A stretch of 64,000 nucleotides of DNA from Candidatus Heimdallarchaeum aukensis (GCA_021513695.1 CP084166.1:1504001-1568000), one strand, 5' to 3'; positions 1 to 64,000 are shown, counted from the first letter of the stretch. Notes: a model not told the origin generated them from the letters alone. Numbers and translations: made by a program.

Positions 1-571
1 AGAGAAATCCAGCTAAAACCACTCCAGTTGATCTTCCTGCAGTCACAGCAACATTGTATATTCCCATTCTTGTTGCACGATTTTCATAGACACTGAAGCG
101 AGATATATATCCATAAGACGCATTAACTTTGGCGCTGCCTGCAATTCCATGAATAAAGTGATAAACACTCATTCCGAATATAATTAGTCCATTTGCAAGA
201 GGAACAATACCTATTAATCCTTGCCAGTTAAATGCGCAAACACCGTAACCAAAGAGAACTAAACCACCACTTGCTGTTCCAAAAAGAATCCATTTCTTTG
301 CATCATCAAGATCTGCTTTACTTCCGAAATAACCTGATGAAGCGATGACAGCAAGTGCGTAAGTTACCTCAACAATCATTATAGCTATATTTGCTATCCA
401 CCCCTCCATTCTTAGGTGCTTGTAAATATACAAAGGCATTAAAACTGTAGTACTACCAAAAGCAACTCGTAAGAAAAAGGTTGAAACTATAATACCTAAA
501 AAAGAACGTTTCTGGTGCTTTAGCATGAATAACTTTTCGCCTTCTTTACTGTCAGTTGATTTATCTATCAT
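1..571 (-). CDS. MFS-type transporter, partial (3' end runs off the window start)
   Basis: Minus-strand frame opens at ATG (complement of 569-571). Manual translation MIDKSTDSKEGEKLFMLKHQKRSFLGIIVSTFFLRVAFGSTTVLMPLYIY... shows consecutive hydrophobic helices and a GxxxG-rich pattern typical of MFS permeases. It is absent from the ORF track because it is truncated by the window edge. Confidence 0.5.
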   Translation of the reverse strand, partial: MIDKSTDSKEGEKLFMLKHQKRSFLGIIVSTFFLRVAFGSTTVLMPLYIYKHLRMEGWIANIAIMIVEVTYALAVIASSGYFGSKADLDDAKKWILFGTASGGLVLFGYGVCAFNWQGLIGIVPLANGLIIFGMSVYHFIHGIAGSAKVNASYGYISRFSVYENRATRMGIYNVAVTAGRSTGVVLAGFL

Positions 572-910
572 TGTTTTCACTTAATTGTTTAGACAGCAAT
601 AGAGCAAGCTTATTAAATTTATTGTTTAAATTTCTAAATCTTTGAGATTTTAAGTGTTAATGTAACAATGGAAAACTAATTTCAAACTTATTTAATTTAA
701 AATTCAAATATAAGTGTAAGAAAATTTTAAATGTTTTAACGCCAATGTATTTGTAATAAGAAAAGAAGTAGCATATTGATCTATATTGAGATACTGATTC
801 CGATAGATTTTTATGCTCCTTCTGTTATATGCAAAATATTTAAGAATGGCAGTGTCCATAACATATAATGATATAATTAAAAAAGCTAGATTAAAAATAA
901 AGGTGGAAAA

Positions 911-1333
911 ATGTCAGAAAATAGCGTTACTATGGCAAAAATGACCAAATTAGTGGCAGAGGAACCAATCGAGTTACCTGAAGAATTTTTGGAAGCTCTT
1001 AAACCAGATGGAAAGAGTCATGCAGTGTTAATTTTAGCACCGAATACTAGAATAATAAGAATCATACCCACAGAATCGCCTGAAGTGATAAAGATTAATA
1101 TCAATATAGGAAAACTTTCTCCAGATTTCCTACGTAAAATGGGATCAATCTTTATTCGACTTGGGATTAAAACTTTGTACAGCACTGGGTTGTGTTTCAC
1201 TCAAAGCGCATGTGTATACGAAGGGTACATAGATAGTGAAGAGTTAAAAGAAGTTTCTATCGACACAATAAAGGACGAGTTAGAGAGAATAGAAGGCGTT
1301 TCTAGCGTCGAAGTAGAACATCTAACAGTGTAA
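911..1333 (+). CDS. hypothetical small cytoplasmic protein (140 aa)
   Basis: ORF with an SD-like aaaggtgg 6 nt upstream. No motif I can assign confidently; there is weak resemblance to AbrB/ACT-like small regulators. Confidence 0.4.
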   Translation: MSENSVTMAKMTKLVAEEPIELPEEFLEALKPDGKSHAVLILAPNTRIIRIIPTESPEVIKININIGKLSPDFLRKMGSIFIRLGIKTLYSTGLCFTQSACVYEGYIDSEELKEVSIDTIKDELERIEGVSSVEVEHLTV

Positions 1334-1448
1334 TATGTTTGGTTCCCAGACTCAACATGATTCTTTCTATTTTTTATTTATTAATTGATATTTTATTAAA
1401 AATTACGTTATTTTTCTGTTTGTTTTGACGAAAAAAGAATTTACGAAT

Positions 1449-2147
1449 CTAAGCAAGACTATCTACTTGCTCTTTTTTTTCAGAAAGAATTTCTTCTTCT
1501 ACTTCTCCTAGTACCCAGTCACCTAGAGAGATAGAAAAAGTTGTATCTTGATGTCCGGGGCATTCAATACGAATCGTTAAACTTTTTTTTGTTTTTTCGA
1601 TAATAGTGGGAACCAGACAGTTATCTTCTAGAATATCTATTAAAGCTGAAACATAAGTATCAGAGATCGAGCTTATACTTTCTTCTTGAATTCTATTTCC
1701 CAAAGGACCTAACTTATAACAAGTTTTTCTACCTTCTTTATATTTAGAAATAAGCCCTGCTTCTATCATTCTTTCTACATGATGTCGTACTGTATCATGA
1801 TGTAAATTAAGTTCTCTTGCAATATCAGATTGATAGGTTCCTTCATTATTCGCTATACAACTAAAAATTTTTTTAGCTGTTGGATGTTTTATTGCAGTAA
1901 AAGCCTTTTCTACCTCTTCTGTTCTAAGATTTCTGGGATAATAGACCCTTTTTCCACCAAATTTTATAGATTTTATCAAATTAGCTTTTTCTAGTTGTCT
2001 TAAGTGCCAGTCAATAGTTCCCTGAGGGAGAGACAAAATATTGGAGAGTTCAAAGAAATACAGACCTGGTGTTTCACAAAGTATCTTATAGATTTCTTTT
2101 CTTTGAGGATGCAAAATTAATGTTTGCTCTTTCCTTTTTATAGGCAT
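1449..2147 (-). CDS. transcriptional regulator with two tandem winged-HTH (ArsR/TrmB-like) domains
   Basis: Two repeats of the pattern IL..L...P....ELS......QGTI..HL..L..A.LI.....GKR.YY and ...IF..I....GTYQSDIARELNLHHDTVRHHVERMIEAGLISKYKEGRKTCYKL. It is divergent to the MoxR operon. Confidence 0.6.
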   Translation of the reverse strand: MPIKRKEQTLILHPQRKEIYKILCETPGLYFFELSNILSLPQGTIDWHLRQLEKANLIKSIKFGGKRVYYPRNLRTEEVEKAFTAIKHPTAKKIFSCIANNEGTYQSDIARELNLHHDTVRHHVERMIEAGLISKYKEGRKTCYKLGPLGNRIQEESISSISDTYVSALIDILEDNCLVPTIIEKTKKSLTIRIECPGHQDTTFSISLGDWVLGEVEEEILSEKKEQVDSLA

Positions 2148-2277
2148 AATGTCCCTCTCACAATATTATATTTACTACTTCTTTGTTAAAAAACTTTTTT
2201 GAGAAACAAGACTAAATTCGAGAAATGATAAATATATAGATTTTTAAGTGAGTATAGCGAGTTGTTTTTGAGTAGAA

Positions 2278-3279
2278 ATGGGTGCAACAAAAAGCAAAAA
2301 AACGAGCACTAAAGAGATTAATATAGAAGATATTTCTATCAAAGTTCAAGAAATAAAAAAGGAAATTGCTAAAGTAATTGTAGGACAAGAAAAGGTTATT
2401 GATGCTCTAATAACAGCTGTGCTAGCAGATGGTCATGTTTTATTAGAAGGAGTTCCTGGAATTGCAAAAACATTGATGGTAAGAGCTCTTTCTAAGGCTA
2501 TTTCTGCAGAATTTAAGAGGATCCAATTCACTCCAGACTTGATGCCATCAGATGTAACTGGAGTTATGGCTTATCGTCCCGAAACGGGTGAATTTTATTT
2601 CAAAAAGGGACCAGTTTTTACAAATATTTTACTTGCAGATGAAATAAATCGAGCTCCACCTAAAACACAAGCAGCAATGTTAGAGTCTATGCAAGAAAAA
2701 CAAGTTTCTGTTGAGAAACAGACCTATTCACTCCCAGATCCATTTTTAACTTTTGCAACACAGAATCCACTTGAACAAGAAGGAACTTATCCTCTTCCAG
2801 AGGCACAAATAGACAGATTTGCATTCAAGCTTCTGGTTGATTATCCTGAGGAAGAAGAAGAGATCCAGATAGTTAATAGGTTTACTGGAGAATATGATTC
2901 TTATGATAAATTAGAAGATGTCAAACCAGTATTAGGTTCAAAAGAAATAATTGAATTTCAAAAATATATCAGAAAAAATATTTCAATTTCTGAAGAATTA
3001 TCAAGATACATAGTAAGAGTTGTTAGCCTTACCAGAGAAAGTGAAGAAGTCGCAATTGGTGCAAGCCCAAGAGCGAGCCTATGGTTGACAATCTCTGCAA
3101 AGGCTTCTGCTGCTATGGCAGGAAGAAAATTTGTTAAACCAGAAGACATCCAAAAAGTTGCAGTAAATGTTCTCAGACATAGAGTAATAATCAAGCCTGA
3201 ATATGAATTTGATGGAACAACTTCAGAGATGATTATTGATAGAATAATAAAACACACTCCAGCACCTGTAGTAGAATAA
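2278..3279 (+). CDS. moxR: MoxR-family AAA+ ATPase
   Basis: Walker A GHVLLEGVPGIAKT, Walker B ILLADEINRAPPKTQAAMLE, sensor region and a size of about 330 aa. Classic MoxR subfamily organisation. Confidence 0.85.
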   Translation: MGATKSKKTSTKEINIEDISIKVQEIKKEIAKVIVGQEKVIDALITAVLADGHVLLEGVPGIAKTLMVRALSKAISAEFKRIQFTPDLMPSDVTGVMAYRPETGEFYFKKGPVFTNILLADEINRAPPKTQAAMLESMQEKQVSVEKQTYSLPDPFLTFATQNPLEQEGTYPLPEAQIDRFAFKLLVDYPEEEEEIQIVNRFTGEYDSYDKLEDVKPVLGSKEIIEFQKYIRKNISISEELSRYIVRVVSLTRESEEVAIGASPRASLWLTISAKASAAMAGRKFVKPEDIQKVAVNVLRHRVIIKPEYEFDGTTSEMIIDRIIKHTPAPVVE

Positions 3280-3293
3280 AAAGGGCGATTAAG

Positions 3294-5468
3294 TTGAAAT
3301 CGATTAAATCGAGAATCTTCCTTTTGATATTAATTCTGGAATTCATAGTTATAGGTGCACTAAGTGTTACAAAAGTAACATTATCTAATCATCAAAACAT
3401 TGTTCAAGCAGAAGAAGGAGATTTGACAGTAACAATCCGAAGAGAGCAAATTTATTATAAAAATAACACAGAACTAACTAGAGGATATATTTATTGGGCA
3501 GACTTAAAAGGAGGAACTTTGATACTTTATGGAAATACTTCTTCATCAGAAATGTTCTCTTACGCATTTTGGGATTCAGTAGGAAATTATTCAAGTGACA
3601 GATTAACTTTCTATCCAGACAGAATAGAGATTCAGATTAGAACAACAGAATTATACTACGAGATATATGGTGCTTATCACCCAGATTATTTTATCGACAC
3701 TAATTTCATTGTAATCTTTGACACATTTTGGGCGCAGTTTAGTTATATTACTCCAGAAGGAGAAGAAAGGTATGCACCTGTCAATTATTATAATAAACAA
3801 GTACTTCCTGAAGGAGCAGGACTGGTAAGTTATGCCCCTACTGATGGAGCTCTAATTGAAAAAGTAGGAGAAGAAATATATGCAATCGTATGGGAATATA
3901 AAGAAAGAATGATGGATCCATTTCACGAACCCTTTCCCTATGAAATAACTTATACATTTGACCCAATTTATTTGGCTTTCACTGAACAAATGTTTCAGAA
4001 CCAACAAGAACGACAAAAAAATGAAAATGAAAAGAATTTGTTAGATATGCTTAAAACCTATTTTAAATTGATTGCATTTCTTGCTGTTATTCTTAGTATT
4101 GTTGCTGCGATATTTGGTTATTTACGTGCAAGGCATAAGTTCAAGTCAAAGCTACAAGAAGCAATCAACCTACCTAAAAGAATGTTAAAAGATATTGAGA
4201 GAGAAGTTGAACCTTCAAAACGGGTATCATCCATGTTTAGTGCGGGTTTCTTTCTGTTTTTGTTACTGATGCCCGTAGTAACATCACAATTACAAGACGT
4301 ACAAACTACTGAACCGATGTTAGTAAATAATAATACACAGATTGGTTTAGCAGGGCTTAACTCATCTCTTAAACAAGAGGATCGTGATATTCAATATACC
4401 GCAATTATTGATTTAGGAAAAACAGGAATTTCCTTTGAGACAGTAATAATGGAACTTCCCTATACAGTAGAAAATTTCAGCATTTGGGTAAACACTGAAA
4501 GTGTCATAGAGTTTAACGCTTATGACAGTTCTGGTTTACCAATTTCATATCAAGAATTTTCTGATCACTACTTGATACGCAATGTAAAAGGGTATATTAG
4601 ATACGAAATTATTAAACCCTATCAATATTATAACAATAGTAATATTTTAGTGTATATAGACTATTTTTGGCTTAATTTCTTTGATTACGAGATAGGAAAT
4701 TATTCAAGAGCAGATATTCAATATACTCTTATCCTCCCAGAGGATTCTATATTATATAGTGCTTCGCCAGAATCAATTCTTACTCTTGGAAAAACTCCAG
4801 AGGGAAGAAGAAAGGTAACTTTTACAGACTATAATCGCCAGATTGACCCTTACCATGACTTATTTTCTTGCCAAGTCACGTACTCATTTATTGATGTTTT
4901 AGACGCAATAGAAAATGAATCAGCGCGTTTCGAACACTTTAGGGTGGAAACTAAACTCACTCAAGAACAGATAAACACTCTTACAAAAAACATAATGTTT
5001 CTCGCGTTTATTGCAATTATCGCACCAATATTAGCTTTCTTACTCTCATATTATATTATGAGAAACCGAATGATGAAAAAGATAAAAGAAGAGGAGCAAA
5101 AACATGAGCTTTTAATTTCTGTAGAAGAATTACAGATTAAAGCTCTCAATGAAAGTGGAAAAATCGATGAGAATAAAGAACCATGGAAACCGATGTTAGG
5201 AGGTTATTGGGAACTACTAGCTTACCTTAGTAGATATACTCCTATAAACTTATTATCGCTAGACGATTCTATGCATGAAAAAATTCTCTCAAAATACATT
5301 CCTAAACACTTACGCCAAGAAATTTTTGAGCTTTTATCTACAGGACGAGCCATTTCTTCATCAATAAAAAAAGGAGAAACAATTTATTTCACAAAAAGTC
5401 AAGCTAGAGATTATTTAGAAGCCATAATGAAGGCAATCGAAAAGATGGAAAAAGAAAGGAAAGGATAG
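3294..5468 (+). CDS. large membrane protein with internally duplicated ectodomain module (724 aa), uncharacterised
   Basis: N-terminal signal/anchor IFLLILILEFIVIGALSV, then a ~230-aa Tyr/Trp-rich beta-type domain, TM, basic stretch, and a second hydrophobic segment. The second ~230-aa domain has matching motifs (YEIYGAYHPDYFID...DTFWAQFSY versus YEIIKPYQYYNN...DYFWLNFFDY). A TM and a ~130-aa coiled-coil cytoplasmic tail follow. Stop/start is coupled to moxR. Confidence 0.55.
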   Translation: MKSIKSRIFLLILILEFIVIGALSVTKVTLSNHQNIVQAEEGDLTVTIRREQIYYKNNTELTRGYIYWADLKGGTLILYGNTSSSEMFSYAFWDSVGNYSSDRLTFYPDRIEIQIRTTELYYEIYGAYHPDYFIDTNFIVIFDTFWAQFSYITPEGEERYAPVNYYNKQVLPEGAGLVSYAPTDGALIEKVGEEIYAIVWEYKERMMDPFHEPFPYEITYTFDPIYLAFTEQMFQNQQERQKNENEKNLLDMLKTYFKLIAFLAVILSIVAAIFGYLRARHKFKSKLQEAINLPKRMLKDIEREVEPSKRVSSMFSAGFFLFLLLMPVVTSQLQDVQTTEPMLVNNNTQIGLAGLNSSLKQEDRDIQYTAIIDLGKTGISFETVIMELPYTVENFSIWVNTESVIEFNAYDSSGLPISYQEFSDHYLIRNVKGYIRYEIIKPYQYYNNSNILVYIDYFWLNFFDYEIGNYSRADIQYTLILPEDSILYSASPESILTLGKTPEGRRKVTFTDYNRQIDPYHDLFSCQVTYSFIDVLDAIENESARFEHFRVETKLTQEQINTLTKNIMFLAFIAIIAPILAFLLSYYIMRNRMMKKIKEEEQKHELLISVEELQIKALNESGKIDENKEPWKPMLGGYWELLAYLSRYTPINLLSLDDSMHEKILSKYIPKHLRQEIFELLSTGRAISSSIKKGETIYFTKSQARDYLEAIMKAIEKMEKERKG

Positions 5469-5470
5469 AA

Positions 5471-6154
5471 ATGAAACAAGTAACAAAAATCATAATATTT
5501 TCAATGGTTGTTAGTTTACTACTAATTCAGATCAATAATGTCAATGCTAAAGAAACAGTTTTTACTGCTACACAAATAATAGATATAAACGAAACTACTC
5601 AGATAACAGTTTCCATGGCAGCCCCGTTAACTTGGGAAATAAACACGGGAATAAACATTTCTGTAAATATAAAGTTATCAAAAATTGCTCAGAATGATAG
5701 TCTATTTATTACTTATATCAAAACAGAATATAATATTCCAGGAAAACAATTCCCCGAAGACCAACAAATCACAATAATTGAAAATAATCTAACAAATATC
5801 GGTGAACAAATCAGCATTAACCAAACTCGTTATGCACCTGAGAATACTGATGAATTTAACATTACCTTATCGATCCTTGCTCAGACAGTAAACATGACCA
5901 GTACAGAAGAGTTTTCCATGGATTTTCCAGGAAAAGGTGAAGATAATATTTTAGTTAAGAAGAATTTAGTTCTGCCTATAATCAATCTGCCTGGTTTCCC
6001 CAATATCGAAACATTTAGCAGGTGGATAGTTATCTTTGTTGTGATTCAATTAGTTATTATGTCACCTGCGCTCTTTGTCTTATATTTCAAAATAAAAAAA
6101 CAAAGAACACGGGGCCAGGTATCGAAGAAAAAAAGGAGTGGAGAAGATGAGTAA
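5471..6154 (+). CDS. secreted or type-I membrane protein, signal peptide plus C-terminal TM anchor and basic tail (227 aa)
   Basis: N-terminal MKQVTKIIIFSMVVSLLLIQINNVNA, C-terminal WIVIFVVIQLVIMSPALFVLYF followed by KIKKQRTRG. Start is 3 nt after the upstream stop. Confidence 0.5.
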   Translation: MKQVTKIIIFSMVVSLLLIQINNVNAKETVFTATQIIDINETTQITVSMAAPLTWEINTGINISVNIKLSKIAQNDSLFITYIKTEYNIPGKQFPEDQQITIIENNLTNIGEQISINQTRYAPENTDEFNITLSILAQTVNMTSTEEFSMDFPGKGEDNILVKKNLVLPIINLPGFPNIETFSRWIVIFVVIQLVIMSPALFVLYFKIKKQRTRGQVSKKKRSGEDE

Positions 6155-7745
6155 AACTGAAACTAAACAACAAAATCCCTTAGAAAGAGGAGTAAGAAAA
6201 ATAGATGTTCTGATGCGTTCATTTGGAATGCGTACTAGAATGTTTAAGGGAAAAACGAGAGGGATAGTAAAGGGAACAAGAAAGGTTTACCCTCATGAAG
6301 TCAATGCTACGATTGTAGAGACAGCAAGGGGAGTAGGAATCAAAATAAAGATGGAAAAATTGTGGTATTCATTTCTAAAAGGAATTCCTTTTCTATTTCT
6401 GATAATACTCTCTCTAATTCAATTAATTGCACCAAAAATTGGAGAGAATATGGCAGAAAATGTTGGTTTTAATTTGTTTGCACTCTTTCTTGGAACAAGA
6501 ACTAAATCTATTGGATTACTAATTACGCTTTTTATTATTGGAGGAATTTTTATTGTTAGTGAGATAATAGAGAGGACAATTAGATTGAGATATCTCCAAG
6601 ACAGGATGCCCAGATTTTTGAGTGGAGCTGAATGGACAACTGCTGATTCACCATTATTATTAGATATCATAAGTTCTACAAATAATATTTTGTGGTTAGC
6701 ATATCTCATATTAGTAATAATCTTTGCACCATTTTCTTTTTCATCAGAAATAATTGAAAAGTTTGTAACAGTATATCAAACTGGCATAGTTAATTTGCTA
6801 GAAGGTACAACGCTTGTTTCACTACTAGATATATCAATAATATCCAGTATGTTATTTACAATATTATTGCTAAATTACAAGTCGTTTAGAGAAGAAATAG
6901 ATTCAAAGCAAAGAGCAAGCAGAGTAAAAGTAGATTATAGTACAACACAACTTTTAGAAGTTGTCTTTGGTTCAATTACACTTATCACATTTGAAATAGT
7001 TCTATTTTCATTTATGTTTTGGACGGATCTTACTTTAATCCAAATTATAATGACTTATAGCGTTACTGTAGCGGCTAGTATTCTAAGTGTGTGGCTTTAT
7101 TGGCAGAGAGAAAACTATATTTTCATTTTTCTTGAGATATGGCTTTTCTTAAGCATAGTAGTCATGGTTTTCAGTAACGCAAATAATCCTAAATTCTCTT
7201 GGATGATAATTTGCCACCTTTTCCTAATTCTGACAATTTTAGGTTTGTATTTTAATCAATTTTTCAAATCTTATTTAGAAGAAAAAGGAATATATGAACC
7301 TAGTTGGATGTTTAATTCTTTCCCAATCTTTGCGATTATTGAAGTCCTTAAAAAAGCAAAAGTAAGAACTACAAAAGGAGTACAAAAAGAATTAGAAGAA
7401 ATAAGAACAGAAGAATTAACAGAGAAAATAAAAGAACGTTCTCCTCTTATAATTCCGCTTGAAAAAATAACTAAAAAAGGAAAGGATGCAAAAAAGATAA
7501 TCAACACATACCAAAAAATTATCGACCGCATAACAAAGAAAGATGTAAACATTATTACTTTATCTGTAATTAATGAAGAGATTTTAGCGCTAATACAAGA
7601 TGAAGCAGAACTAAGGAAAAAAGTAGAAAACTTATTCCAAATTATTGATCATCTTCTTTGGGACGAAAGCTATATCCTGAAAGATGGAAGCAAATATGTT
7701 GAAATAACAGAACAACTCTACAGCGCAGTCTTAAAGGCAAGGTGA
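6138..7745 (+). CDS. polytopic membrane protein (8 or more predicted TM) with C-terminal cytoplasmic coiled-coil domain (535 aa)
   Basis: Multiple 20-25-residue hydrophobic runs. The C-terminal ~140 aa are charged/helical (EELTEKIKERS...AELRKKVENL). It overlaps the upstream gene by 17 nt. Confidence 0.55.
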   Translation: MEKMSKTETKQQNPLERGVRKIDVLMRSFGMRTRMFKGKTRGIVKGTRKVYPHEVNATIVETARGVGIKIKMEKLWYSFLKGIPFLFLIILSLIQLIAPKIGENMAENVGFNLFALFLGTRTKSIGLLITLFIIGGIFIVSEIIERTIRLRYLQDRMPRFLSGAEWTTADSPLLLDIISSTNNILWLAYLILVIIFAPFSFSSEIIEKFVTVYQTGIVNLLEGTTLVSLLDISIISSMLFTILLLNYKSFREEIDSKQRASRVKVDYSTTQLLEVVFGSITLITFEIVLFSFMFWTDLTLIQIIMTYSVTVAASILSVWLYWQRENYIFIFLEIWLFLSIVVMVFSNANNPKFSWMIICHLFLILTILGLYFNQFFKSYLEEKGIYEPSWMFNSFPIFAIIEVLKKAKVRTTKGVQKELEEIRTEELTEKIKERSPLIIPLEKITKKGKDAKKIINTYQKIIDRITKKDVNIITLSVINEEILALIQDEAELRKKVENLFQIIDHLLWDESYILKDGSKYVEITEQLYSAVLKAR

Positions 7746-7749
7746 TATA

Positions 7750-8691
7750 ATGTCTAATCCAGCCAAAGAAGAAAAAAAAACGTTACAAAAAGATAAAGTA
7801 AAGATTCCTATAAAAAAACTGAAAAAACTAGAAATTTTAGCAAAAGAACGTTCAACAAGCTTTCTACAAGGACATCGAAGATCGATCTTTAGAGGACCAG
7901 GAACCGAATATGCAGATTTAAGAGAATATGTTGAGGGAGACGATCTCAGATTTGTTGATTGGAATGCATCATCACGTATTCCTTTCAAACTAATTGTTAG
8001 AGATTATGAACAAGAAAGAAATACAAATGTAGTTTTGATGCTTGATGTTAGTCATTCGATGTTATTAGGTGATCCAGTACCAAGGATCAAACTTGCAGTT
8101 GAAGCAAGTGCTACATTAGCTTATACAGTCCTAATAAATCGAGATTTATTTGGTTGGGCTAGTTTCTCAGATAAACTACACAATTATATTCCTCCCCGTG
8201 GTGGAAAATTGCACTTTTATCATATTGTTCATGAAATGCTCAAGATTGCTCCACATGGTAAAACTAATATCGGTGATGCTATTCGTGAAGTGGCTTTATC
8301 TTTAAAGAGAAGATCAATAATTATCTTACTCACTGATTTACATGGAAATTTAGAAGGTGCAATGAATGGTTTTAAAGTTGCAAAATTAAAAAAACACGAA
8401 GTTAAAGTAATTCATACTGTTGATCCAGAGGAATTTCTTTTTCCAAAGAATCCTAGACAAGTAAAATACCTTGATCCTGAAACAAATCAAATGAAAGTAG
8501 TTAATTTTAGTAATTTGCTTGAACGAGGAAAATATAATTACGAAATTGGTTTAAAAATCAAGGAAATTAACAATTTTAAGAGAAACATAAGAGGGTTAAA
8601 CATTGACGTAGTTACTGCATCAACTACAATGTTAACTGAGAGATTATTACTTACTTATTTTGGATCAAAGAGAGGGAGGGCTTTAAAATGA
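7750..8691 (+). CDS. DUF58 family protein (vWA-like fold with MIDAS), MoxR partner
   Basis: Signature GPGTEYADLREYVEGDDLRFVDWNASSRIPFKLIVRDYEQE followed by the MIDAS-like VVLMLDVSHSM. DUF58 is canonically encoded next to MoxR ATPases. Confidence 0.8.
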   Translation: MSNPAKEEKKTLQKDKVKIPIKKLKKLEILAKERSTSFLQGHRRSIFRGPGTEYADLREYVEGDDLRFVDWNASSRIPFKLIVRDYEQERNTNVVLMLDVSHSMLLGDPVPRIKLAVEASATLAYTVLINRDLFGWASFSDKLHNYIPPRGGKLHFYHIVHEMLKIAPHGKTNIGDAIREVALSLKRRSIIILLTDLHGNLEGAMNGFKVAKLKKHEVKVIHTVDPEEFLFPKNPRQVKYLDPETNQMKVVNFSNLLERGKYNYEIGLKIKEINNFKRNIRGLNIDVVTASTTMLTERLLLTYFGSKRGRALK

Positions 8692-10559
8692 AAAGAAACT
8701 TAATATCTGTTTCTCTAATATATCTTGTTATAATAAGCACTTTTAGCTTTGTTGTAACTTCTGATTTCAAAATCGTTTCTGCTGGGAGTAGTAGTTCTGG
8801 AGATATTCCTCCACCAGGTGGTCAAGGAGGAGAGGATACTAGCGGCGGTGGTGCTGCAGGAGGGTTATACCTCAATTATCGTATTCCATTAATATTTAAG
8901 AAAGGAGATTTTGCACCAACGTTTATTGCAATTACAGCTTTACCCATCTTTCAAAATGAAACTATAGTAATTTTTGGTTATAATTCTTCATTATTTGAGA
9001 ATAATCAAGCTATTATAAAGGGAAATGAAACACTTATAATTGATCCTCGAGACGAACCTGAGTTAACAAATGGTTCATTGATACAATCTTTTTCTCCATT
9101 ACAAATTACTGTTTTTCATCCAAATACAAATAATGAAAGCGATAATTCATTTTCTTATTCAGTATTAGTTATGCAAAATTGGGGAAAGAAATATCTTTCT
9201 TCTTTTTCAGATATGAGAGCAATTATAGTTGCAGGCTTTAACAGTACAAAGTTAACAATTAATAACAATGGAATAATGCAATATGAAACCATTGATCTGA
9301 TTGGACAAACATTAGATATTTCGGTTACTAAAGGAACCATTATAGAAGCAAATGGACCAATAGGAGTGGTTTTTTACTCTTTAACAGATAGCCAAGGTTC
9401 TTTCGCTTATACAGGAGTCCCATATTACATGTGGGGAAAAGAGTATTTTACACTCCCTCCACCAAGAAAAACGCATGATACCTTAATTGAAGATAACTCT
9501 ACTTTAGTACTTGGGAATATAAATGAAGGAGGAACTTTAATTTTCGAAACTTCAGAAGAAGAATCAGATATATTAAACTTGGAAGAAAATCAAACAATTA
9601 CATTAGAAAAACAAAAGTTAGGAACAAATGATTATTATACACATTTTCTATCTGCAGCTGTAAACTATTCTGTTACTACGTTATATTCTTATGTTATCAA
9701 TGGTACTATATACAAATCTGCATTCCAATATATTTCTACAGAAAAGATGAGATGGGCAGAATGGTTCTATAATAATAAAATATCAGATAACCTAAAAATC
9801 TCTTCTGTTTCTTTGGATGATTCAAATATTATTCTTCCAATACTACTATATGAAGGGCAATTAGTTATTGATCTCGAAAATTATTCTTCTGTTGACAGGG
9901 GCGAATATTATTCATATAAACAAGGAACTAGTTATGGCGTTATTTCAGCTAATGGTTCTTTGTTTGCTTCACAGATTGTATCAGATGAAGAAAAAATATT
10001 AGAGAACAGCCTTTCTCATTTACTTTTTCCAATGAATCTTTACTCTTTTGTTGATAACACGAGCTCCTCTTTTCCGAGTTGGTATCATTTTCCAAACATA
10101 AATGTAAAAGAAGTAAATGTCTACCCTGAAAAACCAACAGAACTAAGAAAACTTAAACTTGAAATTGTTATTCAAAATAATGGTAGTATTCCCTCTGCTC
10201 CATTTTGGGTCAGCATTTTTAGAAATGATACTATAAAGATACACAAAAAAATAGACGGATTAGATATTAATGAAACTTTTAGCATTCCTTTTGAGGAATT
10301 TCAAGGATTCGGACTTAAGACATTAAACATATCCATCTACACAGACTCTTTAAGTCAAATATTTGAATTAATAGAATTTGATAATGCATATGAACTTATG
10401 ATTAAAGTTAATCGTAATTGGAATATAATCTATGTTGGAATTGCAGTTTCTGTACTAATAATAGGTTATCTTTCTTATCTTGTAATAAGAAAATTTGTTG
10501 CCAAATATAAGGAAAACAAGAGAAAATTCGATATTATTCTAAGTGAGATAGAGGTCTAG
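8688..10559 (+). CDS. secreted Gly-rich/N-glycosylation-rich surface protein with C-terminal TM anchor (623 aa)
   Basis: Signal peptide LISVSLIYLVIISTFSFVVTS, low-complexity SGDIPPPGGQGGEDTSGGGAAGG, many NxS/T sequons, and a C-terminal TM IIYVGIAVSVLIIGYLSYLVI plus RKFVAKYKENKRKF. It overlaps the DUF58 gene by 4 nt. Confidence 0.55.
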   Translation: MKRNLISVSLIYLVIISTFSFVVTSDFKIVSAGSSSSGDIPPPGGQGGEDTSGGGAAGGLYLNYRIPLIFKKGDFAPTFIAITALPIFQNETIVIFGYNSSLFENNQAIIKGNETLIIDPRDEPELTNGSLIQSFSPLQITVFHPNTNNESDNSFSYSVLVMQNWGKKYLSSFSDMRAIIVAGFNSTKLTINNNGIMQYETIDLIGQTLDISVTKGTIIEANGPIGVVFYSLTDSQGSFAYTGVPYYMWGKEYFTLPPPRKTHDTLIEDNSTLVLGNINEGGTLIFETSEEESDILNLEENQTITLEKQKLGTNDYYTHFLSAAVNYSVTTLYSYVINGTIYKSAFQYISTEKMRWAEWFYNNKISDNLKISSVSLDDSNIILPILLYEGQLVIDLENYSSVDRGEYYSYKQGTSYGVISANGSLFASQIVSDEEKILENSLSHLLFPMNLYSFVDNTSSSFPSWYHFPNINVKEVNVYPEKPTELRKLKLEIVIQNNGSIPSAPFWVSIFRNDTIKIHKKIDGLDINETFSIPFEEFQGFGLKTLNISIYTDSLSQIFELIEFDNAYELMIKVNRNWNIIYVGIAVSVLIIGYLSYLVIRKFVAKYKENKRKFDIILSEIEV

Positions 10560-10562
10560 TAA

Positions 10563-12947
10563 ATGAGCGAAACAGATGTAAAGCAAAAAGAAGAAGTAGA
10601 AGAAGTAGAGGAAGTAGAGGAATCATTCACTAAATTTAGTGTTATACTTGGACGAGATCTAATCTTCTTAGATTGGACAGTAAATTTTGGTGGACAAATC
10701 TTAGGTTTAGTAGTTGGTTTATTATTAGGAGTAATTTTTGGAGCCAAGATGGGGACACTCTTTAACATAGATGTTCCTGTTGACATTAGTGCATATATTG
10801 CCCTACAAGTTGGAATACTTCTTAGTATCACTAGTTTAACAATTTATTATTTATCAAAGCTCGGCATTAAGGTTAACAGTCCAAAATCAATTGCAAGTAA
10901 GAAACTTCTTCTTCTAAAAACAATAATGTTTGCTTTTTCAGCTATCTTTGCTTTAAGCTATTTATTTAATAGTCATATTTTCCCATTTATATATGCAAAT
11001 TATAGCTCTATAAAACCCCCAGAACCAGGACAAACAGGAACTGGAGATGGAGGTGAAGGAAATACAGTAGATATTCCTACAACTAACCATTATATTGTTC
11101 TTATTGCATTGATCGTTCTTGTTGCAGCTTCATACGCTTTACTTTATGCAGGATTGTTTTACTCTTTTAACAAAAAAGCCAACACGATGACAGGAGTTGC
11201 AATAATGGTTAGCACTATAATGGCAGCACTTACATTACTAAGCCAAAATCAAAGCGTCCAAAAGCTAATTGATGGAGAAATAATGGCTTTTCTTACAGAT
11301 TTTGCATATTTCTTCTTAGTAGCTTTAATAGCCATTCTTTCATATCACATGTGTAGGAGAATAGAATTATCCTTAATTATAATGTATATAGGTTTCATTT
11401 TTGGTTTTGGTGCCCCTTCAAATGCTGTTTCACAGATCATCGCTTTAAAATGGGGTTTTCCAAACTTTTCTGATGGAATTAATTCTACTTCAGATGTTAT
11501 TACAAGGACTCTTGAACTTATAGAGTATGTAAGTTTATTTGGAATTGTTGTTTACCCACTTATTTTTTACAAGGATACAATATCAGCATTAAAAGAATTG
11601 AAGAAGATGTATAGATTACCTTTCCTATTAATTAAATTTTTAGGGTTAATAATAATCACACCATTTAAGATAATATTCAAACCAAAAATTTTAGTTCATT
11701 TTTATAATGGAGTTAAACAAATAGTAATTGATGAAGAAAAAAGAAATATCTCTTTCAAAAAATTAAAAACAAAATTAAGCGAGGAATTTAAGGCTATTAC
11801 TTCCTCAGAAGGTTTTTCTGTCACTTTGTTTGCTGCTGTGCTTATCTTAATTGAAGTGACAATACTCTTTTTAGCGAATCTACTGGGAATTTTCCTTTAT
11901 TTCATCGCTTTTCTCATTTTAATAGGTATTGTAAATAGTATTATTACTTCAAAATATGGAGCTGCAAGTTATACAGCAATGTTTTCTGCATTAACAGAAT
12001 CTTCTTTGAGTGTATCTCCTTTAGTTCCTGACATTAACGTACAAATTAAATTCTTAGAATATAAGAAAAAACAATTAGAAAAAACAAAAATTGCAGTTGG
12101 TACTTTAATTCCTGTATTTGCTTACTACATAATTGCTTACATTACTACAGCAATAACTAAAGATACGTCTCTATTGACAATACTTTTCTTAATGATTCTT
12201 GTTCCTATCAGTCTTGCTTTAGCTTCTTTTTCAATAAGCTTCTTCTATGTCAAAAAACCACTAATTAAAGAGATTTACACCTATCCACTTCGATTTTTCT
12301 ATTTTTTGGGATTGATAGTATACTTTTCGATTTCTGTTTATCGCTTAATATACAACCAAATTGGTCTTTTTCCAGCTTTTTCGCTTCTCTATCTTGTTTT
12401 AATCTATATCACTTTCTCAAAGAGATCTAAACTTTCTGAACTTATTTTATTTCTAGGAACAGAGAAAAGAGATAGAGCATTTAATGAACTTATAAGTAAA
12501 AAAAATCTCAATATTGATGTTTTATTGCAAAATTTAGATGATACACCATCATATCTCAGCTTTTGGATAAGTGCAATTCTAATTAAGAGAAACAAAAAAG
12601 AGGTTATTACTTACTTAAAAGATCTACTCAAACAAGACTATAAATATCAAAGAGTAATAGGAGCATTGTCTTTACTTTATTTAAACGAATATGATTATTT
12701 AGAAGAACTTGTTAATTTACTAGAAAACGACCCCGACCCCTACTTACGAGAAGCAATAGCTTACGGATTAAGATATTGCAAAGATATGAAAATAGATATT
12801 TACAAGAGAATTATTGACGCACAACATTACGAAGATAATTCAAAAGTTTTAGTAAGGCTCAAGGAAACAATCTCCATCTTAGATAGATACTTTGCAAACA
12901 AAGAACGAAAAGAAGAAGAAATGGAAGAACTCGTAGAAGTAATATAA
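10563..12947 (+). CDS. polytopic membrane protein (12 or more predicted TM) with acidic N-terminus and C-terminal HEAT/PBS-lyase-like repeats (794 aa)
   Basis: N-terminal EEVEEVEEVEE, a long series of hydrophobic helices, and C-terminal repeats of the E..VR..A..ALG type (DPDPYLREAIAYGLRY; YQRVIGALSLLY). Last gene of the operon. Confidence 0.55.
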   Translation: MSETDVKQKEEVEEVEEVEESFTKFSVILGRDLIFLDWTVNFGGQILGLVVGLLLGVIFGAKMGTLFNIDVPVDISAYIALQVGILLSITSLTIYYLSKLGIKVNSPKSIASKKLLLLKTIMFAFSAIFALSYLFNSHIFPFIYANYSSIKPPEPGQTGTGDGGEGNTVDIPTTNHYIVLIALIVLVAASYALLYAGLFYSFNKKANTMTGVAIMVSTIMAALTLLSQNQSVQKLIDGEIMAFLTDFAYFFLVALIAILSYHMCRRIELSLIIMYIGFIFGFGAPSNAVSQIIALKWGFPNFSDGINSTSDVITRTLELIEYVSLFGIVVYPLIFYKDTISALKELKKMYRLPFLLIKFLGLIIITPFKIIFKPKILVHFYNGVKQIVIDEEKRNISFKKLKTKLSEEFKAITSSEGFSVTLFAAVLILIEVTILFLANLLGIFLYFIAFLILIGIVNSIITSKYGAASYTAMFSALTESSLSVSPLVPDINVQIKFLEYKKKQLEKTKIAVGTLIPVFAYYIIAYITTAITKDTSLLTILFLMILVPISLALASFSISFFYVKKPLIKEIYTYPLRFFYFLGLIVYFSISVYRLIYNQIGLFPAFSLLYLVLIYITFSKRSKLSELILFLGTEKRDRAFNELISKKNLNIDVLLQNLDDTPSYLSFWISAILIKRNKKEVITYLKDLLKQDYKYQRVIGALSLLYLNEYDYLEELVNLLENDPDPYLREAIAYGLRYCKDMKIDIYKRIIDAQHYEDNSKVLVRLKETISILDRYFANKERKEEEMEELVEVI

Positions 12948-13024
12948 TAAAAAAATCTTATCTCGAATATCTATCTGATTACTGAGGCGAAAGATTTTAT
13001 AAATTAAATGTCTTTATTTTTTTT

Positions 13025-13891
13025 ATGAGTATTCGAATTGTAACAGATAGTGCGTCTGATATAGATAGAAACTTTGCTAAAGAAAAAAAAGTAGCTGTTG
13101 TTCCTTTATCTGTCACCTATAATACTGGTGAAACATTTAAAGAAGATGAGAATTTCGATTTTGACAAATATTACAATAATTATTCAGATCCAGATTTTTC
13201 GGTAACAACGTCACAACCTTCACCAAAGGATTTTCTTAACGTGTATGAACAGTTAAAAAAAGAAGGTGCAAAAGAAATTATTGTAATTACAATTAGTTCT
13301 GGTCTATCTGGAACTCTTAATAGTGCACAATTAGCAGCTAAAATGTTTCTGAAAATAGAAAAAGATATTGAAATTTATTTTGTAGACTCATTAAATGCTT
13401 CCATGCCAGAAACTTTTCTTGTAGAAGAGGGGCTAAAATTAATAGATAAGGGTCTTTCAGGTAAGGAAATAGCTGAAAAGCTGCAAAACTCTACAAATGA
13501 AATAACTACATTAATTTTATTACCTACACTTTATTATCTAAGAAAAGGAGGAAGAATAAGCGTTGCTAAATATCTCCTCGGAAGGTTGCTACAATTAAAA
13601 CCCATCACAATTGTAAACGAAGAAGGAAAGAATGAAGTCACAGCTACTGTTCGAGATTATGATGAGGGATTAGTAAAAATGATCGAGATAGCAACTCAAA
13701 ACTATACAAGAACACCCGTAGAAGTTGCAATAGTACACACAAATAGTATGGAACGTGCAACTAAACTACAAAATTTGATAAAAGAAAAACTTGGTGACAT
13801 AAAAATACGTATTGTTAGAAGTGGAGTAACTATTTCTGCTCATACAGGACCAAAATGTGTTTCGCTTATATCAAAATTCTTTGAATTTTAA
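13025..13891 (+). CDS. DegV family (fatty-acid-binding) protein
   Basis: N-terminal IRIVTDSASDI, the SGTLNSAQ region and a length of 288 aa are typical of DegV/DUF194. Confidence 0.75.
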   Translation: MSIRIVTDSASDIDRNFAKEKKVAVVPLSVTYNTGETFKEDENFDFDKYYNNYSDPDFSVTTSQPSPKDFLNVYEQLKKEGAKEIIVITISSGLSGTLNSAQLAAKMFLKIEKDIEIYFVDSLNASMPETFLVEEGLKLIDKGLSGKEIAEKLQNSTNEITTLILLPTLYYLRKGGRISVAKYLLGRLLQLKPITIVNEEGKNEVTATVRDYDEGLVKMIEIATQNYTRTPVEVAIVHTNSMERATKLQNLIKEKLGDIKIRIVRSGVTISAHTGPKCVSLISKFFEF

Positions 13892-13922
13892 TTTTACTTC
13901 TTTTTTTAAAAAAAGAAAAAAG

Positions 13923-14612
13923 TTATTTTAGAATAATTCTTGCATCTACAGGAAATATTCCATTAGAGTTTGCAATTAAAGGATTAATATCCATTTCTCC
14001 TATGTATTCTCTGTATTCCCATGCTAAGTTAGAAAGTTTAGACATAATTTCTGCAAGTTGTTCTCTATTAACTGGAGCTAATCCTCGAAAGCCATTAAGC
14101 AATTTTTGTGTTTTTATTTCGTCAATGGCTGATAATGCTTGTTCTTTAGAGCATGGGCACATTCTAAAAACAACATCCTTTAGAGCTTCTACAAAGATTC
14201 CACCTGGACCTACTAGTATTACTGGGCCAAATGTTTTATCGATTTGGCTTCCTATAATTAATTCAACTCCTTTTTCAACCATTTTTTCAACTAATATGCC
14301 TACAACTTCTCTCTCAGCAAAACGGTTCATATAATCGTTAAATGTTTTTTTTACTTCTTCTATTGTAGCAATACCAATTTTCACAGCTTGTTCATCAGTC
14401 TTATGCAAAACTTGTGGTGACATCACTTTCATTGCAACAGGCCCATTAAATTCGTTAAAGGCCATAATGGCTTCTTCTTCTGTTTTAACAAGTTTTGAAG
14501 GTGGTAAAGGTAAGTCTAACAATCTAAGAATTTCTTTTGCTTCATGTTCAAGTAGAGCTTTTCTATTTTCTGACTTAACTTTTTCAAATATTTCTTTAAT
14601 TTGTACGTTCAT
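13923..14612 (-). CDS. acetyl-CoA synthetase (ADP-forming) beta subunit, ATP-grasp domain
   Basis: ATP-grasp region LSEHEAKEIL...GPVAMKV.SP...HKTD.GGV. It sits directly downstream of the alpha subunit. Paralog of 37061-37753. Confidence 0.75.
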   Translation of the reverse strand: MNVQIKEIFEKVKSENRKALLEHEAKEILRLLDLPLPPSKLVKTEEEAIMAFNEFNGPVAMKVMSPQVLHKTDEQAVKIGIATIEEVKKTFNDYMNRFAEREVVGILVEKMVEKGVELIIGSQIDKTFGPVILVGPGGIFVEALKDVVFRMCPCSKEQALSAIDEIKTQKLLNGFRGLAPVNREQLAEIMSKLSNLAWEYREYIGEMDINPLIANSNGIFPVDARIILK

Positions 14613-14626
14613 CTTCCCATCTCCTT

Positions 14627-16048
14627 CTACAGATTTTTCCCTCTCTTCTTCAAGTAATTTGCATATTCAACAAGTCTTCCTACAGCTCTTATTGCACTCC
14701 CTGGGCTTTTAAAAACAGCAAAGTCTTCTTTTAGCAAAACATCATAAGCATAATCTGCTTCTTCTCCACCTATAAGCGCAGTTACGAAAGTTTTTTCTTT
14801 TCTGCTTGCTATCTTCCTTGTTATTTCTATATATTCATTAATGTCTAAGTTAGGGATACTTGGAATGCAGATATTAACAACTGCATCAACTTCAGGATCT
14901 TCATAGACTGCTTCCAAGGCTTTTTCATAATCCTTTGCATTTGCCGAACCAGTAATATCAATAGGATTAGTTGTAGAGTAATAGACTGGAAAGGTCTCAT
15001 CTAGTTTTTTCTGAATCTCTGGTGAAAATTTAGCTAGTTGTAACTTACAATCAGAAACCATGTCTGAAGCCATTACTCCTGCACCACCTCCATCCGTGAC
15101 AATAGCAACCCTATTTCCTTTCGGAAGAGGTTGGGTGGCAAATGAAATGACACAATCCTCCAACTCATCCCAAGTAATTACTCTTTGAAATCCTGCTTCT
15201 TTGAGGAGATCATCAACAATTGCGTCATCAGAAGATAATGCAGCAGTATGTGATGCGCCCGCTTTAGCACCTGCTTCTGTACGATTTGCTTTTATTCCAA
15301 GTACAGGTTTCTTTAAACTTACTTCTCTTAGAGTTTCCATGAATTTCCTGCCATTCTTGAAATCCTCAAGGTAAACAAGTATCATTTTTGTATCTTCATC
15401 ATCACCTAGATATTCAATGCAATCTGCTTCATTAATATCCGAAGCATTTCCATAAGAAATGAATCGAGCTATCCAATTTCCTGAACCCAGTCTAGCTAAC
15501 TGATCAATAAAAGCTGCACCAAAAGCTCCACTTTGCGTAAAAATTGATACATTTCCTGGTTTTGGTCTTTTTAGCTTGTTTACTGGTAAGAACATAGTAT
15601 CATATCCTAATACAGGAGAATATAACCCCAGACAATTAGGACCAATGATATTGATATTATAGGTTTTCATAATATCATTCATTCTATTCTGTATAGCAAC
15701 TCCTTCCTCGCCTATTTCGGCGAAACCCCCTGTAGTTACAATTACATTCTTTATGTTCTTTTTACCACATTCTTCCAGTGCTTGTGGAGCGAATTTTGCT
15801 GGAACAATAATAATTGCAGCATCAATTTCTTCTTCAATATCTAACACAGATTTGTATAATGTATATTCTTTACCTGCAAAAATGTGTGTTCCTCCACGAG
15901 GATTGACTAAAAATAATTTACCGGGAAAATCTTTAGCAAAATTCTCAGCAACAACTCCTCCTGGCTTCAGTAAATTTGTTGAAGCGCCAATTACACAGAA
16001 ACTTTTTGCATTAAAGAAATTAGCTATTCTATTGCTCATTCTTATCAT
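14627..16048 (-). CDS. acetyl-CoA synthetase (ADP-forming) alpha subunit, CoA-binding/succinyl-CoA-synthetase-like
   Basis: N-terminal FFNAKSFCVIGAS CoA-binding Rossmann fold, the NCLGLYSP motif, SGAFGAA and the His-containing GASHTAALS. Paralog of 37754-39187. Confidence 0.8.
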   Translation of the reverse strand: MIRMSNRIANFFNAKSFCVIGASTNLLKPGGVVAENFAKDFPGKLFLVNPRGGTHIFAGKEYTLYKSVLDIEEEIDAAIIIVPAKFAPQALEECGKKNIKNVIVTTGGFAEIGEEGVAIQNRMNDIMKTYNINIIGPNCLGLYSPVLGYDTMFLPVNKLKRPKPGNVSIFTQSGAFGAAFIDQLARLGSGNWIARFISYGNASDINEADCIEYLGDDEDTKMILVYLEDFKNGRKFMETLREVSLKKPVLGIKANRTEAGAKAGASHTAALSSDDAIVDDLLKEAGFQRVITWDELEDCVISFATQPLPKGNRVAIVTDGGGAGVMASDMVSDCKLQLAKFSPEIQKKLDETFPVYYSTTNPIDITGSANAKDYEKALEAVYEDPEVDAVVNICIPSIPNLDINEYIEITRKIASRKEKTFVTALIGGEEADYAYDVLLKEDFAVFKSPGSAIRAVGRLVEYANYLKKRGKNL

Positions 16049-16166
16049 TTTTCAGATTTTTAAACGGATTAAAAATTTTTGGAAAAATACCTTTTAAGAA
16101 ATATAATTAATTTCTAATAAAAATTAAATAGGAGAAATGAAATTATAAAAAAAGGAAGGGTTTACT

Positions 16167-16628
16167 TTGAGAAAAAGTAGAAGTCTATCAAACATCTTTG
16201 CAATAATCTTAGGGGTTGTTGCGATTGTGGGGATTGGATATTTAGGTTCTTATTTGAATATTGGATGGTTAGTACTAGTTGGGATATTTGTAGGTGCTGT
16301 TCTCATAGGTTTTTTTGCTTATGGTGATGATGGAGTAAAACTTGCAGTGATTTTTGGATTTATTTTAGTTGTACTTGGCATAATAACAGCAGTAGTTCTT
16401 TATTCTCAATTTGGACAGTTAACTGGAAGTGCAGACAACATCGCTGAAGCAATAGGTAATATTATAGGAGGAATATTAATATTGGTCTTAGCTATTTTTG
16501 CTATTATTGGGAGTATAGTGGTTGCAGTAATAATGGCCATTGGATCAGTAATTGGACGTGCGATTGGGAGATCTGTTTGGGACGAGAGAGAGCGTCAGAC
16601 AGTTAAATATGCTAAAACGGTGAAATAG
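16167..16628 (+). CDS. small Gly-rich integral membrane protein (4 TM)
   Basis: 153 aa, four hydrophobic helices rich in G/I/V. No assignable family. Confidence 0.45.
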   Translation: MRKSRSLSNIFAIILGVVAIVGIGYLGSYLNIGWLVLVGIFVGAVLIGFFAYGDDGVKLAVIFGFILVVLGIITAVVLYSQFGQLTGSADNIAEAIGNIIGGILILVLAIFAIIGSIVVAVIMAIGSVIGRAIGRSVWDERERQTVKYAKTVK

Positions 16629-16690
16629 TAAGAGCTTATAAACAGATATTCAGTAGAAATCTTTTTTACCCCATCTTTTTTGTTGAAATT

Positions 16691-17896
16691 ATGAACGGTA
16701 ATTTAGCAGAGTTACCTCTTTACTGGAAAGCACCATATCAAACTACTTTAATCACTGAAATTATAGATATAAAAGAAAACAATGTTGCACTCAAACAGAC
16801 TATTTTTTATCCAGGTGGAGGAGGTCAGCCCTGTGATGAAGGTATTTTAGAATTCAGAAATGGTGAAAGTTCCGAAGAATTCAGAATTATCTCAACTTAT
16901 AAAGAAGACGGAAAAATTTGGCACAAACTTGGTCACAAAGGTAATTCTTTGAGTCCAGGTCAACAAGTACTCCTTAAACTAGACTGGGAAAAGAGATATA
17001 GCTTGATGAGGGCTCATACTGCTCAACACCTTTTTTCACATTTTATAAAGAAGAAATTCGACTGCGAAACCTTAAAAGCTAATTTTGAACCATTTACCAT
17101 AGATATTGAAGTAGACAAAGAACTCAGTGCTGAAAATGTATTTGAGGTTCTTTCAGACGTTAATCTCGCAATTTCAAAAAATAGCAAAGTAAACAGTATT
17201 ATTATAAGCCAAGAAGAGTATCAACAAAAATACAGAAATAAGATTCGAGGAAAAGATTCAAAAGAAGATATAGTTCGATTGATAGAAATAGAAGAAATAG
17301 ACGATTTAGTTTGCTGTGGAGGAACACATGTAGATAATTTATTAGAGATACAAGGAATAATTTTACAAGAATTAAAGCATAATAAGATCAAGCTCTTAAT
17401 TGGTGAACACGGACTTTCCTATGCAAACAAACAGAGAGACTATGTTATTCAGCTTGAAAAGATTACAACAAAAAAGAATGATAAACTTATTAGTGTCATC
17501 AAAAACAGATTTGAAGATTATATTAGAGTAAACGATGCATTAGTTGAAACATTGTCCTTGATTTTTAAAAATATAAAACAAAGTACAGAAGCAGTTAAGA
17601 ACCTAAATTATACAAATCTTAAATTACAAAATGTAAATCGAGAAACAATCATAAATTCCATAAAAAGCATTCCTCCTGGAGTTTTCATCACCTTACTTGG
17701 ATATAATAATATTCTTTACTTCATCTCTACATCTGATGTTTCTTCTGCAGATGTTGTAAAAAAATTACAAGAAACTAATAACTATAAAGGCGGAGGAAAC
17801 CAGAAATTTGCTCAAATAAAATTAGAAGAAACTGAAAAAATCGAAGAAATAGAGAAAAAGATCAGGCAAATTGTTGAGAATTTACAGCCTAGCTAA
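16691..17896 (+). CDS. alaX: AlaX-type alanyl-tRNA editing protein (AlaRS/ThrRS second additional domain)
   Basis: Zinc-binding HxxxH (MRAHTAQHLFSH) and CxxxH (CCGGTHVDNL) motifs, with a C-terminal DHHA1-like extension. At 401 aa it is consistent with AlaX-L. Confidence 0.75.
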   Translation: MNGNLAELPLYWKAPYQTTLITEIIDIKENNVALKQTIFYPGGGGQPCDEGILEFRNGESSEEFRIISTYKEDGKIWHKLGHKGNSLSPGQQVLLKLDWEKRYSLMRAHTAQHLFSHFIKKKFDCETLKANFEPFTIDIEVDKELSAENVFEVLSDVNLAISKNSKVNSIIISQEEYQQKYRNKIRGKDSKEDIVRLIEIEEIDDLVCCGGTHVDNLLEIQGIILQELKHNKIKLLIGEHGLSYANKQRDYVIQLEKITTKKNDKLISVIKNRFEDYIRVNDALVETLSLIFKNIKQSTEAVKNLNYTNLKLQNVNRETIINSIKSIPPGVFITLLGYNNILYFISTSDVSSADVVKKLQETNNYKGGGNQKFAQIKLEETEKIEEIEKKIRQIVENLQPS

Positions 17897-18858
17897 AGCC
17901 AAGTATAAGTAACTGGTTTATATTTCTCGTTTTTTTGTATTTTCTTTTCATCAATTAATTTGTTGAGATGAGCTAGAATATTTAATTTAGGTGCTAAGAT
18001 TTGGTAATATCCATACCATATTATTCCTTGAGCAGTATTAACTCTCTCAGCAAGTTCTTCAGCAGTCAGGTATTTTTTCTCAGACATTGCCATTTCAATT
18101 TGTCTTTCATAGTCATTGAAAGATCTAAGTACATCTTCCACATAAGGTACTATATGTCTTCCTTCTTGGTATTGGTCATGAGAGGGACAAAGGTAATGTA
18201 TCGTGGCTTTCTGAAGAAATTCAACGTTTCTCAACCATTCTTTGTAAGAACCTGTTCGATCGATAAGGTAACTATGGGGGAGAGCAGGGTAAATATTTAA
18301 AGCATCTCCTGTAAACATCGCTTTATCTAGAGTAGAAAAATACATCGTGTGCCCTTCACAGTGTGAGTCAAAGTTTATTGTCATAATTTTAGTTGAACCA
18401 ACTTCAAACTTGTCTCCATCAGAGAATAGTATGTCTGGCTCAATTCTGCCTAGATCATCAAAAGGATCTTTCTTTATAGCAAAATATAGTTTCTCTTTTT
18501 TAGTAAAAGAGAAATTTTTCGCTCGTAAGACACTAGCTGGGTTTTTTGCTGTTTCCTCTAGTTTTTCGTTTAGGACAATTTGTGCCTTTGGAAAAAGTTT
18601 TTTTAATCTATACACACCACCAGCATTATCTGGATGAATATGTGTTAGAAAAATGTATTTTACTTTATCTGCACTTTTTCCTTTATCATGTATTGCTTGT
18701 TCGAAATAGTTTTCTATTGTCCCTTTTTTTCCGGTATCAATAATTGCGAATTCTTCATCACCAACAATATAGCCTCTATTTAATTCTCCTCCGGGACCGG
18801 CAGAGCCTTCAACAATAGTTAATCTATCATTGATATTACGTATTGCTTCCCCAAACAT
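17893..18858 (-). CDS. MBL-fold metallo-hydrolase
   Basis: HxHxDH motif LTHIHPDNAGG plus downstream His/Asp ligands. 4-nt overlap with alaX, convergent. Confidence 0.75.
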   Translation of the reverse strand: MFGEAIRNINDRLTIVEGSAGPGGELNRGYIVGDEEFAIIDTGKKGTIENYFEQAIHDKGKSADKVKYIFLTHIHPDNAGGVYRLKKLFPKAQIVLNEKLEETAKNPASVLRAKNFSFTKKEKLYFAIKKDPFDDLGRIEPDILFSDGDKFEVGSTKIMTINFDSHCEGHTMYFSTLDKAMFTGDALNIYPALPHSYLIDRTGSYKEWLRNVEFLQKATIHYLCPSHDQYQEGRHIVPYVEDVLRSFNDYERQIEMAMSEKKYLTAEELAERVNTAQGIIWYGYYQILAPKLNILAHLNKLIDEKKIQKNEKYKPVTYTWL

Positions 18859-18874
18859 TTTCTTTCTCCACTCA

Positions 18875-19699
18875 TTATTTTGCTTCGGCTAATATTGCTG
18901 CAACAGCATTACTTACTTTTTTCATTTTATTTAATTCTCCAGAAACACGTTTCTTTTCATTTTCATATTCTGTTTCTGACATTTCTCCAGTCTGGAATTT
19001 AACATAAAGCACTTCCAATTCTTTCTGAAGAGCTTTCAATTTTCTACTAACTGCATCGAATGTTTTTCTCATTTTCGCTAGTTCAATATTAAGTTTTACT
19101 GTAAGATTTTCAATATTTTTCTTATACTTTGTTTCCATTTCAGCGATTGTTGAAGCACTTATTGCTTTGTCACCTTTTAATGACTTTAGCTTCTTTAGTT
19201 TTATTCGTTCATTATTTCGATCTTCAATGATTTCTTCAATTGGCAATATACCTTCAAAATTTTCAAATTCTTTTTCAAGTTCAGTTACTTCTTCTACTTC
19301 TTGCTTTAGTTTTTTTATCTTTGGTAAAGCTTCTTCTTTTGGAATGAGTTTATTTGTTACTCTATCTAGAAGAATATTTATTTCATTGTCTAGTTCTTTT
19401 TTCTTTTTTAGGAGCTCATTATATCTTTCTCTTGATAATATCACATCTGCAATTCTTTCAACGAGTTCATCATCTGTTAATTCTTTCTTTTCTTCTTTTT
19501 CTTCCACTTTTTCCTCTTCTTCTACAGGTTTAATTGGTTCATAAATTACTCCTGTAGGGCTTTCAGGATCTTCAATAGCAATTTCTTCTTTAATTGGATC
19601 AACTTGTGCTAAATCATGTTCTAATCTTGCTCCACATCGTCTGCAAAAATTCCATGATTGCTTTACTGGACTATGACAGTAAGGACATTCTGATGACAT
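18875..19699 (-). CDS. zinc-ribbon protein with long coiled-coil domain
   Basis: N-terminal CPYCHSPV...CRRCGARL (C4 zinc ribbon), an acidic linker and heptad-repeat coiled coil. Confidence 0.5.
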   Translation of the reverse strand: MSSECPYCHSPVKQSWNFCRRCGARLEHDLAQVDPIKEEIAIEDPESPTGVIYEPIKPVEEEEKVEEKEEKKELTDDELVERIADVILSRERYNELLKKKKELDNEINILLDRVTNKLIPKEEALPKIKKLKQEVEEVTELEKEFENFEGILPIEEIIEDRNNERIKLKKLKSLKGDKAISASTIAEMETKYKKNIENLTVKLNIELAKMRKTFDAVSRKLKALQKELEVLYVKFQTGEMSETEYENEKKRVSGELNKMKKVSNAVAAILAEAK

Positions 19700-19858
19700 T
19701 TCTTGGACACCTTTTTTAATCTGTTAATATATGAAACTTCAATTAATAAAAATATATTCTTTTCCTAATGGAAGTAAAAATATAAAAATTATTTAAAATT
19801 TAGTGTTTCTATAAGCTAAACTGCTTTTAATTAAAGAAATAGCAAAAAATGAAAAAAA

Positions 19859-22387
19859 TCATTTATTCAACTCATGTATTATTTTAAATTCTGTGTCACG
19901 TATTTGATCAACAAAAATAGAATATTGTGCAAGCTCAAGAATTTCTAGTAACATTGATTTTGGATCATCATATTTTTTCGGTGTTCTTATAATTGATAAC
20001 TTAGAACCTGTTTCTCCGCTCCATACAGAAAAATTATACTGATAATCAACTAATAAGTTACTTAAATTTTCAAATCCTTTTTCTGTGAAGAAGGATGAAC
20101 CTTCAATAATACTAACTTGCTGTTTATCTAACTCACCTATCAAGTAATACCAAATTACCTCAATAAGAAAGTAAATCCCTTGAAAATAGTATAAATTATA
20201 ATCGGAACTTAAAGTTCGCAACAGTTTAATATAATTCTCTAACTCTGCCTTTTTAATTTCATCAAACTCATTTTCTGCAGAATATAAGCTCACCTCATTA
20301 TATAATATATTGACTAAGATTTGTAGTGTAGTTAAGACATCTTTGTTTTGAATAGTTTCTTGTAAATATCCAATTAGATTCAGAAAATTTTCTTCTTTAG
20401 TTTCGTGTAAAGAGATCTGTTTATTGATAATTTCAGGATAGAGTTGATAGACTTCTTGTCTATTATCAGCTGTTAGTGTTTCAAGTTTTTTTAACAACTC
20501 TAATACTGTATCTTTTTCTCCTTGAATTAAATGCAAATAGATTTTTTCTCTCAAAATTGTTGCAAGATATTTTAATATCTGTTCCTCTTCTAACAGATCA
20601 ACTACTATAGTATACTCTTCTTTTGCTTTCTCTATTTTATTACTTGCTAAATAAGTTCTCCCCATATTGGTGTGTAACACAATTAAACTTAATTTTTCTT
20701 CTCTTTGTTCTAGGGCTTCCCTTAATTTTCTATACCTAGCAATTGCTTCATCAAAACTTCCTTTTAATGCTAATGAGTCGGCAATTTTTCTTATACAGCG
20801 ATTTTTACCACTTGTATCAAAAATATCTGAATAATGGCTATATGAGGATCTAAGTTTAACTAAAGCTTCATCATATCTACCCTCTTTGATATCGAATTCT
20901 GCTTGAATTTCTTTAATTTCAGCTATCATCAAATTATCAGATATTTTCATATAATATTGCTTTGCTCTTTCAAGATATTTTGAAGCATCTTTTGAGTTAC
21001 CAATTCTTATATATGCTTTTGCAATAACGATATCACAATTTGCACTATTGACATTATCTCCTATTTCGAGGTATAGTATCTGAGCAGCTTTTAAAGCTTG
21101 AATTTGTGTTAGTATATTTTTACTTAGCTGGATGTTAAGTTGAGCTCGTAATTTAATAGCATCAGCTTTTCCTTTTTGATAAATAATTTCTTCAGATAAT
21201 GTTTCAATTTTATCTATTCTTTCCATTGCTTTTGCATAATTACCTTGATAGAAATCTCCTGTTGCGATTTGTACTAGAGCCTTTGTAAATTGTTTTTTAT
21301 TTGCGATATTTGTAATCATGGAATATGCTTTTCTGTATATATCTTGCGCTTTTTGCTTTTCATTTATAATGAAGTAGCTATCTGCCAATTCTAACATAGC
21401 CATAAGTATGTTATTATAATTTTTGTACTTACGAGATAAAGTTTCAGCGAGAGAATAATTTTGTCTTGCATTAGTATGTTGCCCTAATCTAACGAGAATT
21501 TTTCCTTTGACGAAATATGCTAATCCCAAATAGTATTGAGATTTTTCTTGAAGGCTTCTAATTGCTTGTGTAACAGTAAAATTAGCTTGTTTTAATTCTC
21601 CCTTTAGATATAGAACATGAGCAACACCAATTTTAGCAGCCCCTATGAGTGCAGAATTTGAAAGATTTGTTGCTAGTTCCAAGCAATTAGAATATATTTT
21701 TTCAGCAGAGATAAAGTCAGATAAATCTAATTTTTGATCTCCTAATATCAATAAAGCTAAAGATTGCCAAAATTGATCTCCAACTGCTTTACAATATTCA
21801 TAAAAACTGTTAACTTGCTCATATCCTTCTATTGCACTTTTAGAATGTATATCTACTAATCCTTTTGCAAATAAAGAAAATTTCTTTATCATCTCAGGTA
21901 AAAATCTGCTTTGTCTTGAACCTAGAATAAGATCAAGCTTTTCTACATACTCTACTAAACCGTCAGTATCGCCTATTAGAGTCTTCAAATAAATGTATAA
22001 AATTATTGATTCAACAAGTGGAAGAATATCATTAGATTCTATGGAAATAATTGACTCTAAGTTTGAAAAAGCCTCATCTGTTTCTCCAATTTCAAAAAGA
22101 GCAAAACTCCCCCACACGACAGAACCAGGGACTTTGTCATCTATACTTTTTATTGCTACGTCATAATGACCAACTATTGTACCAATTTTTGCAGCTAAAT
22201 ATTTCAACTCCTCGTCACTTTCATAAACTGGATCGCTGATAATATTCCACATTAAGCGACCAATTTGACTAGATGTTTCAGAAGTTAGCTTTCCTTTTAA
22301 TGTTTTAATAAACACTTCACGAACTTCAACACTAATACGATTTTGATGAGCTTGAATTTCAGGTGGCAATGTATTTACTGGTTTCAT
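19859..22387 (-). CDS. large TPR-repeat protein (842 aa)
   Basis: Many 34-residue repeats with the W/LG/Y...A...F/A..A pattern (e.g. KAKEEYTIVVDLLEE, AIARYRKLREALEQ, YAKAMERIDKIE). Confidence 0.65.
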   Translation of the reverse strand: MKPVNTLPPEIQAHQNRISVEVREVFIKTLKGKLTSETSSQIGRLMWNIISDPVYESDEELKYLAAKIGTIVGHYDVAIKSIDDKVPGSVVWGSFALFEIGETDEAFSNLESIISIESNDILPLVESIILYIYLKTLIGDTDGLVEYVEKLDLILGSRQSRFLPEMIKKFSLFAKGLVDIHSKSAIEGYEQVNSFYEYCKAVGDQFWQSLALLILGDQKLDLSDFISAEKIYSNCLELATNLSNSALIGAAKIGVAHVLYLKGELKQANFTVTQAIRSLQEKSQYYLGLAYFVKGKILVRLGQHTNARQNYSLAETLSRKYKNYNNILMAMLELADSYFIINEKQKAQDIYRKAYSMITNIANKKQFTKALVQIATGDFYQGNYAKAMERIDKIETLSEEIIYQKGKADAIKLRAQLNIQLSKNILTQIQALKAAQILYLEIGDNVNSANCDIVIAKAYIRIGNSKDASKYLERAKQYYMKISDNLMIAEIKEIQAEFDIKEGRYDEALVKLRSSYSHYSDIFDTSGKNRCIRKIADSLALKGSFDEAIARYRKLREALEQREEKLSLIVLHTNMGRTYLASNKIEKAKEEYTIVVDLLEEEQILKYLATILREKIYLHLIQGEKDTVLELLKKLETLTADNRQEVYQLYPEIINKQISLHETKEENFLNLIGYLQETIQNKDVLTTLQILVNILYNEVSLYSAENEFDEIKKAELENYIKLLRTLSSDYNLYYFQGIYFLIEVIWYYLIGELDKQQVSIIEGSSFFTEKGFENLSNLLVDYQYNFSVWSGETGSKLSIIRTPKKYDDPKSMLLEILELAQYSIFVDQIRDTEFKIIHELNK

Positions 22388-22495
22388 TGTGATATCAACT
22401 TTCTTAACGTAATGGAAAATATAGAGTAATAACTAAAAAGCATTTCTCTCAAAAAAGCTTTTGTAAAAGATTGGATAAAATAAAAGTTGAACAAA

Positions 22496-22738
22496 TTAAA
22501 TACTTAAGCGTTCAAGATTCTTGTTTGTAACTTTTGTTACCTCTGGCACATATTCTTTTAATGTTTTTTCTACATAGTTCGTTAAAGTATATTGAGAATA
22601 TGGACAACCTGCACAAGTTCCTTGTAATTGTACTATCACTTCACCATCGTCCTTTACTTCTAAAAGTTCAATATCTCCTCCATCTCTTTGGAGTGCAACT
22701 CTTATAGCATTCAATACTTCCTCTACCTTTTCTTTCAT
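22496..22738 (-). CDS. NifU-like (Nfu C-terminal domain) Fe-S cluster protein
   Basis: VEEVLNAIRVALQRDGGDIELLEV.DGEV.V.LQGTCAGCPYS, the canonical Nfu CxxC domain. Confidence 0.7.
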   Translation of the reverse strand: MKEKVEEVLNAIRVALQRDGGDIELLEVKDDGEVIVQLQGTCAGCPYSQYTLTNYVEKTLKEYVPEVTKVTNKNLERLSI

Positions 22739-22893
22739 CAGGATTACCTTTTAATTCAACATTAAGATATGTTCTTATAAATATTACATTCTATACAAAA
22801 ACATTATGTAAATACCAAGATGAAATATGTAATTATATTCGATCTGAAGGAAATAAATTTTTAAAATTCACTAATTTTTTTAAAAAGAGAATT

Positions 22894-23442
22894 ATGAAAA
22901 TTATAATTGGTACAAAGAATCCCATAAAAATTAAAGCTACCATTGAAGCCTTTCAGAATTTCTATAATGAAATAGAGTATGAATCATTCGATTTAAGCCA
23001 ATATCCTTCAGTTTTAAAACAGCCAATGAGTACTAATGAAACTTTAGAGTCTGCGCTAAAGCGAATTGAAATAATAGAAACAAAAATAGATGAAGCAGAC
23101 TATTATGTTGCTCTGGAAGGTGGAGTGGGGATAGATAATTTTGGATTTTTCCTAACAGGATATGTCGCAATAAAATCCAAATCAGGAAAAATATCTGTCT
23201 CAGGAGGGTATAGGATGCCATTACCTAAAAAACTCTTTGATGAACTCCAAAGGAATAGAGATATAGAATTAGGAGATCTTATAGATAAATATTCAGGAAT
23301 TAAAAATAGTAAACAAAAAGATGGGGCTATTGGTTTGTTTACTTCTGGTAAGTTAACTAGAAAAGAGACTTTCAAACAAATGATTATACTCGCTTTAGTT
23401 CCTTTTACAAGTCATGTTTACTCAAAAATAGAAAATGAATAG
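22894..23442 (+). CDS. yjjX: YjjX-family non-canonical purine NTP phosphatase (ITPase/XTPase)
   Basis: Collinear with E. coli YjjX: N-terminal GTKNPIKI.A, the ALEGGV region, and the C-terminal DGAIGLFTSGKLTRKETFKQMIILALVPF, near-identical to the YjjX [29 protein letters not shown]. Confidence 0.75.
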   Translation: MKIIIGTKNPIKIKATIEAFQNFYNEIEYESFDLSQYPSVLKQPMSTNETLESALKRIEIIETKIDEADYYVALEGGVGIDNFGFFLTGYVAIKSKSGKISVSGGYRMPLPKKLFDELQRNRDIELGDLIDKYSGIKNSKQKDGAIGLFTSGKLTRKETFKQMIILALVPFTSHVYSKIENE

Positions 23443-23465
23443 AAAAATTAGAGTAAAAGCTTATT

Positions 23466-24725
23466 CTACTCTAATTCTCCAATATCTGTTCTCCAATATA
23501 ATTTTCCTTTTATTTTTGTAATGTCTTCGATTACTTTTCTCTTTGCCTTAAAGATATCGTTTCCTACACCAAGAAGAGCAAGAGAACGACTAGTTGTTGT
23601 TCTTATTGTTCCATTTTCTCTATAAACAGAAGCATAAAAGAGATCAGATTTTAACGGATAGCTAATTGTTATTTTTTCATCTTTTAAAGGATTAATAGGG
23701 TATCCTTTTGGAACAAGATAATTACAAACAGTAGCTTTATTTTCAAAATTTACTTTTTTCAAGGATTGATCGATCATATTCTGATTGATGACATTGTAAT
23801 CATCTTTTAACAGTTTCAACACATTAATAGCTTCAGGGTCTCCAAAACGCGCATTAAATTCAATTAAGAAAACGTTTCTTTCTGATTTCATAAATTGTCC
23901 ATAAAGAACTCCAACATAAGGAATGTTCGTATGCTCCTTTAGTGCCTTGATGGTTTTTTTCAGAATATCAACAGCTTTTTCAACATCATTTTGTTTCAAG
24001 AAAGGTAAATGATGATCAGGAAGACTGTATGAGCCCATGCTCCCCGTATTTGGTCCTTTATCTCCCTCATATGCTCTTTTATAGTCTCTAACCAAAGGCA
24101 TTAATTGAATATTTTTTCCATCGGTAAATACCTGAAGAGAAAATTCTTTTCCTTTTACTTTTTTCTCAATTATTACTAATCCATCTTTCGCGATAGTTTG
24201 TTTAACAATCTCTTCTGCTTCAGAGTATGAAGAAAAATGGTCACCAAACACTTTAACTGCTTTTCCTCCAGTTAATCCATCAGGTTTAATAGCAATTTCC
24301 AAACCATTTTCTTTAACAAAAGACTCAAAATCACTAATAGTCTTACATATTTTGAAAACAGGGTTACCCTCTATTTCGTATTTCTCAAGTAAGTTTCTAG
24401 CAAATGATTTACTTGTTTCTATTTTAGCTACTTCTTGTCTAGGACTTGCAACTGGGATTTCTAACTTGTCCTCAATGTAATTAGTTAATCCAAAAGACAG
24501 AGGTAATTCTGGTCCTATTATTGCATAATCAATATTCTCAAATTTGGATAGTTTTTCAAAATTCGTCAGATTTCCTAGTATGAACTTTTCTGATATATCA
24601 GCTATTCCTGGATTTTCATAAGCCATGTATGAAAAAAGCTTATTTTCATTTTCCACTATTTTTTTGGCCATAGCATGTTCTCTGGCCCCATTACCAATTA
24701 ACAAAACTTTTTCTGCCATTTTCAT
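23466..24725 (-). CDS. purD: phosphoribosylamine-glycine ligase
   Basis: N-terminal VLLIGNGAREHAMA, ATP-grasp core, 419 aa. Last gene of the pur operon. Confidence 0.85.
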   Translation of the reverse strand: MKMAEKVLLIGNGAREHAMAKKIVENENKLFSYMAYENPGIADISEKFILGNLTNFEKLSKFENIDYAIIGPELPLSFGLTNYIEDKLEIPVASPRQEVAKIETSKSFARNLLEKYEIEGNPVFKICKTISDFESFVKENGLEIAIKPDGLTGGKAVKVFGDHFSSYSEAEEIVKQTIAKDGLVIIEKKVKGKEFSLQVFTDGKNIQLMPLVRDYKRAYEGDKGPNTGSMGSYSLPDHHLPFLKQNDVEKAVDILKKTIKALKEHTNIPYVGVLYGQFMKSERNVFLIEFNARFGDPEAINVLKLLKDDYNVINQNMIDQSLKKVNFENKATVCNYLVPKGYPINPLKDEKITISYPLKSDLFYASVYRENGTIRTTTSRSLALLGVGNDIFKAKRKVIEDITKIKGKLYWRTDIGELE

Positions 24726-26116
24726 TCCTCATAATGACTACGAGATTTTATCTCTCCATTTAGGTATTTTATTCTTAATTCTTCAGCATAAGAAGTTGGA
24801 TAACTACCTGAAAGACAAGCAGTACATAAATCAGAAAAACCAATTGATCTTTTTAATGCAACAATATCTTGATAATATAATCCGTCAACATTTAGGATTT
24901 TTTCTATTTCTGTTAGAGTATTCCCTGAAGCTATTAAGTCGTTGTCAGAGGGAATATCTATTCCATAATAACATGCAAATCTCACAGCGGGACAAGTGAT
25001 TGCGAGATAGATGTTGTTAACTCCCAACCTTCTTAAATCATTAACAATTTTTTTGCTAGTTAACCCTCTAACTACTGAATCATCGATTAGTAAAATATTT
25101 TTTCCTTTTATATATTTAGGAATGTAAAGATATTTTCTTTTAGCAGCTTTGCTTCGCTCTTTTTCGCTTTTCATTATGAAAGTGCGCTGAAGATAACGGT
25201 TTTTTATTATAGCTTCTCTTACTGGAATACCTAGTTCTTCAGAAAGACCTTGTGTTGCGGGTCTGGAAGTGTCTGGAACAGGAACAATGTAATCAATTTC
25301 TAAATTGTCACTTTTTATTCTTCGTGCTAATTCTTTTCCTAGATTAATTCTTGTATCATAAACCAATGTATTTTCTATAGTTGAACATGGATTAGCAAAA
25401 TAGACATATTCAAACATACAATGAGCATGATCTGCTTGAATTAGATGGCATTTGTCAATTTTTTCATTATCAAAAATTATTAATTCTCCAGGTCTAACAT
25501 CTTCAAAAGAAGTAATATCGATGTTTTGTAAAACAACGCTTTCAGATGAAACAATAGTAAGATTTTCAGATTTTCCAATAACTAAAGGTCTTATTCCCCT
25601 AGGATCCCTAAAAGTAAACATTGTTGTATCAAGGATTGCCACAATAGAATAGCTTCCATCTATTTTTTCCATAAATTCTTTTACAGCATTTTTTATACTC
25701 CCTTCGTAATAATCAATTAAAGAACCAAGGAATTCTGTTAAAAAAAGAGCGTCAGATTCATATTTTTTGTTTGTTAAAGTACTTAAATTAGTTATATTTC
25801 CGTTATGGACAACAAATAGGTTACCATACTTCGTTTTAACTTTAAATGGCTGAGCATAAAGTTCAACATTTGAGCTATCAGTTCTTGCTCCAAAAGTAGG
25901 ATAACGTGTTGAACCGATTAGTTTAGTTACTTCACTTTTTTCGTTGAGTTCAAGTAAATCAGGGTATCCATCAACTTTTTTTAAATTCACCTTTTTTTCA
26001 TTCTTATTTATCCAAGCTATTCCACTTGCATCTTGTCCTCTATGCGTTAGCATTTGTAGCAATATTTTTCCTTGTTCCAAAGTTGTTAACCCTGATATGC
26101 CTAATACTCCACACAT
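24722..26116 (-). CDS. purF: amidophosphoribosyltransferase
   Basis: N-terminal MCGVLGI (Ntn catalytic Cys) and the PRTase domain motif ILLIDDSVVRGLT. Confidence 0.9.
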   Translation of the reverse strand: MCGVLGISGLTTLEQGKILLQMLTHRGQDASGIAWINKNEKKVNLKKVDGYPDLLELNEKSEVTKLIGSTRYPTFGARTDSSNVELYAQPFKVKTKYGNLFVVHNGNITNLSTLTNKKYESDALFLTEFLGSLIDYYEGSIKNAVKEFMEKIDGSYSIVAILDTTMFTFRDPRGIRPLVIGKSENLTIVSSESVVLQNIDITSFEDVRPGELIIFDNEKIDKCHLIQADHAHCMFEYVYFANPCSTIENTLVYDTRINLGKELARRIKSDNLEIDYIVPVPDTSRPATQGLSEELGIPVREAIIKNRYLQRTFIMKSEKERSKAAKRKYLYIPKYIKGKNILLIDDSVVRGLTSKKIVNDLRRLGVNNIYLAITCPAVRFACYYGIDIPSDNDLIASGNTLTEIEKILNVDGLYYQDIVALKRSIGFSDLCTACLSGSYPTSYAEELRIKYLNGEIKSRSHYEE

Positions 26117-26117
26117 T

Positions 26118-26723
26118 TTAATTCACAATCCTTACCTTTCTCCCTTCAACAATTAGTTTCCCCTCAGAAAACAATCTTATTGCTTTTGGCAAGAGAATAT
26201 GTTCTTTTTCTAGTATTTTTTTGGCTAGAGTTTCTTCTGTATCACTATCATCTACTAGCACTACCTCTTGTAAAATAATTGGGCCATGATCTACTTTTTC
26301 ATCCACAAAATGCACTGTGCACCCAGTTATTTTTGCTCCATAGTCTAAAGCTTGCTTTTGAGCATTTATTCCTGGAAATGAAGGTAATAAAGAAGGATGA
26401 ATGTTAATTATTTTGTTGCTAAATTTGTTAACAAAAAAGGGAGAGAGAATTCTCATAAAACCTGCTAAGACTACTAAATCAATGTTATTTTTTTCTAGGG
26501 TCTCAGCTAGTTGTTTGTCATATGTTTCACGATTTTGATTTCTATGGGGAGGTAGAACAATAGTTTTTTTCCCATATCTCTTTGCTATTTCTAAACCTTT
26601 AGCATCTGGGATGTTAGAGACAACTAAGGAAACAACTGCATTACCCAGTTCTTTTTGTTTTTCCTTTTCAAGAATTGCTTCAAGGTTACTTCCTCTTCCA
26701 GAAATTAGCACAGCAACATTCAT
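26118..26723 (-). CDS. purN: phosphoribosylglycinamide formyltransferase
   Basis: MNVAVLISGRGSNLEAI, the HPSLLP motif, 201 aa. Confidence 0.85.
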   Translation of the reverse strand: MNVAVLISGRGSNLEAILEKEKQKELGNAVVSLVVSNIPDAKGLEIAKRYGKKTIVLPPHRNQNRETYDKQLAETLEKNNIDLVVLAGFMRILSPFFVNKFSNKIINIHPSLLPSFPGINAQKQALDYGAKITGCTVHFVDEKVDHGPIILQEVVLVDDSDTEETLAKKILEKEHILLPKAIRLFSEGKLIVEGRKVRIVN

Positions 26724-26732
26724 CTTTAATTT

Positions 26733-29063
26733 TCACCGTTTTAAAAATACATTATAGTGATCTATGATTACATTCGGTTCTTCAATAACTTCACCTAGAA
26801 TGTGAGTCTCGAAGTATTTATTTAATAAATAGAGCACTTTCTCTTCGTTCTCTTTTGGTACTATAACAATAAAACCTATCCCCATGTTAAATGTTGAAAA
26901 CATCTCGTTGTAGGAGATTTTTCCAATTCTTTTTATCTCTTCAAAAATGGCTGGGGGGTTCGGAAAATGCTTGAGGTTAAAGCCATAATTAGATAATCTG
27001 AAAAGTTTCCTAAATCCTCCTCCAGTAATATGTGCTAAACCATGAACTTCATAGCTATCCAATAAAGCTTCAATAGATTCAGTATATATTCTTGTGGGTT
27101 TAAGTAACTCATCTTTTAGTTTTACACCTCCAGGGATAACAGAATCGAGAGTATATTTGCTGAAAAGGACTTTGCGTGCAAGAGTAAACCCATTAGAATG
27201 TATTCCGCTACTTGAAATACCTAATATACTATCTCCAACTTTAATTTTAGATCCATCTATGATTTTATTTAAGTGAATTATTCCTAATGCTGTTCCTGCG
27301 ATGTCAAATGAATTTTCTGATTCTTTCAACATTTCGGGGATTGTAGCTAGTTCTCCTCCTAACAGAGGAATCTTTGAAATCTCACACCCTTTATATATTC
27401 CTTTAATTATCTCTTCTATTCGTTCTTTTGAAAGCTTTGCAACTGCAAGGTAATCTACAAAAGCTTTTGGCAAGATACCCATAGCAAGCAGGTCATTTAC
27501 ATTCATAGCCACACAATCGATTCCTATAGTATCATATTTTCCTGCTTGTTCTGCAACTATTATCTTTGTTCCTACACCATCGGTTGATAAAGCAATACCA
27601 TGATCTCCAAATTTTATTAAGTTTGCATAGTGTCCTTCTTTCCCTATAACATTCCCAAAAGAAAATGATTTTTGTACATAATCATTTATCATTTTCAAGA
27701 CTTCTGATTCTACATCTAAATCTAATCCTGATTCTGCATAAGAAGATGGAGGAGAAAATTCTTTTTTCTCTTTATTCAGTGATGCAATAAATTTTTCTAC
27801 AATTTCAGGAGCTAACCCGATATAGTTAACTGGATCAAGAATAAAGTCAATTTTTTCATCATCAAGGTATTTCTTTACTATTTCATTCTCTTTAACAATC
27901 TCTTTGAAATTAGGGAAGTTAGACAATTGTTTTAGTAATTCATGTGCTTTCTGTCTTCCTATATGTGGAGTTAAATGAAGCATCAAGTTTTCTGAACATT
28001 GTGCTCCTTCTTTCAGGTATAAGTTGTGCTTGATTTTCTCTTCATTTAAGTAAAGACTGTCCAATATTTTATTCATCTCTAGTATTAAGAAATGTGTTAA
28101 CATAGAATTTTCAAAGAGTAATATTCTTTCAGAACTTGAGTTGGTAAGATCTCTTTCATGCTCTAAACAAATATTCTCCATTGCAACATTAATACTTGCC
28201 CTAATATTTCGTGCTAAACCTGAAATTCTTTCACTTTTTTCAGGATTTCTTTTTTGTGGCATAGTAGAGGAGCCTACTTGACTTTTAACAAATGACTCTC
28301 GTACTTCATCAATTTCAGTTCTTTGTAAATTTCTTATTTCTCTAGCGAAGTGGTCTAAAACTGTTGCAATCAAACCTAAAGCTTGTATGTATTTGGCATA
28401 AATTACTCTTGAGACAACCTGTGTTGTTACTGGTTGTTTTTCAAGCCCAAGTTTGTTTAACACGATTTCTTCAATTTTTTCTGTCCCATATGACGCATAA
28501 GTTCCTACTGCCCCAGACATTTTTCCATAGGCAACTTTTGCATTTTCTAGAGTTTTTTTTGCCATTAATAGTTCATTAAGAAAATTAGCGAATTTCAGCC
28601 CATAAGTAGTAGGAACAGCATGTTGTCCATGAGTACGTCCTATACAGACAAGATTCTTATATTTCATGGACAATTGTTTTAATTTCTTAATTGTAATTTC
28701 TAAATCGTCTAAAATTCTTTTTTTTGCTTCTTTTAACTGTAATCCCCTAACAGTATCTTGAATATCATAAGATGTTGCTCCTAAATGAATGTACCCACCA
28801 TATTCTCCACATTGTTCAGAAATTGCGAGTACAACACTCATTAAATCATGATGAACTTCTTTTTCAATTTCCTTCACACGTTCTAATTTCACATATTTTG
28901 GGGTACATCTTTCTTCAATTATTGAAATTGCTTCTTCTGGTATTTTACCTACTTCATAATTTGCTTGAGCTAGTGTTTTTTCTACTAACAACTGGAATTC
29001 TAGTTTCTTTTCTTCAGAAAACAGCTCTATTATTGAAGTCTTATAACGCTCAATCTCAAGCAC
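26733..29063 (-). CDS. purBM: bifunctional adenylosuccinate lyase / AIR synthetase (PurB-PurM fusion)
   Basis: Residues ~1-445 match PurB: [26 protein letters not shown], and the fumarate-lyase signature [11 protein letters not shown]. Residues ~450-776 match PurM: [21 protein letters not shown] and [14 protein letters not shown]. It is a single uninterrupted frame. Confidence 0.8.
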
Positions 29064-29445
29064 TTTTCTTCACCCCGAGTATCCTCATTGCCAAATAAGC
29101 TGCATTAGTACCATTATCTATTCCAACTGTAGCTACAGGAACACCTTTAGGCATTTGGACTATAGACAATAAAGCATCTAAACCATTTAAAGCTGCAGAA
29201 ACGGGTACACCAATAACTGGTTTATCAGTAATGGAAGCAACAACACCAGGTAAAGCAGCTGCTAAACCAGCGATACAAATGAATATTTCAGCACTAGATT
29301 CAATTACTGCTTGTACAAGTTTTTCATGGTCTCTATGTGCTGATAAATAAAGAACTTTATACTCTACATTATTAGCATCCAAAACAGTTGTTACTTTTTC
29401 AACAATTTTACTATCGCTTTTACTTCCTGCAATTACATCAATCAT
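29056..29445 (-). CDS. purE: N5-CAIR mutase / AIR carboxylase catalytic subunit
   Basis: VIAGSKSD...SAHRDH...PVIGVPV, the PurE fold. Confidence 0.8.
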
Positions 29446-29460
29446 TTTTTTCTACTCCTT

Positions 29461-31644
29461 CTATTCCATATATTTTACAATTGCATTTTTCCAATTTGAA
29501 TGTAATTGTTCTATATCAATTGATACAAGATTTTCTATTTCTAAAACAGGTTCTTTAGTAGTATGTCCTACTACTCCATAATCCACTCCAATTGTTTCTA
29601 ACAAATTTACCACTTGCTTAAGTTTTTCATTTGAGACTTCTATGATGAATCTTGATGATGTTTCAGAGAATAGCTTATGTCTAGTTTCCACTCCTTCATC
29701 AGAAGGAATATTTTCAAGGTTAATTTTTGCGCCTATTTTATTTTTGAACATCATTTCTCCAAGAGCGACTATAAATCCACCATTTGAAATATCATGACAA
29801 CTTTCAATTAGTTTCTGTTTATTTAACTGTGTTATTGCTTCAATTGACTTTTTCTCTCTCTTCTCATCATAAGTAGGTACGTCACTCATAATACAATTGA
29901 AACAATATCGTAAATATTCTGAACCACCAAGTTCTTTTCCTGTCTTTCCAATTTGAATAATTTTTGATTCTTGGTTGACAAAATTATTAGCTAATAGATC
30001 GTCTGGAGAATCGAATACTCCAATTATTCCTATAGTTGGTGTTGGATTGATTCTTTCTCTTTTCCCTTCCTTATTCACAGTTTCATTGTAAAGAGACACA
30101 TTTCCTCCTATAACTGGAAGCTTAAAATCATTTGAAAATCTACCTAAACCTTTTATTGATTCTACAAATTGCCAATACGAGTCAGGTTTTTCAGGATTAC
30201 CAAAATTCAAACAATCAACAACTGCATAAGGTTTGGCTCCTACAGCAACAATATTTCTCTGAGCTTCAGCTGCAACATTAGCTGTTCCGGTATATGGAGA
30301 ACAATAAACAGCAAATGAATTACTGTCTAAAGTTAAAGCGATATATTTTCCATTGTCTAATCTTAAAACCGCTGCATCGGCTCCAGCTTGGATTACTGTT
30401 TGAGTTTGAACATGTTGATCATATTGTTCATAAATCCATTCTTTACTACCAACATTTGGAGATTCAAATATTTTTAGTATTTCATCTTTAATATTTCCTT
30501 GATTTGGGATAGTATATTCCTTTTTAGATCGAATATAATCGGGTATAGAGAATTCTCTTTCTGGTTCAGGAAATCCGTTTATTATTAGATCTACTGGCAG
30601 ATCAATTATCTTCTCTCCATTGTAAAAAGCAATATAGTGGCTATTATTTGTTACTTCACCAATTATACTATATGTTAAAAGATCATACTTTTTGAGTACT
30701 TCTTCAACAGCAGCTATATTTTTAGGAGACACTACAGCTAACATTCTTTCTTGTGATTCAGAAATTAAAATTTCCCAAGGTTTCATATCATATTCTCTTA
30801 AAGGAACATCTTCAAGCCTTATTAGAGCTCCTGTATTCCCCTTTTCAGTCATTTCAGAGATTGCACAACTTAATCCTCCACCCCCTAAATCCTGGAGACC
30901 AGAAAGAAGACCTTTTTCTACTAATTCAAGTGTAGCATCAATTAGGGCTTTTTCCATTAGGGGGTCTCCTATTTGTACAGCTGGTCTATCACTCTCACTT
31001 TTATCATCTAAATCCTTAGATGCAAATGAGACTCCATGTATTCCATCTCTCCCGGTTCTGGCGCCATATAGAAGGAAAAAGTGTCCCGGGGTTGATGCTA
31101 TACTGCGAACTACTTTATCTTTTTTTACTACTCCAATACACATTGCATTAACAAGACAATTATTTTCAAAAACTGGATCAAATTCAGCTTCTCCCCCAAC
31201 AGTCGGAATACCTACGCAATTTCCATAAGATGAAATTCCTCTAACAACATTCTCAAATAAGTTCTTCGAATGATCGGATGTTAGATTTCCAAAACGTATT
31301 GAATCCAGTAAAGCAATAGGTTTACAACCTTGAGAAATAATATCTCTTATAATTCCTCCTACTCCTGTTGCTGCACCTTGAAAAGGTTCAATTGCACTAG
31401 GATGATTGTGACTTTCTAACCCTAATCCTATCAGCAAATCGTCTCCAATATCTATTAAACCTGCGCCTTCACCTATTCCTAAAGCTAGATAGGGGGCAGT
31501 GGTTTTAAATAAAGAAAACCAACGTTTTGAACTTTTATATGATATATGCTCACTCCACATTGCACCTATTACATTAAGTTCCGCAAAGTTTGGTTCTCTT
31601 CCTAACTCTTGAATCAACTTTGAATATTCTTCATTTGATATCAT
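29461..31644 (-). CDS. purL: FGAM synthase II (large subunit)
   Basis: ESHNHPSAIEPFQGAATGVGGIIRDI and a duplicated PurM-like fold, 727 aa. Confidence 0.9.
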   Translation of the reverse strand: MISNEEYSKLIQELGREPNFAELNVIGAMWSEHISYKSSKRWFSLFKTTAPYLALGIGEGAGLIDIGDDLLIGLGLESHNHPSAIEPFQGAATGVGGIIRDIISQGCKPIALLDSIRFGNLTSDHSKNLFENVVRGISSYGNCVGIPTVGGEAEFDPVFENNCLVNAMCIGVVKKDKVVRSIASTPGHFFLLYGARTGRDGIHGVSFASKDLDDKSESDRPAVQIGDPLMEKALIDATLELVEKGLLSGLQDLGGGGLSCAISEMTEKGNTGALIRLEDVPLREYDMKPWEILISESQERMLAVVSPKNIAAVEEVLKKYDLLTYSIIGEVTNNSHYIAFYNGEKIIDLPVDLIINGFPEPEREFSIPDYIRSKKEYTIPNQGNIKDEILKIFESPNVGSKEWIYEQYDQHVQTQTVIQAGADAAVLRLDNGKYIALTLDSNSFAVYCSPYTGTANVAAEAQRNIVAVGAKPYAVVDCLNFGNPEKPDSYWQFVESIKGLGRFSNDFKLPVIGGNVSLYNETVNKEGKRERINPTPTIGIIGVFDSPDDLLANNFVNQESKIIQIGKTGKELGGSEYLRYCFNCIMSDVPTYDEKREKKSIEAITQLNKQKLIESCHDISNGGFIVALGEMMFKNKIGAKINLENIPSDEGVETRHKLFSETSSRFIIEVSNEKLKQVVNLLETIGVDYGVVGHTTKEPVLEIENLVSIDIEQLHSNWKNAIVKYME

Positions 31645-32336
31645 TTTAATTCCTCAATCAAGTTCTGAAAAATAGTTCTACCATCCTCTGAACCTAAATA
31701 ATTAAAACTTGCACGCTCAGGGTGGGGCATCAAACCTAAGACATTTCCTTCTTTATTCGTTATTCCTGCAATATTATCTACAGAACCGTTAGGGTTACTG
31801 TCTTCAGAAATAACACCTTTTTCATCACAATACTGTAAAGCGATTTGATTTTTTTTCTTAAGTTCTATAATTTGTGAATTTGTAGCATAATAATTACCAT
31901 CAAAGTGAGCAATGGGGATTCTCCATATTTTGTTTTCTGAATTCCTCAGTAAAACACTGTTGCTTTTATTAATTTTTACATACACCCATCTAGAAACAAA
32001 TTTGGTTGAACGGTTCGTTGTTAAAACTCCAGGTAGAATTCCCGTCTCACAGAGAATTTGAAAACCGTTACATATTCCTATAACAAAATTCCCTTGCTCT
32101 ACAAATTTAGGCAATTCTTGCATTATTGCTGTTTTTGCTGCAATAACTCCTGGTCTTAGGTAATCCCCAAAAGAAAATCCTCCTGCAATGATTAGAGCAT
32201 TTAAATCTTTCAATTTATCTGCATCCTTTTCGTAAATCAGTACACCTTCGACACCAAATGATGAGAGAGCTCTTAAAACATCTTGTTCATTGTTTGTTCC
32301 TGGAAATTTTGTTACCCCTATTTTCATTATCATCAT
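31641..32336 (-). CDS. purQ: FGAM synthase I (glutaminase subunit)
   Basis: Class-I GATase with IAGGFSFGDY and the catalytic Cys context GICNGFQIL. Confidence 0.85.
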   Translation of the reverse strand: MMIMKIGVTKFPGTNNEQDVLRALSSFGVEGVLIYEKDADKLKDLNALIIAGGFSFGDYLRPGVIAAKTAIMQELPKFVEQGNFVIGICNGFQILCETGILPGVLTTNRSTKFVSRWVYVKINKSNSVLLRNSENKIWRIPIAHFDGNYYATNSQIIELKKKNQIALQYCDEKGVISEDSNPNGSVDNIAGITNKEGNVLGLMPHPERASFNYLGSEDGRTIFQNLIEELK

Positions 32337-32339
32337 CCT

Positions 32340-33329
32340 TTATTCAAAAGAGAAGTCTATTGAGTAAGTTTCAATTAGAGGATTTGCCAGAATTTCATTA
32401 CTTATTGTTTCTGTGACATCCCAAAGTTTTGACCCAGGAGCAGATGTAAAACTAATAACAACGCTTTTTCCGATATTTACTTTTGATACCTGCTTGTAAC
32501 CAAGACGTAATAAAGAGCGAATGGTTATATCTCCAGCAGGATCTAGAACTGATTCTTTCAAATCGATTGTAACTCTAACTTTAGTCTTTAACTCTATTTT
32601 TGGAAGCTCTTTAATTTGTTCTAATCTAAGAGCAATGTCATTATAATGGTCTACAACGTTACCTAGATCTTTTCTATATCTATCTTTGTCTTTTATTTCC
32701 CCAGAACTCATTTCCCATAGACGCATCGTATCAGCAGATATCTCATCAGCTAAAATGAGTTTGCCATCTGTTGTTCTTCCAAATTCTAATTTAAAATCAA
32801 CTAAAGTTAAACCAATTTTCTTGAACACTTCTCTTAAAATATAGTTTACTGCTAATGTTACAGCTTTTATAATTATTTTTTCTTTTTCATTAATCCAACC
32901 TAATCTTATTGCTACTTCTTCAGTAACCAAAGGGTCATGAAGTTCATCATTTTTATAAAAGAGTTCAACGATAGGTTTCTCAAAGGAAATACCTTTCTCT
33001 ACACCATATCTTCTACAGAAGCTTCCTGCTGTAATATTCCTACAAACTGATTCAACAGGAATAATTTCCACTTTTTTACAAATGAGTTCATTTGATGATT
33101 CTTGTTTCAAATAATGTGTTTCAACCCCATAATGGTGAAGAACTTCAAACAATATCCGTGATATTTTACAATTAGCTTCTCCCTTTCCTTTTAGTTCATC
33201 AATTTTGACACCATCAAATGCCGATATCGAATTTCTAAATACAATCTTAACTTTTTCATCATCAAGAATTATAACATCTTTTGCTTTTCCAGAATATAAT
33301 TGTTCCAACACAAACCACCATTGCACCAT
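32340..33329 (-). CDS. purCS: SAICAR synthetase fused to PurS (PurC-PurS)
   Basis: N-terminal ~240 aa match PurC: LYSGKAKDV, SAFDG, LVDFKLEFG and LADEISADTMRLW. The C-terminal ~85 aa match PurS: KVRVTIDLKESVLDPAGDITIRSLLRLGY..V..V.IGKSVVISF. Confidence 0.8.
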   Translation of the reverse strand: MVQWWFVLEQLYSGKAKDVIILDDEKVKIVFRNSISAFDGVKIDELKGKGEANCKISRILFEVLHHYGVETHYLKQESSNELICKKVEIIPVESVCRNITAGSFCRRYGVEKGISFEKPIVELFYKNDELHDPLVTEEVAIRLGWINEKEKIIIKAVTLAVNYILREVFKKIGLTLVDFKLEFGRTTDGKLILADEISADTMRLWEMSSGEIKDKDRYRKDLGNVVDHYNDIALRLEQIKELPKIELKTKVRVTIDLKESVLDPAGDITIRSLLRLGYKQVSKVNIGKSVVISFTSAPGSKLWDVTETISNEILANPLIETYSIDFSFE

Positions 33330-33549
33330 ATTGCAAATTTATTTGATGTTTAATTTGATACGAAAATTTTATTAGATTAATAAATGTTGCGGAATACAAC
33401 GAAAAAATAGCATAAAATGGTTAATAGCGAGAATAGAGCGTTAAAAAAACAGCCATCTAATGAGGAAGTGTTTTGCACCATTATGCAACACCCAATGTTG
33501 TTGCTTAAAAAAATTTAACAATGAGTATATTTTTATTGTTCTGAGTGCA
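33330..33549. promoter_or_regulatory. divergent pur operon / regulator intergenic region with two TTGCACCAT(A/T)(T/A)TGCAA palindromic sites
   Basis: ttgcaccatattgcaa at 33321-33336 overlaps the purCS start codon. ttgcaccattatgcaa at 33473-33488 is its near-identical partner. AT-rich TATA-like tracts lie between them. Confidence 0.4.
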
Positions 33550-34329
33550 ATGAGTTCATTAGATAGTTACTTTGATGCTAAAGAAAAGCTTATGGTTCTC
33601 AATCTACTAAGAATGGTTTTTAAAAAATTTACAACTCTTGAAGATCTTAAAACATATCTCGATAATAAAGGAGTGGAAATTTCAATAGCAAATTTATCTA
33701 GATATATTAATGGAAAAGCTCTTCCAAAATCAAAGTTAAAAGATAAATTATTAGAAGTGCTTGTTGGGAATAGAGAACTTGGTTTGGACATCGACTTACT
33801 TACACACAAGCATATTGAGATTTGGCCTAGCGAGTATGGGATAGCTGTCAACAATGGTCATTTGTTGAATGACTCAAAAGCTCTTAATGCGATATTGTTT
33901 ATGGCAATTTATAAACAGTTTATCCCAACTGATGTTGATAAAGTTATTACAGCAGAAGTTGATGGTATTGTAATTGCTAGTACTTTAGCTCATTTGCTAA
34001 ACATTGATTGTGTATATGCTAGAAAGAAAAAGCCTACAGGTTCATTTCGCTGTTTATCAGAGGATATTCAATCTGCAACAGCAAGTAGAATCGAAACTCT
34101 TTATTTTCCTGAGAAATATATAAGAAAAAATGAAAGGGTTATCATTATTGATGATATAATCCGTTCAGGTTCTACACAAAAAGCTTTAGTAAATCTTGTA
34201 AGAAAGGCAGGAGGAATCCCAGTTAAAGTAATTATTCTTATTGGTATTGGCTCTCATTGGGAGAAGATTACAAAATTAAGTAATATACCTTTTAAAGCCT
34301 TGACAGTTGTACCTCGGTCTGAAACCTAA
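33550..34329 (+). CDS. putative purine-pathway transcriptional regulator: N-terminal HTH domain plus type-I phosphoribosyltransferase (PRPP-binding) domain
   Basis: HTH segment EDLKTYLDNKGVEISIANLSRYINGKA. PRPP-binding loop VIIIDDIIRSGST. The ORF track extends the start to 33460, but the Cys-rich leader MRKCFAPLCNTQCCC looks non-native, so ATG 33550 (MSSLDSYF) is preferred. Confidence 0.6.
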   Translation: MSSLDSYFDAKEKLMVLNLLRMVFKKFTTLEDLKTYLDNKGVEISIANLSRYINGKALPKSKLKDKLLEVLVGNRELGLDIDLLTHKHIEIWPSEYGIAVNNGHLLNDSKALNAILFMAIYKQFIPTDVDKVITAEVDGIVIASTLAHLLNIDCVYARKKKPTGSFRCLSEDIQSATASRIETLYFPEKYIRKNERVIIIDDIIRSGSTQKALVNLVRKAGGIPVKVIILIGIGSHWEKITKLSNIPFKALTVVPRSET

Positions 34330-34454
34330 AATTTAGAAAAATTTTTTGTAACTAATTACACATTTTTCGAAACATAAACGAGTTTTAGAAAATTAAAATA
34401 TCCAATTTCCTATACCAAATGTTTTTTTAGAAGAATAGTATTATTCTAATTGTC

Positions 34455-35450
34455 ATGTCTACGACTGATGTTTATTCAAAACTGACAAGTAATTTAAGCC
34501 AATCAATTTTTTCTATCCTAATGGGGGCATTATTTAGTGCAGTTATTTTATTGTTGTTTCCTGAGACATCGACGCTTATCCTTTTTATATTTGAGATACC
34601 TTTAGGTTTCTTAATTGCTTTAATTATTACAACAGAGTGTTTGTATGAATACAGAGATGAAATATCGCTCGATACAACAGTTAAAATGATTGGTCCATTA
34701 TTTAAATCTATTTTAATTTCAATCCCTGTTATTTTCCTTTATAGCGCAATCATTATCATATTACAGGCAGTTATTCCATCTTTTCAAGAAGTTCTAGAAG
34801 AATTTTTAGCTAAAAACGTTCAAGCAATAAGAGAAACAATAATTGCGATTCCTATTTTATTTTTTATCCCAAACATTATCATGGCGGCTTGTATGCCCAT
34901 TTTTCTTTACTCATACGCAAAAATACATGTCTTACTCTTTGGAAAACCAAAAGAGAGAGCAAAAGCTAAAAAATCATTTGAACAAGAAAGAGCTGAGCTC
35001 GAATTTAAAGAAAAGAAAGAAGATGTTCTTAAACAAATTTATGATGAAAATATCCGAATGCAGCAATACCTTCTTGAGTTACAAGTTCTTCCTAAAGAAA
35101 TTGAAAAAATAAACAGTCATGAAAGCTATAAAGCATTACTTTCACGATTAGAAATGATGAGCTCATATGTAGAATCAGTAGGGGGTTTTTCAGATAAAAG
35201 TTATAAAAATATATTAGAGGAGGAAGATGTAAAAGAAAGTCTTTCAACTCTTAATATTCAAAGGAATGCTGTTGCAGAAAAAGTGAAAGAGTACATCAAA
35301 GATCTTAAGAAATCGAAGAAACAATATGAAAAGCCTATAGACGAAGAAGAATTTGAAGAGGAAGATGTAGAAGAAAAAGAAACCCATGAAGAGATCACGG
35401 AAGAAGAAAAAGAAACTGAAGAAAGAACAAATGAAAAAAAGACAGAATAA
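34455..35450 (+). CDS. membrane protein (4-5 TM) with C-terminal coiled-coil and poly-acidic tail
   Basis: Hydrophobic N-terminal half and a charged helical C-terminal half ending EEEFEEEDVEEKETHEEITEEEKETEE. Confidence 0.45.
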   Translation: MSTTDVYSKLTSNLSQSIFSILMGALFSAVILLLFPETSTLILFIFEIPLGFLIALIITTECLYEYRDEISLDTTVKMIGPLFKSILISIPVIFLYSAIIIILQAVIPSFQEVLEEFLAKNVQAIRETIIAIPILFFIPNIIMAACMPIFLYSYAKIHVLLFGKPKERAKAKKSFEQERAELEFKEKKEDVLKQIYDENIRMQQYLLELQVLPKEIEKINSHESYKALLSRLEMMSSYVESVGGFSDKSYKNILEEEDVKESLSTLNIQRNAVAEKVKEYIKDLKKSKKQYEKPIDEEEFEEEDVEEKETHEEITEEEKETEERTNEKKTE

Positions 35451-35480
35451 AAAATTAAAATATTGAAAATAAGGAAAAAA

Positions 35481-36161
35481 CTATTTTGCTTTTTTATAAG
35501 CATCTAGTAACTTAGAGATATATCCATCTTCAGGATATGCTCCTTCAAATTCGACTAACAACTTGTTTCCTTGCAGAATGACTGTTTTTGGTACTCCCAT
35601 AACATAATACTTCTGTGATAATTCTGGAAACTCTGTTGCTTCAACCATTTCTCCAGTTATATTAGGATTAGCCATAGCAGATTTGTGAGCTAATCTTACT
35701 GCTTGAGGGCAGTAGGGACATGTGGGAGTTATAAAAACTTGTATATGAAGAGCCTTATCAATTTTTTCGAGTTTCTTAAGTGTCTCTTCTTTTAATGTAA
35801 CTTTTCCTAAAGAGATGTCAAGAATATCTTCAATAATTGTTCCAAATTCGTATCCAGAGGGGATACCTGTAAGAAGAACTTTTCCTTTAACAATTGGTCC
35901 TTCGAGAATTATGGCAGGAAAATTTACTATACCATATTTTTCGATCTCATCATCATTTTCTCCAGTTTTATATTCTTCAAGTTTAATTTTTCCTTCTGGA
36001 GCAAGTTCTGCAATTATTTTAATAATTTCTTTTGTTTCGTTGCAAGTTAAACATCTGTCATCTGAAAGGAAAAGCTTCGCTATGACTGTATTTTCCATAT
36101 GCAAAAGCATTTCTCTTACTTGGTGTTTAATATCATCACTTATATTGATACTCATAATCAT
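35481..36161 (-). CDS. pdo: protein disulfide oxidoreductase (two thioredoxin-fold units, glutaredoxin-like)
   Basis: Two CxxC sites (CLTC in unit 1, CPYC in unit 2) and a 226-aa length match archaeal PDO (Pyrococcus PfPDO-type). Confidence 0.75.
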   Translation of the reverse strand: MIMSINISDDIKHQVREMLLHMENTVIAKLFLSDDRCLTCNETKEIIKIIAELAPEGKIKLEEYKTGENDDEIEKYGIVNFPAIILEGPIVKGKVLLTGIPSGYEFGTIIEDILDISLGKVTLKEETLKKLEKIDKALHIQVFITPTCPYCPQAVRLAHKSAMANPNITGEMVEATEFPELSQKYYVMGVPKTVILQGNKLLVEFEGAYPEDGYISKLLDAYKKAK

Positions 36162-36310
36162 TACCTTTTTGTTTTATATATATTTCTTCAAAATTATTTT
36201 TTTAAATATTAGCTTCTAACAAAAAAACATTACTCTAAATAAGAAACAAGAAAAATTACAATTTTTTATACAAGAAATATTAGTCAAATAAACTATCTAT
36301 TCCCCAAAAC

Positions 36311-36583
36311 TTAACCAGTTCTTTTAATGATATGAAATCCGAACTCAGTTTTAACAATATCAGATAATTCGCCCTTCTTCAAGGAGAAGGCAGCTTTTTC
36401 AAATTCTTTAACCATTTGACCATGGGTGAAAAAACCTAGGTTTCCTCCTCTTTTCTTACTTGGGCATGTTGAGTATTTTCTAGCTAATTCCGCAAAATCA
36501 GCTCCATCTTGTAATTCTTTCAATATTCTTTCAGCCTCAGATCTCTTTTTTACTAAAATATGACTTGCCTTAACTTTAACCAT
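36311..36583 (-). CDS. parvulin-type peptidyl-prolyl cis-trans isomerase (PpiC/Par10-like), copy 1
   Basis: ASHILVK...AE.IL..L..GADF..LA.KYS.CPS...GG.LG.F..G.MVKEFE.AAF.L..GE.S..V.T.FG.HIIKR. Confidence 0.75.
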
Positions 36584-36652
36584 TTTATCACCATTTTATT
36601 AAGTTACATATTATTTTAAAACTATTCGTATAAAAGCAATAACTTATTTCTG

Positions 36653-36937
36653 TTATTCTTCTCTTTTTATGATGTGATAGCCTATTTTTGTTTTAACAAC
36701 ACCAGATATTTCACCTTTGTTGAGTTTAAAGGCCACATCCTCAAATTCCTTAATCATTCTTCCTTTTGAAAATTCAGGAAGTTTTCCACCATTTTTTCTT
36801 GTAGTACAAAGAGAATGGGTTTTTGCAAGGTTATTAAAATCAGCCCCATGTTTTAATTTCTCTAAAATTTGCTCAGCCTCGGAATATTTTTTTACAAAGA
36901 TATGGGATACCTTTACTTTATCTGTCACTTTTACCAT
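36653..36937 (-). CDS. parvulin-type peptidyl-prolyl cis-trans isomerase, copy 2 (tandem paralog)
   Basis: Same motif set as copy 1 (VSHIFVKK...GADFNNLAKTHSLC...GGKL.EF..G.MIKEFEDVAFKL.KGEISGVVKT.IGYHIIKR). Roughly 45% identical to the neighbour. Confidence 0.75.
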   Translation of the reverse strand: MVKVTDKVKVSHIFVKKYSEAEQILEKLKHGADFNNLAKTHSLCTTRKNGGKLPEFSKGRMIKEFEDVAFKLNKGEISGVVKTKIGYHIIKREE

Positions 36938-37060
36938 CCTATTTTTTTTAGAGAATAGCCTATAATATAGAGAATACTAACAGCATATTTATAAAGGATA
37001 AATCCTATTTAACACTTTTGAATAAGGAAAGAATCTTTTTCCATTTTAAAAAAAAGAAAA

Positions 37061-37753
37061 TTATTCAAGTATTATTCTTGCATCTATTGCTTTTAAGCCC
37101 TCTTCAGTAACCATTACGGGATTTAAGTCCATTTCTTTAATTTCAGGATGGTCTTCAACAAGCTTTGAGATATTTAGAAGTAGAGACTTTAAATCATCCA
37201 TTTTCAAAGCAGGCATTCCTCTAAAACCTTCTAACATCTTTCTTCCTTTTATTTCACGGTACATTTCTTCTACATCATTTTCAGAGATTGGAATTAACCT
37301 AAAAGAAACATCCTTGTAAACTTCTACGAAAATTCCTCCAATGCCAAAAGCAATCATCTTTCCAAATTGAGGGTCGGTAGTTTGGCCTATCAACACTTCA
37401 ACACCCGAGACCATCTCTTCTATTGAGAAACCCTCTATTTTCGCTCCAGGATGGTAAGATGTTACCGATTCCATCATTTCTTCATATGCCTTCTTCAATT
37501 CTGAATCTGATTTTATACCTACCTTTACTCCTCCAGCTTCTGTTTTGTGAATAATATCCTCTGAAATTACTTTAAGGACTACAGGATAGCCGATTTCGTT
37601 TGCTTTTACTATGCACTCATCTAAATCTTTTGCTACTGCAATTTTGTTTAGAGGAACTCCAGCTAGTTCCATAACCTTTCTTGATTCTTCATAGGTTAGG
37701 ACATTACGTCCTTGACCCTTTACTTCTTCAAATATTTTATTAATTTCATTCAT
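37061..37753 (-). CDS. acetyl-CoA synthetase (ADP-forming) beta subunit, paralog 2
   Basis: ATP-grasp motifs collinear with 13923-14612 (LTYEESRKVMELAGVP...GYPVVLKVISEDIIHKTEAGGVK). Confidence 0.75.
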   Translation of the reverse strand: MNEINKIFEEVKGQGRNVLTYEESRKVMELAGVPLNKIAVAKDLDECIVKANEIGYPVVLKVISEDIIHKTEAGGVKVGIKSDSELKKAYEEMMESVTSYHPGAKIEGFSIEEMVSGVEVLIGQTTDPQFGKMIAFGIGGIFVEVYKDVSFRLIPISENDVEEMYREIKGRKMLEGFRGMPALKMDDLKSLLLNISKLVEDHPEIKEMDLNPVMVTEEGLKAIDARIILE

Positions 37754-39187
37754 TTATTTACACCCCTCATATCTTCTTGTTAAACTATCGACATTTTCTC
37801 TTCTGAGGAATTTTCCTCTATCAACTAATGCTTTCATCGCAATAACTGCTCTCTCAGCAGAAGGCAAGGTTGGTATACCTTTGTAGTTCAACCATTTGAA
37901 AGCTTCTAAATGGTCCATTCCAACAAAAGCACAAACTATAGGTTTTTTAGTTGTTGTGCTAACTTGATAAATTGCATCAGCAACTTTATCAGGAACAGCT
38001 CTTGACCCTGGATTAAATAAGGGACAAACACCATCAACTTCTGGAGCATCAACCAAAATTTGCAATACTTTTCTAAACCTAACATGATCTGCGTCACCGA
38101 TAATATCAACAGGGTTTTGTTTACTCCAAGTTGGAGGACAGACTTCATTTATTTTGGCAACTGTTTCTTTGCTTAATGTTGCTAGCTTCAACCCCACGTC
38201 TGCTGCCTTATCTGCTGAAATGACTATTATTCCTCCAGCATTACTCAAGATTGCGATATTTTCTCCATCAGGTGGAAGTTGAGTGCTAAATGCTTGAGCA
38301 ACATCAAATAATTCAAACCATTCTTTTGCTCGATATACCCCAGCTTGTTTAAAAGCAGCCTCATAACTTGCATCCTGTGTACTAATGGAACCAGTGTGAC
38401 TTGAAGCAGCAGCTGCTCCGTATGAAGTCCGCCCAGATTTTAAAACTACAATAGGTTGTCTCCAAGTAATTTTTTTAGCTTCTTCAAAGAATTTTCGTCC
38501 ATCTGGCATGCTTTCTACATAGAGTCCGATACATTTCGTTTTATAATCGTCAGCAAAATACTCCAGCAAATCAGCATCATCTACATCTGCTTTGTTTCCA
38601 ATACTAATGAAGTGAGAGTAACCTATTCCTACTTTATTGCTGTGCAGTATTGCTGAAATACAGAGAGCTCCTGATTGACTAATGAAAGCGAGAGTGCCTT
38701 TTTGTGGGGCTTCATCAGCGAATGTACCATTGAATTGAATATGCGGATTATAAATACCCAGACAATTTGGTCCTACAATTCGCATATTATAACTTCTAGC
38801 TATCTTTACTATTTCTTCTTCTGCATCTTTTTTACCAGTTTCTCCAAAACCCGCTGTAATAATAACTGCTGCTTTTACTCCTTTTTTTCCACATTCATGA
38901 AGAACAGAGATAACAAATTGGGGAGGAACAACAATAATTGCTTGATCTACCTCATCAGGCACATCTAAAATGGACTTATATGCTTTAAATCCCAGTATCT
39001 CGTCTGCTTTAGGATGAACTGGAAAGATTTTACCTTGAAATCCCTTTTTTCTATCAGTTTCACCCACTAAATAATGAACTATATTATCCATAATCCTGTT
39101 TCCTATTTTATCAGGAGTGGGAGTTGCACCTATAATAGCTACTGATTTTGGTTCAAAAAGAGCTTTTATTCCAGGATCGGTATTCAA
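37754..39187 (-). CDS. acetyl-CoA synthetase (ADP-forming) alpha subunit, paralog 2
   Basis: CoA-binding N-terminus KSVAIIGATPTPDKIG, NCLGIYNP, SGALCISA and the His loop AASSHTGSIS. Confidence 0.8.
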   Translation of the reverse strand: MNTDPGIKALFEPKSVAIIGATPTPDKIGNRIMDNIVHYLVGETDRKKGFQGKIFPVHPKADEILGFKAYKSILDVPDEVDQAIIVVPPQFVISVLHECGKKGVKAAVIITAGFGETGKKDAEEEIVKIARSYNMRIVGPNCLGIYNPHIQFNGTFADEAPQKGTLAFISQSGALCISAILHSNKVGIGYSHFISIGNKADVDDADLLEYFADDYKTKCIGLYVESMPDGRKFFEEAKKITWRQPIVVLKSGRTSYGAAAASSHTGSISTQDASYEAAFKQAGVYRAKEWFELFDVAQAFSTQLPPDGENIAILSNAGGIIVISADKAADVGLKLATLSKETVAKINEVCPPTWSKQNPVDIIGDADHVRFRKVLQILVDAPEVDGVCPLFNPGSRAVPDKVADAIYQVSTTTKKPIVCAFVGMDHLEAFKWLNYKGIPTLPSAERAVIAMKALVDRGKFLRRENVDSLTRRYEGCK

Positions 39188-39349
39188 ATTTATCGACTCC
39201 AGTGTTTAGTTGAACAAAATTAAACTCATTTAAAACATTAATGTTAAGTAATTATAACAACAAAAGAAGATAAACCAATAGAATGGAGATATGTCTAAAT
39301 AGTAATATTCACCCATCATTTATATAAAAGAAAATGAGATTAACAAATA

Positions 39350-40993
39350 ATGAAAAAAAATCCCTTTTGGTTTCCAAAAATTTTGATAATTGTAATTTTT
39401 ATCCTTAATTTTTTTATTCTGCAAAATTCAACCCAATTTTTACTTAATGTTTCTGCTATAGAAAATGAAACAAATTATTATGGAATAAAGAGCCAACAAC
39501 CAATATTTATTGAAAGTGATGAAGATTTTGAAAAATATAATTTTAGAGGAGATGGAACTAGTTCCAATCCCTATTTAATTAAAAATTTAGTAATTATCGG
39601 AAAAACAATTGCAATTTCAGTAAAAAATACAACCAAGCATTTTACCATTGTTGATTGTAGAATCAGATTTTGCGATATTGGTATTTTTATTTTTAATGCA
39701 TCAAAAGGAACCGCTACCATAATAAATAATTCTCTTTCATACATCCAAGATCAAAATGCGTTGGGTTCAGTAGGTCAAGCAATTTTTGTATCAGAATCAG
39801 AAGGAGTAAGAATTGAAGGTAATAAAGTCATTGATTCTGATATCGCAATTTTTCTTTCCCAATCCTCGTATTCACAAGTACTTAACAACACTATAAAAGA
39901 AAAATATGGAATAACAGTTATTTCTTCCTCAAAAACTGTAATTGAGAATAATTCACTTACAAACTGTGGATTAAACATATATGGAAAATCAGAAATTGAA
40001 GAATATAATTCCTATATTATAAGAAACAACCTTGTAAATGGAAAAAAACTAGGATATTTTGTAGATCTTAATGATGTAATTATTGAAGAGGATATTTATG
40101 GTCAAATACTCCTAATCAATTGTACAAACTTTCTAATAGAAAATCAAGTTCTGGCTGATACGACAACAGGAATAACCATGTATTTTTCTAAGAATATTGA
40201 AATTTCTAATTCTTATTCTCGTTCTAATATTTTTGAAGGTATTGCAGTTTACGGTTCGTCAAACATTTACATTCATAATTCAATATTTGAAGAAAATGGA
40301 TTTGGGTTTACAGGTTGCGGAATTAGACTTAGAGAAACAGAAAATAGTATAATAGAGGACAATGTTATGAGGTATAACAAAGGAGATGGTGGAATATTAG
40401 CTTCACTTACTAATAATATAATAATAAGAAATAACGTTTTATCTTTCAATAAAGGAGAGGGTATTGCTCTAAAAACATGCAACAACACAGAAATTCAAGA
40501 AAACATTTGTTTTGGAAATGGGATTGATGGTTTGTCTCTTCTAGCTACAAATAACTCATTAATTACAGAAAACTATTTTGTTGAAAATGCTGAAACTGGG
40601 ATTTTTCTTTTCGACTCGAGTTACAATTCAATAATAAACAATACTATTATGAACAATTATAATTATGGTATAATGCTAATGGATGCAATTGCAGACAATA
40701 AAGTAAGATGCAGGGAGAATATTGTCTATCTCAATTTTTTTATCAACAATAATGCTAATGGAACATCTCAAGCATTTGATAACGGATACAATAACAAGTG
40801 GTATAATGAAACTATGGAAATTGGAAATTACTGGTCAGACAATTCTAAGAGAAAATATGCAATAAGTGGAACAGCAAATTCATTTGACAAATTTCCAATA
40901 GATCAAAATTTGAAGAGAGTCTCATTTATCAATTTTGGATTTGTTTTAATAGTGGTTTGCGTTGCCACGATAATAAAAAAAGTAAAGAATTAG
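39350..40993 (+). CDS. right-handed parallel beta-helix repeat (pectate-lyase/NosD-like) surface protein, signal peptide plus C-terminal TM anchor
   Basis: N-terminal hydrophobic leader, many ~22-residue repeats with the N.I..N...GI.L pattern, and a C-terminal FGFVLIVVCVATIIKKVKN. Confidence 0.65.
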   Translation: MKKNPFWFPKILIIVIFILNFFILQNSTQFLLNVSAIENETNYYGIKSQQPIFIESDEDFEKYNFRGDGTSSNPYLIKNLVIIGKTIAISVKNTTKHFTIVDCRIRFCDIGIFIFNASKGTATIINNSLSYIQDQNALGSVGQAIFVSESEGVRIEGNKVIDSDIAIFLSQSSYSQVLNNTIKEKYGITVISSSKTVIENNSLTNCGLNIYGKSEIEEYNSYIIRNNLVNGKKLGYFVDLNDVIIEEDIYGQILLINCTNFLIENQVLADTTTGITMYFSKNIEISNSYSRSNIFEGIAVYGSSNIYIHNSIFEENGFGFTGCGIRLRETENSIIEDNVMRYNKGDGGILASLTNNIIIRNNVLSFNKGEGIALKTCNNTEIQENICFGNGIDGLSLLATNNSLITENYFVENAETGIFLFDSSYNSIINNTIMNNYNYGIMLMDAIADNKVRCRENIVYLNFFINNNANGTSQAFDNGYNNKWYNETMEIGNYWSDNSKRKYAISGTANSFDKFPIDQNLKRVSFINFGFVLIVVCVATIIKKVKN

Positions 40994-42879
40994 AGGAGTT
41001 TCATTGAATATTCTTTCATTGGTTCGAATAGTTTTACTCCAGTTCTTTCTTCCACCAAAGAAATGATTTTATCATATAATTTCTCATAATCAAACTCTTT
41101 AATATCATTCTTTCCTGGTAGTACTATTCCTTCTTTTTCTGCAATCTCTAAAGCTTCTTCATATCCTGCAGCAGCATGACGAAGAATTGCACTTAGAGGA
41201 TCCCAAGTTAATACTCTGAATAGTTTTTCTTGAGCTAGTCTTGTTCCATCTGCGACTATTACTTGTCCTGCATGTAAACTATATCCTACTCCTACTCCTC
41301 CACCACCATGATAGCTTACCCATGTTGCTCCCGTAAGTGCGTTTCCTAGTAGATTTAAAACAGGATAATCTCCAATTGCATCACTTCCATCTTTCATTCC
41401 TTCTGTTTCTCTATTTGGAGAGGCAACAGATCCTCCATCTAAATGGTCTCGCCCTATTATCACTGGTGCTTTTAGTTTGCCTTCAGCTACAAGTTTGTTC
41501 ATTAGCATTCCAAAAGCAGCTCTACCTATAAAACCAGCCCAAAATACTCTAGCAGGTAATCCTTTCTCAAATGGAATATATTTAGAAGCGAGATTTATCC
41601 AGTTTACAAGCTGTGGATCATCATAGAACAGTTTTTTGGCATACTCATCTGTTACTCTTATATCTTCAGGATCATTACTTAAAGCGGCCCATCTAAAAGG
41701 CCCTTTACCCACACAGAATAGGGGGCGAACATATGCAACAACAAATCCTGGAAAATTGAAAGCTTCTTCTACTCCAAGTTCATAAGCTTGTTGTCTAATG
41801 TTATTTCCATAATCAAAGGTTTCAGCCCCTCTTTTGTGTAGTTCAATCATAAGTTTTACATGTCTCTTAACTGTTTCTTTTGATCTTCTCAAATATTCAT
41901 CGGGGTCAGTTTTTCTTAATTGATCTGCTTCTTCACAAGTCATATTTTGAGGATAATAACCATTCAACAAATCATGAGCTGATGTTTGATCTGTCAAGAG
42001 ATGAGGAGTAATATTATGGTCAACCAGATATTGGAGAAGGTCAACAGCATTACAACAGACACCTATAGATACAGCTTCATTACGTTCTGCGTATTCTCTT
42101 GCAATATTTACAGCTTCTTCTATATCATCTGTCTTTATATCAAGGTATGGAGCTCCTTGATCTCTTCCTTCATTATACATTCTGTCTACTAATTTTGGAT
42201 TAATCTCAGCAATAATTGAGACCCTATTGCACATCTTTGCCGCTAAAGGTTGAGCCCCAGACATTAATCCAAGACCAGAGGAAATAAATAATTGTTTTTC
42301 AAAATCAGAGAGTTTTTCATAAGCTTCTTTACTTTGAGCAGATTTAATTGCTGCTGCGATAGTCTCATAAGTTCCTTGAATTATTCCTTGTAACCCTATA
42401 AAGATGAAAGATCCTGCAGTCATTTGTCCATATACTGTAAGTCCTGCATCCACCATTTCTTGAAAATAAGGAGTCCAATGAGGTACAATAACACTATTTG
42501 TTATTACTACTCTTGGAGCCCAGCGCGTTGTTTGCATTTTACCATAAGAAACTCCAGATTGTAAGAATAGTGTTTCATTAGGTTCTAGAGTTTTCAACAA
42601 CTCGATTGTTTCAAAAAAGGATTTCCAATCCCTTGCTACTTTACCTGAACCTCCATAAATATAAAGAGTTTTCCAATCTCTTCCGTTGTGAAGATTAGAA
42701 AGCATAGCTCGAATAACTGCCTCTGTTTCCCAACCCGCTTTGGTATGAGGTTTAAGAGCTTCTTCTCCCTTGGGTAAGGGAGGTATCTCTTTAGGCATGT
42801 GATCCATTCTTAATTTTTGCTCTTCAGAGAGCTTTTCTTCTCCCGCAATTATTTTTTCTAAACGGTTTCTATAACCCAT
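40990..42879 (-). CDS. hutU: urocanate hydratase (urocanase)
   Basis: MTAGSFIFIGLQGIIQGTYET and the NAD-binding SSGLGLMSGAQPLAA match the HutU signatures. There is a ~60-aa N-terminal extension relative to bacterial HutU. Confidence 0.8.
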   Translation of the reverse strand: MGYRNRLEKIIAGEEKLSEEQKLRMDHMPKEIPPLPKGEEALKPHTKAGWETEAVIRAMLSNLHNGRDWKTLYIYGGSGKVARDWKSFFETIELLKTLEPNETLFLQSGVSYGKMQTTRWAPRVVITNSVIVPHWTPYFQEMVDAGLTVYGQMTAGSFIFIGLQGIIQGTYETIAAAIKSAQSKEAYEKLSDFEKQLFISSGLGLMSGAQPLAAKMCNRVSIIAEINPKLVDRMYNEGRDQGAPYLDIKTDDIEEAVNIAREYAERNEAVSIGVCCNAVDLLQYLVDHNITPHLLTDQTSAHDLLNGYYPQNMTCEEADQLRKTDPDEYLRRSKETVKRHVKLMIELHKRGAETFDYGNNIRQQAYELGVEEAFNFPGFVVAYVRPLFCVGKGPFRWAALSNDPEDIRVTDEYAKKLFYDDPQLVNWINLASKYIPFEKGLPARVFWAGFIGRAAFGMLMNKLVAEGKLKAPVIIGRDHLDGGSVASPNRETEGMKDGSDAIGDYPVLNLLGNALTGATWVSYHGGGGVGVGYSLHAGQVIVADGTRLAQEKLFRVLTWDPLSAILRHAAAGYEEALEIAEKEGIVLPGKNDIKEFDYEKLYDKIISLVEERTGVKLFEPMKEYSMKLL

Positions 42880-42978
42880 ATTGATGCCTTCTCTTTTTTT
42901 ATGTGAACATTTTCATCTATTAAAAAAAACTTTCCTTTTGTATTTTTGGTTTTAAATAGTATTATCTCACATAGTTAA

Positions 42979-43752
42979 ATGATAGATGTGACGACTTCTA
43001 GTGATAAGAGTAAACTAGAATTCAGCAATTTATTCTTTGCGACCATAGAACAAAGAATATCAGACTTATCTAGTTTTGACTCTTTGCAAAAAAAGAGAAG
43101 TGAAAGAATGATTATAGAACTTTCTCTCTTTTTCAATAAATTCTTCTCCAAAGAGATAGTACAAAAAACAGCTTTAGAACTTATCTTAAAATTAGAGAGG
43201 TTTTTCGAAAATGAAGTCAAATTACAGAGACTAACAAAAGTCCGAGTTGCACAATATTATTTAATATTGTTTGACACTAATCTTTCTCACCTAGGAGAAA
43301 AAATAACTCCAATACATCTTGAACTTTTAAAAAAGAATAAAATTATTCCAAAAAAAAGTAAAATATGTAGTTATCTAGAAATAAAGAAGAAACAAAAGGA
43401 GTTAGAAAGAAAAAAACTAATTCGGAAGGTTAATAATGTAAAATTTAGTGAATTGATTAAAAAACGTGTAAATAGTATCTTGCAAGAATGTGAAACAGAT
43501 GAGATTTTTAAAAATAAATTTGCCAACAAAATCAAAGAAAGAACCAATGTTCTTTTAAGTAAAGGAATAAAACCACATATCGATGCTAACCAAGCTGCAA
43601 TTGTTATCATTTTATCAATATGTAGAGATCTTAAAGTAGATAGAAAGATTTCAAAAAGAATAATGGAAAACTACTGTGAAAAGTATGATTTGGACAAAAA
43701 AAAGATTAGAAGGCAATATTATCAATTTAACAGACGAATTATAAGAGAGTGA
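42979..43752 (+). CDS. hypothetical basic helical protein (257 aa), possibly cyclin-fold/TFIIB-core-like
   Basis: All-helical and Lys-rich. A segment AAIVIILSICRDLKV weakly resembles a TFIIB cyclin-repeat helix. No zinc ribbon. Assignment is speculative. Confidence 0.3.
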   Translation: MIDVTTSSDKSKLEFSNLFFATIEQRISDLSSFDSLQKKRSERMIIELSLFFNKFFSKEIVQKTALELILKLERFFENEVKLQRLTKVRVAQYYLILFDTNLSHLGEKITPIHLELLKKNKIIPKKSKICSYLEIKKKQKELERKKLIRKVNNVKFSELIKKRVNSILQECETDEIFKNKFANKIKERTNVLLSKGIKPHIDANQAAIVIILSICRDLKVDRKISKRIMENYCEKYDLDKKKIRRQYYQFNRRIIRE

Positions 43753-43810
43753 TTTTCTAAATATAAAAGAGCGATTTTCTAAATATAAGAGAGTGATTTT
43801 CTTGTTAACA
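43747..43810. repeat. three tandem ~22-bp direct repeats GAG(T/C)GATTTTCTAAATATAA(A/G)A spanning the stop codon of the upstream ORF, 75-135 bp upstream of purP
   Basis: Units at 43747-43768, 43769-43790 and 43791-43810 (third partial). The perfect 18-mer ataagagagtgattttct occurs at 43741-43758 and again at 43785-43802. Confidence 0.6.
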
Positions 43811-43882
43811 AAATTTTTCATTAAGAAAAGTGCAATAACTTTCTATCAAAAATTTATTATAATTTTTATTTAAATGTAAATT

Positions 43883-45037
43883 ATGAATTCAAAAAAGAAT
43901 GATCCACTTGAAGAAAAAGATATAGTTGTTAAACAGACTCTTACAAGTGGACCTCTATTTAGTGAATTACTTGAACGATATAATAAAGAGAACATAACTA
44001 TTGGTGTTTTAGGTTCTCATTCTGCTTTAGATGTTTTAGATGGAGCAAAAAGAGAAGGATTTAGAACCTTAGTTGTCTGTGAAAAAGGGAGAGAAGAGCC
44101 ATATATCCGATTTAAAAGGATAATAGATGAGATTATTACTCTGGACCATTTTTCTGATATTTTTGATATTCAAGATGATTTAATCAATAAGAACACAATA
44201 TTTGTTCCAAACAGGAGTTTTACTGTTTACTGTGGAGCAAATAGAATAGAAAGAGGATTTAGAGTTCCAATTTTTGGAAGTAGAAATCTATTAGGAGTAG
44301 AAGAAAGACTAGGACCACACAATTATTACCAGATTTTGGATCAAGCAACTATAAAATATCCACGAGTTTATAATTCTCCTGATGAGATTGATGGCCCTGT
44401 AATAGTAAAAATGCCTCATGCAAAACAAAGAGTTGAAAGAGGATTTTTCATTGCCAAAAATAAAGAGGATTTCGAAAAAGAGTTTGAAAAAAGAGTCATA
44501 GAGGGAATAATAAAAATAGACGATTTAAAAGAAGCTTCTATAGAAGAGTTTGTATCGGGTGTTCCATTCAACTTCAACTTTTTCTATTCACCACTCTTTG
44601 ATAGAGTAGAATTAATGGGTATTGATAGGAGATTTGTAACTGACTTAGATGGAATTGTTCGAATCCCAGCAGAACAACAACTTAAGTTAGGATTAAAAGA
44701 AGAGATGAAAGAGATAGGTAATTTTGCTGTTACTCTTCGAGAATCAATGCTTAGATATGTTTTTCCAATGGGTGATTATTTTGTTGAAGCAACAAAAAAA
44801 CTCTATCCTCCAGGAATAATAGGGCCCTTTGCACTACAAACAATGGTAACAAAGGATTATGAATTCAAAGTTTTTGATGTAAGTATGAGAATGGGGGGAG
44901 GAACAAATTCATTCATGGGAATTGGTAGTAATTATTCCTCAATATACTGGGGAGAACCAGTTTCAGCTGGAAGGAGAGTGGCAATGGAAATTAAATTTGC
45001 TGTAAAACAACAAAGGTTAGCTTACATAGTCACTTAA
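43883..45037 (+). CDS. purP: 5-formaminoimidazole-4-carboxamide ribonucleotide (FAICAR) synthetase, archaeal ATP-grasp PurP
   Basis: N-terminal IGVLGSHSALDVLDGAKREGFRT, the ATP-grasp core, and C-terminal DVSMRMGGGTN. This is an archaeal-specific family. Confidence 0.8.
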   Translation: MNSKKNDPLEEKDIVVKQTLTSGPLFSELLERYNKENITIGVLGSHSALDVLDGAKREGFRTLVVCEKGREEPYIRFKRIIDEIITLDHFSDIFDIQDDLINKNTIFVPNRSFTVYCGANRIERGFRVPIFGSRNLLGVEERLGPHNYYQILDQATIKYPRVYNSPDEIDGPVIVKMPHAKQRVERGFFIAKNKEDFEKEFEKRVIEGIIKIDDLKEASIEEFVSGVPFNFNFFYSPLFDRVELMGIDRRFVTDLDGIVRIPAEQQLKLGLKEEMKEIGNFAVTLRESMLRYVFPMGDYFVEATKKLYPPGIIGPFALQTMVTKDYEFKVFDVSMRMGGGTNSFMGIGSNYSSIYWGEPVSAGRRVAMEIKFAVKQQRLAYIVT

Positions 45038-45299
45038 TTGCAGAAAAATGCAATAATTGTTTTTTACCATTTTAAAAAAACAAGAAAGATTTATACAATC
45101 ACCTATTTTTCTCATATTTTTGTCATCGTCAGACTCAGAGAAAAGTTTGTATTTGCAAAATGTTGTAAAGATGTTTTTATGGAAAATCTTTGAAAAAGGC
45201 TATAAAAAAAGCGAAAATGATAAGAATGAGCAAAATTGAGTTAGAAAAATAACTAAAAAAATATATACCATTCATTTTCGGTTGGTTTGAGGACCAATC

Positions 45300-46295
45300 A
45301 TGATAATTAGTACTGTTGGAAGCCATTCTGCTCTCCAAATTCTTTATGGAGCGAAAAAAGAGTCATTTTCAACAAAGGTTTACTGTTTGAAAGGCAAAGA
45401 ACAACTCTATAAAAGATATCCAGTTGCAGACCAAATAATTACATTAGATAGTTATAGTGATCTTTTAGATAGGAAATATGAGGGAGAAGAAATTTTTGTT
45501 CCTCATGGTTCTATTATTGCCACTTTAGGAAAAAGAGCACTTGACATTCCTATCCCAATGATAGGAAACAGAGAAGGAATGTATTGGGAGATGGTAAGAG
45601 AAAAAAATTTAGAATTACTAAACAAAGCAAAAATTAGAACACCTTATACATATAAACCAGAAGAAATTGACCGATTATGTATTGTTAAGTTTCCAGGAGC
45701 AAAAGGAGGAGATGGTTACTTTTTATGTTCAAGTTATCAAGAGTTTGAAGGAAAAATTGATACGATAATCAAAGAAAAAAAAGTCTCAGAGGAAGAAGCT
45801 TCGAATGCTCAAATTCAGGAATACATTGTGGGCGTAACAATGTATCCTCACTATTTTTACTCTCCAATCTTCGATAGAGTGGAGCTATTAGGAATCGATC
45901 GTAGATATGAAACCAATGTTGATGCATTAGGAAGACTCTCACAGTCATTCTCTAAAATTTATCCAACTTATACAGTAGTTGGGAATCAACCGTTAATCGC
46001 AAGAGAATCACTTCTACACAAAATATTAGATTACGGAGATTTGCTCCGAGAAGTGTCAGTAGACTCTTTTCATCCAGGTTTAATTGGTCCCTACTGTATA
46101 GAGATGGCATTAACTGATAAGGAAATTGTCGCTTTTGAATTTACCAGTAGAATTGTCGCTGGAACAAGCTTATACATCTCAGGTTCCTTATACTCAAAGA
46201 TATTATTTGATGAAGAAATGAGCATGGGAAGAAGAATTGCAAGAGAAATAAAACTCGCTAAGGAACAAAATAGATTAGATGATATTATTTCTTAA
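45300..46295 (+). CDS. PurP paralog (FAICAR synthetase-like ATP-grasp)
   Basis: [23 protein letters not shown] and motifs collinear with purP. Second PurP copies are common in archaea. Confidence 0.75.
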
Positions 46296-46310
46296 AAAGA
46301 GCTGAAAAAA

Positions 46311-47819
46311 ATGGATAAAATTGGCATATTTGATTTTGGTGGTCAGTATTGTCACTTAATAGCTAGAAGAATAAGAGAATTAGGTGTTTATTCCGAAATA
46401 ATCTATAAACCTAGTGAAGAATATGTAGCTTATATTTTGTCTGGTGGTCCTGGAACACTAACGGATTCAGAATCTCCTAAATTACATGAAAATTTCTTTG
46501 AAAAAATCAATGTTCCTATCTTAGGAATATGTTATGGACACCAAATGATAGCTCAATCTTTTGGGGGAGAAGTAGGAAAGGGAAAAGAGCGTGAATATGG
46601 GAAAAAAATCGCAACCTTAAAAACAGATTCTCCATTATTTAAGGGTCTAGTAAATAATGAACAAGTTTGGATGAGTCATTTTGACGAAATTAAAAAATTA
46701 CCAGATGGTTTTGAAGTAATTGCTCAAACAGACATATGCAAAATTGCTGCTTTTCAAAACTTGGAAAGAAAAATATTTGGTATCCAATTCCATCCTGAAG
46801 TTAAACATACAATTAACGGATTAAAAATCCTTGACAATTTTCTTGATATTGTAGGTTGTAGAAGAACCTATAACTTAGAAGATTGGGTAAACAAAAAGCT
46901 TACAGAACTTAAGAGAGAAATAGGTGACAATAAAGTAATAATGGCTTGTTCTGGAGGAGTAGATAGCACAGTAGCTGCGGTATTGTTAGCAAAAGCTGGA
47001 ATCAATGCACATTTTATTTACGTAGATACAGGATTAATGAGATTAAATGAAACAGAAGAAGTAAAAGAAATTTTTTCAGAACTAAATATTCCTAATCTTC
47101 ATGTAATCAATGCAGAAGAACGTTTTTTAACAGCGTTATCAGGAATTTCTGATCCAGAGAAAAAGAGAAAAATAATTGGTCATTTATTCATCGAAATATT
47201 TGAAGAAGAAGCTAAAAAATTGGGAGAATTCGATTATTTAGGACAAGGGACTATTTATCCTGATAGAATTGAAAGTGCTCAGCCTAGTAAACATGCTACT
47301 GTAATAAAATCCCATCATAATGTTGGAGGTCTTCCAGAAAAAATGAATTTAAAATTATGCGAACCTTTAGCAGATTTATATAAAGATGAGGTAAGAAAAG
47401 TAGGTAAAATGTTAGGTTTGCCAGAAAAATTCACTAGAAGACATCCTTTTCCAGGTCCTGCCTTAGCAATACGTATACTAGGTAAAATCGACAAAGAGAA
47501 AATAGAGATTCTAAAAAAAGCAGATGCAATAGTTACAGACATCATTAGAAATCACGGTCTGTATGACCAATTGTGGCAAGTTTTTCCTGCCTTAATTCCT
47601 GTTAAAAGTGTAGGGGTCATGGGAGATGAGAGGACTTATGAATGGATGATTGCCATTCGAGCCGTTGAATCAATTGATGCGATGACTGCAGATTGGGCAA
47701 AATTACCATATGATATTCTCGAGGAGATTTCTAACCAGATCATTAACAAAATTAAAGGAGTAAATAGAGTTTTGTTTGACATTACAAGTAAACCTCCTGG
47801 AACGATTGAATATGAATAA
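46311..47819 (+). CDS. guaA: GMP synthase (glutamine-hydrolysing), fused GATase plus ATP-PPase
   Basis: GATase catalytic GICYGHQM. PP-loop SGGVDSTVAA. C-terminal dimerisation domain ending KPPGTIEYE. The start is 15 nt after the purP paralog stop. Confidence 0.9.
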   Translation: MDKIGIFDFGGQYCHLIARRIRELGVYSEIIYKPSEEYVAYILSGGPGTLTDSESPKLHENFFEKINVPILGICYGHQMIAQSFGGEVGKGKEREYGKKIATLKTDSPLFKGLVNNEQVWMSHFDEIKKLPDGFEVIAQTDICKIAAFQNLERKIFGIQFHPEVKHTINGLKILDNFLDIVGCRRTYNLEDWVNKKLTELKREIGDNKVIMACSGGVDSTVAAVLLAKAGINAHFIYVDTGLMRLNETEEVKEIFSELNIPNLHVINAEERFLTALSGISDPEKKRKIIGHLFIEIFEEEAKKLGEFDYLGQGTIYPDRIESAQPSKHATVIKSHHNVGGLPEKMNLKLCEPLADLYKDEVRKVGKMLGLPEKFTRRHPFPGPALAIRILGKIDKEKIEILKKADAIVTDIIRNHGLYDQLWQVFPALIPVKSVGVMGDERTYEWMIAIRAVESIDAMTADWAKLPYDILEEISNQIINKIKGVNRVLFDITSKPPGTIEYE

Positions 47820-47934
47820 TTATATTTTGAGAAATGAGGAGTCCGATATACAACCAATATTTCACATTTAGGAGTTGTTTTCACACACATGTTTTTTGCA
47901 AAATCTATTTAAGCAGTCAGTTCACTTTATTTTT

Positions 47935-49296
47935 ATGAAGGTAGTAGTTATTGGTCATGGTTCGACTGGTTGGACAGCTGCAACCACCCTTCGTGCTTGG
48001 GATAGGAAATGTGAAATCACTGTTATTGACATGAAAAATTATGATGTTTATCATCCTTGTGCAATGCCCTATGTAATTGGTGGACTTTTTGAGGATGAAA
48101 CAGCAATCATTGAAAAACTGAATTATGAAAGAATGAAAATAAACTTTTTACGAAAGCACAAAGCAACAAAAATTGATAGAGAAAATAAAATTGTCAAAGC
48201 CATAAGTCTTGAAACAAACGAAGAAGTTGATTTAGAATATGATTATGTTATTATTGCTACAGGTTCAAAAGCAAAATTACCACCAATTGAAGGAATAAAA
48301 GAAGGTAAAAATGTCTATACATTAAAATGGATAGAGGACTCTGAAAAGATACGTAAAGCAGCCGAAAATGCCAAAAATGTAGTAGTTATTGGAGCTTCAG
48401 CAATTGGTTTAGAAGTTGCAACGGAACTTGCACACCGTGGAATTGATACTAAAGTATTAGTTCGTTCTCGTATTATGCGATTACTTGTTGATCCTGATTA
48501 CGGTGAGCTAATTGTAAATCTTCTAGAGGAGAAACTACCAAAACTGAAGTTTTTATTAGGCATTAATGCTCAAAGACTTGTCTTAAATGATGAGGGGTAT
48601 GTAACAAAAGTAATTACAACTGAAGGAGAAGAATTAGAAGCAGATCTGGTTATTGCTGCAGCAGGAGTTGCACCAGAGGCAACATTAGCTAAAGAAGCAG
48701 GATTAGAAATTGGTGAGACAGGTGCAATTGTGACTGACGAAGAACTAAGAACATCAGACAAAAATATTTTAGCTATAGGAGATTGTGCAGAAACCATTCA
48801 TCTAGTCTCAAAAAAACCAGTGAATTCTGCACTAGCAACATGTGGAGTAAGAATGTCAAGAGTTGCTGCAATGACTATTGCAAAACCAGGAACACTCAAA
48901 TTCCCAGGAACACTAAACAACTTTATAGTTCCATACATTGACATCCGAGTAGGTTCAGTAGGATTAACTGAAACTGCTGCTAAAGAATTAGGATTTGAAA
49001 CTGTCTCTGCAAAAATAAAAACATTTGATAAACCTCATTATATGCCTGATAAAACAGACTTTTACTTCAAGCTAATCGTAGACAAACAAACAGATAAAAT
49101 TCTAGGTGCACAAGCTATAGGTTCAGATTACACTATAACCAATCTCAATATTGTAGCTTTAGCTTTACAGAAAGAAATGACTTTTCAAGAATTACTAGAA
49201 GCAGACCTTAGCTATGCTCCTGCAGTCAACGAAACAATTTATCCTGTCACTCAAGCTTTAGAATTTATTGCAAGAAAAGTGTTAAGAAAAAGATGA
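47935..49296 (+). CDS. FAD-dependent pyridine nucleotide-disulfide oxidoreductase (NADH oxidase / CoA-disulfide reductase family)
   Basis: FAD site MKVVVIGHGSTG. Redox Cys in YHPCAMPY. Second Rossmann fold VVVIGASAIGLE. The ORF track starts 60 nt upstream at 47875, but ATG 47935 fits the family N-terminus. Confidence 0.7.
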   Translation: MKVVVIGHGSTGWTAATTLRAWDRKCEITVIDMKNYDVYHPCAMPYVIGGLFEDETAIIEKLNYERMKINFLRKHKATKIDRENKIVKAISLETNEEVDLEYDYVIIATGSKAKLPPIEGIKEGKNVYTLKWIEDSEKIRKAAENAKNVVVIGASAIGLEVATELAHRGIDTKVLVRSRIMRLLVDPDYGELIVNLLEEKLPKLKFLLGINAQRLVLNDEGYVTKVITTEGEELEADLVIAAAGVAPEATLAKEAGLEIGETGAIVTDEELRTSDKNILAIGDCAETIHLVSKKPVNSALATCGVRMSRVAAMTIAKPGTLKFPGTLNNFIVPYIDIRVGSVGLTETAAKELGFETVSAKIKTFDKPHYMPDKTDFYFKLIVDKQTDKILGAQAIGSDYTITNLNIVALALQKEMTFQELLEADLSYAPAVNETIYPVTQALEFIARKVLRKR

Positions 49297-49330
49297 GATA
49301 GAATTTTTCTTTTTTTAATTATCTTTTGTT
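49297..49330 (+). terminator. oligo-T archaeal terminator motif TTTTTCTTTTTTTAATTATCTT; the same 21-mer recurs at 50591-50614
   Basis: T-rich tract immediately 3' of the oxidoreductase stop. A near-identical tract follows the gcvT stop. Confidence 0.3.
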
Positions 49331-49425
49331 AAAATAGTTTATTGACTTTTTTTCAAATTGTTGATATCCTTTATAGATTCTGAAAAACATTTATATCTAT
49401 AAAAAAAATCAATTAACTGATTACA

Positions 49426-50586
49426 ATGACAGAATTAAAAAAAACCCCCATGTGGAAAATCCATGAAGAAGCAGGAGCTCGAATGATTGATTTTTCAGGT
49501 TATTACCTTCCTGTTTCTTATACTGGAATAGATAAAGAAATTATGGCTACAAGAGAAAATGTCTCAATTGTAGAAGTCTCTGATATGGGACGTTATGAAA
49601 TCAAAGGAAAACATGCTTACAAGATTATGGAAATGGTTACTCCAAGAGACATTCAAGGAATGTCTGATATGAAATGTGGATATACTTACTATCTTAACGA
49701 AAGAGGAGGATACAGAGACGATACCATAATTGGAAAATTAAACAATGAACACTTCTTCAACGTATGTAACGCTGGGTCACAGACTAAGAAAGTCTTAGCA
49801 TGGGTGAAAAACTTTGTTAAAATTGTTGAAGATCTTACAGGAGAACCACATGAATTTATTGATTGGACAGAAAAAACAACAATGTTTGCTGTTCAAGGGC
49901 CAAATTATAAGGTTATTTTAGATAACTTGGGTGTTCCAGACACTGGACGGTGGAAAATAGTCGAAGCAGAAGTTGAAGGAGCTAAATGCTTATTCACTGG
50001 AACAGGGTACACTGGAGAGATGGGTTTTGAAGTAACAATATTTGATTCAACAGTAGAAAATCCAGAAAAAGGAATCAAAGTCTGGAATGCAATTCTAAAA
50101 GCTGGAGAAGAAGTAGGAATTGCCTTATGTGGTCTTGGAGCGAGAGATGCTTTACGTATTGAAGCAGGATTACCCCTATATGGAGAAGATATACATGAAG
50201 ATGTTAATCCCATTGAAGCGGGATATGATTTTCCAGTATTTATGAAAGTGGATAAGGAACCTTGGTTCTTTGGAAAAGAAGCCATCCTAAAAGCTAAAGA
50301 AGAAGGAGTAAAAATAAAGCATGTAGGTATTATTTTGTTAGAAAAAGGCATTTCTAGAGCTGGATACGACATTCTTAATCAAGATGGAGAAAAAATAGGT
50401 TATATGTGCAACGGAGTTAGATCACCTATCATGAATGCAGGTGTAGGAATGGGATACGTTGACATAGAATATTCAAAACCAGGAACAGAGCTTTTTGTAC
50501 AAATAAGAAAGAAACAAGTTCCAGCAAAAGTGTCAAAATTGCCATTTTATGATACTTCCAAATGGGGATGGAAGAGAAATAAATAG
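49426..50586 (+). CDS. gcvT: glycine cleavage system T protein (aminomethyltransferase)
   Basis: TPMWKIHEEAGARMIDFSGYYLPVSY, 386 aa, typical GcvT. Confidence 0.85.
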   Translation: MTELKKTPMWKIHEEAGARMIDFSGYYLPVSYTGIDKEIMATRENVSIVEVSDMGRYEIKGKHAYKIMEMVTPRDIQGMSDMKCGYTYYLNERGGYRDDTIIGKLNNEHFFNVCNAGSQTKKVLAWVKNFVKIVEDLTGEPHEFIDWTEKTTMFAVQGPNYKVILDNLGVPDTGRWKIVEAEVEGAKCLFTGTGYTGEMGFEVTIFDSTVENPEKGIKVWNAILKAGEEVGIALCGLGARDALRIEAGLPLYGEDIHEDVNPIEAGYDFPVFMKVDKEPWFFGKEAILKAKEEGVKIKHVGIILLEKGISRAGYDILNQDGEKIGYMCNGVRSPIMNAGVGMGYVDIEYSKPGTELFVQIRKKQVPAKVSKLPFYDTSKWGWKRNK

Positions 50587-50703
50587 ATATTTTTTCTTTT
50601 TTTTTAATTATCTTCTTTTTTTAAACCTTTGTGGTCTCTGAACAAAATTTATAAACTTAGTTTCACTTTTCTTAACAATTAACATAATTTTGAGGTAATA
50701 GAA

Positions 50704-51126
50704 TTGACAGAAGAAATTGTGATAAAGGACAAATATGTTATAAAAAAAGAGCCATTCAAATACACAAAAACCCATGAGTGGTTACTTGAACAAGAAGATG
50801 GAACATGGCTCTATGGAATCACAGGATATGCAGCTACAGAACTTGGAGAACTCGCTTTTGTAGAGTTTCCAGAAGTAGGAGACACTTTTGAAGCTGAAGA
50901 ATCAATGGGTGTTATTGAGGCTTTGAAAACAGTATCAGATTATTACGCACCATTTGATTGTGAAGTAGTAGAAATTCACGAAGAACTTGAAGACGATGCA
51001 AATATCATCCATGAAGACTGTTATGGTGAAGGCTGGATGCTAAAAGTCAAACCAACAAATGGTACTGACACACTTATTACAGCTGAGGAATACGCTGAGA
51101 TTGTTAAAAAGGAAATTGAGCATTAA
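50704..51126 (+). CDS. gcvH: glycine cleavage system H protein (lipoyl carrier)
   Basis: Lipoyl-Lys context ESMGVIEALKTVSDYYAP, 140 aa. Confidence 0.85.
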   Translation: MTEEIVIKDKYVIKKEPFKYTKTHEWLLEQEDGTWLYGITGYAATELGELAFVEFPEVGDTFEAEESMGVIEALKTVSDYYAPFDCEVVEIHEELEDDANIIHEDCYGEGWMLKVKPTNGTDTLITAEEYAEIVKKEIEH

Positions 51127-51128
51127 AG

Positions 51129-52526
51129 GTGGGGGTGTTATTGTCTAATTTTTCTCACCCTTATATTGCCAATTCTGAGCAAGATAAAAAAGAAATGCTC
51201 GCTGAACTTGGTTTAAATAGCATCGATGAGCTATACTCTGATATTCCTGATAGTATTAGATTCAAAGGAAAACTAGAACTACCTCATTTTCAAAGCGAAT
51301 TTGAAGTAAAAGAGCACATCGAGAAACTTTTATCAAAAAATGTCTCAACAAGAGAATGTCGATCATTTTTAGGTGGAGGATTACTCGATGTTTACATTCC
51401 CGCAGCTCAAGATGAACTACTAAGAAGAACAGAATTTTATAGCGCTTACACACCATACCAGCCAGAAACAAGTCAAGGAACATTGCATACACTATTTGAG
51501 TATCAAAGTATGATTTGTGAATTGCTTGCTATGGATACAGCTAATTGCTCTATGTATGACTGGGCTACTGCATTAGGTGAAGCAGCTTTAATGACTGCAA
51601 GGATAAATAAGAAAGGGAACAAATTCTTGTATACAGCAGCTACTGCACCTAACAGAAAAGAAGTATTGAAAAATTACGTTTCTGGAGCCAAACTTGAAAT
51701 AATAGAGATCCCTTATGACAAAGAAACTGGTAAAATGGACAAGGAGAAAGCTATAGAATTAATGGGAGAAGGAGTTGTAGGAATATACTTTGAAAATCCC
51801 AATTACTTTGGAGTAATTGAAGATGAGATTGAAGAAGTAATTAAAGTTGCAAAAGAGAAAAAGATTGTCGTTGTTGCTGGTGTTGATACAAGTTCTCTTG
51901 GAATAATGGAAGCCCCTGGTAATTATGGAGCAGACATAGCTATTGGAGACGCTCAATCTATTGGAGCTGGTCCATTAAATTACGGTGGCCCTTTAGCAGG
52001 AGTTTTTGCAATGAAATTTGACAAGAAGTGGACTAGACAAATGCCAGGGAGGATAGTTGGAATCACACTCACTCCAAAGAAAGGCAAGTGGGCATTTACT
52101 AACACACTTCAAACAAGAGAACAACACATTAAGAGATTTAGAGCAACAAGTAATATTTGTACAAACGAAGCTCTAATGGCAATGAGTACAGCTTTTCATC
52201 TTGCATTACTAGGTCCTCAAGGACTAAAAGAAACTGGAGAGTCAATGTATTATAATGCACACTACTTGAAAGAAGAACTTGAAAAAATAGGCGTAAAAAC
52301 TGTCTTTAACTCTGAATTCTTCAATACGTTTTTGGTAGATCTTAAGATACCTAAAGATAAAAAAGAAGAATTTACTAAATTCATGTTAGAACGAAAGATA
52401 TTTGCGGGGATACCATTTTCTTTAGATGGAGAAACCTATGATTATCTAATCACTACGTCCTATTTGCTGAAGAAGAAAGACCTTGACGATTATGTTAAGG
52501 CAATAGAGGAATGGAGGAATGAGTAA
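51129..52526 (+). CDS. gcvPA: glycine dehydrogenase (decarboxylating) subunit 1
   Basis: N-terminal P-protein half motifs (YIPNSEQDKKEML, SFLGGG, YTPYQPE). GTG start immediately after gcvH. Confidence 0.85.
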   Translation: MGVLLSNFSHPYIANSEQDKKEMLAELGLNSIDELYSDIPDSIRFKGKLELPHFQSEFEVKEHIEKLLSKNVSTRECRSFLGGGLLDVYIPAAQDELLRRTEFYSAYTPYQPETSQGTLHTLFEYQSMICELLAMDTANCSMYDWATALGEAALMTARINKKGNKFLYTAATAPNRKEVLKNYVSGAKLEIIEIPYDKETGKMDKEKAIELMGEGVVGIYFENPNYFGVIEDEIEEVIKVAKEKKIVVVAGVDTSSLGIMEAPGNYGADIAIGDAQSIGAGPLNYGGPLAGVFAMKFDKKWTRQMPGRIVGITLTPKKGKWAFTNTLQTREQHIKRFRATSNICTNEALMAMSTAFHLALLGPQGLKETGESMYYNAHYLKEELEKIGVKTVFNSEFFNTFLVDLKIPKDKKEEFTKFMLERKIFAGIPFSLDGETYDYLITTSYLLKKKDLDDYVKAIEEWRNE

Positions 52527-54066
52527 AATGACTTACAAGCAAGCAACATATGATGAACCTTTAATTTTTGAGTTAGGAAAACCAGGAAGAAGAGGACATC
52601 TTCCACCAAAGACAGATGTTCCCCCTAGAGAAATTACTATACCTTCAAATATGAAAAGGAAAGAACCTCCACAATTGCCTGAGATACATGAAGGAGAGGT
52701 AGTACGACACTATCTACATCTTTCACAAATGAATTACTGTGTAGACACGGGTATCTATCCTCTTGGTTCTTGTACAATGAAATATAATCCTAAAATAAAC
52801 GAAGCTTTAGCTAGAAATGAAAAACTATGCTATATTCATCCATATCAACCTGAAGAAACAGTACAAGGAATATTAGAACTAATTTACAACCTTCAAAAGA
52901 TCTTATCAGAATTAGCAGGTCTTCCTTATTGTACGCTTCAACCAGCTGCAGGAGCAGCAGGAGAATACCTAGGGTTAAATCTTATTCGAGCATATCATCA
53001 TGATCGAGGAGACTATGACAGAATAGACATCATTACTCCAGACTCTAGCCACGGAACAAACCCAGCAAGTACAGTAATGAATGGGTTCAACATTATTGAA
53101 ATTGAATCAAATAAGGATGGACAAGTAGATCTAGAAGCACTAAAAGCAGTTGTTTCTGAGAAAACAGCAGGTTTCATGATTACGAATCCTAATACTCTTG
53201 GAATATTTGAATCACAAATTGAAGAAATATCCAAAATTATCCATGATGCAGGTGGCTTACTCTACTATGATGGAGCAAACTTTAATGCAATAGTAGGAAT
53301 GATACGCCCTGGAGAAATGGGTTTTGATGTTCTTCATTTCAATTTACACAAAACTTTCTCAACTCCACATGGTGGAGGAGGACCAGGTTCTGGAGCAGTT
53401 TGTTGTTCAGAAAGATTGTCACCATATTTACCTGTACCTATTGTAGAGTTCGATAAAGCAAATAATCGTTACTTCTTAAATTATGACATTCCTAAAACTG
53501 TAGGTAAAATCCATGGTTACTATGGTAATATAGCCATAGCTCTCAGAGGATATGCATATATCTGTGCTCTTGGAGCAGATGGATTAATCGAAACATCAAG
53601 ACAAGCTGTTCTTAATGCAAACTATGTTATGAGGAAACTAGAGGAAATTGATGGTCTAGTATTGAAATACAACAGAGAGCTACCTAGAAAACATGAATGT
53701 GTTCTTGATGCAACTCCATTGAAGCATGAAATTGGCGTTGGAGCTATGGATATTGCTAAAATGCTAATCAGTAGAGGGTATCATGCACCAACAGTGCTAT
53801 TTCCACTAATCGTACATGAGGCCTTAATGATAGAACCCACAGAAAATGAGAATAAAGAAAGTTTGGACAGATACATACAAGTATTCAAAGAAGAAATCGC
53901 AAAAGCAAAAGAGAATCCACAATATGCTCATGATGCACCATATAACACCGCTGTGGGAAGAGTAGATGACGCTTGGGCAACAAGAAACTTAATCCTATCA
54001 TGGAAAATGATTAAAGAATTAGAAAAGAAAGGTCAATGGCCTCCACAATGGCCAGAAGATCATTAA
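52519..54066 (+). CDS. gcvPB: glycine dehydrogenase (decarboxylating) subunit 2
   Basis: PLP-lysine region HFNLHKTFSTPHGGGGPG. Overlaps gcvPA by 8 nt. Confidence 0.85.
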   Translation: MSKMTYKQATYDEPLIFELGKPGRRGHLPPKTDVPPREITIPSNMKRKEPPQLPEIHEGEVVRHYLHLSQMNYCVDTGIYPLGSCTMKYNPKINEALARNEKLCYIHPYQPEETVQGILELIYNLQKILSELAGLPYCTLQPAAGAAGEYLGLNLIRAYHHDRGDYDRIDIITPDSSHGTNPASTVMNGFNIIEIESNKDGQVDLEALKAVVSEKTAGFMITNPNTLGIFESQIEEISKIIHDAGGLLYYDGANFNAIVGMIRPGEMGFDVLHFNLHKTFSTPHGGGGPGSGAVCCSERLSPYLPVPIVEFDKANNRYFLNYDIPKTVGKIHGYYGNIAIALRGYAYICALGADGLIETSRQAVLNANYVMRKLEEIDGLVLKYNRELPRKHECVLDATPLKHEIGVGAMDIAKMLISRGYHAPTVLFPLIVHEALMIEPTENENKESLDRYIQVFKEEIAKAKENPQYAHDAPYNTAVGRVDDAWATRNLILSWKMIKELEKKGQWPPQWPEDH

Positions 54067-54206
54067 ATCATTTTTTCTTCTTTTTTGTTTATTTTAGTTT
54101 TATTTTGTTTTAATAAAATCTGTATTCCTATTTACTATTAACCCGTATAAAATAGTTTAGAACAAGAACTTTATTATTAGTTAATTTACAATCCTATTGA
54201 AGAAAA

Positions 54207-57182
54207 ATGTCAATGGAAAATGTCCCAATGAAAAAAATTGATGAGGTAACATGGGAGATACCAACATCATATAAGAAAGGGATGAAAGTCCCAGCAAGAC
54301 TATTTTTAACACCAGAATTGAAAAAAGGAGTAGAACTTCGAGTAGTAGAACAAATAACTAATGTAGCGACATTGCCAGGAATAGTAAAATATGCAATAGC
54401 TTTACCAGACACTCATGCTGGATATGGATTCCCTATTGGAGGAGTAGCTGCAATGGATGTGAAGGAAGGAGTAATATCTCCAGGAGGGGTTGGATTTGAC
54501 ATAAATTGCTTACCAGGAGACACTTTAATTCTTCATAGCTTGGGTTATAGAAAAACTATTAAAGAATTTGAATCGGATTGGCGTAACACGGAATTATGTG
54601 TCTTCAATACATCAGAAAATTCTATGGAAACTGCGTCTATTGCCTATTTTCTTAAAAAAAGAGACACTGAAGTTTATACTATTCGCACTTATTGTGGTTA
54701 CACAATTAAGGCTACTCCTGATCATCCTTTACTTACTCCAGATGGCATGATTGAAACTCAGAATCTACATGTAGGTGACAAATTAGCCATTTATCCTTTT
54801 GAGGGTATAGATTATGAAGAACCAAAAAATGAAATTCTTCTAACTGAAGAAGATATCTTAAAGCTTGACCTAGGGTTTGATAATCAATCTATCGTTAAAG
54901 AGTTAAAGAAAAGAGATTTGCTCCCCCTTACTCTCAATAATCCTAAGCTACCATACCTGCTATCTATTATTGGTTTTATCCTTGGTGATGGAACAGTAAT
55001 AGTTTCATCAACAACAGAAGGAAAGAAAGGTTACATCACATTTTATGGAAAGCCTGAAGATTTAGATGAGATACGAGAGGATGTAAGAAAACTTGGATGG
55101 TCTCCCTCAAAAATTTACCATCGTACAAAAAAAGCACCTTTCTTCAAGAACGGATATGTAAAAGATATTATCTCTGAAGAATATTCATTTAAGCAAGTGT
55201 CACGTTCGTTTGTAAGTTTAATTGCTGCACTAGGCTTTCCTGTAGGAAGCCGAGTCTCTCAGGATTGGGTTTTACCAGAATGGTTGATGAAGGTTCCAAA
55301 ATGGATGAAACGATTATTTTTAGCTTCACTTCAAGGAGCAGATATGAGTACACCAACTACATTGACTTCTAACGAAGGTACATTTTACATGCCATATATC
55401 AAAATTCATAGAAAAGAATCATACGAACAATCAGGTCTTCAATATATTAAACAACTTCAACAACTTTACAATGAATTTAATATTAATACATCAATTTCAG
55501 AGCCAGTTTTACGATATACTAATGAAGAAGGAACAAAAAGCTATGCTATAACCATTTTCATAAAAGGTGATTCGCAAAACTTGATCAAACTTTTCTCTAC
55601 TATTAATTTTAAATATAACAAAAGAAAACAGTGGTTAGCTAATGCTGCTACAGTATACTTAAAACTTAAAGAAAAAGAAATTGAATCTCGTAACACAGCA
55701 AGAAAAGAAATAATAAAGTTGAAAGAAGAAAATAAAGGCATTACAGAAATTTCTAAATTAATGAACGATAAATACGGAGTAAACAGACGTTTTGTAGAAA
55801 GAACGATCTACGATGGTGTAGTTGATCATTCAAGGCCATCTAAAGCGTTTTTCTCATTTGAAGCATTTTTGGGTGCGTGTTGCGACAATTTGGAAGAAAG
55901 TGGCGTTGTCTGGGATAAAATAGTATCAATAGAAAAAGAAGATTTTGATGATTATGTCTATGATTTTACAATTAACCATGAATCACACAACTTTGTTGCA
56001 AATTCAATTATAGTTTCAAATTGCGGCGTCCGTATGTTATCTACACATCTTTCAGAATCAGAAGTTCGCCCTAAAATTTCAGAATTGATTAATAAGCTTT
56101 TTAGAGCAGTTCCTGCAGGTGTTGGAGTAAAAAGTACTCTTCGTCTTAATGATTCGCAGTTTAATGAAGTTCTTGAGACAGGAGCCACATGGTGTCTAGA
56201 AAATGGATATGCTTCTAAAGAAGATGTAGAGAGAATTGAAAGTGAAGGACACCTTCCTCATGCTGATGCGTCTAAAGTAAGTCAAAGGGCAAAACAACGT
56301 GGTCGTAGTCAATTAGGTACATTGGGTTCTGGAAACCATTATCTTGAGATTCAAGTTTTAGAAGAAGGAGATCTCTTCGATCCAGAGATAGGAAAAGAAC
56401 TTGGACTTACTCATGCTAAACAAATATCTGTTATGATACATTGCGGTTCTAGAGGTTTAGGTCATCAAGTAGCTTCAGATTACCTAAAAACTTGTGTTCA
56501 AGCTATGGACAAGTATAAGATACCAGTGTTGGATCAAGAGTTAGCTAGTGTACCCATTACTTCTAAAGAGGGTGAAGATTATTTTGCAGCAATGAATGCA
56601 GCAGCTAACATGGCTTTTGCTAATAGACAAATAATTACACATAAAGTTAGAGAAGTCTTTGAAGAGGTTTTCAAAAAAGACAGCGATGAACTAGGATTAA
56701 AGTTAATTTACGATGTTGCCCATAACATTGCTAAAATGGAAGAACATGAAGTTGATGGAAAGAAAAGAAAACTTGTTATTCATCGAAAAGGTGCAACGAG
56801 AGGTTTTCCACCTGGTCACCCAGAAATCCCTAAAGCCTATCAAAAAATCGGCCAGCCAGTAATTATTGGAGGTTCAATGGAAACAGGTTCTTATCTTCTT
56901 GTAGGAACACAAAAATCGATGGAGATTACTTTTGGTTCAACTGCTCATGGAGCAGGAAGAGTGATGAGTAGAGCACAAGCTAGAAGAGTCAAAAGAGGAG
57001 AAGAGGTACAAAGACAACTATCTAATAAAGGAATATATCTAAAAGGAGCATCATATAAGGGTATTGCAGAAGAAGGAGGGCATGCTTACAAAGATATAGA
57101 TGCTGTAATCCACGCATTAAAGGTAGCAGGAATATCCCATCCAGTAGCAAGATTAAGACCAATAGGCAACATTAAAGGTTAA
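54207..57182 (+). CDS. rtcB: RNA-splicing ligase RtcB, interrupted by an intein (extein 486 aa)
   Basis: Extein motifs PDTHAGYGFPIGGV, GGVGFDIN|CGVRML, NHAGRVMSR-like HGAGRVMSRAQ. Total length is 991 aa against ~480 for intein-free RtcB. Confidence 0.85.
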   Translation: MSMENVPMKKIDEVTWEIPTSYKKGMKVPARLFLTPELKKGVELRVVEQITNVATLPGIVKYAIALPDTHAGYGFPIGGVAAMDVKEGVISPGGVGFDINCLPGDTLILHSLGYRKTIKEFESDWRNTELCVFNTSENSMETASIAYFLKKRDTEVYTIRTYCGYTIKATPDHPLLTPDGMIETQNLHVGDKLAIYPFEGIDYEEPKNEILLTEEDILKLDLGFDNQSIVKELKKRDLLPLTLNNPKLPYLLSIIGFILGDGTVIVSSTTEGKKGYITFYGKPEDLDEIREDVRKLGWSPSKIYHRTKKAPFFKNGYVKDIISEEYSFKQVSRSFVSLIAALGFPVGSRVSQDWVLPEWLMKVPKWMKRLFLASLQGADMSTPTTLTSNEGTFYMPYIKIHRKESYEQSGLQYIKQLQQLYNEFNINTSISEPVLRYTNEEGTKSYAITIFIKGDSQNLIKLFSTINFKYNKRKQWLANAATVYLKLKEKEIESRNTARKEIIKLKEENKGITEISKLMNDKYGVNRRFVERTIYDGVVDHSRPSKAFFSFEAFLGACCDNLEESGVVWDKIVSIEKEDFDDYVYDFTINHESHNFVANSIIVSNCGVRMLSTHLSESEVRPKISELINKLFRAVPAGVGVKSTLRLNDSQFNEVLETGATWCLENGYASKEDVERIESEGHLPHADASKVSQRAKQRGRSQLGTLGSGNHYLEIQVLEEGDLFDPEIGKELGLTHAKQISVMIHCGSRGLGHQVASDYLKTCVQAMDKYKIPVLDQELASVPITSKEGEDYFAAMNAAANMAFANRQIITHKVREVFEEVFKKDSDELGLKLIYDVAHNIAKMEEHEVDGKKRKLVIHRKGATRGFPPGHPEIPKAYQKIGQPVIIGGSMETGSYLLVGTQKSMEITFGSTAHGAGRVMSRAQARRVKRGEEVQRQLSNKGIYLKGASYKGIAEEGGHAYKDIDAVIHALKVAGISHPVARLRPIGNIKG
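54507..56021 (+). mobile_element. intein (505 aa) with LAGLIDADG homing-endonuclease domain, inserted in rtcB
   Basis: It starts with Cys (CLPGDTLIL) right after the extein DIN and ends ...IIVSN before the +1 Cys (CGVRML). LAGLIDADG-like blocks LLSIIGFILGDGTV and KRLFLASLQGADMS. 1515 nt, in frame. Confidence 0.75.
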
Positions 57183-57213
57183 AAAACCTTTTTTCTGATT
57201 TTTTGATTTAATT

Positions 57214-58272
57214 TTAAGGTCTATTTCTTAGATCAACAATGTTTACGCTTAGCTTCATTTTTTTAGCCCAAGAAGAAATACGCTTTACAGCTTCATCTGT
57301 ACTTTCAAGTTGAGCTCCAGAAGCAGGTTTATGTCCTCCTCCATTCATTGTTTTAGCAAGTTTATCAACTCGTAAAAAGTCAATTTGTTCATCAGACAAC
57401 CTTTTACTCAACCTTAGACTTATTCTTGTAATATCAGGATACTCTGTTAAATATGCTGTCCCTTTCGCTCCCCTATACATCACTTCATGAGCAATGTAAG
57501 TAACATTATAATGTGAAGGTCTATCAATTAATATAACAAAATCTGCTATTTCAATTTCTTGGGAAACATCATGAGCCTTTTTTCTTCCGTATCTTAAATT
57601 ACTGATTTTTTTGTGAATAAACTCTACGTTAGGATTTTCTAGATCCCATAGACCTAGCCAACCTTTTTTTGAGAGAATATCGGTTAATATGGCATGATCC
57701 TCTAATGTAAAAGCTGTCTTACACGCATCCTCTAAGAACCATATTTTTGTATCTTCGTTAAAATCTTCTAGAGAGGATTCCAATTCAATTGGAGGTGGAA
57801 TCGAGTAACTTGCTGTATCAGTAATTTCTGTCATTTTGGCTAATTCAATAATATAATCGGGAAGAACAGAAGAATAATTTTTAGATAGTAGATAAGAGGT
57901 ACTTAATCCTCCTGCTTCAAAAAATATCTTTCGCGCATTAATTAATTTTCCAACTGCAGAAATGTGATGATCAACATATAGTTCCATCTCATTAAGATTA
58001 AACGGCTCTAAATCTACTATTGCAAACCAGTTAGCTTTCTCAAATTTTTTTCGAAGATTGGGATTATTAAGCAGTGAATAATCGATTGGCAAGTAAACTA
58101 GTTTTTGATTGTTCTCAAAGAGTTTCTTAACAATTGCTCCCGAAACTATTCCATCACAACAATTATAATGATAAGCTACCTTCATAGTTTTCCTTTTTTT
58201 AAGTTCAGAAAGGATTTTATTTCTGTATTCTTTCCTTTGCTTCTGTATATCAGATATTTCCATCTTAATCAA
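57214..58272 (-). CDS. DHH/DHHA1 family phosphoesterase (NrnA-like nanoRNase / pAp phosphatase)
   Basis: DHH motifs HYNCCDG, IVDLEP, YVDHH, and the DHHA1 GGGHKPASGAQL. Confidence 0.7.
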   Translation of the reverse strand: MIKMEISDIQKQRKEYRNKILSELKKRKTMKVAYHYNCCDGIVSGAIVKKLFENNQKLVYLPIDYSLLNNPNLRKKFEKANWFAIVDLEPFNLNEMELYVDHHISAVGKLINARKIFFEAGGLSTSYLLSKNYSSVLPDYIIELAKMTEITDTASYSIPPPIELESSLEDFNEDTKIWFLEDACKTAFTLEDHAILTDILSKKGWLGLWDLENPNVEFIHKKISNLRYGRKKAHDVSQEIEIADFVILIDRPSHYNVTYIAHEVMYRGAKGTAYLTEYPDITRISLRLSKRLSDEQIDFLRVDKLAKTMNGGGHKPASGAQLESTDEAVKRISSWAKKMKLSVNIVDLRNRP

Positions 58273-58278
58273 CTTCTA

Positions 58279-59067
58279 TCAACTAATATTTGCAAACTCT
58301 TTGAAGTTTCTTGATAATACTTCTGAAACTTCATCTATTGATAAGTTTTTTACTTCAGCTATTTTTTCAATAATTTGAGGGATAATAGCTGGAGAACCTA
58401 TTATTTTTTCTCCTTTTATCCAATATTTTACATTCCCGTCTGATTCAGTTAATAATTGCTCTAACCCCACCTCTTCTAGAACAAAACGATGTGTACTACC
58501 TCCTAAAATTGAAGGATTGATTGAAAAGAATACACCTTTATCTCTAAATTTGTAAAGCATTTTTTTCGGGCCTGAATACCAATGTATCAAAATGTTAGAA
58601 GGAGGAATCGAAAAAGAATCTAAGAGCTCATAAACTCTTTCTTCTGCCCCTTTTGAGTGAACGTTAATGGGAATTGAATTTTTCTCTGAGAGAGTAAGAA
58701 AGAAACTAAAAACTTCTTCTTGAAGAGGATAATACTGCTCTTTTTTAATAAAATGGTGATCTAATCCTATTTCCCCAAAAATCAGAGGAGAAACAGTTGC
58801 TACATAGTTAGAAATTTTGTTGATCTGTTCTTCAAGCATATTACGCTTTACTTTCCAAGGATGAATACCAAACCCAGGAATAATCTGCTTGTATTTTTTT
58901 TGAAGTTCAATTGCTTTTTCAATCTCTGTATATTTCATAGATACTCCTATAACATATTCCAAACCAAGATCTGACCATTGTTTCATAAAATTATCAATAT
59001 CTTTGTAAAAGTAATTAATAGGTAAATGGCAATGAGCATCGTGAAATTGCATGATAAAATTTATCAT
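58279..59067 (-). CDS. TatD-family metal-dependent hydrolase
   Basis: N-terminal HDAHCHL, GEIGLDHH and downstream His/Asp ligands. TIM-barrel size. The true start is probably at MQFHDAHCH. Confidence 0.7.
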   Translation of the reverse strand: MINFIMQFHDAHCHLPINYFYKDIDNFMKQWSDLGLEYVIGVSMKYTEIEKAIELQKKYKQIIPGFGIHPWKVKRNMLEEQINKISNYVATVSPLIFGEIGLDHHFIKKEQYYPLQEEVFSFFLTLSEKNSIPINVHSKGAEERVYELLDSFSIPPSNILIHWYSGPKKMLYKFRDKGVFFSINPSILGGSTHRFVLEEVGLEQLLTESDGNVKYWIKGEKIIGSPAIIPQIIEKIAEVKNLSIDEVSEVLSRNFKEFANIS

Positions 59068-59116
59068 AGAGTTTATTTATTTGTTTGGTAAAGTTTACAC
59101 TAAGAGGAATAAAATT

Positions 59117-59305
59117 ATGTCAAGTTTAGAAGAAAGAGTTGAGAAACTAGAGAAAGAAGTAGAACGTTTACGTAATTTGCTCGAACAACATCTTCATCAA
59201 CATGGATGGCGCCCCCAACCAATAAAACCTAAACCTAACATCCCTCCAAAGCATCCTTTTAAACCAAATCATGATGATTTACACGAACCTTTTAAAATAG
59301 ATTAA
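59117..59305 (+). CDS. small coiled-coil / Pro-rich protein (62 aa), hypothetical
   Basis: The internal ATG of the 59051 ORF is preceded by an SD-like taagagga. MSSLEERVEKLEKEVERLRNLLEQH, then a Pro-rich tail. Confidence 0.3.
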   Translation: MSSLEERVEKLEKEVERLRNLLEQHLHQHGWRPQPIKPKPNIPPKHPFKPNHDDLHEPFKID

Positions 59306-59412
59306 AAGAAAATCCAGAGTAAGGATCACCAATTGGTTTTGTAAAAGCTTTGTTTTTCTATTAGAACAAACTCTTTATATTTAGATTTTTTAAAAGAATA
59401 TTGATGTAACTA

Positions 59413-60237
59413 ATGCCACAGAAGAAGAGAGATTTTGCAAAGATTGTTCGAAATATGATCAGACAAAGTGAAGTAGTTTGTGAAGTAATAGATGGACGTT
59501 TTCCATCACTATCCAGAGTTAGAAAATACGAAAATATGGTATTAAGAAATCCAAAAAAAAGTCTTGTAATAGCAATGAATAAAATTGACTTAGTTCCTGA
59601 CAAAGTAGTAAAAAAGTGGAAGAAAATTCTTGAAGAAGAAGGATTAAATGTTATTGCGGTAAGTGCAAGAGAAAGGTTAAGCACCTCTATATTAAGAAAA
59701 GAACTGCTTAAAGTTGCTCCACCAGAAACATACTTTGTAACTGCTTGTTTTATTGGTTTACCCAATACAGGCAAAAGTTCACTTATTAATATTCTAAAAG
59801 GAAGAGCTAGCGCTCCAGTTGCTCCGATCCCAGGTTACACAAGAGCAGAACAAGTATTAAGAATAACTACAAGATTAAGAATTTTTGATACACCTGGGGT
59901 ACTTACAAAAAATATTAACCCCAATGAGAGAATATTACTAGGTACTTATAGATGGGATCAGCTTGCAGACCATGTTAAAGCTTCTTGGGTGTTGGTTCAA
60001 GGAATAGAGAAGTATAACCCAGGAATTTTAACTGAAGTCTATGGAATAGAGTACCGTTCTCCTCCTGAATTTATTGAGAAATTCGCTGAAAAAAGGCATA
60101 GAAGAAAAAAAGGAGGAGTTTTAGATATTGAAGCAGCAGCTTCGATATTCATGAATGAGTATATTCAAGGAAAAATTCCGATATGGGAAGACCCTGAAAC
60201 GTATTTAAAAGAGAGAGAAGAACAAGAAGAGAGATAA
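59413..60237 (+). CDS. circularly permuted GTPase (YlqF/RbgA/Nug1-like ribosome-biogenesis GTPase)
   Basis: G4 (NKIDLV) precedes G1 (GLPNTGKSSLIN) and G3 (DTPGV), the permuted order diagnostic of this family. Confidence 0.75.
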   Translation: MPQKKRDFAKIVRNMIRQSEVVCEVIDGRFPSLSRVRKYENMVLRNPKKSLVIAMNKIDLVPDKVVKKWKKILEEEGLNVIAVSARERLSTSILRKELLKVAPPETYFVTACFIGLPNTGKSSLINILKGRASAPVAPIPGYTRAEQVLRITTRLRIFDTPGVLTKNINPNERILLGTYRWDQLADHVKASWVLVQGIEKYNPGILTEVYGIEYRSPPEFIEKFAEKRHRRKKGGVLDIEAAASIFMNEYIQGKIPIWEDPETYLKEREEQEER

Positions 60238-60489
60238 AGATAATAAACATAGAGAATTAGTATATCAATTATAGATCAAACGCTTAACAATTCAGTTTTT
60301 GAAAAAATAGTTATTCGTTTTTTAATTTTACAAATTTACAACTAACAAATTTTTTTGTAGTTTTATAAATCGTTTAAATCCTTCTTTTAATTAGACAATA
60401 AATATTTACATAATACGATTGTTTTTTTTTATTAGGAGATAGTTCAATGAAAAAAAATATGTGTTCTTATTGTTAAAAGCATGTTCAAA

Positions 60490-61480
60490 AATTAATTTTT
60501 ATTAATGTGGGGGTTTATGTCGGAAGTATGAGTTATTTCCAGATTTTAGACCCCCACAAAGTAAGAGAATTCATAGTCATTAATGAACCTTTCCTTAAGA
60601 AACTGGTGAAAGTGGAACCGAGAGAAAGTAAGAGAGGGAGAAAGAGAATAGCAGAAAGGTGGGTAATATTAGCAATAGCAATCATTGCTAGAATAGAAGG
60701 GATAGCTTGGAGGAAGTTAGAAGAAAAGTTGTCTCTATGCGCTTTTTTGATAGAAGAGGGGTGGATGAAGAAGATTCCTTCTAAATCCACTTTTCATGCT
60801 GTGTGGAGAGCGACAGAAAGTAAAATCTTAGAGCAGTGGATAATAGATTTAGGGGGAGAGATAGTGAGAAAAAAAGAGTTGAAAGCTATGGCGGTGGATA
60901 GTTCAGGGTTTAAAATTCGTCAAGCTTCTGTTTGGCGTTTTCTCAAGTGGTCAAGGGGAGCACTAAAGAAAATCTCCAACTAAACTTTTCTGGAAGATAC
61001 ACCTTATAGTTGGTTTACCCTCCAGAGCTATAGTCTCTCTAGCACATTCTGCTAGTAACACTCACGATAGTAAAGTCTTCGGTTTGTTATGGCAGAAACT
61101 TCCTTCTGCACTCTTAAGACCTTTCTTGCGATTCTATGGTGACTGCGCCTATTGGACAGAAAATATCGTCGGTCTTCTTAGCCAACATTCTTTTTTCCCT
61201 GTTATTCCCCCAAAAAGTAATGCTCGTTATCCCTCTCCTCCTCCCATTGGACCAATAGTTCAAGCTCATCGTCTCTACCCTGGTCTCTATCGTCGTAATC
61301 ATCACCCCGAGTATCGTAGTAGTATTGAACACGTCTTTGGATTAGTCTTCTCAAACTCTCTCTTCCCCCAATCCTTGATCGTTTACCCTCCACCATCCTC
61401 TCTACCTTGTACAGTTCTCTCCTCTGTTACAACTACCTTTTACTCCTTCGGACCGTTTAGTAGGTGAAAAAGAATTTTTG
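60490..61480 (+). mobile_element. degenerate IS5-family insertion sequence (ends approximate)
   Basis: Boundaries are set by the transposase remnant and by a shift from GC-richer to ~25% GC flanks. Only a weak imperfect terminal inverted repeat is visible (gtcggaagtatga versus the complement of tactccttcggac). Confidence 0.45.
60507..61467 (+). pseudogene. IS5-family (DDE) transposase, disrupted by frameshifts and stops into two or more fragments
   Basis: Fragment 1 (60507-60983): N-terminal insertion-element HTH region and the first catalytic Asp context MAVDSSGFKI. The ~100-nt stretch 60984-61083 needs two frame changes. Fragment 2 (61084-61467): YGDCAYW (second Asp) and IEHVFG (Glu). The region is visibly more GC-rich than its flanks. 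Confidence 0.7.
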
Positions 61481-61865
61481 GACATGCTTTGTTAATATTG
61501 TTGGGAAATTGAATAATTCTTCTTGGAGCACATTCTGGAACTAGCGAAACAACTACTCGTGCATTTTTAATAGAAAAAATAGAGATTACTGATAAGTTTG
61601 AAGGAACTACATCTACTCAATACAGAATACAAATTGGAATTCTTTTTGTAAGGATAGATGACTCTTCTGGTGCTACTTTCGATAATGACAAAAACTGTGG
61701 AGATTTAAGAACATTTCCAAAAGATTTTGATAACTATAATGGAGGTGGTGCCGATTTTTATGGTAATAAGTTATGTACCTTATATACTAAACATGTGATT
61801 TTTGTTCTTCTCTTTTCTTTTTCAAAGTAGAGGAAAAATAGAAGAAGAGAAGGTAGATTCTCTTC

Positions 61866-62108
61866 TTAACCTATGATTTTTAATTTTCCCTTGATAATAA
61901 GTATTGCACCACATCCAGAGATAATAATACTAAGGATTGCACCTGAAAACCAATACCAGTTAACATCTCCAGACTCTGTAAATGCCAAAAGAATAAATAT
62001 CAAAAAAAGAACGTTAAAAACAGTTGAAACTAGTAATATATTCAGAAATATGTTTTTAAATTTCGGCTTTTCAACGCTAGTTTGATAATTATTATCCTTT
62101 TCTTCCAT
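61866..62108 (-). CDS. small two-TM membrane protein, hypothetical (80 aa)
   Basis: Two hydrophobic helices. A T-rich imperfect hairpin lies just downstream, at 61795-61860. Confidence 0.35.
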   Translation of the reverse strand: MEEKDNNYQTSVEKPKFKNIFLNILLVSTVFNVLFLIFILLAFTESGDVNWYWFSGAILSIIISGCGAILIIKGKLKIIG

Positions 62109-62333
62109 ACTAAATAAAATAGAAAAATGATTTTTATTTTTTGTTACTAAGAAGATGAAATTAGAAATATCAGGATAATTGGTTTATGTCTTTGAATTCA
62201 CTAACATAAAACAAACCATTTTCATGTTTAACTATGTAGATATCTGTTTTTAACACGACCAAGCGAGATGCTTTTACAAAGTTTTCTAATTGATTATTAC
62301 ATAAAGGTTTTAACCTTAAAAAAGAAAAAAAAA

Positions 62334-64000
62334 CTATTTTTTCCTTCTTCTAATTAACGGATAGGAAAAAATAGCAACTACAAAATATATTATTGTAAAC
62401 GGAACTGTAGTTGTATTTTCCTCGTAAACACCTGCTCTTTTTAACCATTCAATAGATGTATCAAGGTTATAGTCATACTTCATAATGTCGTTATAATACC
62501 AATATGATTGAATAGGATAAATGGGGCTTTGAGATATTAAATATTCTCCATCGTGGATCTCTCTGTTTATTTCCTCTCTATCTATTGCATATGATATTGC
62601 TTTTCTTATAGCAAGAGCCTTTGAATAGTTTTCATATCCTGTCTCATTTAAGAAGATAAAGTTATCATCACCTCCAATAAAGGGTCTTCTAAGGTTGAAT
62701 ATCATAAAATTCATGTAGTTTTTCAGTTTTGACTGAATTTCAAACTTAGGGTCATCTTGCATGCTTTTTCTCTCATCTATGAAAGTGTCCATTTCTCCTA
62801 ATAAATCAAGTCTTCCTGCTTTAAACTCTTCAAGTATTGTATTTAAATCTTGAATGAAACGCACATTGATAGTTTTAATATCTAGATCCTGTTCTGTCCC
62901 ATCAATAGCTCCAACACCAAACCAGAAGGGAGAAGCCCTCAAAACTGCAACTGTATCTTTTTCATGATAGTCTAGCATGTACTTACCACAACCAAATGCA
63001 GAATTTCCATATGTAGACCACTGAGGAGTGTTAAAAACACCATTATACAGTCCTTTCATTGGAACACCCCCAGTGGAGTAAGTGACTGTTTCATCTGTTG
63101 TGTTTAAGAAAAATTCTGGTAATAGTCTAACTGCTAGTGCTTCCAAGAATTGTGTGTATTTTTCTTTCTCTTCTGTCTCAGGATCACCATCTATTTCTAT
63201 CCAGAATGACAAAGGATCATTAGAATCAACCCATACATTGTGAATCCAGCAATAATCAGCTGCATCTCCATTAATAATAGGGTTAGCATAAGCAAGTAAA
63301 GTAAATACTGCATCTTTAGCAGTTACTTGTTGGTTACTTCCATCACTAAACTCACCATTATCACTTTTCATGAGTATTGATGGATCTACAATAGTTCCAT
63401 TATCATAAATTAAAGGGTCAGAACTGCTATCTCTTCCAGTAATGTTAAAAGATGGATTCCAGAAAACCTCATCACGCAGAGTGAATTTGTATAAGAGTTC
63501 ATTGTTTTCATCTTGTTGCCAATCAACAATTAAACCAGTTTTAATGGGTTCAAAACCAGGAGACATCTGGATTAGTGGTTCTGTAACTAGCGAAAAAATG
63601 TAGGAATTAGATGAATCATGTTGCACGAATGGGTTTAAATTTACCCATAAATCAGTATAATCATTTAATTCTTCAGTTGATTGTTGGCCTTCATGTAAGG
63701 AACTGAACTCCATGTATGGTAGGGATTCAACAACCCCCCACAGTGCATTATATCCGTCTAATGTAGCCCAATTAGCGACATATGAACGTGGACTGAAGAA
63801 TGGCAACATTGGCAAGATTTTGTCCATGATTAGTTGTTGCCATTTGTAATAGTGTTGTTGTCTTTCTTCAAGTCCCATGACAAGAGAGCCTTGTTCTAAC
63901 ATCTCTTCATTATCGTCACCATAAGGAATCTCTGAGTTTATACCAAAATAATTTAGAGAACCATTCTCACCAAATAATTCCATCTGATCATATATTGTTC
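62334..64000 (-). CDS. extracellular solute-binding-protein (family 5, Opp/Dpp-like)-related surface protein with C-terminal TM anchor; 5' end beyond window
   Basis: Motifs TAKDAVFTL, ALAIRKAISYAIDREEI and LDTSIEWLKRAGV resemble SBP_bac_5. It ends with TM TVPFTIIYFVVAIFSYPLI plus RRRKK. The frame stays open upstream of ATG 63983 to the window edge. Confidence 0.5.
   Translation of the reverse strand, partial: TIYDQMELFGENGSLNYFGINSEIPYGDDNEEMLEQGSLVMGLEERQQHYYKWQQLIMDKILPMLPFFSPRSYVANWATLDGYNALWGVVESLPYMEFSSLHEGQQSTEELNDYTDLWVNLNPFVQHDSSNSYIFSLVTEPLIQMSPGFEPIKTGLIVDWQQDENNELLYKFTLRDEVFWNPSFNITGRDSSSDPLIYDNGTIVDPSILMKSDNGEFSDGSNQQVTAKDAVFTLLAYANPIINGDAADYCWIHNVWVDSNDPLSFWIEIDGDPETEEKEKYTQFLEALAVRLLPEFFLNTTDETVTYSTGGVPMKGLYNGVFNTPQWSTYGNSAFGCGKYMLDYHEKDTVAVLRASPFWFGVGAIDGTEQDLDIKTINVRFIQDLNTILEEFKAGRLDLLGEMDTFIDERKSMQDDPKFEIQSKLKNYMNFMIFNLRRPFIGGDDNFIFLNETGYENYSKALAIRKAISYAIDREEINREIHDGEYLISQSPIYPIQSYWYYNDIMKYDYNLDTSIEWLKRAGVYEENTTTVPFTIIYFVVAIFSYPLIRRRKK

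Follow-up and report, generated by a model that had tools for sequence, protein, structure and literature searches.

A conserved seven-gene MoxR-DUF58 operon encodes five lineage-restricted membrane and surface proteins in Heimdallarchaeia

In MoxR/vWA chaperone pairs, an AAA+ ring and a MIDAS adaptor remodel or mature a dedicated, sometimes membrane-bound, client complex (PMC3893208, PMC8926400). A moxR gene of Candidatus Heimdallarchaeum aukensis lies in one gene row with a DUF58 gene and five further genes, raising the question of what this pair would serve in a heimdallarchaeon. The window analysed here was a stretch of 64,000 nucleotides, in which seven co-directional ORFs occupied positions 2278-12947 (+) (Table 1). 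The seven-gene MoxR-DUF58 operon of the original prediction is real, and every ORF was found where it had been placed. Neighbouring genes were separated by gaps of at most 14 nt or overlapped slightly, with junctions of +14, +2, -17, +4, -4 and +3 nt in gene order from moxR to p794. moxR had been described as followed without gaps; this was incorrect, as 14 nt separate it from p724. The overlap of 17 nt between p227 and p535 stood for the ORFs as called. However, the p535 start was placed at the ATG at 6147 by ortholog alignment, so the overlap is likely 8 nt, not 17. Topology prediction reproduced the topologies described for the five partners and supported their being membrane or surface proteins. 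The genes surrounding the operon in the window were of core metabolism, and the region was not a mobile or defence island.

Table 1. Positions and predicted properties of the operon genes and associated elements in the window
Feature	Position	Strand	Description	Remarks
wHTH regulator	1449..2147	-	Double wHTH, ArsR/HTH_20-type	Pfam and NCBIfam
TATA-box-like element	2236..2249	+	ATAGATTTTTAAGT; family consensus ATAcTTTTATAAG	Putative operon promoter
moxR	2278..3279	+	333 aa, MoxR AAA+ ATPase	MoxR-proper (MRP) type, cytoplasmic
p724	3294..5468	+	4-TM, two homologous beta-sandwich ectodomains	Ost1/ribophorin-I-like predicted fold
p227	5471..6154	+	Signal peptide, beta-rich ectodomain of ~150 aa, C-terminal TM anchor, basic tail	
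p535	6138..7745	+	Polytopic, ~8 TM	Likely true start ATG at 6147
DUF58 protein	7750..8691	+	313 aa, cytoplasmic vWA domain, intact MIDAS	Canonical MoxR partner
p623	8688..10559	+	Signal peptide, Gly-rich linker, multi-beta-sandwich ectodomain, TM anchor, acidic tail	
p794	10563..12947	+	~14 TM, soluble HEAT-repeat domain, acidic C-terminal tail	HEAT domain presumably cytoplasmic

The seven genes were intact and in unchanged order in ~24 Heimdallarchaeaceae MAGs. Among 25 genome loci, every sufficiently long one carried all seven genes at constant length and in identical order, and the order was also kept in three more divergent Heimdallarchaeia lineages (loci L027, L028 and L030), including Kariarchaeaceae. 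The DUF58 proteins of the divergent lineages were only 48-53% identical to that of the window and the accessory proteins only ~15-34%. The preservation of the operon in all these loci is far beyond chance. The survey of synteny across other genomes therefore bore out the original prediction. In locus L029 a hydrolase gene replaced the last two genes, showing that the block is not absolutely invariant. That the row is a fortuitous juxtaposition, or that some of its ORFs are spurious, has next to no probability; the only point in its favor is that three of the proteins lack annotation, and it was already refuted by the synteny data, with intact ORFs of constant length and the same order in ~28 loci that span 48-96% DUF58 identity, and with conserved motifs in each family. 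The seven genes are co-inherited as one block.

The accessory proteins were fast-evolving and lineage-restricted. An exhaustive profile search of p724 against 1.84 billion representatives returned only 27 matches, and those carrying a name were Heimdallarchaeota or Kariarchaeaceae. Relatives of p535 in a metagenome scan were only Heimdallarchaeaceae-like, and no bacterial relatives of the accessory families were found when searched for. The operon is vertically inherited and Heimdallarchaeia-specific.

The MoxR protein matched AAA_3 with 214.3 bits (GA 27) and AAA_lid_2 with 73.9 bits. Its Walker A (GxPGxAKT), Walker B (DE), sensor 1 (N), Arg finger and sensor 2 were invariant in 20 orthologs; these motifs, the AAA_3 core with its lid and the operonic DUF58 gene place it in the MRP subfamily. 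Identity was 95% in the sister species PR6, 77-80% across Heimdallarchaeaceae and ~60% in L027 and L029. The DUF58 protein matched PF01882 with 126.7 bits (GA 23.4) and VWA_2 with 44 bits, and its MIDAS residues (DxSxS...T...D) were invariant in 28 orthologs, in agreement with its earlier designation as a known MoxR partner. Thus both proteins retained all catalytic and MIDAS residues, and neither had TM segments. The DUF58 gene shared the operon with moxR in all loci, yet not as its direct neighbor: it lay three genes downstream.

The closest outgroup DUF58 proteins (~30% identity) were encoded in ordinary bacterial Bat operons of the order MoxR-DUF58-BatA...BatD (L031 and L032). The literature links the Bat (Bacteroides aerotolerance) and Cmd (RL3499-RL3502) MoxR-DUF58 operons with stress and the integrity of the envelope (PMC5700661, PMC11834572). 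They have in common with the present operon an MRP-type MoxR (AAA_3), a DUF58 vWA protein, a number of membrane proteins and a protein of helical repeats, which are TPR in the bacteria and HEAT in the heimdallarchaeon. This kinship and the recorded Bat and Cmd phenotypes would suit an archaeal analogue of the bacterial operon, in which the vWA-TM and TPR partners were exchanged for archaeal membrane proteins and the envelope is protected against oxidative or physical stress. We regard this as unlikely. No BatA or additional VWA match was obtained for the five partners and their orthologs, whereas the membrane-anchored vWA proteins BatA/BatB were present in L031 and L032; TPR proteins (BatC/BatE) and BatD (PF13584) likewise had no match in partners or orthologs. 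The gene order also differs, with three genes between those for MoxR and DUF58, a redox domain is lacking, and all five partners belong to Heimdallarchaeia-specific families without bacterial relatives.

Other MoxR systems were no closer. In the PFNA cluster of Bifidobacterium, MoxR and DUF58 likewise occur together with a polytopic membrane protein and a surface glycoprotein of beta-sandwich (FN3) type (PMC8430577). Unlike that cluster and the MoxR-DUF58-transglutaminase triad, the present operon lacks FN3 domains, a Ser/Thr kinase and a transglutaminase core, and its membrane proteins are unrelated; Transglut_core and DUF4129 matched no partner or ortholog. NorQ/NorD, CbbQ/CbbO and RavA/ViaA offer the same mechanistic template, an AAA+ ring with a MIDAS-bearing adaptor. 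However, they fall into other MoxR subfamilies, whose clients are defined enzymes; the presumed clients here are five non-enzymatic-looking membrane or surface proteins (structures were modelled for p724 and p623). With no BatA-E, TPR, transglutaminase, beta-propeller or defence signature in any of the five partners, the claim that no described MoxR operon type is matched was upheld.

The operon was also considered as a MoxR-vWA ternary system for conflict or defence, in which surface proteins would act as sensors and membrane proteins as effectors. The MoxR protein gave a secondary match to the bpMoxR model (46 bits), and the rapid evolution and narrow distribution of the accessory proteins would fit such a role. 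However, the AAA_3 score was far above that of bpMoxR, and neither the beta-propeller partner of these systems nor an effector domain was found. In PADLOC, none of the six non-MoxR products had a match; MoxR itself matched only generic AAA+ models, and weakly (DolB best, at 21 bits), and the neighboring regulator matched through its HTH alone. The operon was, moreover, uniformly and vertically conserved across the family, always at the same housekeeping locus with core metabolic genes on its flanks. A defence function is accordingly very improbable.

The original prediction had assigned no family to the five partners. This held for p227, which had no Pfam, NCBIfam or PADLOC match, and for p535, which had no Pfam or PDB match; it failed for p623 (IgGFc_binding and CARDB) and p794 (HEAT), and p724 had an Ost1-like predicted fold. 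The ectodomain of p227 contained 7 sequons (enrichment z 3.3), and a juxtamembrane motif, LxGFP..F..W, was conserved in the ortholog alignment. p535 began with a basic cytoplasmic N-terminus, in which an ETARG motif was invariant, and its C-terminal domain of ~160 aa was helical and cytoplasmic. In p623, a conserved SSSSGD-PPP-Gly-rich linker was accompanied by an ectodomain of 545 aa with 17 sequons (z 4.2), and the cytoplasmic tail was acidic and conserved, reading FD(V/I)ILS(D/E)(I/V)EV. The window protein matched IgGFc_binding with 28.5 bits (GA 25.6) and CARDB with 21.9 bits (GA 22.7), and the L030 ortholog matched them with 38 and 48 bits, respectively. The AF2 model of p623 (pLDDT 81.6) aligned in Foldseek with the CARDB structure 3idu (TM 0.85), the other matches being generic MG/Ig-like arrays; p623 was assigned CARDB and IgGFc_binding domains on the basis of the Pfam matches, both above threshold in orthologs, and of the CARDB fold. 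The enrichment in sequons was confined to predicted ectodomains. Sequon-rich beta-sandwich ectodomains occurred in three of the five partners (p724, p227 and p623), and conserved cytoplasmic domains also in three: the helical bundle and basic loop of p724, the N- and C-terminal domains of p535 and the HEAT repeats of p794. p227 and p623 were rejected as PGF-CTERM archaeosortase substrates (TIGR04126-type), which would carry a PGF motif, a TM and a short basic C-terminus: no NCBIfam match was obtained, and in p227 the first P of LxGFP was variable and the tail was long.

The C-terminal domain of p794 (aa ~621-794) was assigned to HEAT repeats of the PBS-lyase/alphaRep type, as the family profile matched alphaRep/HEAT structures in the PDB (E 6e-18) and the L030 ortholog matched HEAT_2 with 44.3 bits (GA 27.7); the window protein alone scored 17.9 bits. 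An insertion of ~60 aa (aa ~345-407) was genus-specific, and the acidic tail was conserved only within Heimdallarchaeaceae. The membrane part was also compared with CPBP/Rce1-like proteases, for which a PF02517 match above threshold and the motifs EExxxR, FxxxH and HxxxN were taken as diagnostic. Sub-threshold matches were given only by the L027 and L028 orthologs (20.0 and 17.4 bits; GA 22.4). The window and L030 proteins had no match, and motif 1 was degenerate (FALLYAG) in the window clade, so this identity was rejected.

The model of p724 resembled Ost1/ribophorin I in two independent structure-comparison programs applied to the same model, the mean pLDDT of which was only 69.6, with low confidence in the TM and loop regions. 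The predicted fold had the architecture of ribophorin I, which combines two beta-sandwich domains on the luminal side with a TM and a helical bundle in the cytosol: p724 showed two beta-sandwich ectodomains (aa 32-250 and aa 334-561), TM segments and, on the cytoplasmic side, a bundle of helices (aa 631-723). However, p724 had no detectable sequence similarity to Ost1/ribophorin I: Ribophorin_I (PF04597) gave no Pfam match at E<=1 with full-length proteins or at E<=10 with isolated ectodomains, the profile search of the PDB gave no match at E<=10, and hhalign against yeast Ost1 and human RPN1 yielded a probability of 0.5% (domain-level E 0.015-0.02). p724 also had four hydrophobic segments instead of the single C-terminal anchor of a type I protein, the extra TM hairpin with its basic cytoplasmic loop (aa 281-311) separating the ectodomains, and these two were recent-looking duplicates of one another (hhalign 98.9%, E 3e-17). 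The p724 gene sits with those for MoxR and DUF58 and not with AglB or OST3, neither of which turned up among the genes examined in the window or at related loci. An oligosaccharyltransferase match had been named beforehand as an outcome that would speak against the original prediction. A resemblance at the fold level was found for one subunit only, p724, and the operon is not a known OST or MoxR operon. The genome paper on Heimdallarchaeum reports that OST3, STT3 and ribophorin are universal among Asgard phyla (PMC8813620); p724 would thus probably be a further OST1-like protein beside the canonical Asgard OST1.

It is doubtful that the operon forms a glycoprotein biogenesis module linked to the translocon and OST, in which p724, as a true Ost1/ribophorin I paralogue beside Sec61/AglB, would hold nascent chains of dedicated glycoproteins, p623 and p227 among them, for N-glycosylation or membrane insertion while MoxR/DUF58 assembles or recycles the accessory complex. 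Also rather unlikely is a reading in which p724 is a true but highly diverged Ost1/ribophorin I paralogue and the operon encodes a new accessory complex, translocon- or OST-like and specific to Heimdallarchaeia. A ribophorin-like scaffold would there be joined by polytopic subunits and by glycoprotein subunits of type I beta-sandwich form, and assembly would depend on a MoxR/vWA chaperone. Heimdallarchaeia are close archaeal relatives of eukaryotes and ribophorin I is a eukaryotic OST subunit; if true, such an archaeal system would have a bearing on the origin of the multi-subunit ER translocon and the OST periphery.

The reading that we favor, with some confidence, is that the operon encodes a membrane-embedded cell-surface complex, which an MRP-type MoxR and a DUF58 vWA/MIDAS adaptor service from the cytoplasmic side. 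Co-inheritance and topology suggest that the five partners are clients in one envelope assembly, and co-inheritance points to a possible physical association of all seven products. In this mechanism, the DUF58 MIDAS would dock on an acidic element that the membrane subunits expose to the cytoplasm, and would recruit the MoxR hexamer, and ATP-driven remodelling by MoxR would assemble, mature or switch the membrane complex, as likened to NorQ/NorD acting on the membrane-bound NO reductase, CbbQ/CbbO on Rubisco, and the Bat/Cmd operons. Both p623 and p794 end in conserved acidic C-terminal tails, which are candidate docking elements; binding of the MIDAS to these tails is our speculation. p724 may act as a ribophorin-like scaffold or as a holdase for an exported polypeptide. 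Most likely, the operon would serve to build or maintain a glycosylated structure at the cell surface.

Control of the operon had been attributed to the neighboring regulator. The double wHTH and its divergent orientation in the window were confirmed. However, inversion was limited to this genus (the window and the sister species PR6); in 15 other Heimdallarchaeaceae loci the gene pointed the same way as the operon, and it was absent from L027, L029 and L030 (the L028 contig begins inside the block). The regulator is a neighbor in Heimdallarchaeaceae only and lies outside the conserved core. A single conserved TATA-like box preceded moxR, ~35 nt upstream of its ATG, with ten invariant columns in an alignment of six upstream regions. 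It is a putative promoter of the operon, and the box was retained irrespective of the orientation of the regulator.

Seven co-directional ORFs, in the order moxR, p724, p227, p535, DUF58, p623 and p794 (p-numbers give protein length in aa), made up the operon. The ORF coordinates of the original prediction matched the ORF map exactly, and the junctions were, in order, +14, +2, -17, +4, -4 and +3 nt. The predicted -17 nt overlap between p227 and p535 was present in the ORF map; however, ortholog alignment put the likely start of p535 at the ATG at 6147 and reduced the overlap to 8 nt. A TATA-like element upstream of moxR was kept in six loci regardless of the orientation of the neighboring regulator gene; it fits an archaeal TATA box and is a putative promoter. 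The spacer between p794 and degV was 77 nt long with its own TATA-like sequence, and the operon therefore probably ends at 12947. Scans for sigma-70 promoters and terminators gave no more than the shuffled expectation; these bacterial models are unsuited to archaea. ORFs of similar sizes (329, 231 and 727 aa) at 29461-33329 were considered as a second operon copy and rejected, since they belong to a purine biosynthesis operon.

Coordinates of the operon, its surroundings and features in related loci
Feature	Position	Strand	Remark	Source
140-aa ORF	window 911-1333	+	upstream of regulator and operon	
Regulator, 232 aa	window 1449-2147	-	divergent from operon	ORF map
TATA-like element ATAxxTTTxTAAG	window 2236-2249		~35 nt 5' of moxR ATG	upstream alignment
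Operon, seven ORFs	window 2278-12947	+	co-directional	ORF map
p227 gene	window 5471-6154	+	LxGFP..F..W at aa 171-185	
p794 insertion, ~60 aa	window ~11595-11783	+	aa ~345-407	
Acyl-CoA synthetase-type locus	window 13923-16048	-	ADP-forming	
Acyl-CoA synthetase-type locus	window 37754-39187	-	ADP-forming	
Purine biosynthesis operon	window 23466-33329	-	unusual fusions	
PurB-PurM fusion, 776 aa	window 26733-29063	-	Lyase_1/ADSL_C + AIRS/AIRS_C	
PurC-PurS fusion, 329 aa	window 32340-33329	-	SAICAR_synt + PurS	
RtcB gene, 991 aa	window 54207-57182	+	intein at aa 108-605	
p623 ortholog	L025 10660-12522		two in-frame TAA, aa 452-458	
Trio 3' of operon	L027 15214-20900		AAA_16 ATPase + two proteins	
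Trio 3' of operon	L028 9778-15487		AAA_16 ATPase + two proteins	
434-aa protein	L030 5548-6849		2.85-Mb ENA contig	

The MoxR-type ATPase (AAA_3, 214 bits, plus AAA_lid_2) and the DUF58/vWA protein (127 bits, plus VWA_2) were recognized by Pfam, and neither had TM segments. Walker A and B, sensor 1, the Arg finger and sensor 2 of MoxR were invariant in orthologs, as were the MIDAS residues DxSxS...T...D of the vWA domain in DUF58. Both are ordinary members of their families.

Window proteins were 84-100% identical to those of the sister species Ca. Heimdallarchaeum endolithica PR6. A genome-collection scan recovered 25 loci with DUF58, all in Heimdallarchaeia-type MAGs; by tblastn and ORF extraction the seven genes were intact, near-constant in length and unchanged in order in every long-enough locus. 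Typical identity to the window outside its genus was 78% for MoxR, 75% for DUF58, 56-64% for p724, approximately 50% for p535, 40-55% for p623, 36-42% for p794 and 33-41% for p227. A second DUF58 tier was found at 45-53% identity in protein searches. In contigs of this tier, beyond Heimdallarchaeaceae, the seven-gene block was kept, in the same order and with similar sizes, in L027, L028 (Kariarchaeaceae) and L030 (reached via a p724 relative), loci from more divergent Heimdallarchaeia in which accessory proteins were 22-34% identical to those of the window and p794 only ~15%. L029, a further divergent locus, kept the first five genes and had a hydrolase after DUF58. The third tier of DUF58 relatives, at ~30% identity, was encoded in ordinary bacterial Bat-type operons (MoxR-DUF58-BatA...BatD). 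The block is therefore ancient, has been passed on vertically inside Heimdallarchaeia and differs from its closest relatives. The ORF map, Pfam and synteny together confirmed the seven-gene MoxR-DUF58 operon, and we give next to no credence to its being a chance assembly.

In word-indexed profile searches p724 had 47 relatives and p623 had 52, the named ones being Heimdallarchaeota, Heimdallarchaeaceae or Kariarchaeaceae without exception. An exhaustive HMMER profile search of 1.84 billion cluster representatives gave 27 matches to p724 (~8 of them full-length clusters), and the named matches were Heimdallarchaeota or Kariarchaeaceae; the p535 profile found 16 loci in a metagenome scan, all from the same clade. 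No source name, identity or gene context in the word-indexed, exhaustive HMM or metagenome searches pointed beyond Heimdallarchaeia. The presumed clients form an unusually clear-cut set of five membrane proteins that are inherited together, and the set is also confined to Heimdallarchaeia. A literature search returned no study on a MoxR system in Asgard archaea; only one paper contained both terms, a general treatise on ribosomal-protein trees. In two divergent lineages (L027 and L028) a conserved trio followed the operon, comprising an AAA_16 ATPase (~560 aa) and proteins of ~430 and ~1480 aa with apolipoprotein-like helical repeats; no such trio stood beside the window operon. A few genes 5' of the operon in L030, a 434-aa protein gave weak UQ_con, RWD and FANCL UBC-like matches (E2-like fold).

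Bat and Cmd MoxR-DUF58 operons act on the envelope (PMC5700661, PMC11834572). The operon was without their defining features, and a Bat-like stress module is distinctly unlikely. The defining features of the transglutaminase/PFNA triad and of beta-propeller ternary systems were also missing. A role in defence is very improbable, PADLOC having been negative. The best description is a chaperone operon of the MoxR-vWA kind whose five membrane proteins form a lineage-specific set. The original reading, including a MoxR operon type unlike those known, was largely right, with corrections to the overlap, the regulator and the protein families.

Topologies of the operon proteins were derived from hydropathy and charge. 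In p724, an N-terminal signal/anchor helix was followed by ectodomain 1, a TM, a ~30-aa basic cytoplasmic loop, a TM, ectodomain 2, a further TM and, in the cytoplasm, a C-terminal domain of 133 aa. Ectodomains 1 and 2 were mutual duplicates (hhalign 98.9%, E 3e-17), the only relationship that hhalign found when paralogy among the five partners was considered and rejected. The parts best conserved across all lineages were the cores of the ectodomains, the juxtamembrane segment FDxI(Y/F)LxF, the post-TM4 segment and the loop A(R/K)xLPR...D(I/V)E. The AF2 model had a mean pLDDT of 69.6, with 80-92 over both ectodomains. Its top seven Foldseek matches were all chains of ribophorin I/Ost1, a subunit of oligosaccharyltransferase (OST), with E 4.8e-15 to 4.7e-11; the next class began at ~3e-6. 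These alignments spanned 600-795 columns, so the match covers the whole p724 architecture; the predicted shared layout comprises a pair of beta-sandwich domains outside the cytoplasm, a TM and a helical bundle in the cytosol. A TM hairpin between the ectodomains sets p724 apart from Ost1.

No sequence method supported the link to ribophorin I. The isolated ectodomains had no Pfam Ribophorin_I match even at E<=10, the family profile matched no PDB sequence, and hhalign against yeast Ost1 (a sequence 100% identical to 6c26_1) and human RPN1 was non-significant for whole proteins and domains. The only signal, a faint one (E 0.015-0.02), lay around an (L/I)PEGA strand shared with the second Ost1 domain. 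A small Ost1 HMM ranked p724 first among all window ORFs, at a non-significant E of 0.048. The p724-OST1 link rests on one predicted structure. Published work reports canonical OST1 throughout the Asgard archaea (PMC10307638, PMC11417166, PMC8813620), and p724 is therefore more probably an additional OST1-like protein than an OST1 orthologue. DUF4129-like C-termini or a degenerate TgpA-type transglutaminase in p724 and p535 were rejected, having no Pfam support and C-terminal domains unrelated by hhalign.

p227 starts with a signal peptide, and its beta-rich ectodomain spans ~150 aa; an invariant LxGFP..F..W motif directly precedes the C-terminal TM, after which comes a basic tail. The motif is reminiscent of a PGF-CTERM sorting signal, which was rejected because NCBIfam gave no match and a long basic tail follows. 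In p535, the basic N-terminus carries an invariant ETARG motif, ~8 TM follow, and the C-terminal domain (~160 aa) is helical. Neither p227 nor p535 matched Pfam, NCBIfam, PADLOC or PDB sequences, and NCBIfam added nothing for the five partners as a whole. p623 begins with a signal peptide and a conserved SSSSGD-PPP-Gly-rich linker; its ectodomain measures 545 aa and is followed by a TM and an acidic tail, which within Heimdallarchaeaceae is conserved as FD(V/I)ILS(D/E)(I/V)EV. Its Pfam IgGFc_binding and CARDB domains were marginal in the window protein and clearly above threshold in L030. The AF2 model was an array of beta-sandwiches (pLDDT 81.6, pTM 0.78) that matched CARDB 3idu well (TM 0.85), its remaining matches being generic MG/Ig-like arrays. 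The two in-frame TAA codons of the p623 ortholog in one MAG (L025) lie in a short out-of-register stretch and reflect a local frameshift, an assembly error or a pseudogene, not recoding. p794 combined ~14 TM with a soluble HEAT domain at its C-terminus (E 6e-18 against alphaRep/HEAT proteins with the family profile), ending in acidic ...EE(Y/L)xEEI type sequences in Heimdallarchaeaceae. We left a CPBP (Rce1-like) protease identity unassigned because the signal was sub-threshold, in two divergent orthologs only, and the catalytic motifs were degenerate in the window clade. An insertion in p794 of the window and PR6, absent from all other orthologs, holds an extra hydrophobic segment which, if membrane-spanning, would invert the topology of everything C-terminal to it, about half of the protein. 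The earlier view that none of the five partners has an assignable family held for p227 and p535 but not for p623, p794 (HEAT) or p724 (predicted fold); three of the five partner families are without any annotation, and one resembles ribophorin I solely in its predicted fold.

N-X-S/T sequons exceeded composition-matched shuffles only in the ectodomains of p724, p227 and p623 (z 2.9, 3.3 and 4.2), with no excess in the cytoplasmic or polytopic operon proteins, consistent with surface glycoproteins. That the operon is a translocon/OST-linked glycoprotein biogenesis module is rather doubtful. Neither the examined window genes nor any of the related loci included an AglB, OST3 or Sec gene.

MoxR-vWA pairs are widespread, and clients have been identified for few. 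What was observed here is co-inheritance, an intact ATPase and MIDAS, membrane and surface topologies, and conservation of cytoplasmic elements of the membrane subunits. In NorQ/D, CbbQ/O and RavA/ViaA, a MoxR hexamer with a vWA adaptor remodels a dedicated client (PMC3893208, PMC8926400). From this established MoxR biology, together with Bat and Cmd, we infer with some confidence that the DUF58 MIDAS would dock on an acidic cytoplasmic element and that MoxR would power the assembly, maturation or switching of a surface complex for which the ribophorin-like protein serves as scaffold.

Heimdallarchaeia are close archaeal relatives of eukaryotes, and ribophorin I is a eukaryotic signature protein of the OST/translocon; one presumed client is predicted to share its fold and domain layout. 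If the link is true, the operon opens to concrete tests how archaeal ribophorin-like proteins function and assemble, and how Heimdallarchaeia make their surface proteins. If only the fold is shared, the operon still establishes a new MoxR operon architecture and three to five new protein families.

The regulator comprised two wHTH units (Pfam). With the upstream 140-aa ORF, it adjoined the operon in Heimdallarchaeaceae only and was absent from L027, L029 and L030. In 15 other Heimdallarchaeaceae loci it lay between the 140-aa ORF and moxR and was co-directional with the operon, and inversion was seen in the window and PR6 alone. The regulator, proposed earlier to be positioned to control the operon, is not part of the conserved core. 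No clear flanking inverted repeat explained the inversion; the best arms were 21 nt long and 71% complementary. The 140-aa ORF, without a match in Pfam, NCBIfam, PADLOC or PDB, was 100% identical in PR6 and 87-88% across other Heimdallarchaeaceae, exceeding MoxR conservation. Its place 5' of the operon and regulator was constant in that family and not seen in other lineages. It was rejected as a system component, being conserved in Heimdallarchaeaceae only and unrelated to the 140-aa ORF upstream in L029.

Elsewhere in the window, the purine biosynthesis operon carried the PurB-PurM and PurC-PurS fusions. Two separate ADP-forming acyl-CoA synthetase-type loci (CoA_binding/Succ_CoA_lig and ATP-grasp_5) were present, the first being conserved 3' of the operon in every Heimdallarchaeaceae locus. 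An intein (Intein_splicing domain) interrupted the RtcB tRNA ligase gene.

Follow-up and report, generated by a model that had tools for sequence, protein, structure and literature searches.

The purine biosynthesis genes analyzed here lie in a 64,000-nt stretch of the genome of Candidatus Heimdallarchaeum aukensis (GCA_021513695.1, CP084166.1:1504001-1568000), which is referred to as the window and from whose first nucleotide all positions are counted. The ORF listing contains eight co-directional, tightly packed ORFs on the minus strand between positions 23466 and 33329. Based on Pfam and NCBIfam profile searches, they encode PurC+PurS, PurQ, PurL, PurE, PurB+PurM, PurN, PurF, and PurD (Table 1), which is exactly the order, with the same coordinates, given in the first-pass annotation. 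The stops and starts, described there as overlapping or abutting, were found to be spaced by −8 to +15 nt (from 5′ to 3′, a 3-nt gap, a 4-nt overlap, a 15-nt gap, an 8-nt overlap, a 9-nt gap, a 1-nt gap, and a 4-nt overlap). With this spacing, and with the gene order conserved in four related loci (L003, L005, L006, and L093), the genes form an operon whose co-transcription is putative. The ten activities originally counted are an overstatement: the operon carries ten proteins or domains, but PurL, PurQ, and PurS make up one enzyme, so eight steps are covered, namely steps 1 to 8 of de novo IMP synthesis, together with the second role of PurB in the making of AMP.

Two of the eight genes are fusions. 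The first gene of the operon joins purC (222.7 bits; NCBIfam cut-off, 189.9) to purS (TIGR00302, 54.2 bits; cut-off, 39), an architecture that is widespread in Asgard archaea and also present in a bacterium. PurE-PurM fusions are common in other Asgard lineages. The list of known pur fusions drawn up earlier is not supported. The second fusion, purB-purM, is the subject of this study; its start is overlapped by the stop of purE by 8 nt, in another frame.

Outside the operon, the product of the divergently transcribed phosphoribosyltransferase-like gene may be a salvage enzyme or possibly a regulator, and a Pribosyltran gene also adjoins the pur operon in L003, L090, L092, and L093. The two PurP paralogues and the GMP synthase form a trio that directly adjoins the pur operon in L090. 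PurO, PurH, and PurK were not found among the 28 other window ORFs scanned with Pfam (up to about 50.6 kb), and no second purB or purM was found among these and the eight operon ORFs.

Table 1. Coordinates of the pur operon, the modules of the purB-purM gene, and neighboring purine-related genes in the window
Feature	Coordinates	Strand	Profile matches and remarks
purC-purS fusion (SAICAR synthetase + PurS subunit of FGAM synthetase), first operon gene	32340..33329	-	Pfam SAICAR_synt 10-233, PurS 250-325
purQ, FGAM synthetase glutaminase subunit	31641..32336	-	GATase_5; TIGR01737 287.5 bits, above cut-off
purL, FGAM synthetase large subunit	29461..31644	-	FGAR-AT_linker + 2x AIRS/AIRS_C; PurL NF002290 900 bits
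purE, short (129 aa), with a class-I-like SAHR motif	29056..29445	-	AIRC; TIGR01162 144.6 bits, just under the 149.6 cut-off
PurB (adenylosuccinate lyase) module, residues 1-432	27768..29063	-	Lyase_1 156 bits + ADSL_C 49 bits
Junction/linker, residues ~433-440, EFSPPSSY region	27744..27767	-	Site of purB stop and purM start in split relatives
PurM (AIR synthetase) module and stop codon, residues 441-776	26733..27743	-	AIRS 86 bits + AIRS_C 93 bits
purN, GAR formyltransferase	26118..26723	-	Formyl_trans_N; TIGR00639 227 bits, above cut-off
purF, amidophosphoribosyltransferase	24722..26116	-	GATase_7 + Pribosyltran; TIGR01134 334 bits, slightly under the 350 cut-off
purD, GAR synthetase, last operon gene	23466..24725	-	GARS_N/A/C; TIGR00877 367 bits, above cut-off
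Phosphoribosyltransferase-like gene, divergently transcribed	33460..34329	+	Pribosyltran; PRK08558-like 149 bits (cut-off 184); weak PurR match
Pair of PurP paralogues for the formate-dependent archaeal step 9	43883..46295	+	DUF1246 + DUF1297; outside the operon, ~10 kb away
GMP synthase, after the PurP pair	46311-47819		GMP_synt_C/GATase

PurB cleaves SAICAR in step 8 of IMP synthesis and adenylosuccinate in the final step toward AMP, and is normally a homotetramer with shared active sites. PurM catalyzes step 5, the ATP-dependent cyclization of FGAM to AIR, and is normally a homodimer. ORF 26733-29063 on the minus strand begins with GTG and encodes a protein of 776 aa in which a complete PurB is followed by a complete PurM in one uninterrupted frame. 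The Pfam matches are Lyase_1 (residues 13-287), ADSL_C (356-425), AIRS (480-596), and AIRS_C (608-766), and neither GARS nor Formyl_trans_N had a Pfam match in the ORF. The PurB half scores 432.8 bits with TIGR00928 (equivalog cut-off, 326.2) and aligns end to end with the adenylosuccinate lyase of Thermotoga maritima (PDB 1C3U, residues 2-428 of 431). HHD (71-73), RTHGQHA (143-149), and the signature loop (264-274) align with the motifs of 1C3U and are invariant in an alignment of 20 fused homologues; in this family the signature loop carries the catalytic Ser, and the His motifs are the equivalents of T. maritima H68 and H141.

The PurM half scores 357.2 bits with TIGR00878 (cut-off, 236.35; model positions 2-331 of 332), and its best PDB match is the PurM 9jzy_A (310 bits over residues 441-772). 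The motifs DGVGTK (within STDGVGTKI, residues 493-501), GIDxVAMxVNDL, GGE, HSNG, and H-x-TGGG are all present. The motif positions are mostly invariant in the 20-sequence alignment (D495-G498, G514-D516, V518-M520, N523-L525, G569-E571, H622-G625, H678, T680, and G681), including the DGVG core of DGVGTK, as is most of the FNMGIG motif. With both halves above their NCBIfam cut-offs and the motifs in place, the original assignment as a complete adenylosuccinate lyase joined to a complete AIR synthetase is confirmed. In an AF2 monomer model of the fusion (mean pLDDT of 85, pTM of 0.54), pLDDT falls below 50 at residues 432-435 and no interface between the halves is seen; the low-confidence linker and the pTM value indicate, as far as the model goes, two modules without a fixed orientation.

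The fusion is real and is not unique to the window. It occurs as a single ORF in the complete genome of Ca. Heimdallarchaeum endolithica (CP084167.1; 97% identity) and in Heimdallarchaeota 18H4_34, it is present in two JGI metagenomes, and the exact window protein was found in a separate Logan assembly (SRR15988954). Altogether, fused proteins of 765 to 801 aa with 41 to 97% identity and varied linker lengths make up about 20 independent 90%-identity clusters. The uninterrupted frame was also found in L005-L008, L087-L089, and L092 and in P0001-P0019, P0068, P0241, and P0255, and a DNA alignment showed that it is kept across the junction despite substitutions and differences in linker length. 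The identities of PurB and PurM to the window protein are 96 and 97% in L007, 79 and 75% in L005, and 70 and 71% in L008, suggesting that both halves are under similar constraint.

The form is rare: 3 fused representatives were found among the 150 best-scoring matches in a 50%-identity library of 1.84 billion proteins, and when the 80 best loci from species-representative genomes were examined, 2 were fused. The first-pass annotation had called the architecture nonstandard, which agrees with our finding neither a literature description nor a solved structure or NCBIfam model that spans both halves. It had also considered that the architecture might prove common and annotated in related archaea; this applies in part, as public databases already contain it for related Asgard archaea, although mis-named as a single enzyme. 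PurB-PurM is thus apparently an undescribed form of a known kind, the multifunctional purine enzyme.

The origin of the fusion can be followed in split relatives. L003 (GCA_964534625.1) has an identical operon, but its purB and purM are separate genes in different frames that overlap by 8 nt (ATGAGTGA); in L093, which also has an identical operon at the same chromosomal site, they are separated by an 11-nt gap. These loci indicate that the fusion arose by a change at the junction, the length of which is 36 nt in the window lineage and 46 nt in the nearest split relative (a difference of 1 modulo 3). The fusion derives from two genes that were already neighbors in the operon (purE-purB-purM), and the change in junction length most likely removed the purB stop and put purM into the purB frame. 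In the encoded protein, a linker that is short and flexible, about 8 to 15 residues long, connects PurB to PurM, and the two halves probably act as independent catalytic modules in fixed 1:1 amounts.

In neighbor-joining (NJ), not likelihood-based, trees, the window clade's seven fused sequences are monophyletic with 69% bootstrap (90% when L003 is included), with three split lineages branching successively below. The 69% value gives only moderate support to the view that this clade goes back to one fusion event, and in the PurB-only tree the split L003 falls inside the fused clade. Because fused and split forms are interleaved in both domain trees, fusion, fission, or both recurred. As more distant clades are also fused, the fusion may instead be old and have been undone several times by fission. 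The fusion has been retained across about 30% protein divergence; since even close relatives alternate between the fused and the split form, its benefit, in co-expression or co-assembly, is probably small.

Taken together, we consider it highly probable that the bifunctional gene in ORF 26733-29063 is genuine and arose by merger of adjacent genes, with the halves working as independent modules and with a small benefit. From the conservation we infer that both halves are active when fused. The gene seems to be the product of an ordinary fusion and not a new kind of system.

A more far-reaching functional interpretation is that PurB-PurM and PurC-PurS physically cross-link steps 5/8 and 4/7 (the latter through PurS in the FGAM synthetase complex) in a purinosome-like scaffold that passes the labile FGAM, AIR, and CAIR between active sites. 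Because each PurB tetramer would bear four PurM modules, all needing to dimerize, it could even drive higher-order assembly. This channeling interpretation draws on the presence of two fusions of non-consecutive steps in one operon, on PurM being repeatedly the C-terminal fusion partner in Asgard archaea (in PurE-PurM and, in several clades, PurB-PurM), on the persistence of the fusion through divergence, and on the eukaryotic GARS-AIRS-GART as a precedent for fusion of PurM to non-consecutive steps. However, the PurM and PurB steps are themselves not consecutive, close relatives with an identical operon manage without the fusion, the alternation of fused and split states suggests weak selection, and the AF2 model has no interface between the halves. 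We therefore regard such a scaffold as unlikely. Slightly less likely still is its fullest form, in which PurC-PurS (7+4) and PurB-PurM (8+5) would together be the built-in cross-links of an archaeal purinosome, with four PurM modules displayed on a PurB tetramer and with PurC dimers attached to PurLQS, so that steps 4 to 8 would be held in one particle or polymer channeling unstable intermediates. If true, the Asgard lineage would possess its own counterpart of the eukaryotic purinosome, hard-wired in the genes.

It is very improbable that one half is a degenerate, noncatalytic domain (for example, a PurM-like appendage with a regulatory or structural role, or a paralogue of PurB that acts on a different substrate) and that the real enzyme is encoded elsewhere. 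The window shows 64 kb of the genome, outside which a second purB or purM could lie, and the PurB superfamily includes enzymes that have come to act on other substrates (sub-threshold NCBIfam matches included XcbD and muconate cycloisomerase). However, all alternative families score far below their cut-offs, whereas both halves exceed the purB and purM equivalog cut-offs; the signature and catalytic residues are invariant, and the two halves show equal conservation across the fused relatives. In addition, the fusion fills exactly the purB and purM slots of split operons, and the scanned window ORFs contain no other copy.

The sequencing-level frameshift raised in the first-pass annotation is effectively refuted and retains a negligible probability. 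Such a sequencing or assembly artefact would be a homopolymer error that erased a stop or frameshift between two separate genes at the junction, which is A-rich (gagaaaaaagaa). Although the genes of the nearest split relative lie in different frames only 8 nt apart and a single indel error could mimic a fusion, the junction differs from that of L003 by a net 10 nt and not 1, and the recurrence described above includes the same in-frame junction in the complete Ca. H. endolithica genome, the exact protein in a separate assembly, and fused ORFs with different linker lengths in many independent metagenomes.

Multifunctional purine enzymes are textbook cases for the evolution of gene fusion, co-expression, and possible channeling. 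The present locus offers an unusually clean natural series in one archaeal family, in which the event can be read at the nucleotide level: purE and purM adjacent, purE-purM fused, purE/purB/purM split, purE/purB::purM fused, and a lone purB at the same chromosomal site. With this series, one could test directly whether assembly or flux is altered when a tetrameric enzyme is tethered to a dimeric one.

Public annotation labels the fused proteins as one enzyme, either "adenylosuccinate lyase" or "cyclo-ligase." When pathways are reconstructed automatically from Asgard genomes, PurM or PurB could therefore be recorded as absent by mistake.

We compared the fusion with known systems. The stand-alone PurB (T. 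maritima 1C3U; TIGR00928), a member of the fumarase/aspartase superfamily, shares Lyase_1 and ADSL_C, the loop GSSxMPxKxNP, and RTHGxHA with the window protein, the C terminus of which, however, runs on without a stop into a second enzyme. The stand-alone PurM (PDB 9jzy; E. coli 1CLI; TIGR00878), of the PurM superfamily, is matched over its full length by residues 441-776, including the N-terminal YAExGxD, DGVGTK, and AIRS/AIRS_C. In the window, PurM has no start codon of its own and is tethered to PurB by its N terminus, which in known PurM structures lies in the domain forming the dimer interface.

Among multifunctional enzymes, the eukaryotic trifunctional GARS-AIRS-GART (PurD-PurM-PurN) likewise has PurM fused to enzymes of non-consecutive steps, but the partners and their order differ, purD and purN are separate ORFs in the window, and there is no evidence of a common origin. 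Other rare PurB fusions include PurB-PurC (P0281, 690 aa), a bifunctional purine enzyme that likewise begins with the PurB module, but its partner is PurC (the consecutive step 7) and not PurM. The PurE-PurM fusion of other Asgard archaea (about 477 aa) also has PurM at the C terminus, fused to the gene directly upstream, and the PurM halves are about 50% identical. Its named matches are mostly from Thorarchaeota, with single Lokiarchaeota, Promethearchaeota, Hodarchaeota, and Sifarchaeia labels. There, PurM is joined to PurE, the enzyme of the consecutive step 6, and not to PurB, whereas purE in the window is a separate ORF upstream of purB-purM.

The closest counterpart is the split purB/purM pair of sister Heimdallarchaeaceae (L003 and L093), which has the same order, purCS-Q-L-E-B-M-N-F-D, in the same neighborhood and 65 to 72% protein identity in both halves; compared with this pair, the purB stop is gone in the window and the two frames are merged.

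The ORF that joins PurB (adenylosuccinate lyase) to PurM (AIR synthetase) belongs to an operon of eight co-directional pur ORFs on the minus strand, whose coordinates in the ORF list agree exactly with those of the first-pass annotation and whose identities were assigned with Pfam and NCBIfam. The spacing between these ORFs ranges from an 8-nt overlap up to a 15-nt gap.

Features of the pur operon, in order of transcription
Feature	Coordinates	Strand	Remark
PurC-PurS	33329..32340	-	Pfam + NCBIfam; first in transcription order
PurQ	32336..31641	-	Pfam + NCBIfam
PurL	31644..29461	-	Pfam + NCBIfam
PurE	29445..29056	-	Pfam + NCBIfam
PurB-PurM	29063..26733	-	Pfam + NCBIfam
PurN	26723..26118	-	Pfam + NCBIfam
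PurF	26116..24722	-	Pfam + NCBIfam
PurD	24725..23466	-	Pfam + NCBIfam; last in transcription order

Ten activities had been counted in the operon by the first-pass annotation. Ten proteins or domains are encoded, yet the operon covers steps 1 to 8 of IMP synthesis, because PurL, PurQ, and PurS make up one enzyme. Step 9 is represented by two PurP paralogues (DUF1246/DUF1297) at 43883-46295 on the plus strand, about 10 kb from the operon, followed by GMP synthase, which extends to 47819. In the window, the operon and this trio are separated by about 9.5 kb that carries unrelated genes (thioredoxin, an acyl-CoA synthetase pair, NosD-like, and urocanase), and in L090, a locus from Heimdallarchaeaceae (GCA_030668875.1), the trio is directly upstream of the pur operon. 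PurO, PurH, and PurK were not found among the 28 other window ORFs scanned with Pfam (up to ~50.6 kb), and an Rfam scan of the whole window found no riboswitches or other RNAs. The G+C content of the window is 29-36%. The PurE is short (129 aa), with an NCBIfam score just under the cut-off and a class-I-like SAHR motif. Class I PurE typically carries a His in the second conserved loop, which reads AGLAAALPG in the window.

Divergent from the operon is a gene at 33460-34329 on the plus strand, encoding a 289-aa phosphoribosyltransferase-like protein with an N-terminal extension. It is PRK08558-like (under the cut-off) and weakly matches the Bacillus subtilis PurR model, and a Pribosyltran gene also adjoins the pur operon in four relatives (L003, L090, L092, and L093); the product may act in salvage or as a regulator of the PurR type. 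Elsewhere in the window, two pairs of ADP-forming acyl-CoA synthetase subunits (Succ_CoA_lig/CoA_binding and ATP-grasp_5) are encoded within 25 kb on the minus strand (13923-16048 and 37061-39187). A co-directional cluster on the plus strand (2278-12947) includes a MoxR-type AAA ATPase (2278-3279) and a DUF58/VWA protein (7750-8691), and its large ORFs at 3294-5468, 5471-6154, 6138-7745, and 10563-12947 had no Pfam match.

The PurB-PurM ORF encodes 776 aa and starts with GTG where its homologues use ATG. Pfam places Lyase_1 at residues 13-287, ADSL_C at 356-425, AIRS at 480-596, and AIRS_C at 608-766, and both motifs quoted in the first-pass annotation are present. Taken singly, the halves are ordinary members of their families. 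Both passed the NCBIfam equivalog cut-offs (432.8 against 326.2 for purB and 357.2 against 236.35 for purM), and every alternative family fell far short of its own cut-off. The PurB half aligns to residues 2-428 of the 431 residues of the Thermotoga maritima enzyme, including the HHD, RTHGxHA, and GSSxMPxKxNP motifs, which are invariant in the alignment of fused homologues; the PurM motifs are mostly so. The two halves are conserved alike among fused relatives (96/97, 79/75, and 70/71% identity for PurB/PurM). AlphaFold2 modelled both halves with confidence (mean pLDDT of 85); low values are confined to the linker (432-435) and to scattered PurB loops, mainly the mobile catalytic loop known from this enzyme (residues 249-274). 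The pTM of 0.54 indicates that the inter-domain orientation is not fixed, and none of the solved structures searched spans both halves.

Since the cut-offs are passed, the motifs are invariant, the halves are equally conserved, and the model gives no fixed orientation, the protein would consist of two independent catalytic modules made at 1:1 stoichiometry and tied by a linker of ~10 residues. Substrate channelling through the fusion, which the first-pass annotation had raised, appears doubtful. Steps 5 and 8 are not consecutive and close relatives do without a fused gene, so any advantage is probably modest, for example in co-expression or co-assembly. In the fused form, a tetramer of PurB would have to leave room for PurM to dimerize.

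The fusion is a real gene. A frameshift artefact, the other possibility raised at first, is ruled out by the recurrence of the fusion, with the frame kept, in independent genomes and assemblies. A search of 5.8 billion proteins returned about 20 clusters with all four domains (765-801 aa, 41-97% identity), and the alignment of the fused homologues is collinear end to end, running from the PurB C-terminal helix (…Y-x-GLA…) through the linker to the canonical PurM N-terminus (P-x-x-YAEAGVDI). The linker varies in length, with ~20-25 additional residues in one group. Six-frame analysis found single ORFs in seven other genome loci: L005 and L006 (two JGI metagenomes), L007, L008, and L087-L089. 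The closest fusion protein, with 97% identity, is from Candidatus Heimdallarchaeum endolithica PR6 (P0001; locus L007 on CP084167.1), and its DNA differs from that of the window by several substitutions near the junction, with the frame unchanged. This match places the window in a close relative of that organism, within the Asgard family Heimdallarchaeaceae. A protein identical to that of the window is also encoded on a 69-kb contig from SRR15988954, in an independent Logan assembly.

Among the split relatives the nearest is L003 (GCA_964534625.1), whose operon follows the order of the window, purCS-Q-L-E-B-M-N-F-D, with purB (436 aa, 70% identity) and purM (347 aa, 72% identity) as separate genes. 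Its purB ends in …AAG AAT GAG TGA with the purM ATG inside, so that the two genes share an 8-nt ATGAGTGA overlap in different frames. Measured from the conserved Leu codon to the conserved Tyr codon, the spacer has a length of 46 nt in L003 versus 36 nt in the window, a net change of 1 mod 3, which removed the stop and merged the two frames. In the more basal L093, which shares the operon order and the chromosomal site of the window (thioredoxin, PRTase, and Metallophos on one side; TPR and NifU on the other), purB and purM are 11 nt apart. In a bootstrapped neighbor-joining (NJ) tree of concatenated PurB and PurM (769 columns, 300 replicates), seven fused sequences of the window clade grouped at 69% with L003 as their sister (90% for fused sequences plus L003), and the split lineages P0032+P0149 and then L093 fell below. 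The simplest reading is that one fusion would have occurred in the stem of a Heimdallarchaeum-level clade and been kept through ~30% protein divergence.

In the databases searched, the fusion is rare yet recurrent. When 1.84 billion 50%-identity representatives were searched exhaustively, three of the 150 best-scoring matches were fused (P0016, P0241, and P0255). In a GTDB scan with a single genome for each species, capped at 600 pattern matches, L007 and L008 were the only fused loci among the best 80 listed. In Promethearchaeota, Aenigmatarchaeota, and Micrarchaeota, the tblastn matches that covered both halves were rejected as fusions after ORF analysis resolved them into separate genes. 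These ORFs are mostly adjacent (L014, L085, L010, L019, and L032; ~600 nt apart in L053), so purB→purM adjacency extends well beyond the genomes with a fused gene. In NJ trees of each half, for which the fused proteins were added to the PurM tree by hand as they were not among the matches listed for the PurM half, fused forms occupied about six to eight positions, interleaved with split forms and PurE-PurM fusions; P0068, P0241, and P0255 were very distant in both halves. Going by these trees, fusion and/or fission must clearly have happened repeatedly, and in the deeper clades the change may have gone in either direction. Directly after purB, the Promethearchaeota loci L010 (7336-8517), L019 (7329-8513), and L032 (7343-8560) carry a divergent PurM-like ORF of ~395 aa. 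Its score of 104 bits is far under the 236 bits of the purM cut-off, and it may be either a PurM that has diverged or a paralogue that does something else.

Among the other Asgard matches, the dominant PurM form is a PurE-PurM fusion (~477 aa; AIRC, AIRS, and AIRS_C; P0159-P0240), whose named matches are mostly Thorarchaeota, with single Lokiarchaeota, Promethearchaeota, Hodarchaeota, and Sifarchaeia labels. PurM has thus repeatedly become the C-terminal partner in a fusion, captured by the gene upstream, whichever that is. The L090 operon is without purB, and its purE and purM overlap. The locus L001 (GCA_030603365.1) carries a lone purB at 8001-9290 (68% identical PurB) between Metallophos and TPR-NifU-NTPase, the exact site of the 10-kb operon in the window and L093; the pur genes to either side of it seem to have been lost by deletion. 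This locus prompted the idea that relatives with stand-alone PurB have lost PurM and the whole de novo pathway. As a general rule this fails, since Heimdallarchaeaceae commonly have a stand-alone PurM (59-72% identity) and the L090 operon is purB-less; it may be true of L001's own genome. In L092, purS-Q-L-E-purBM and purN-F-D are divergent, and PurS is a stand-alone protein of 93 aa. PurC-PurS, the other fusion of the window operon, is not unusual: it occurs widely among Heimdall, Thor, and Sif archaea, and the bacterium Acetomicrobium hydrogeniformans has it too (P0509). Further uncommon purine fusions among the library representatives (P0281, P0257, P0322, and P0340) are PurB-PurC (690 aa) and PurM-PurM-PurN (~880 aa). 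Outside the Asgard archaea, the PurB half is matched best by proteins of the EukProt protists Andalucia godoyi and Anaeramoeba ignava (P0112 and P0116-P0118), with 47-50% identity. This is level with or slightly over the top values for other archaeal genomes (39-51%, mostly 40-48%), and structures of human-type ADSL match much more distantly (~112 bits). An Asgard-eukaryote link, horizontal transfer, and contamination are all possible explanations.

Public databases already contain PurB-PurM proteins under the name of one enzyme, "adenylosuccinate lyase" in NCBI and cyclo-ligase in UniRef, which calls for caution in the automated pathway annotation of Asgard genomes. Purine fusions described elsewhere include GARS-AIRS-GART, PurC-PurE/PAICS, the large PurL, and PurH. 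For archaea, a 2011 review described only PurN-PurH1, PurE-PurE', and CofG-PurC (PMC3261824), and no description of PurB-PurM was found in the literature searched, including that review. Beside these systems, PurB-PurM is a real, rare, and apparently undescribed combination that is mechanistically unsurprising, and its main value is as a clean natural series of fused and split forms for testing the effect of such fusions.
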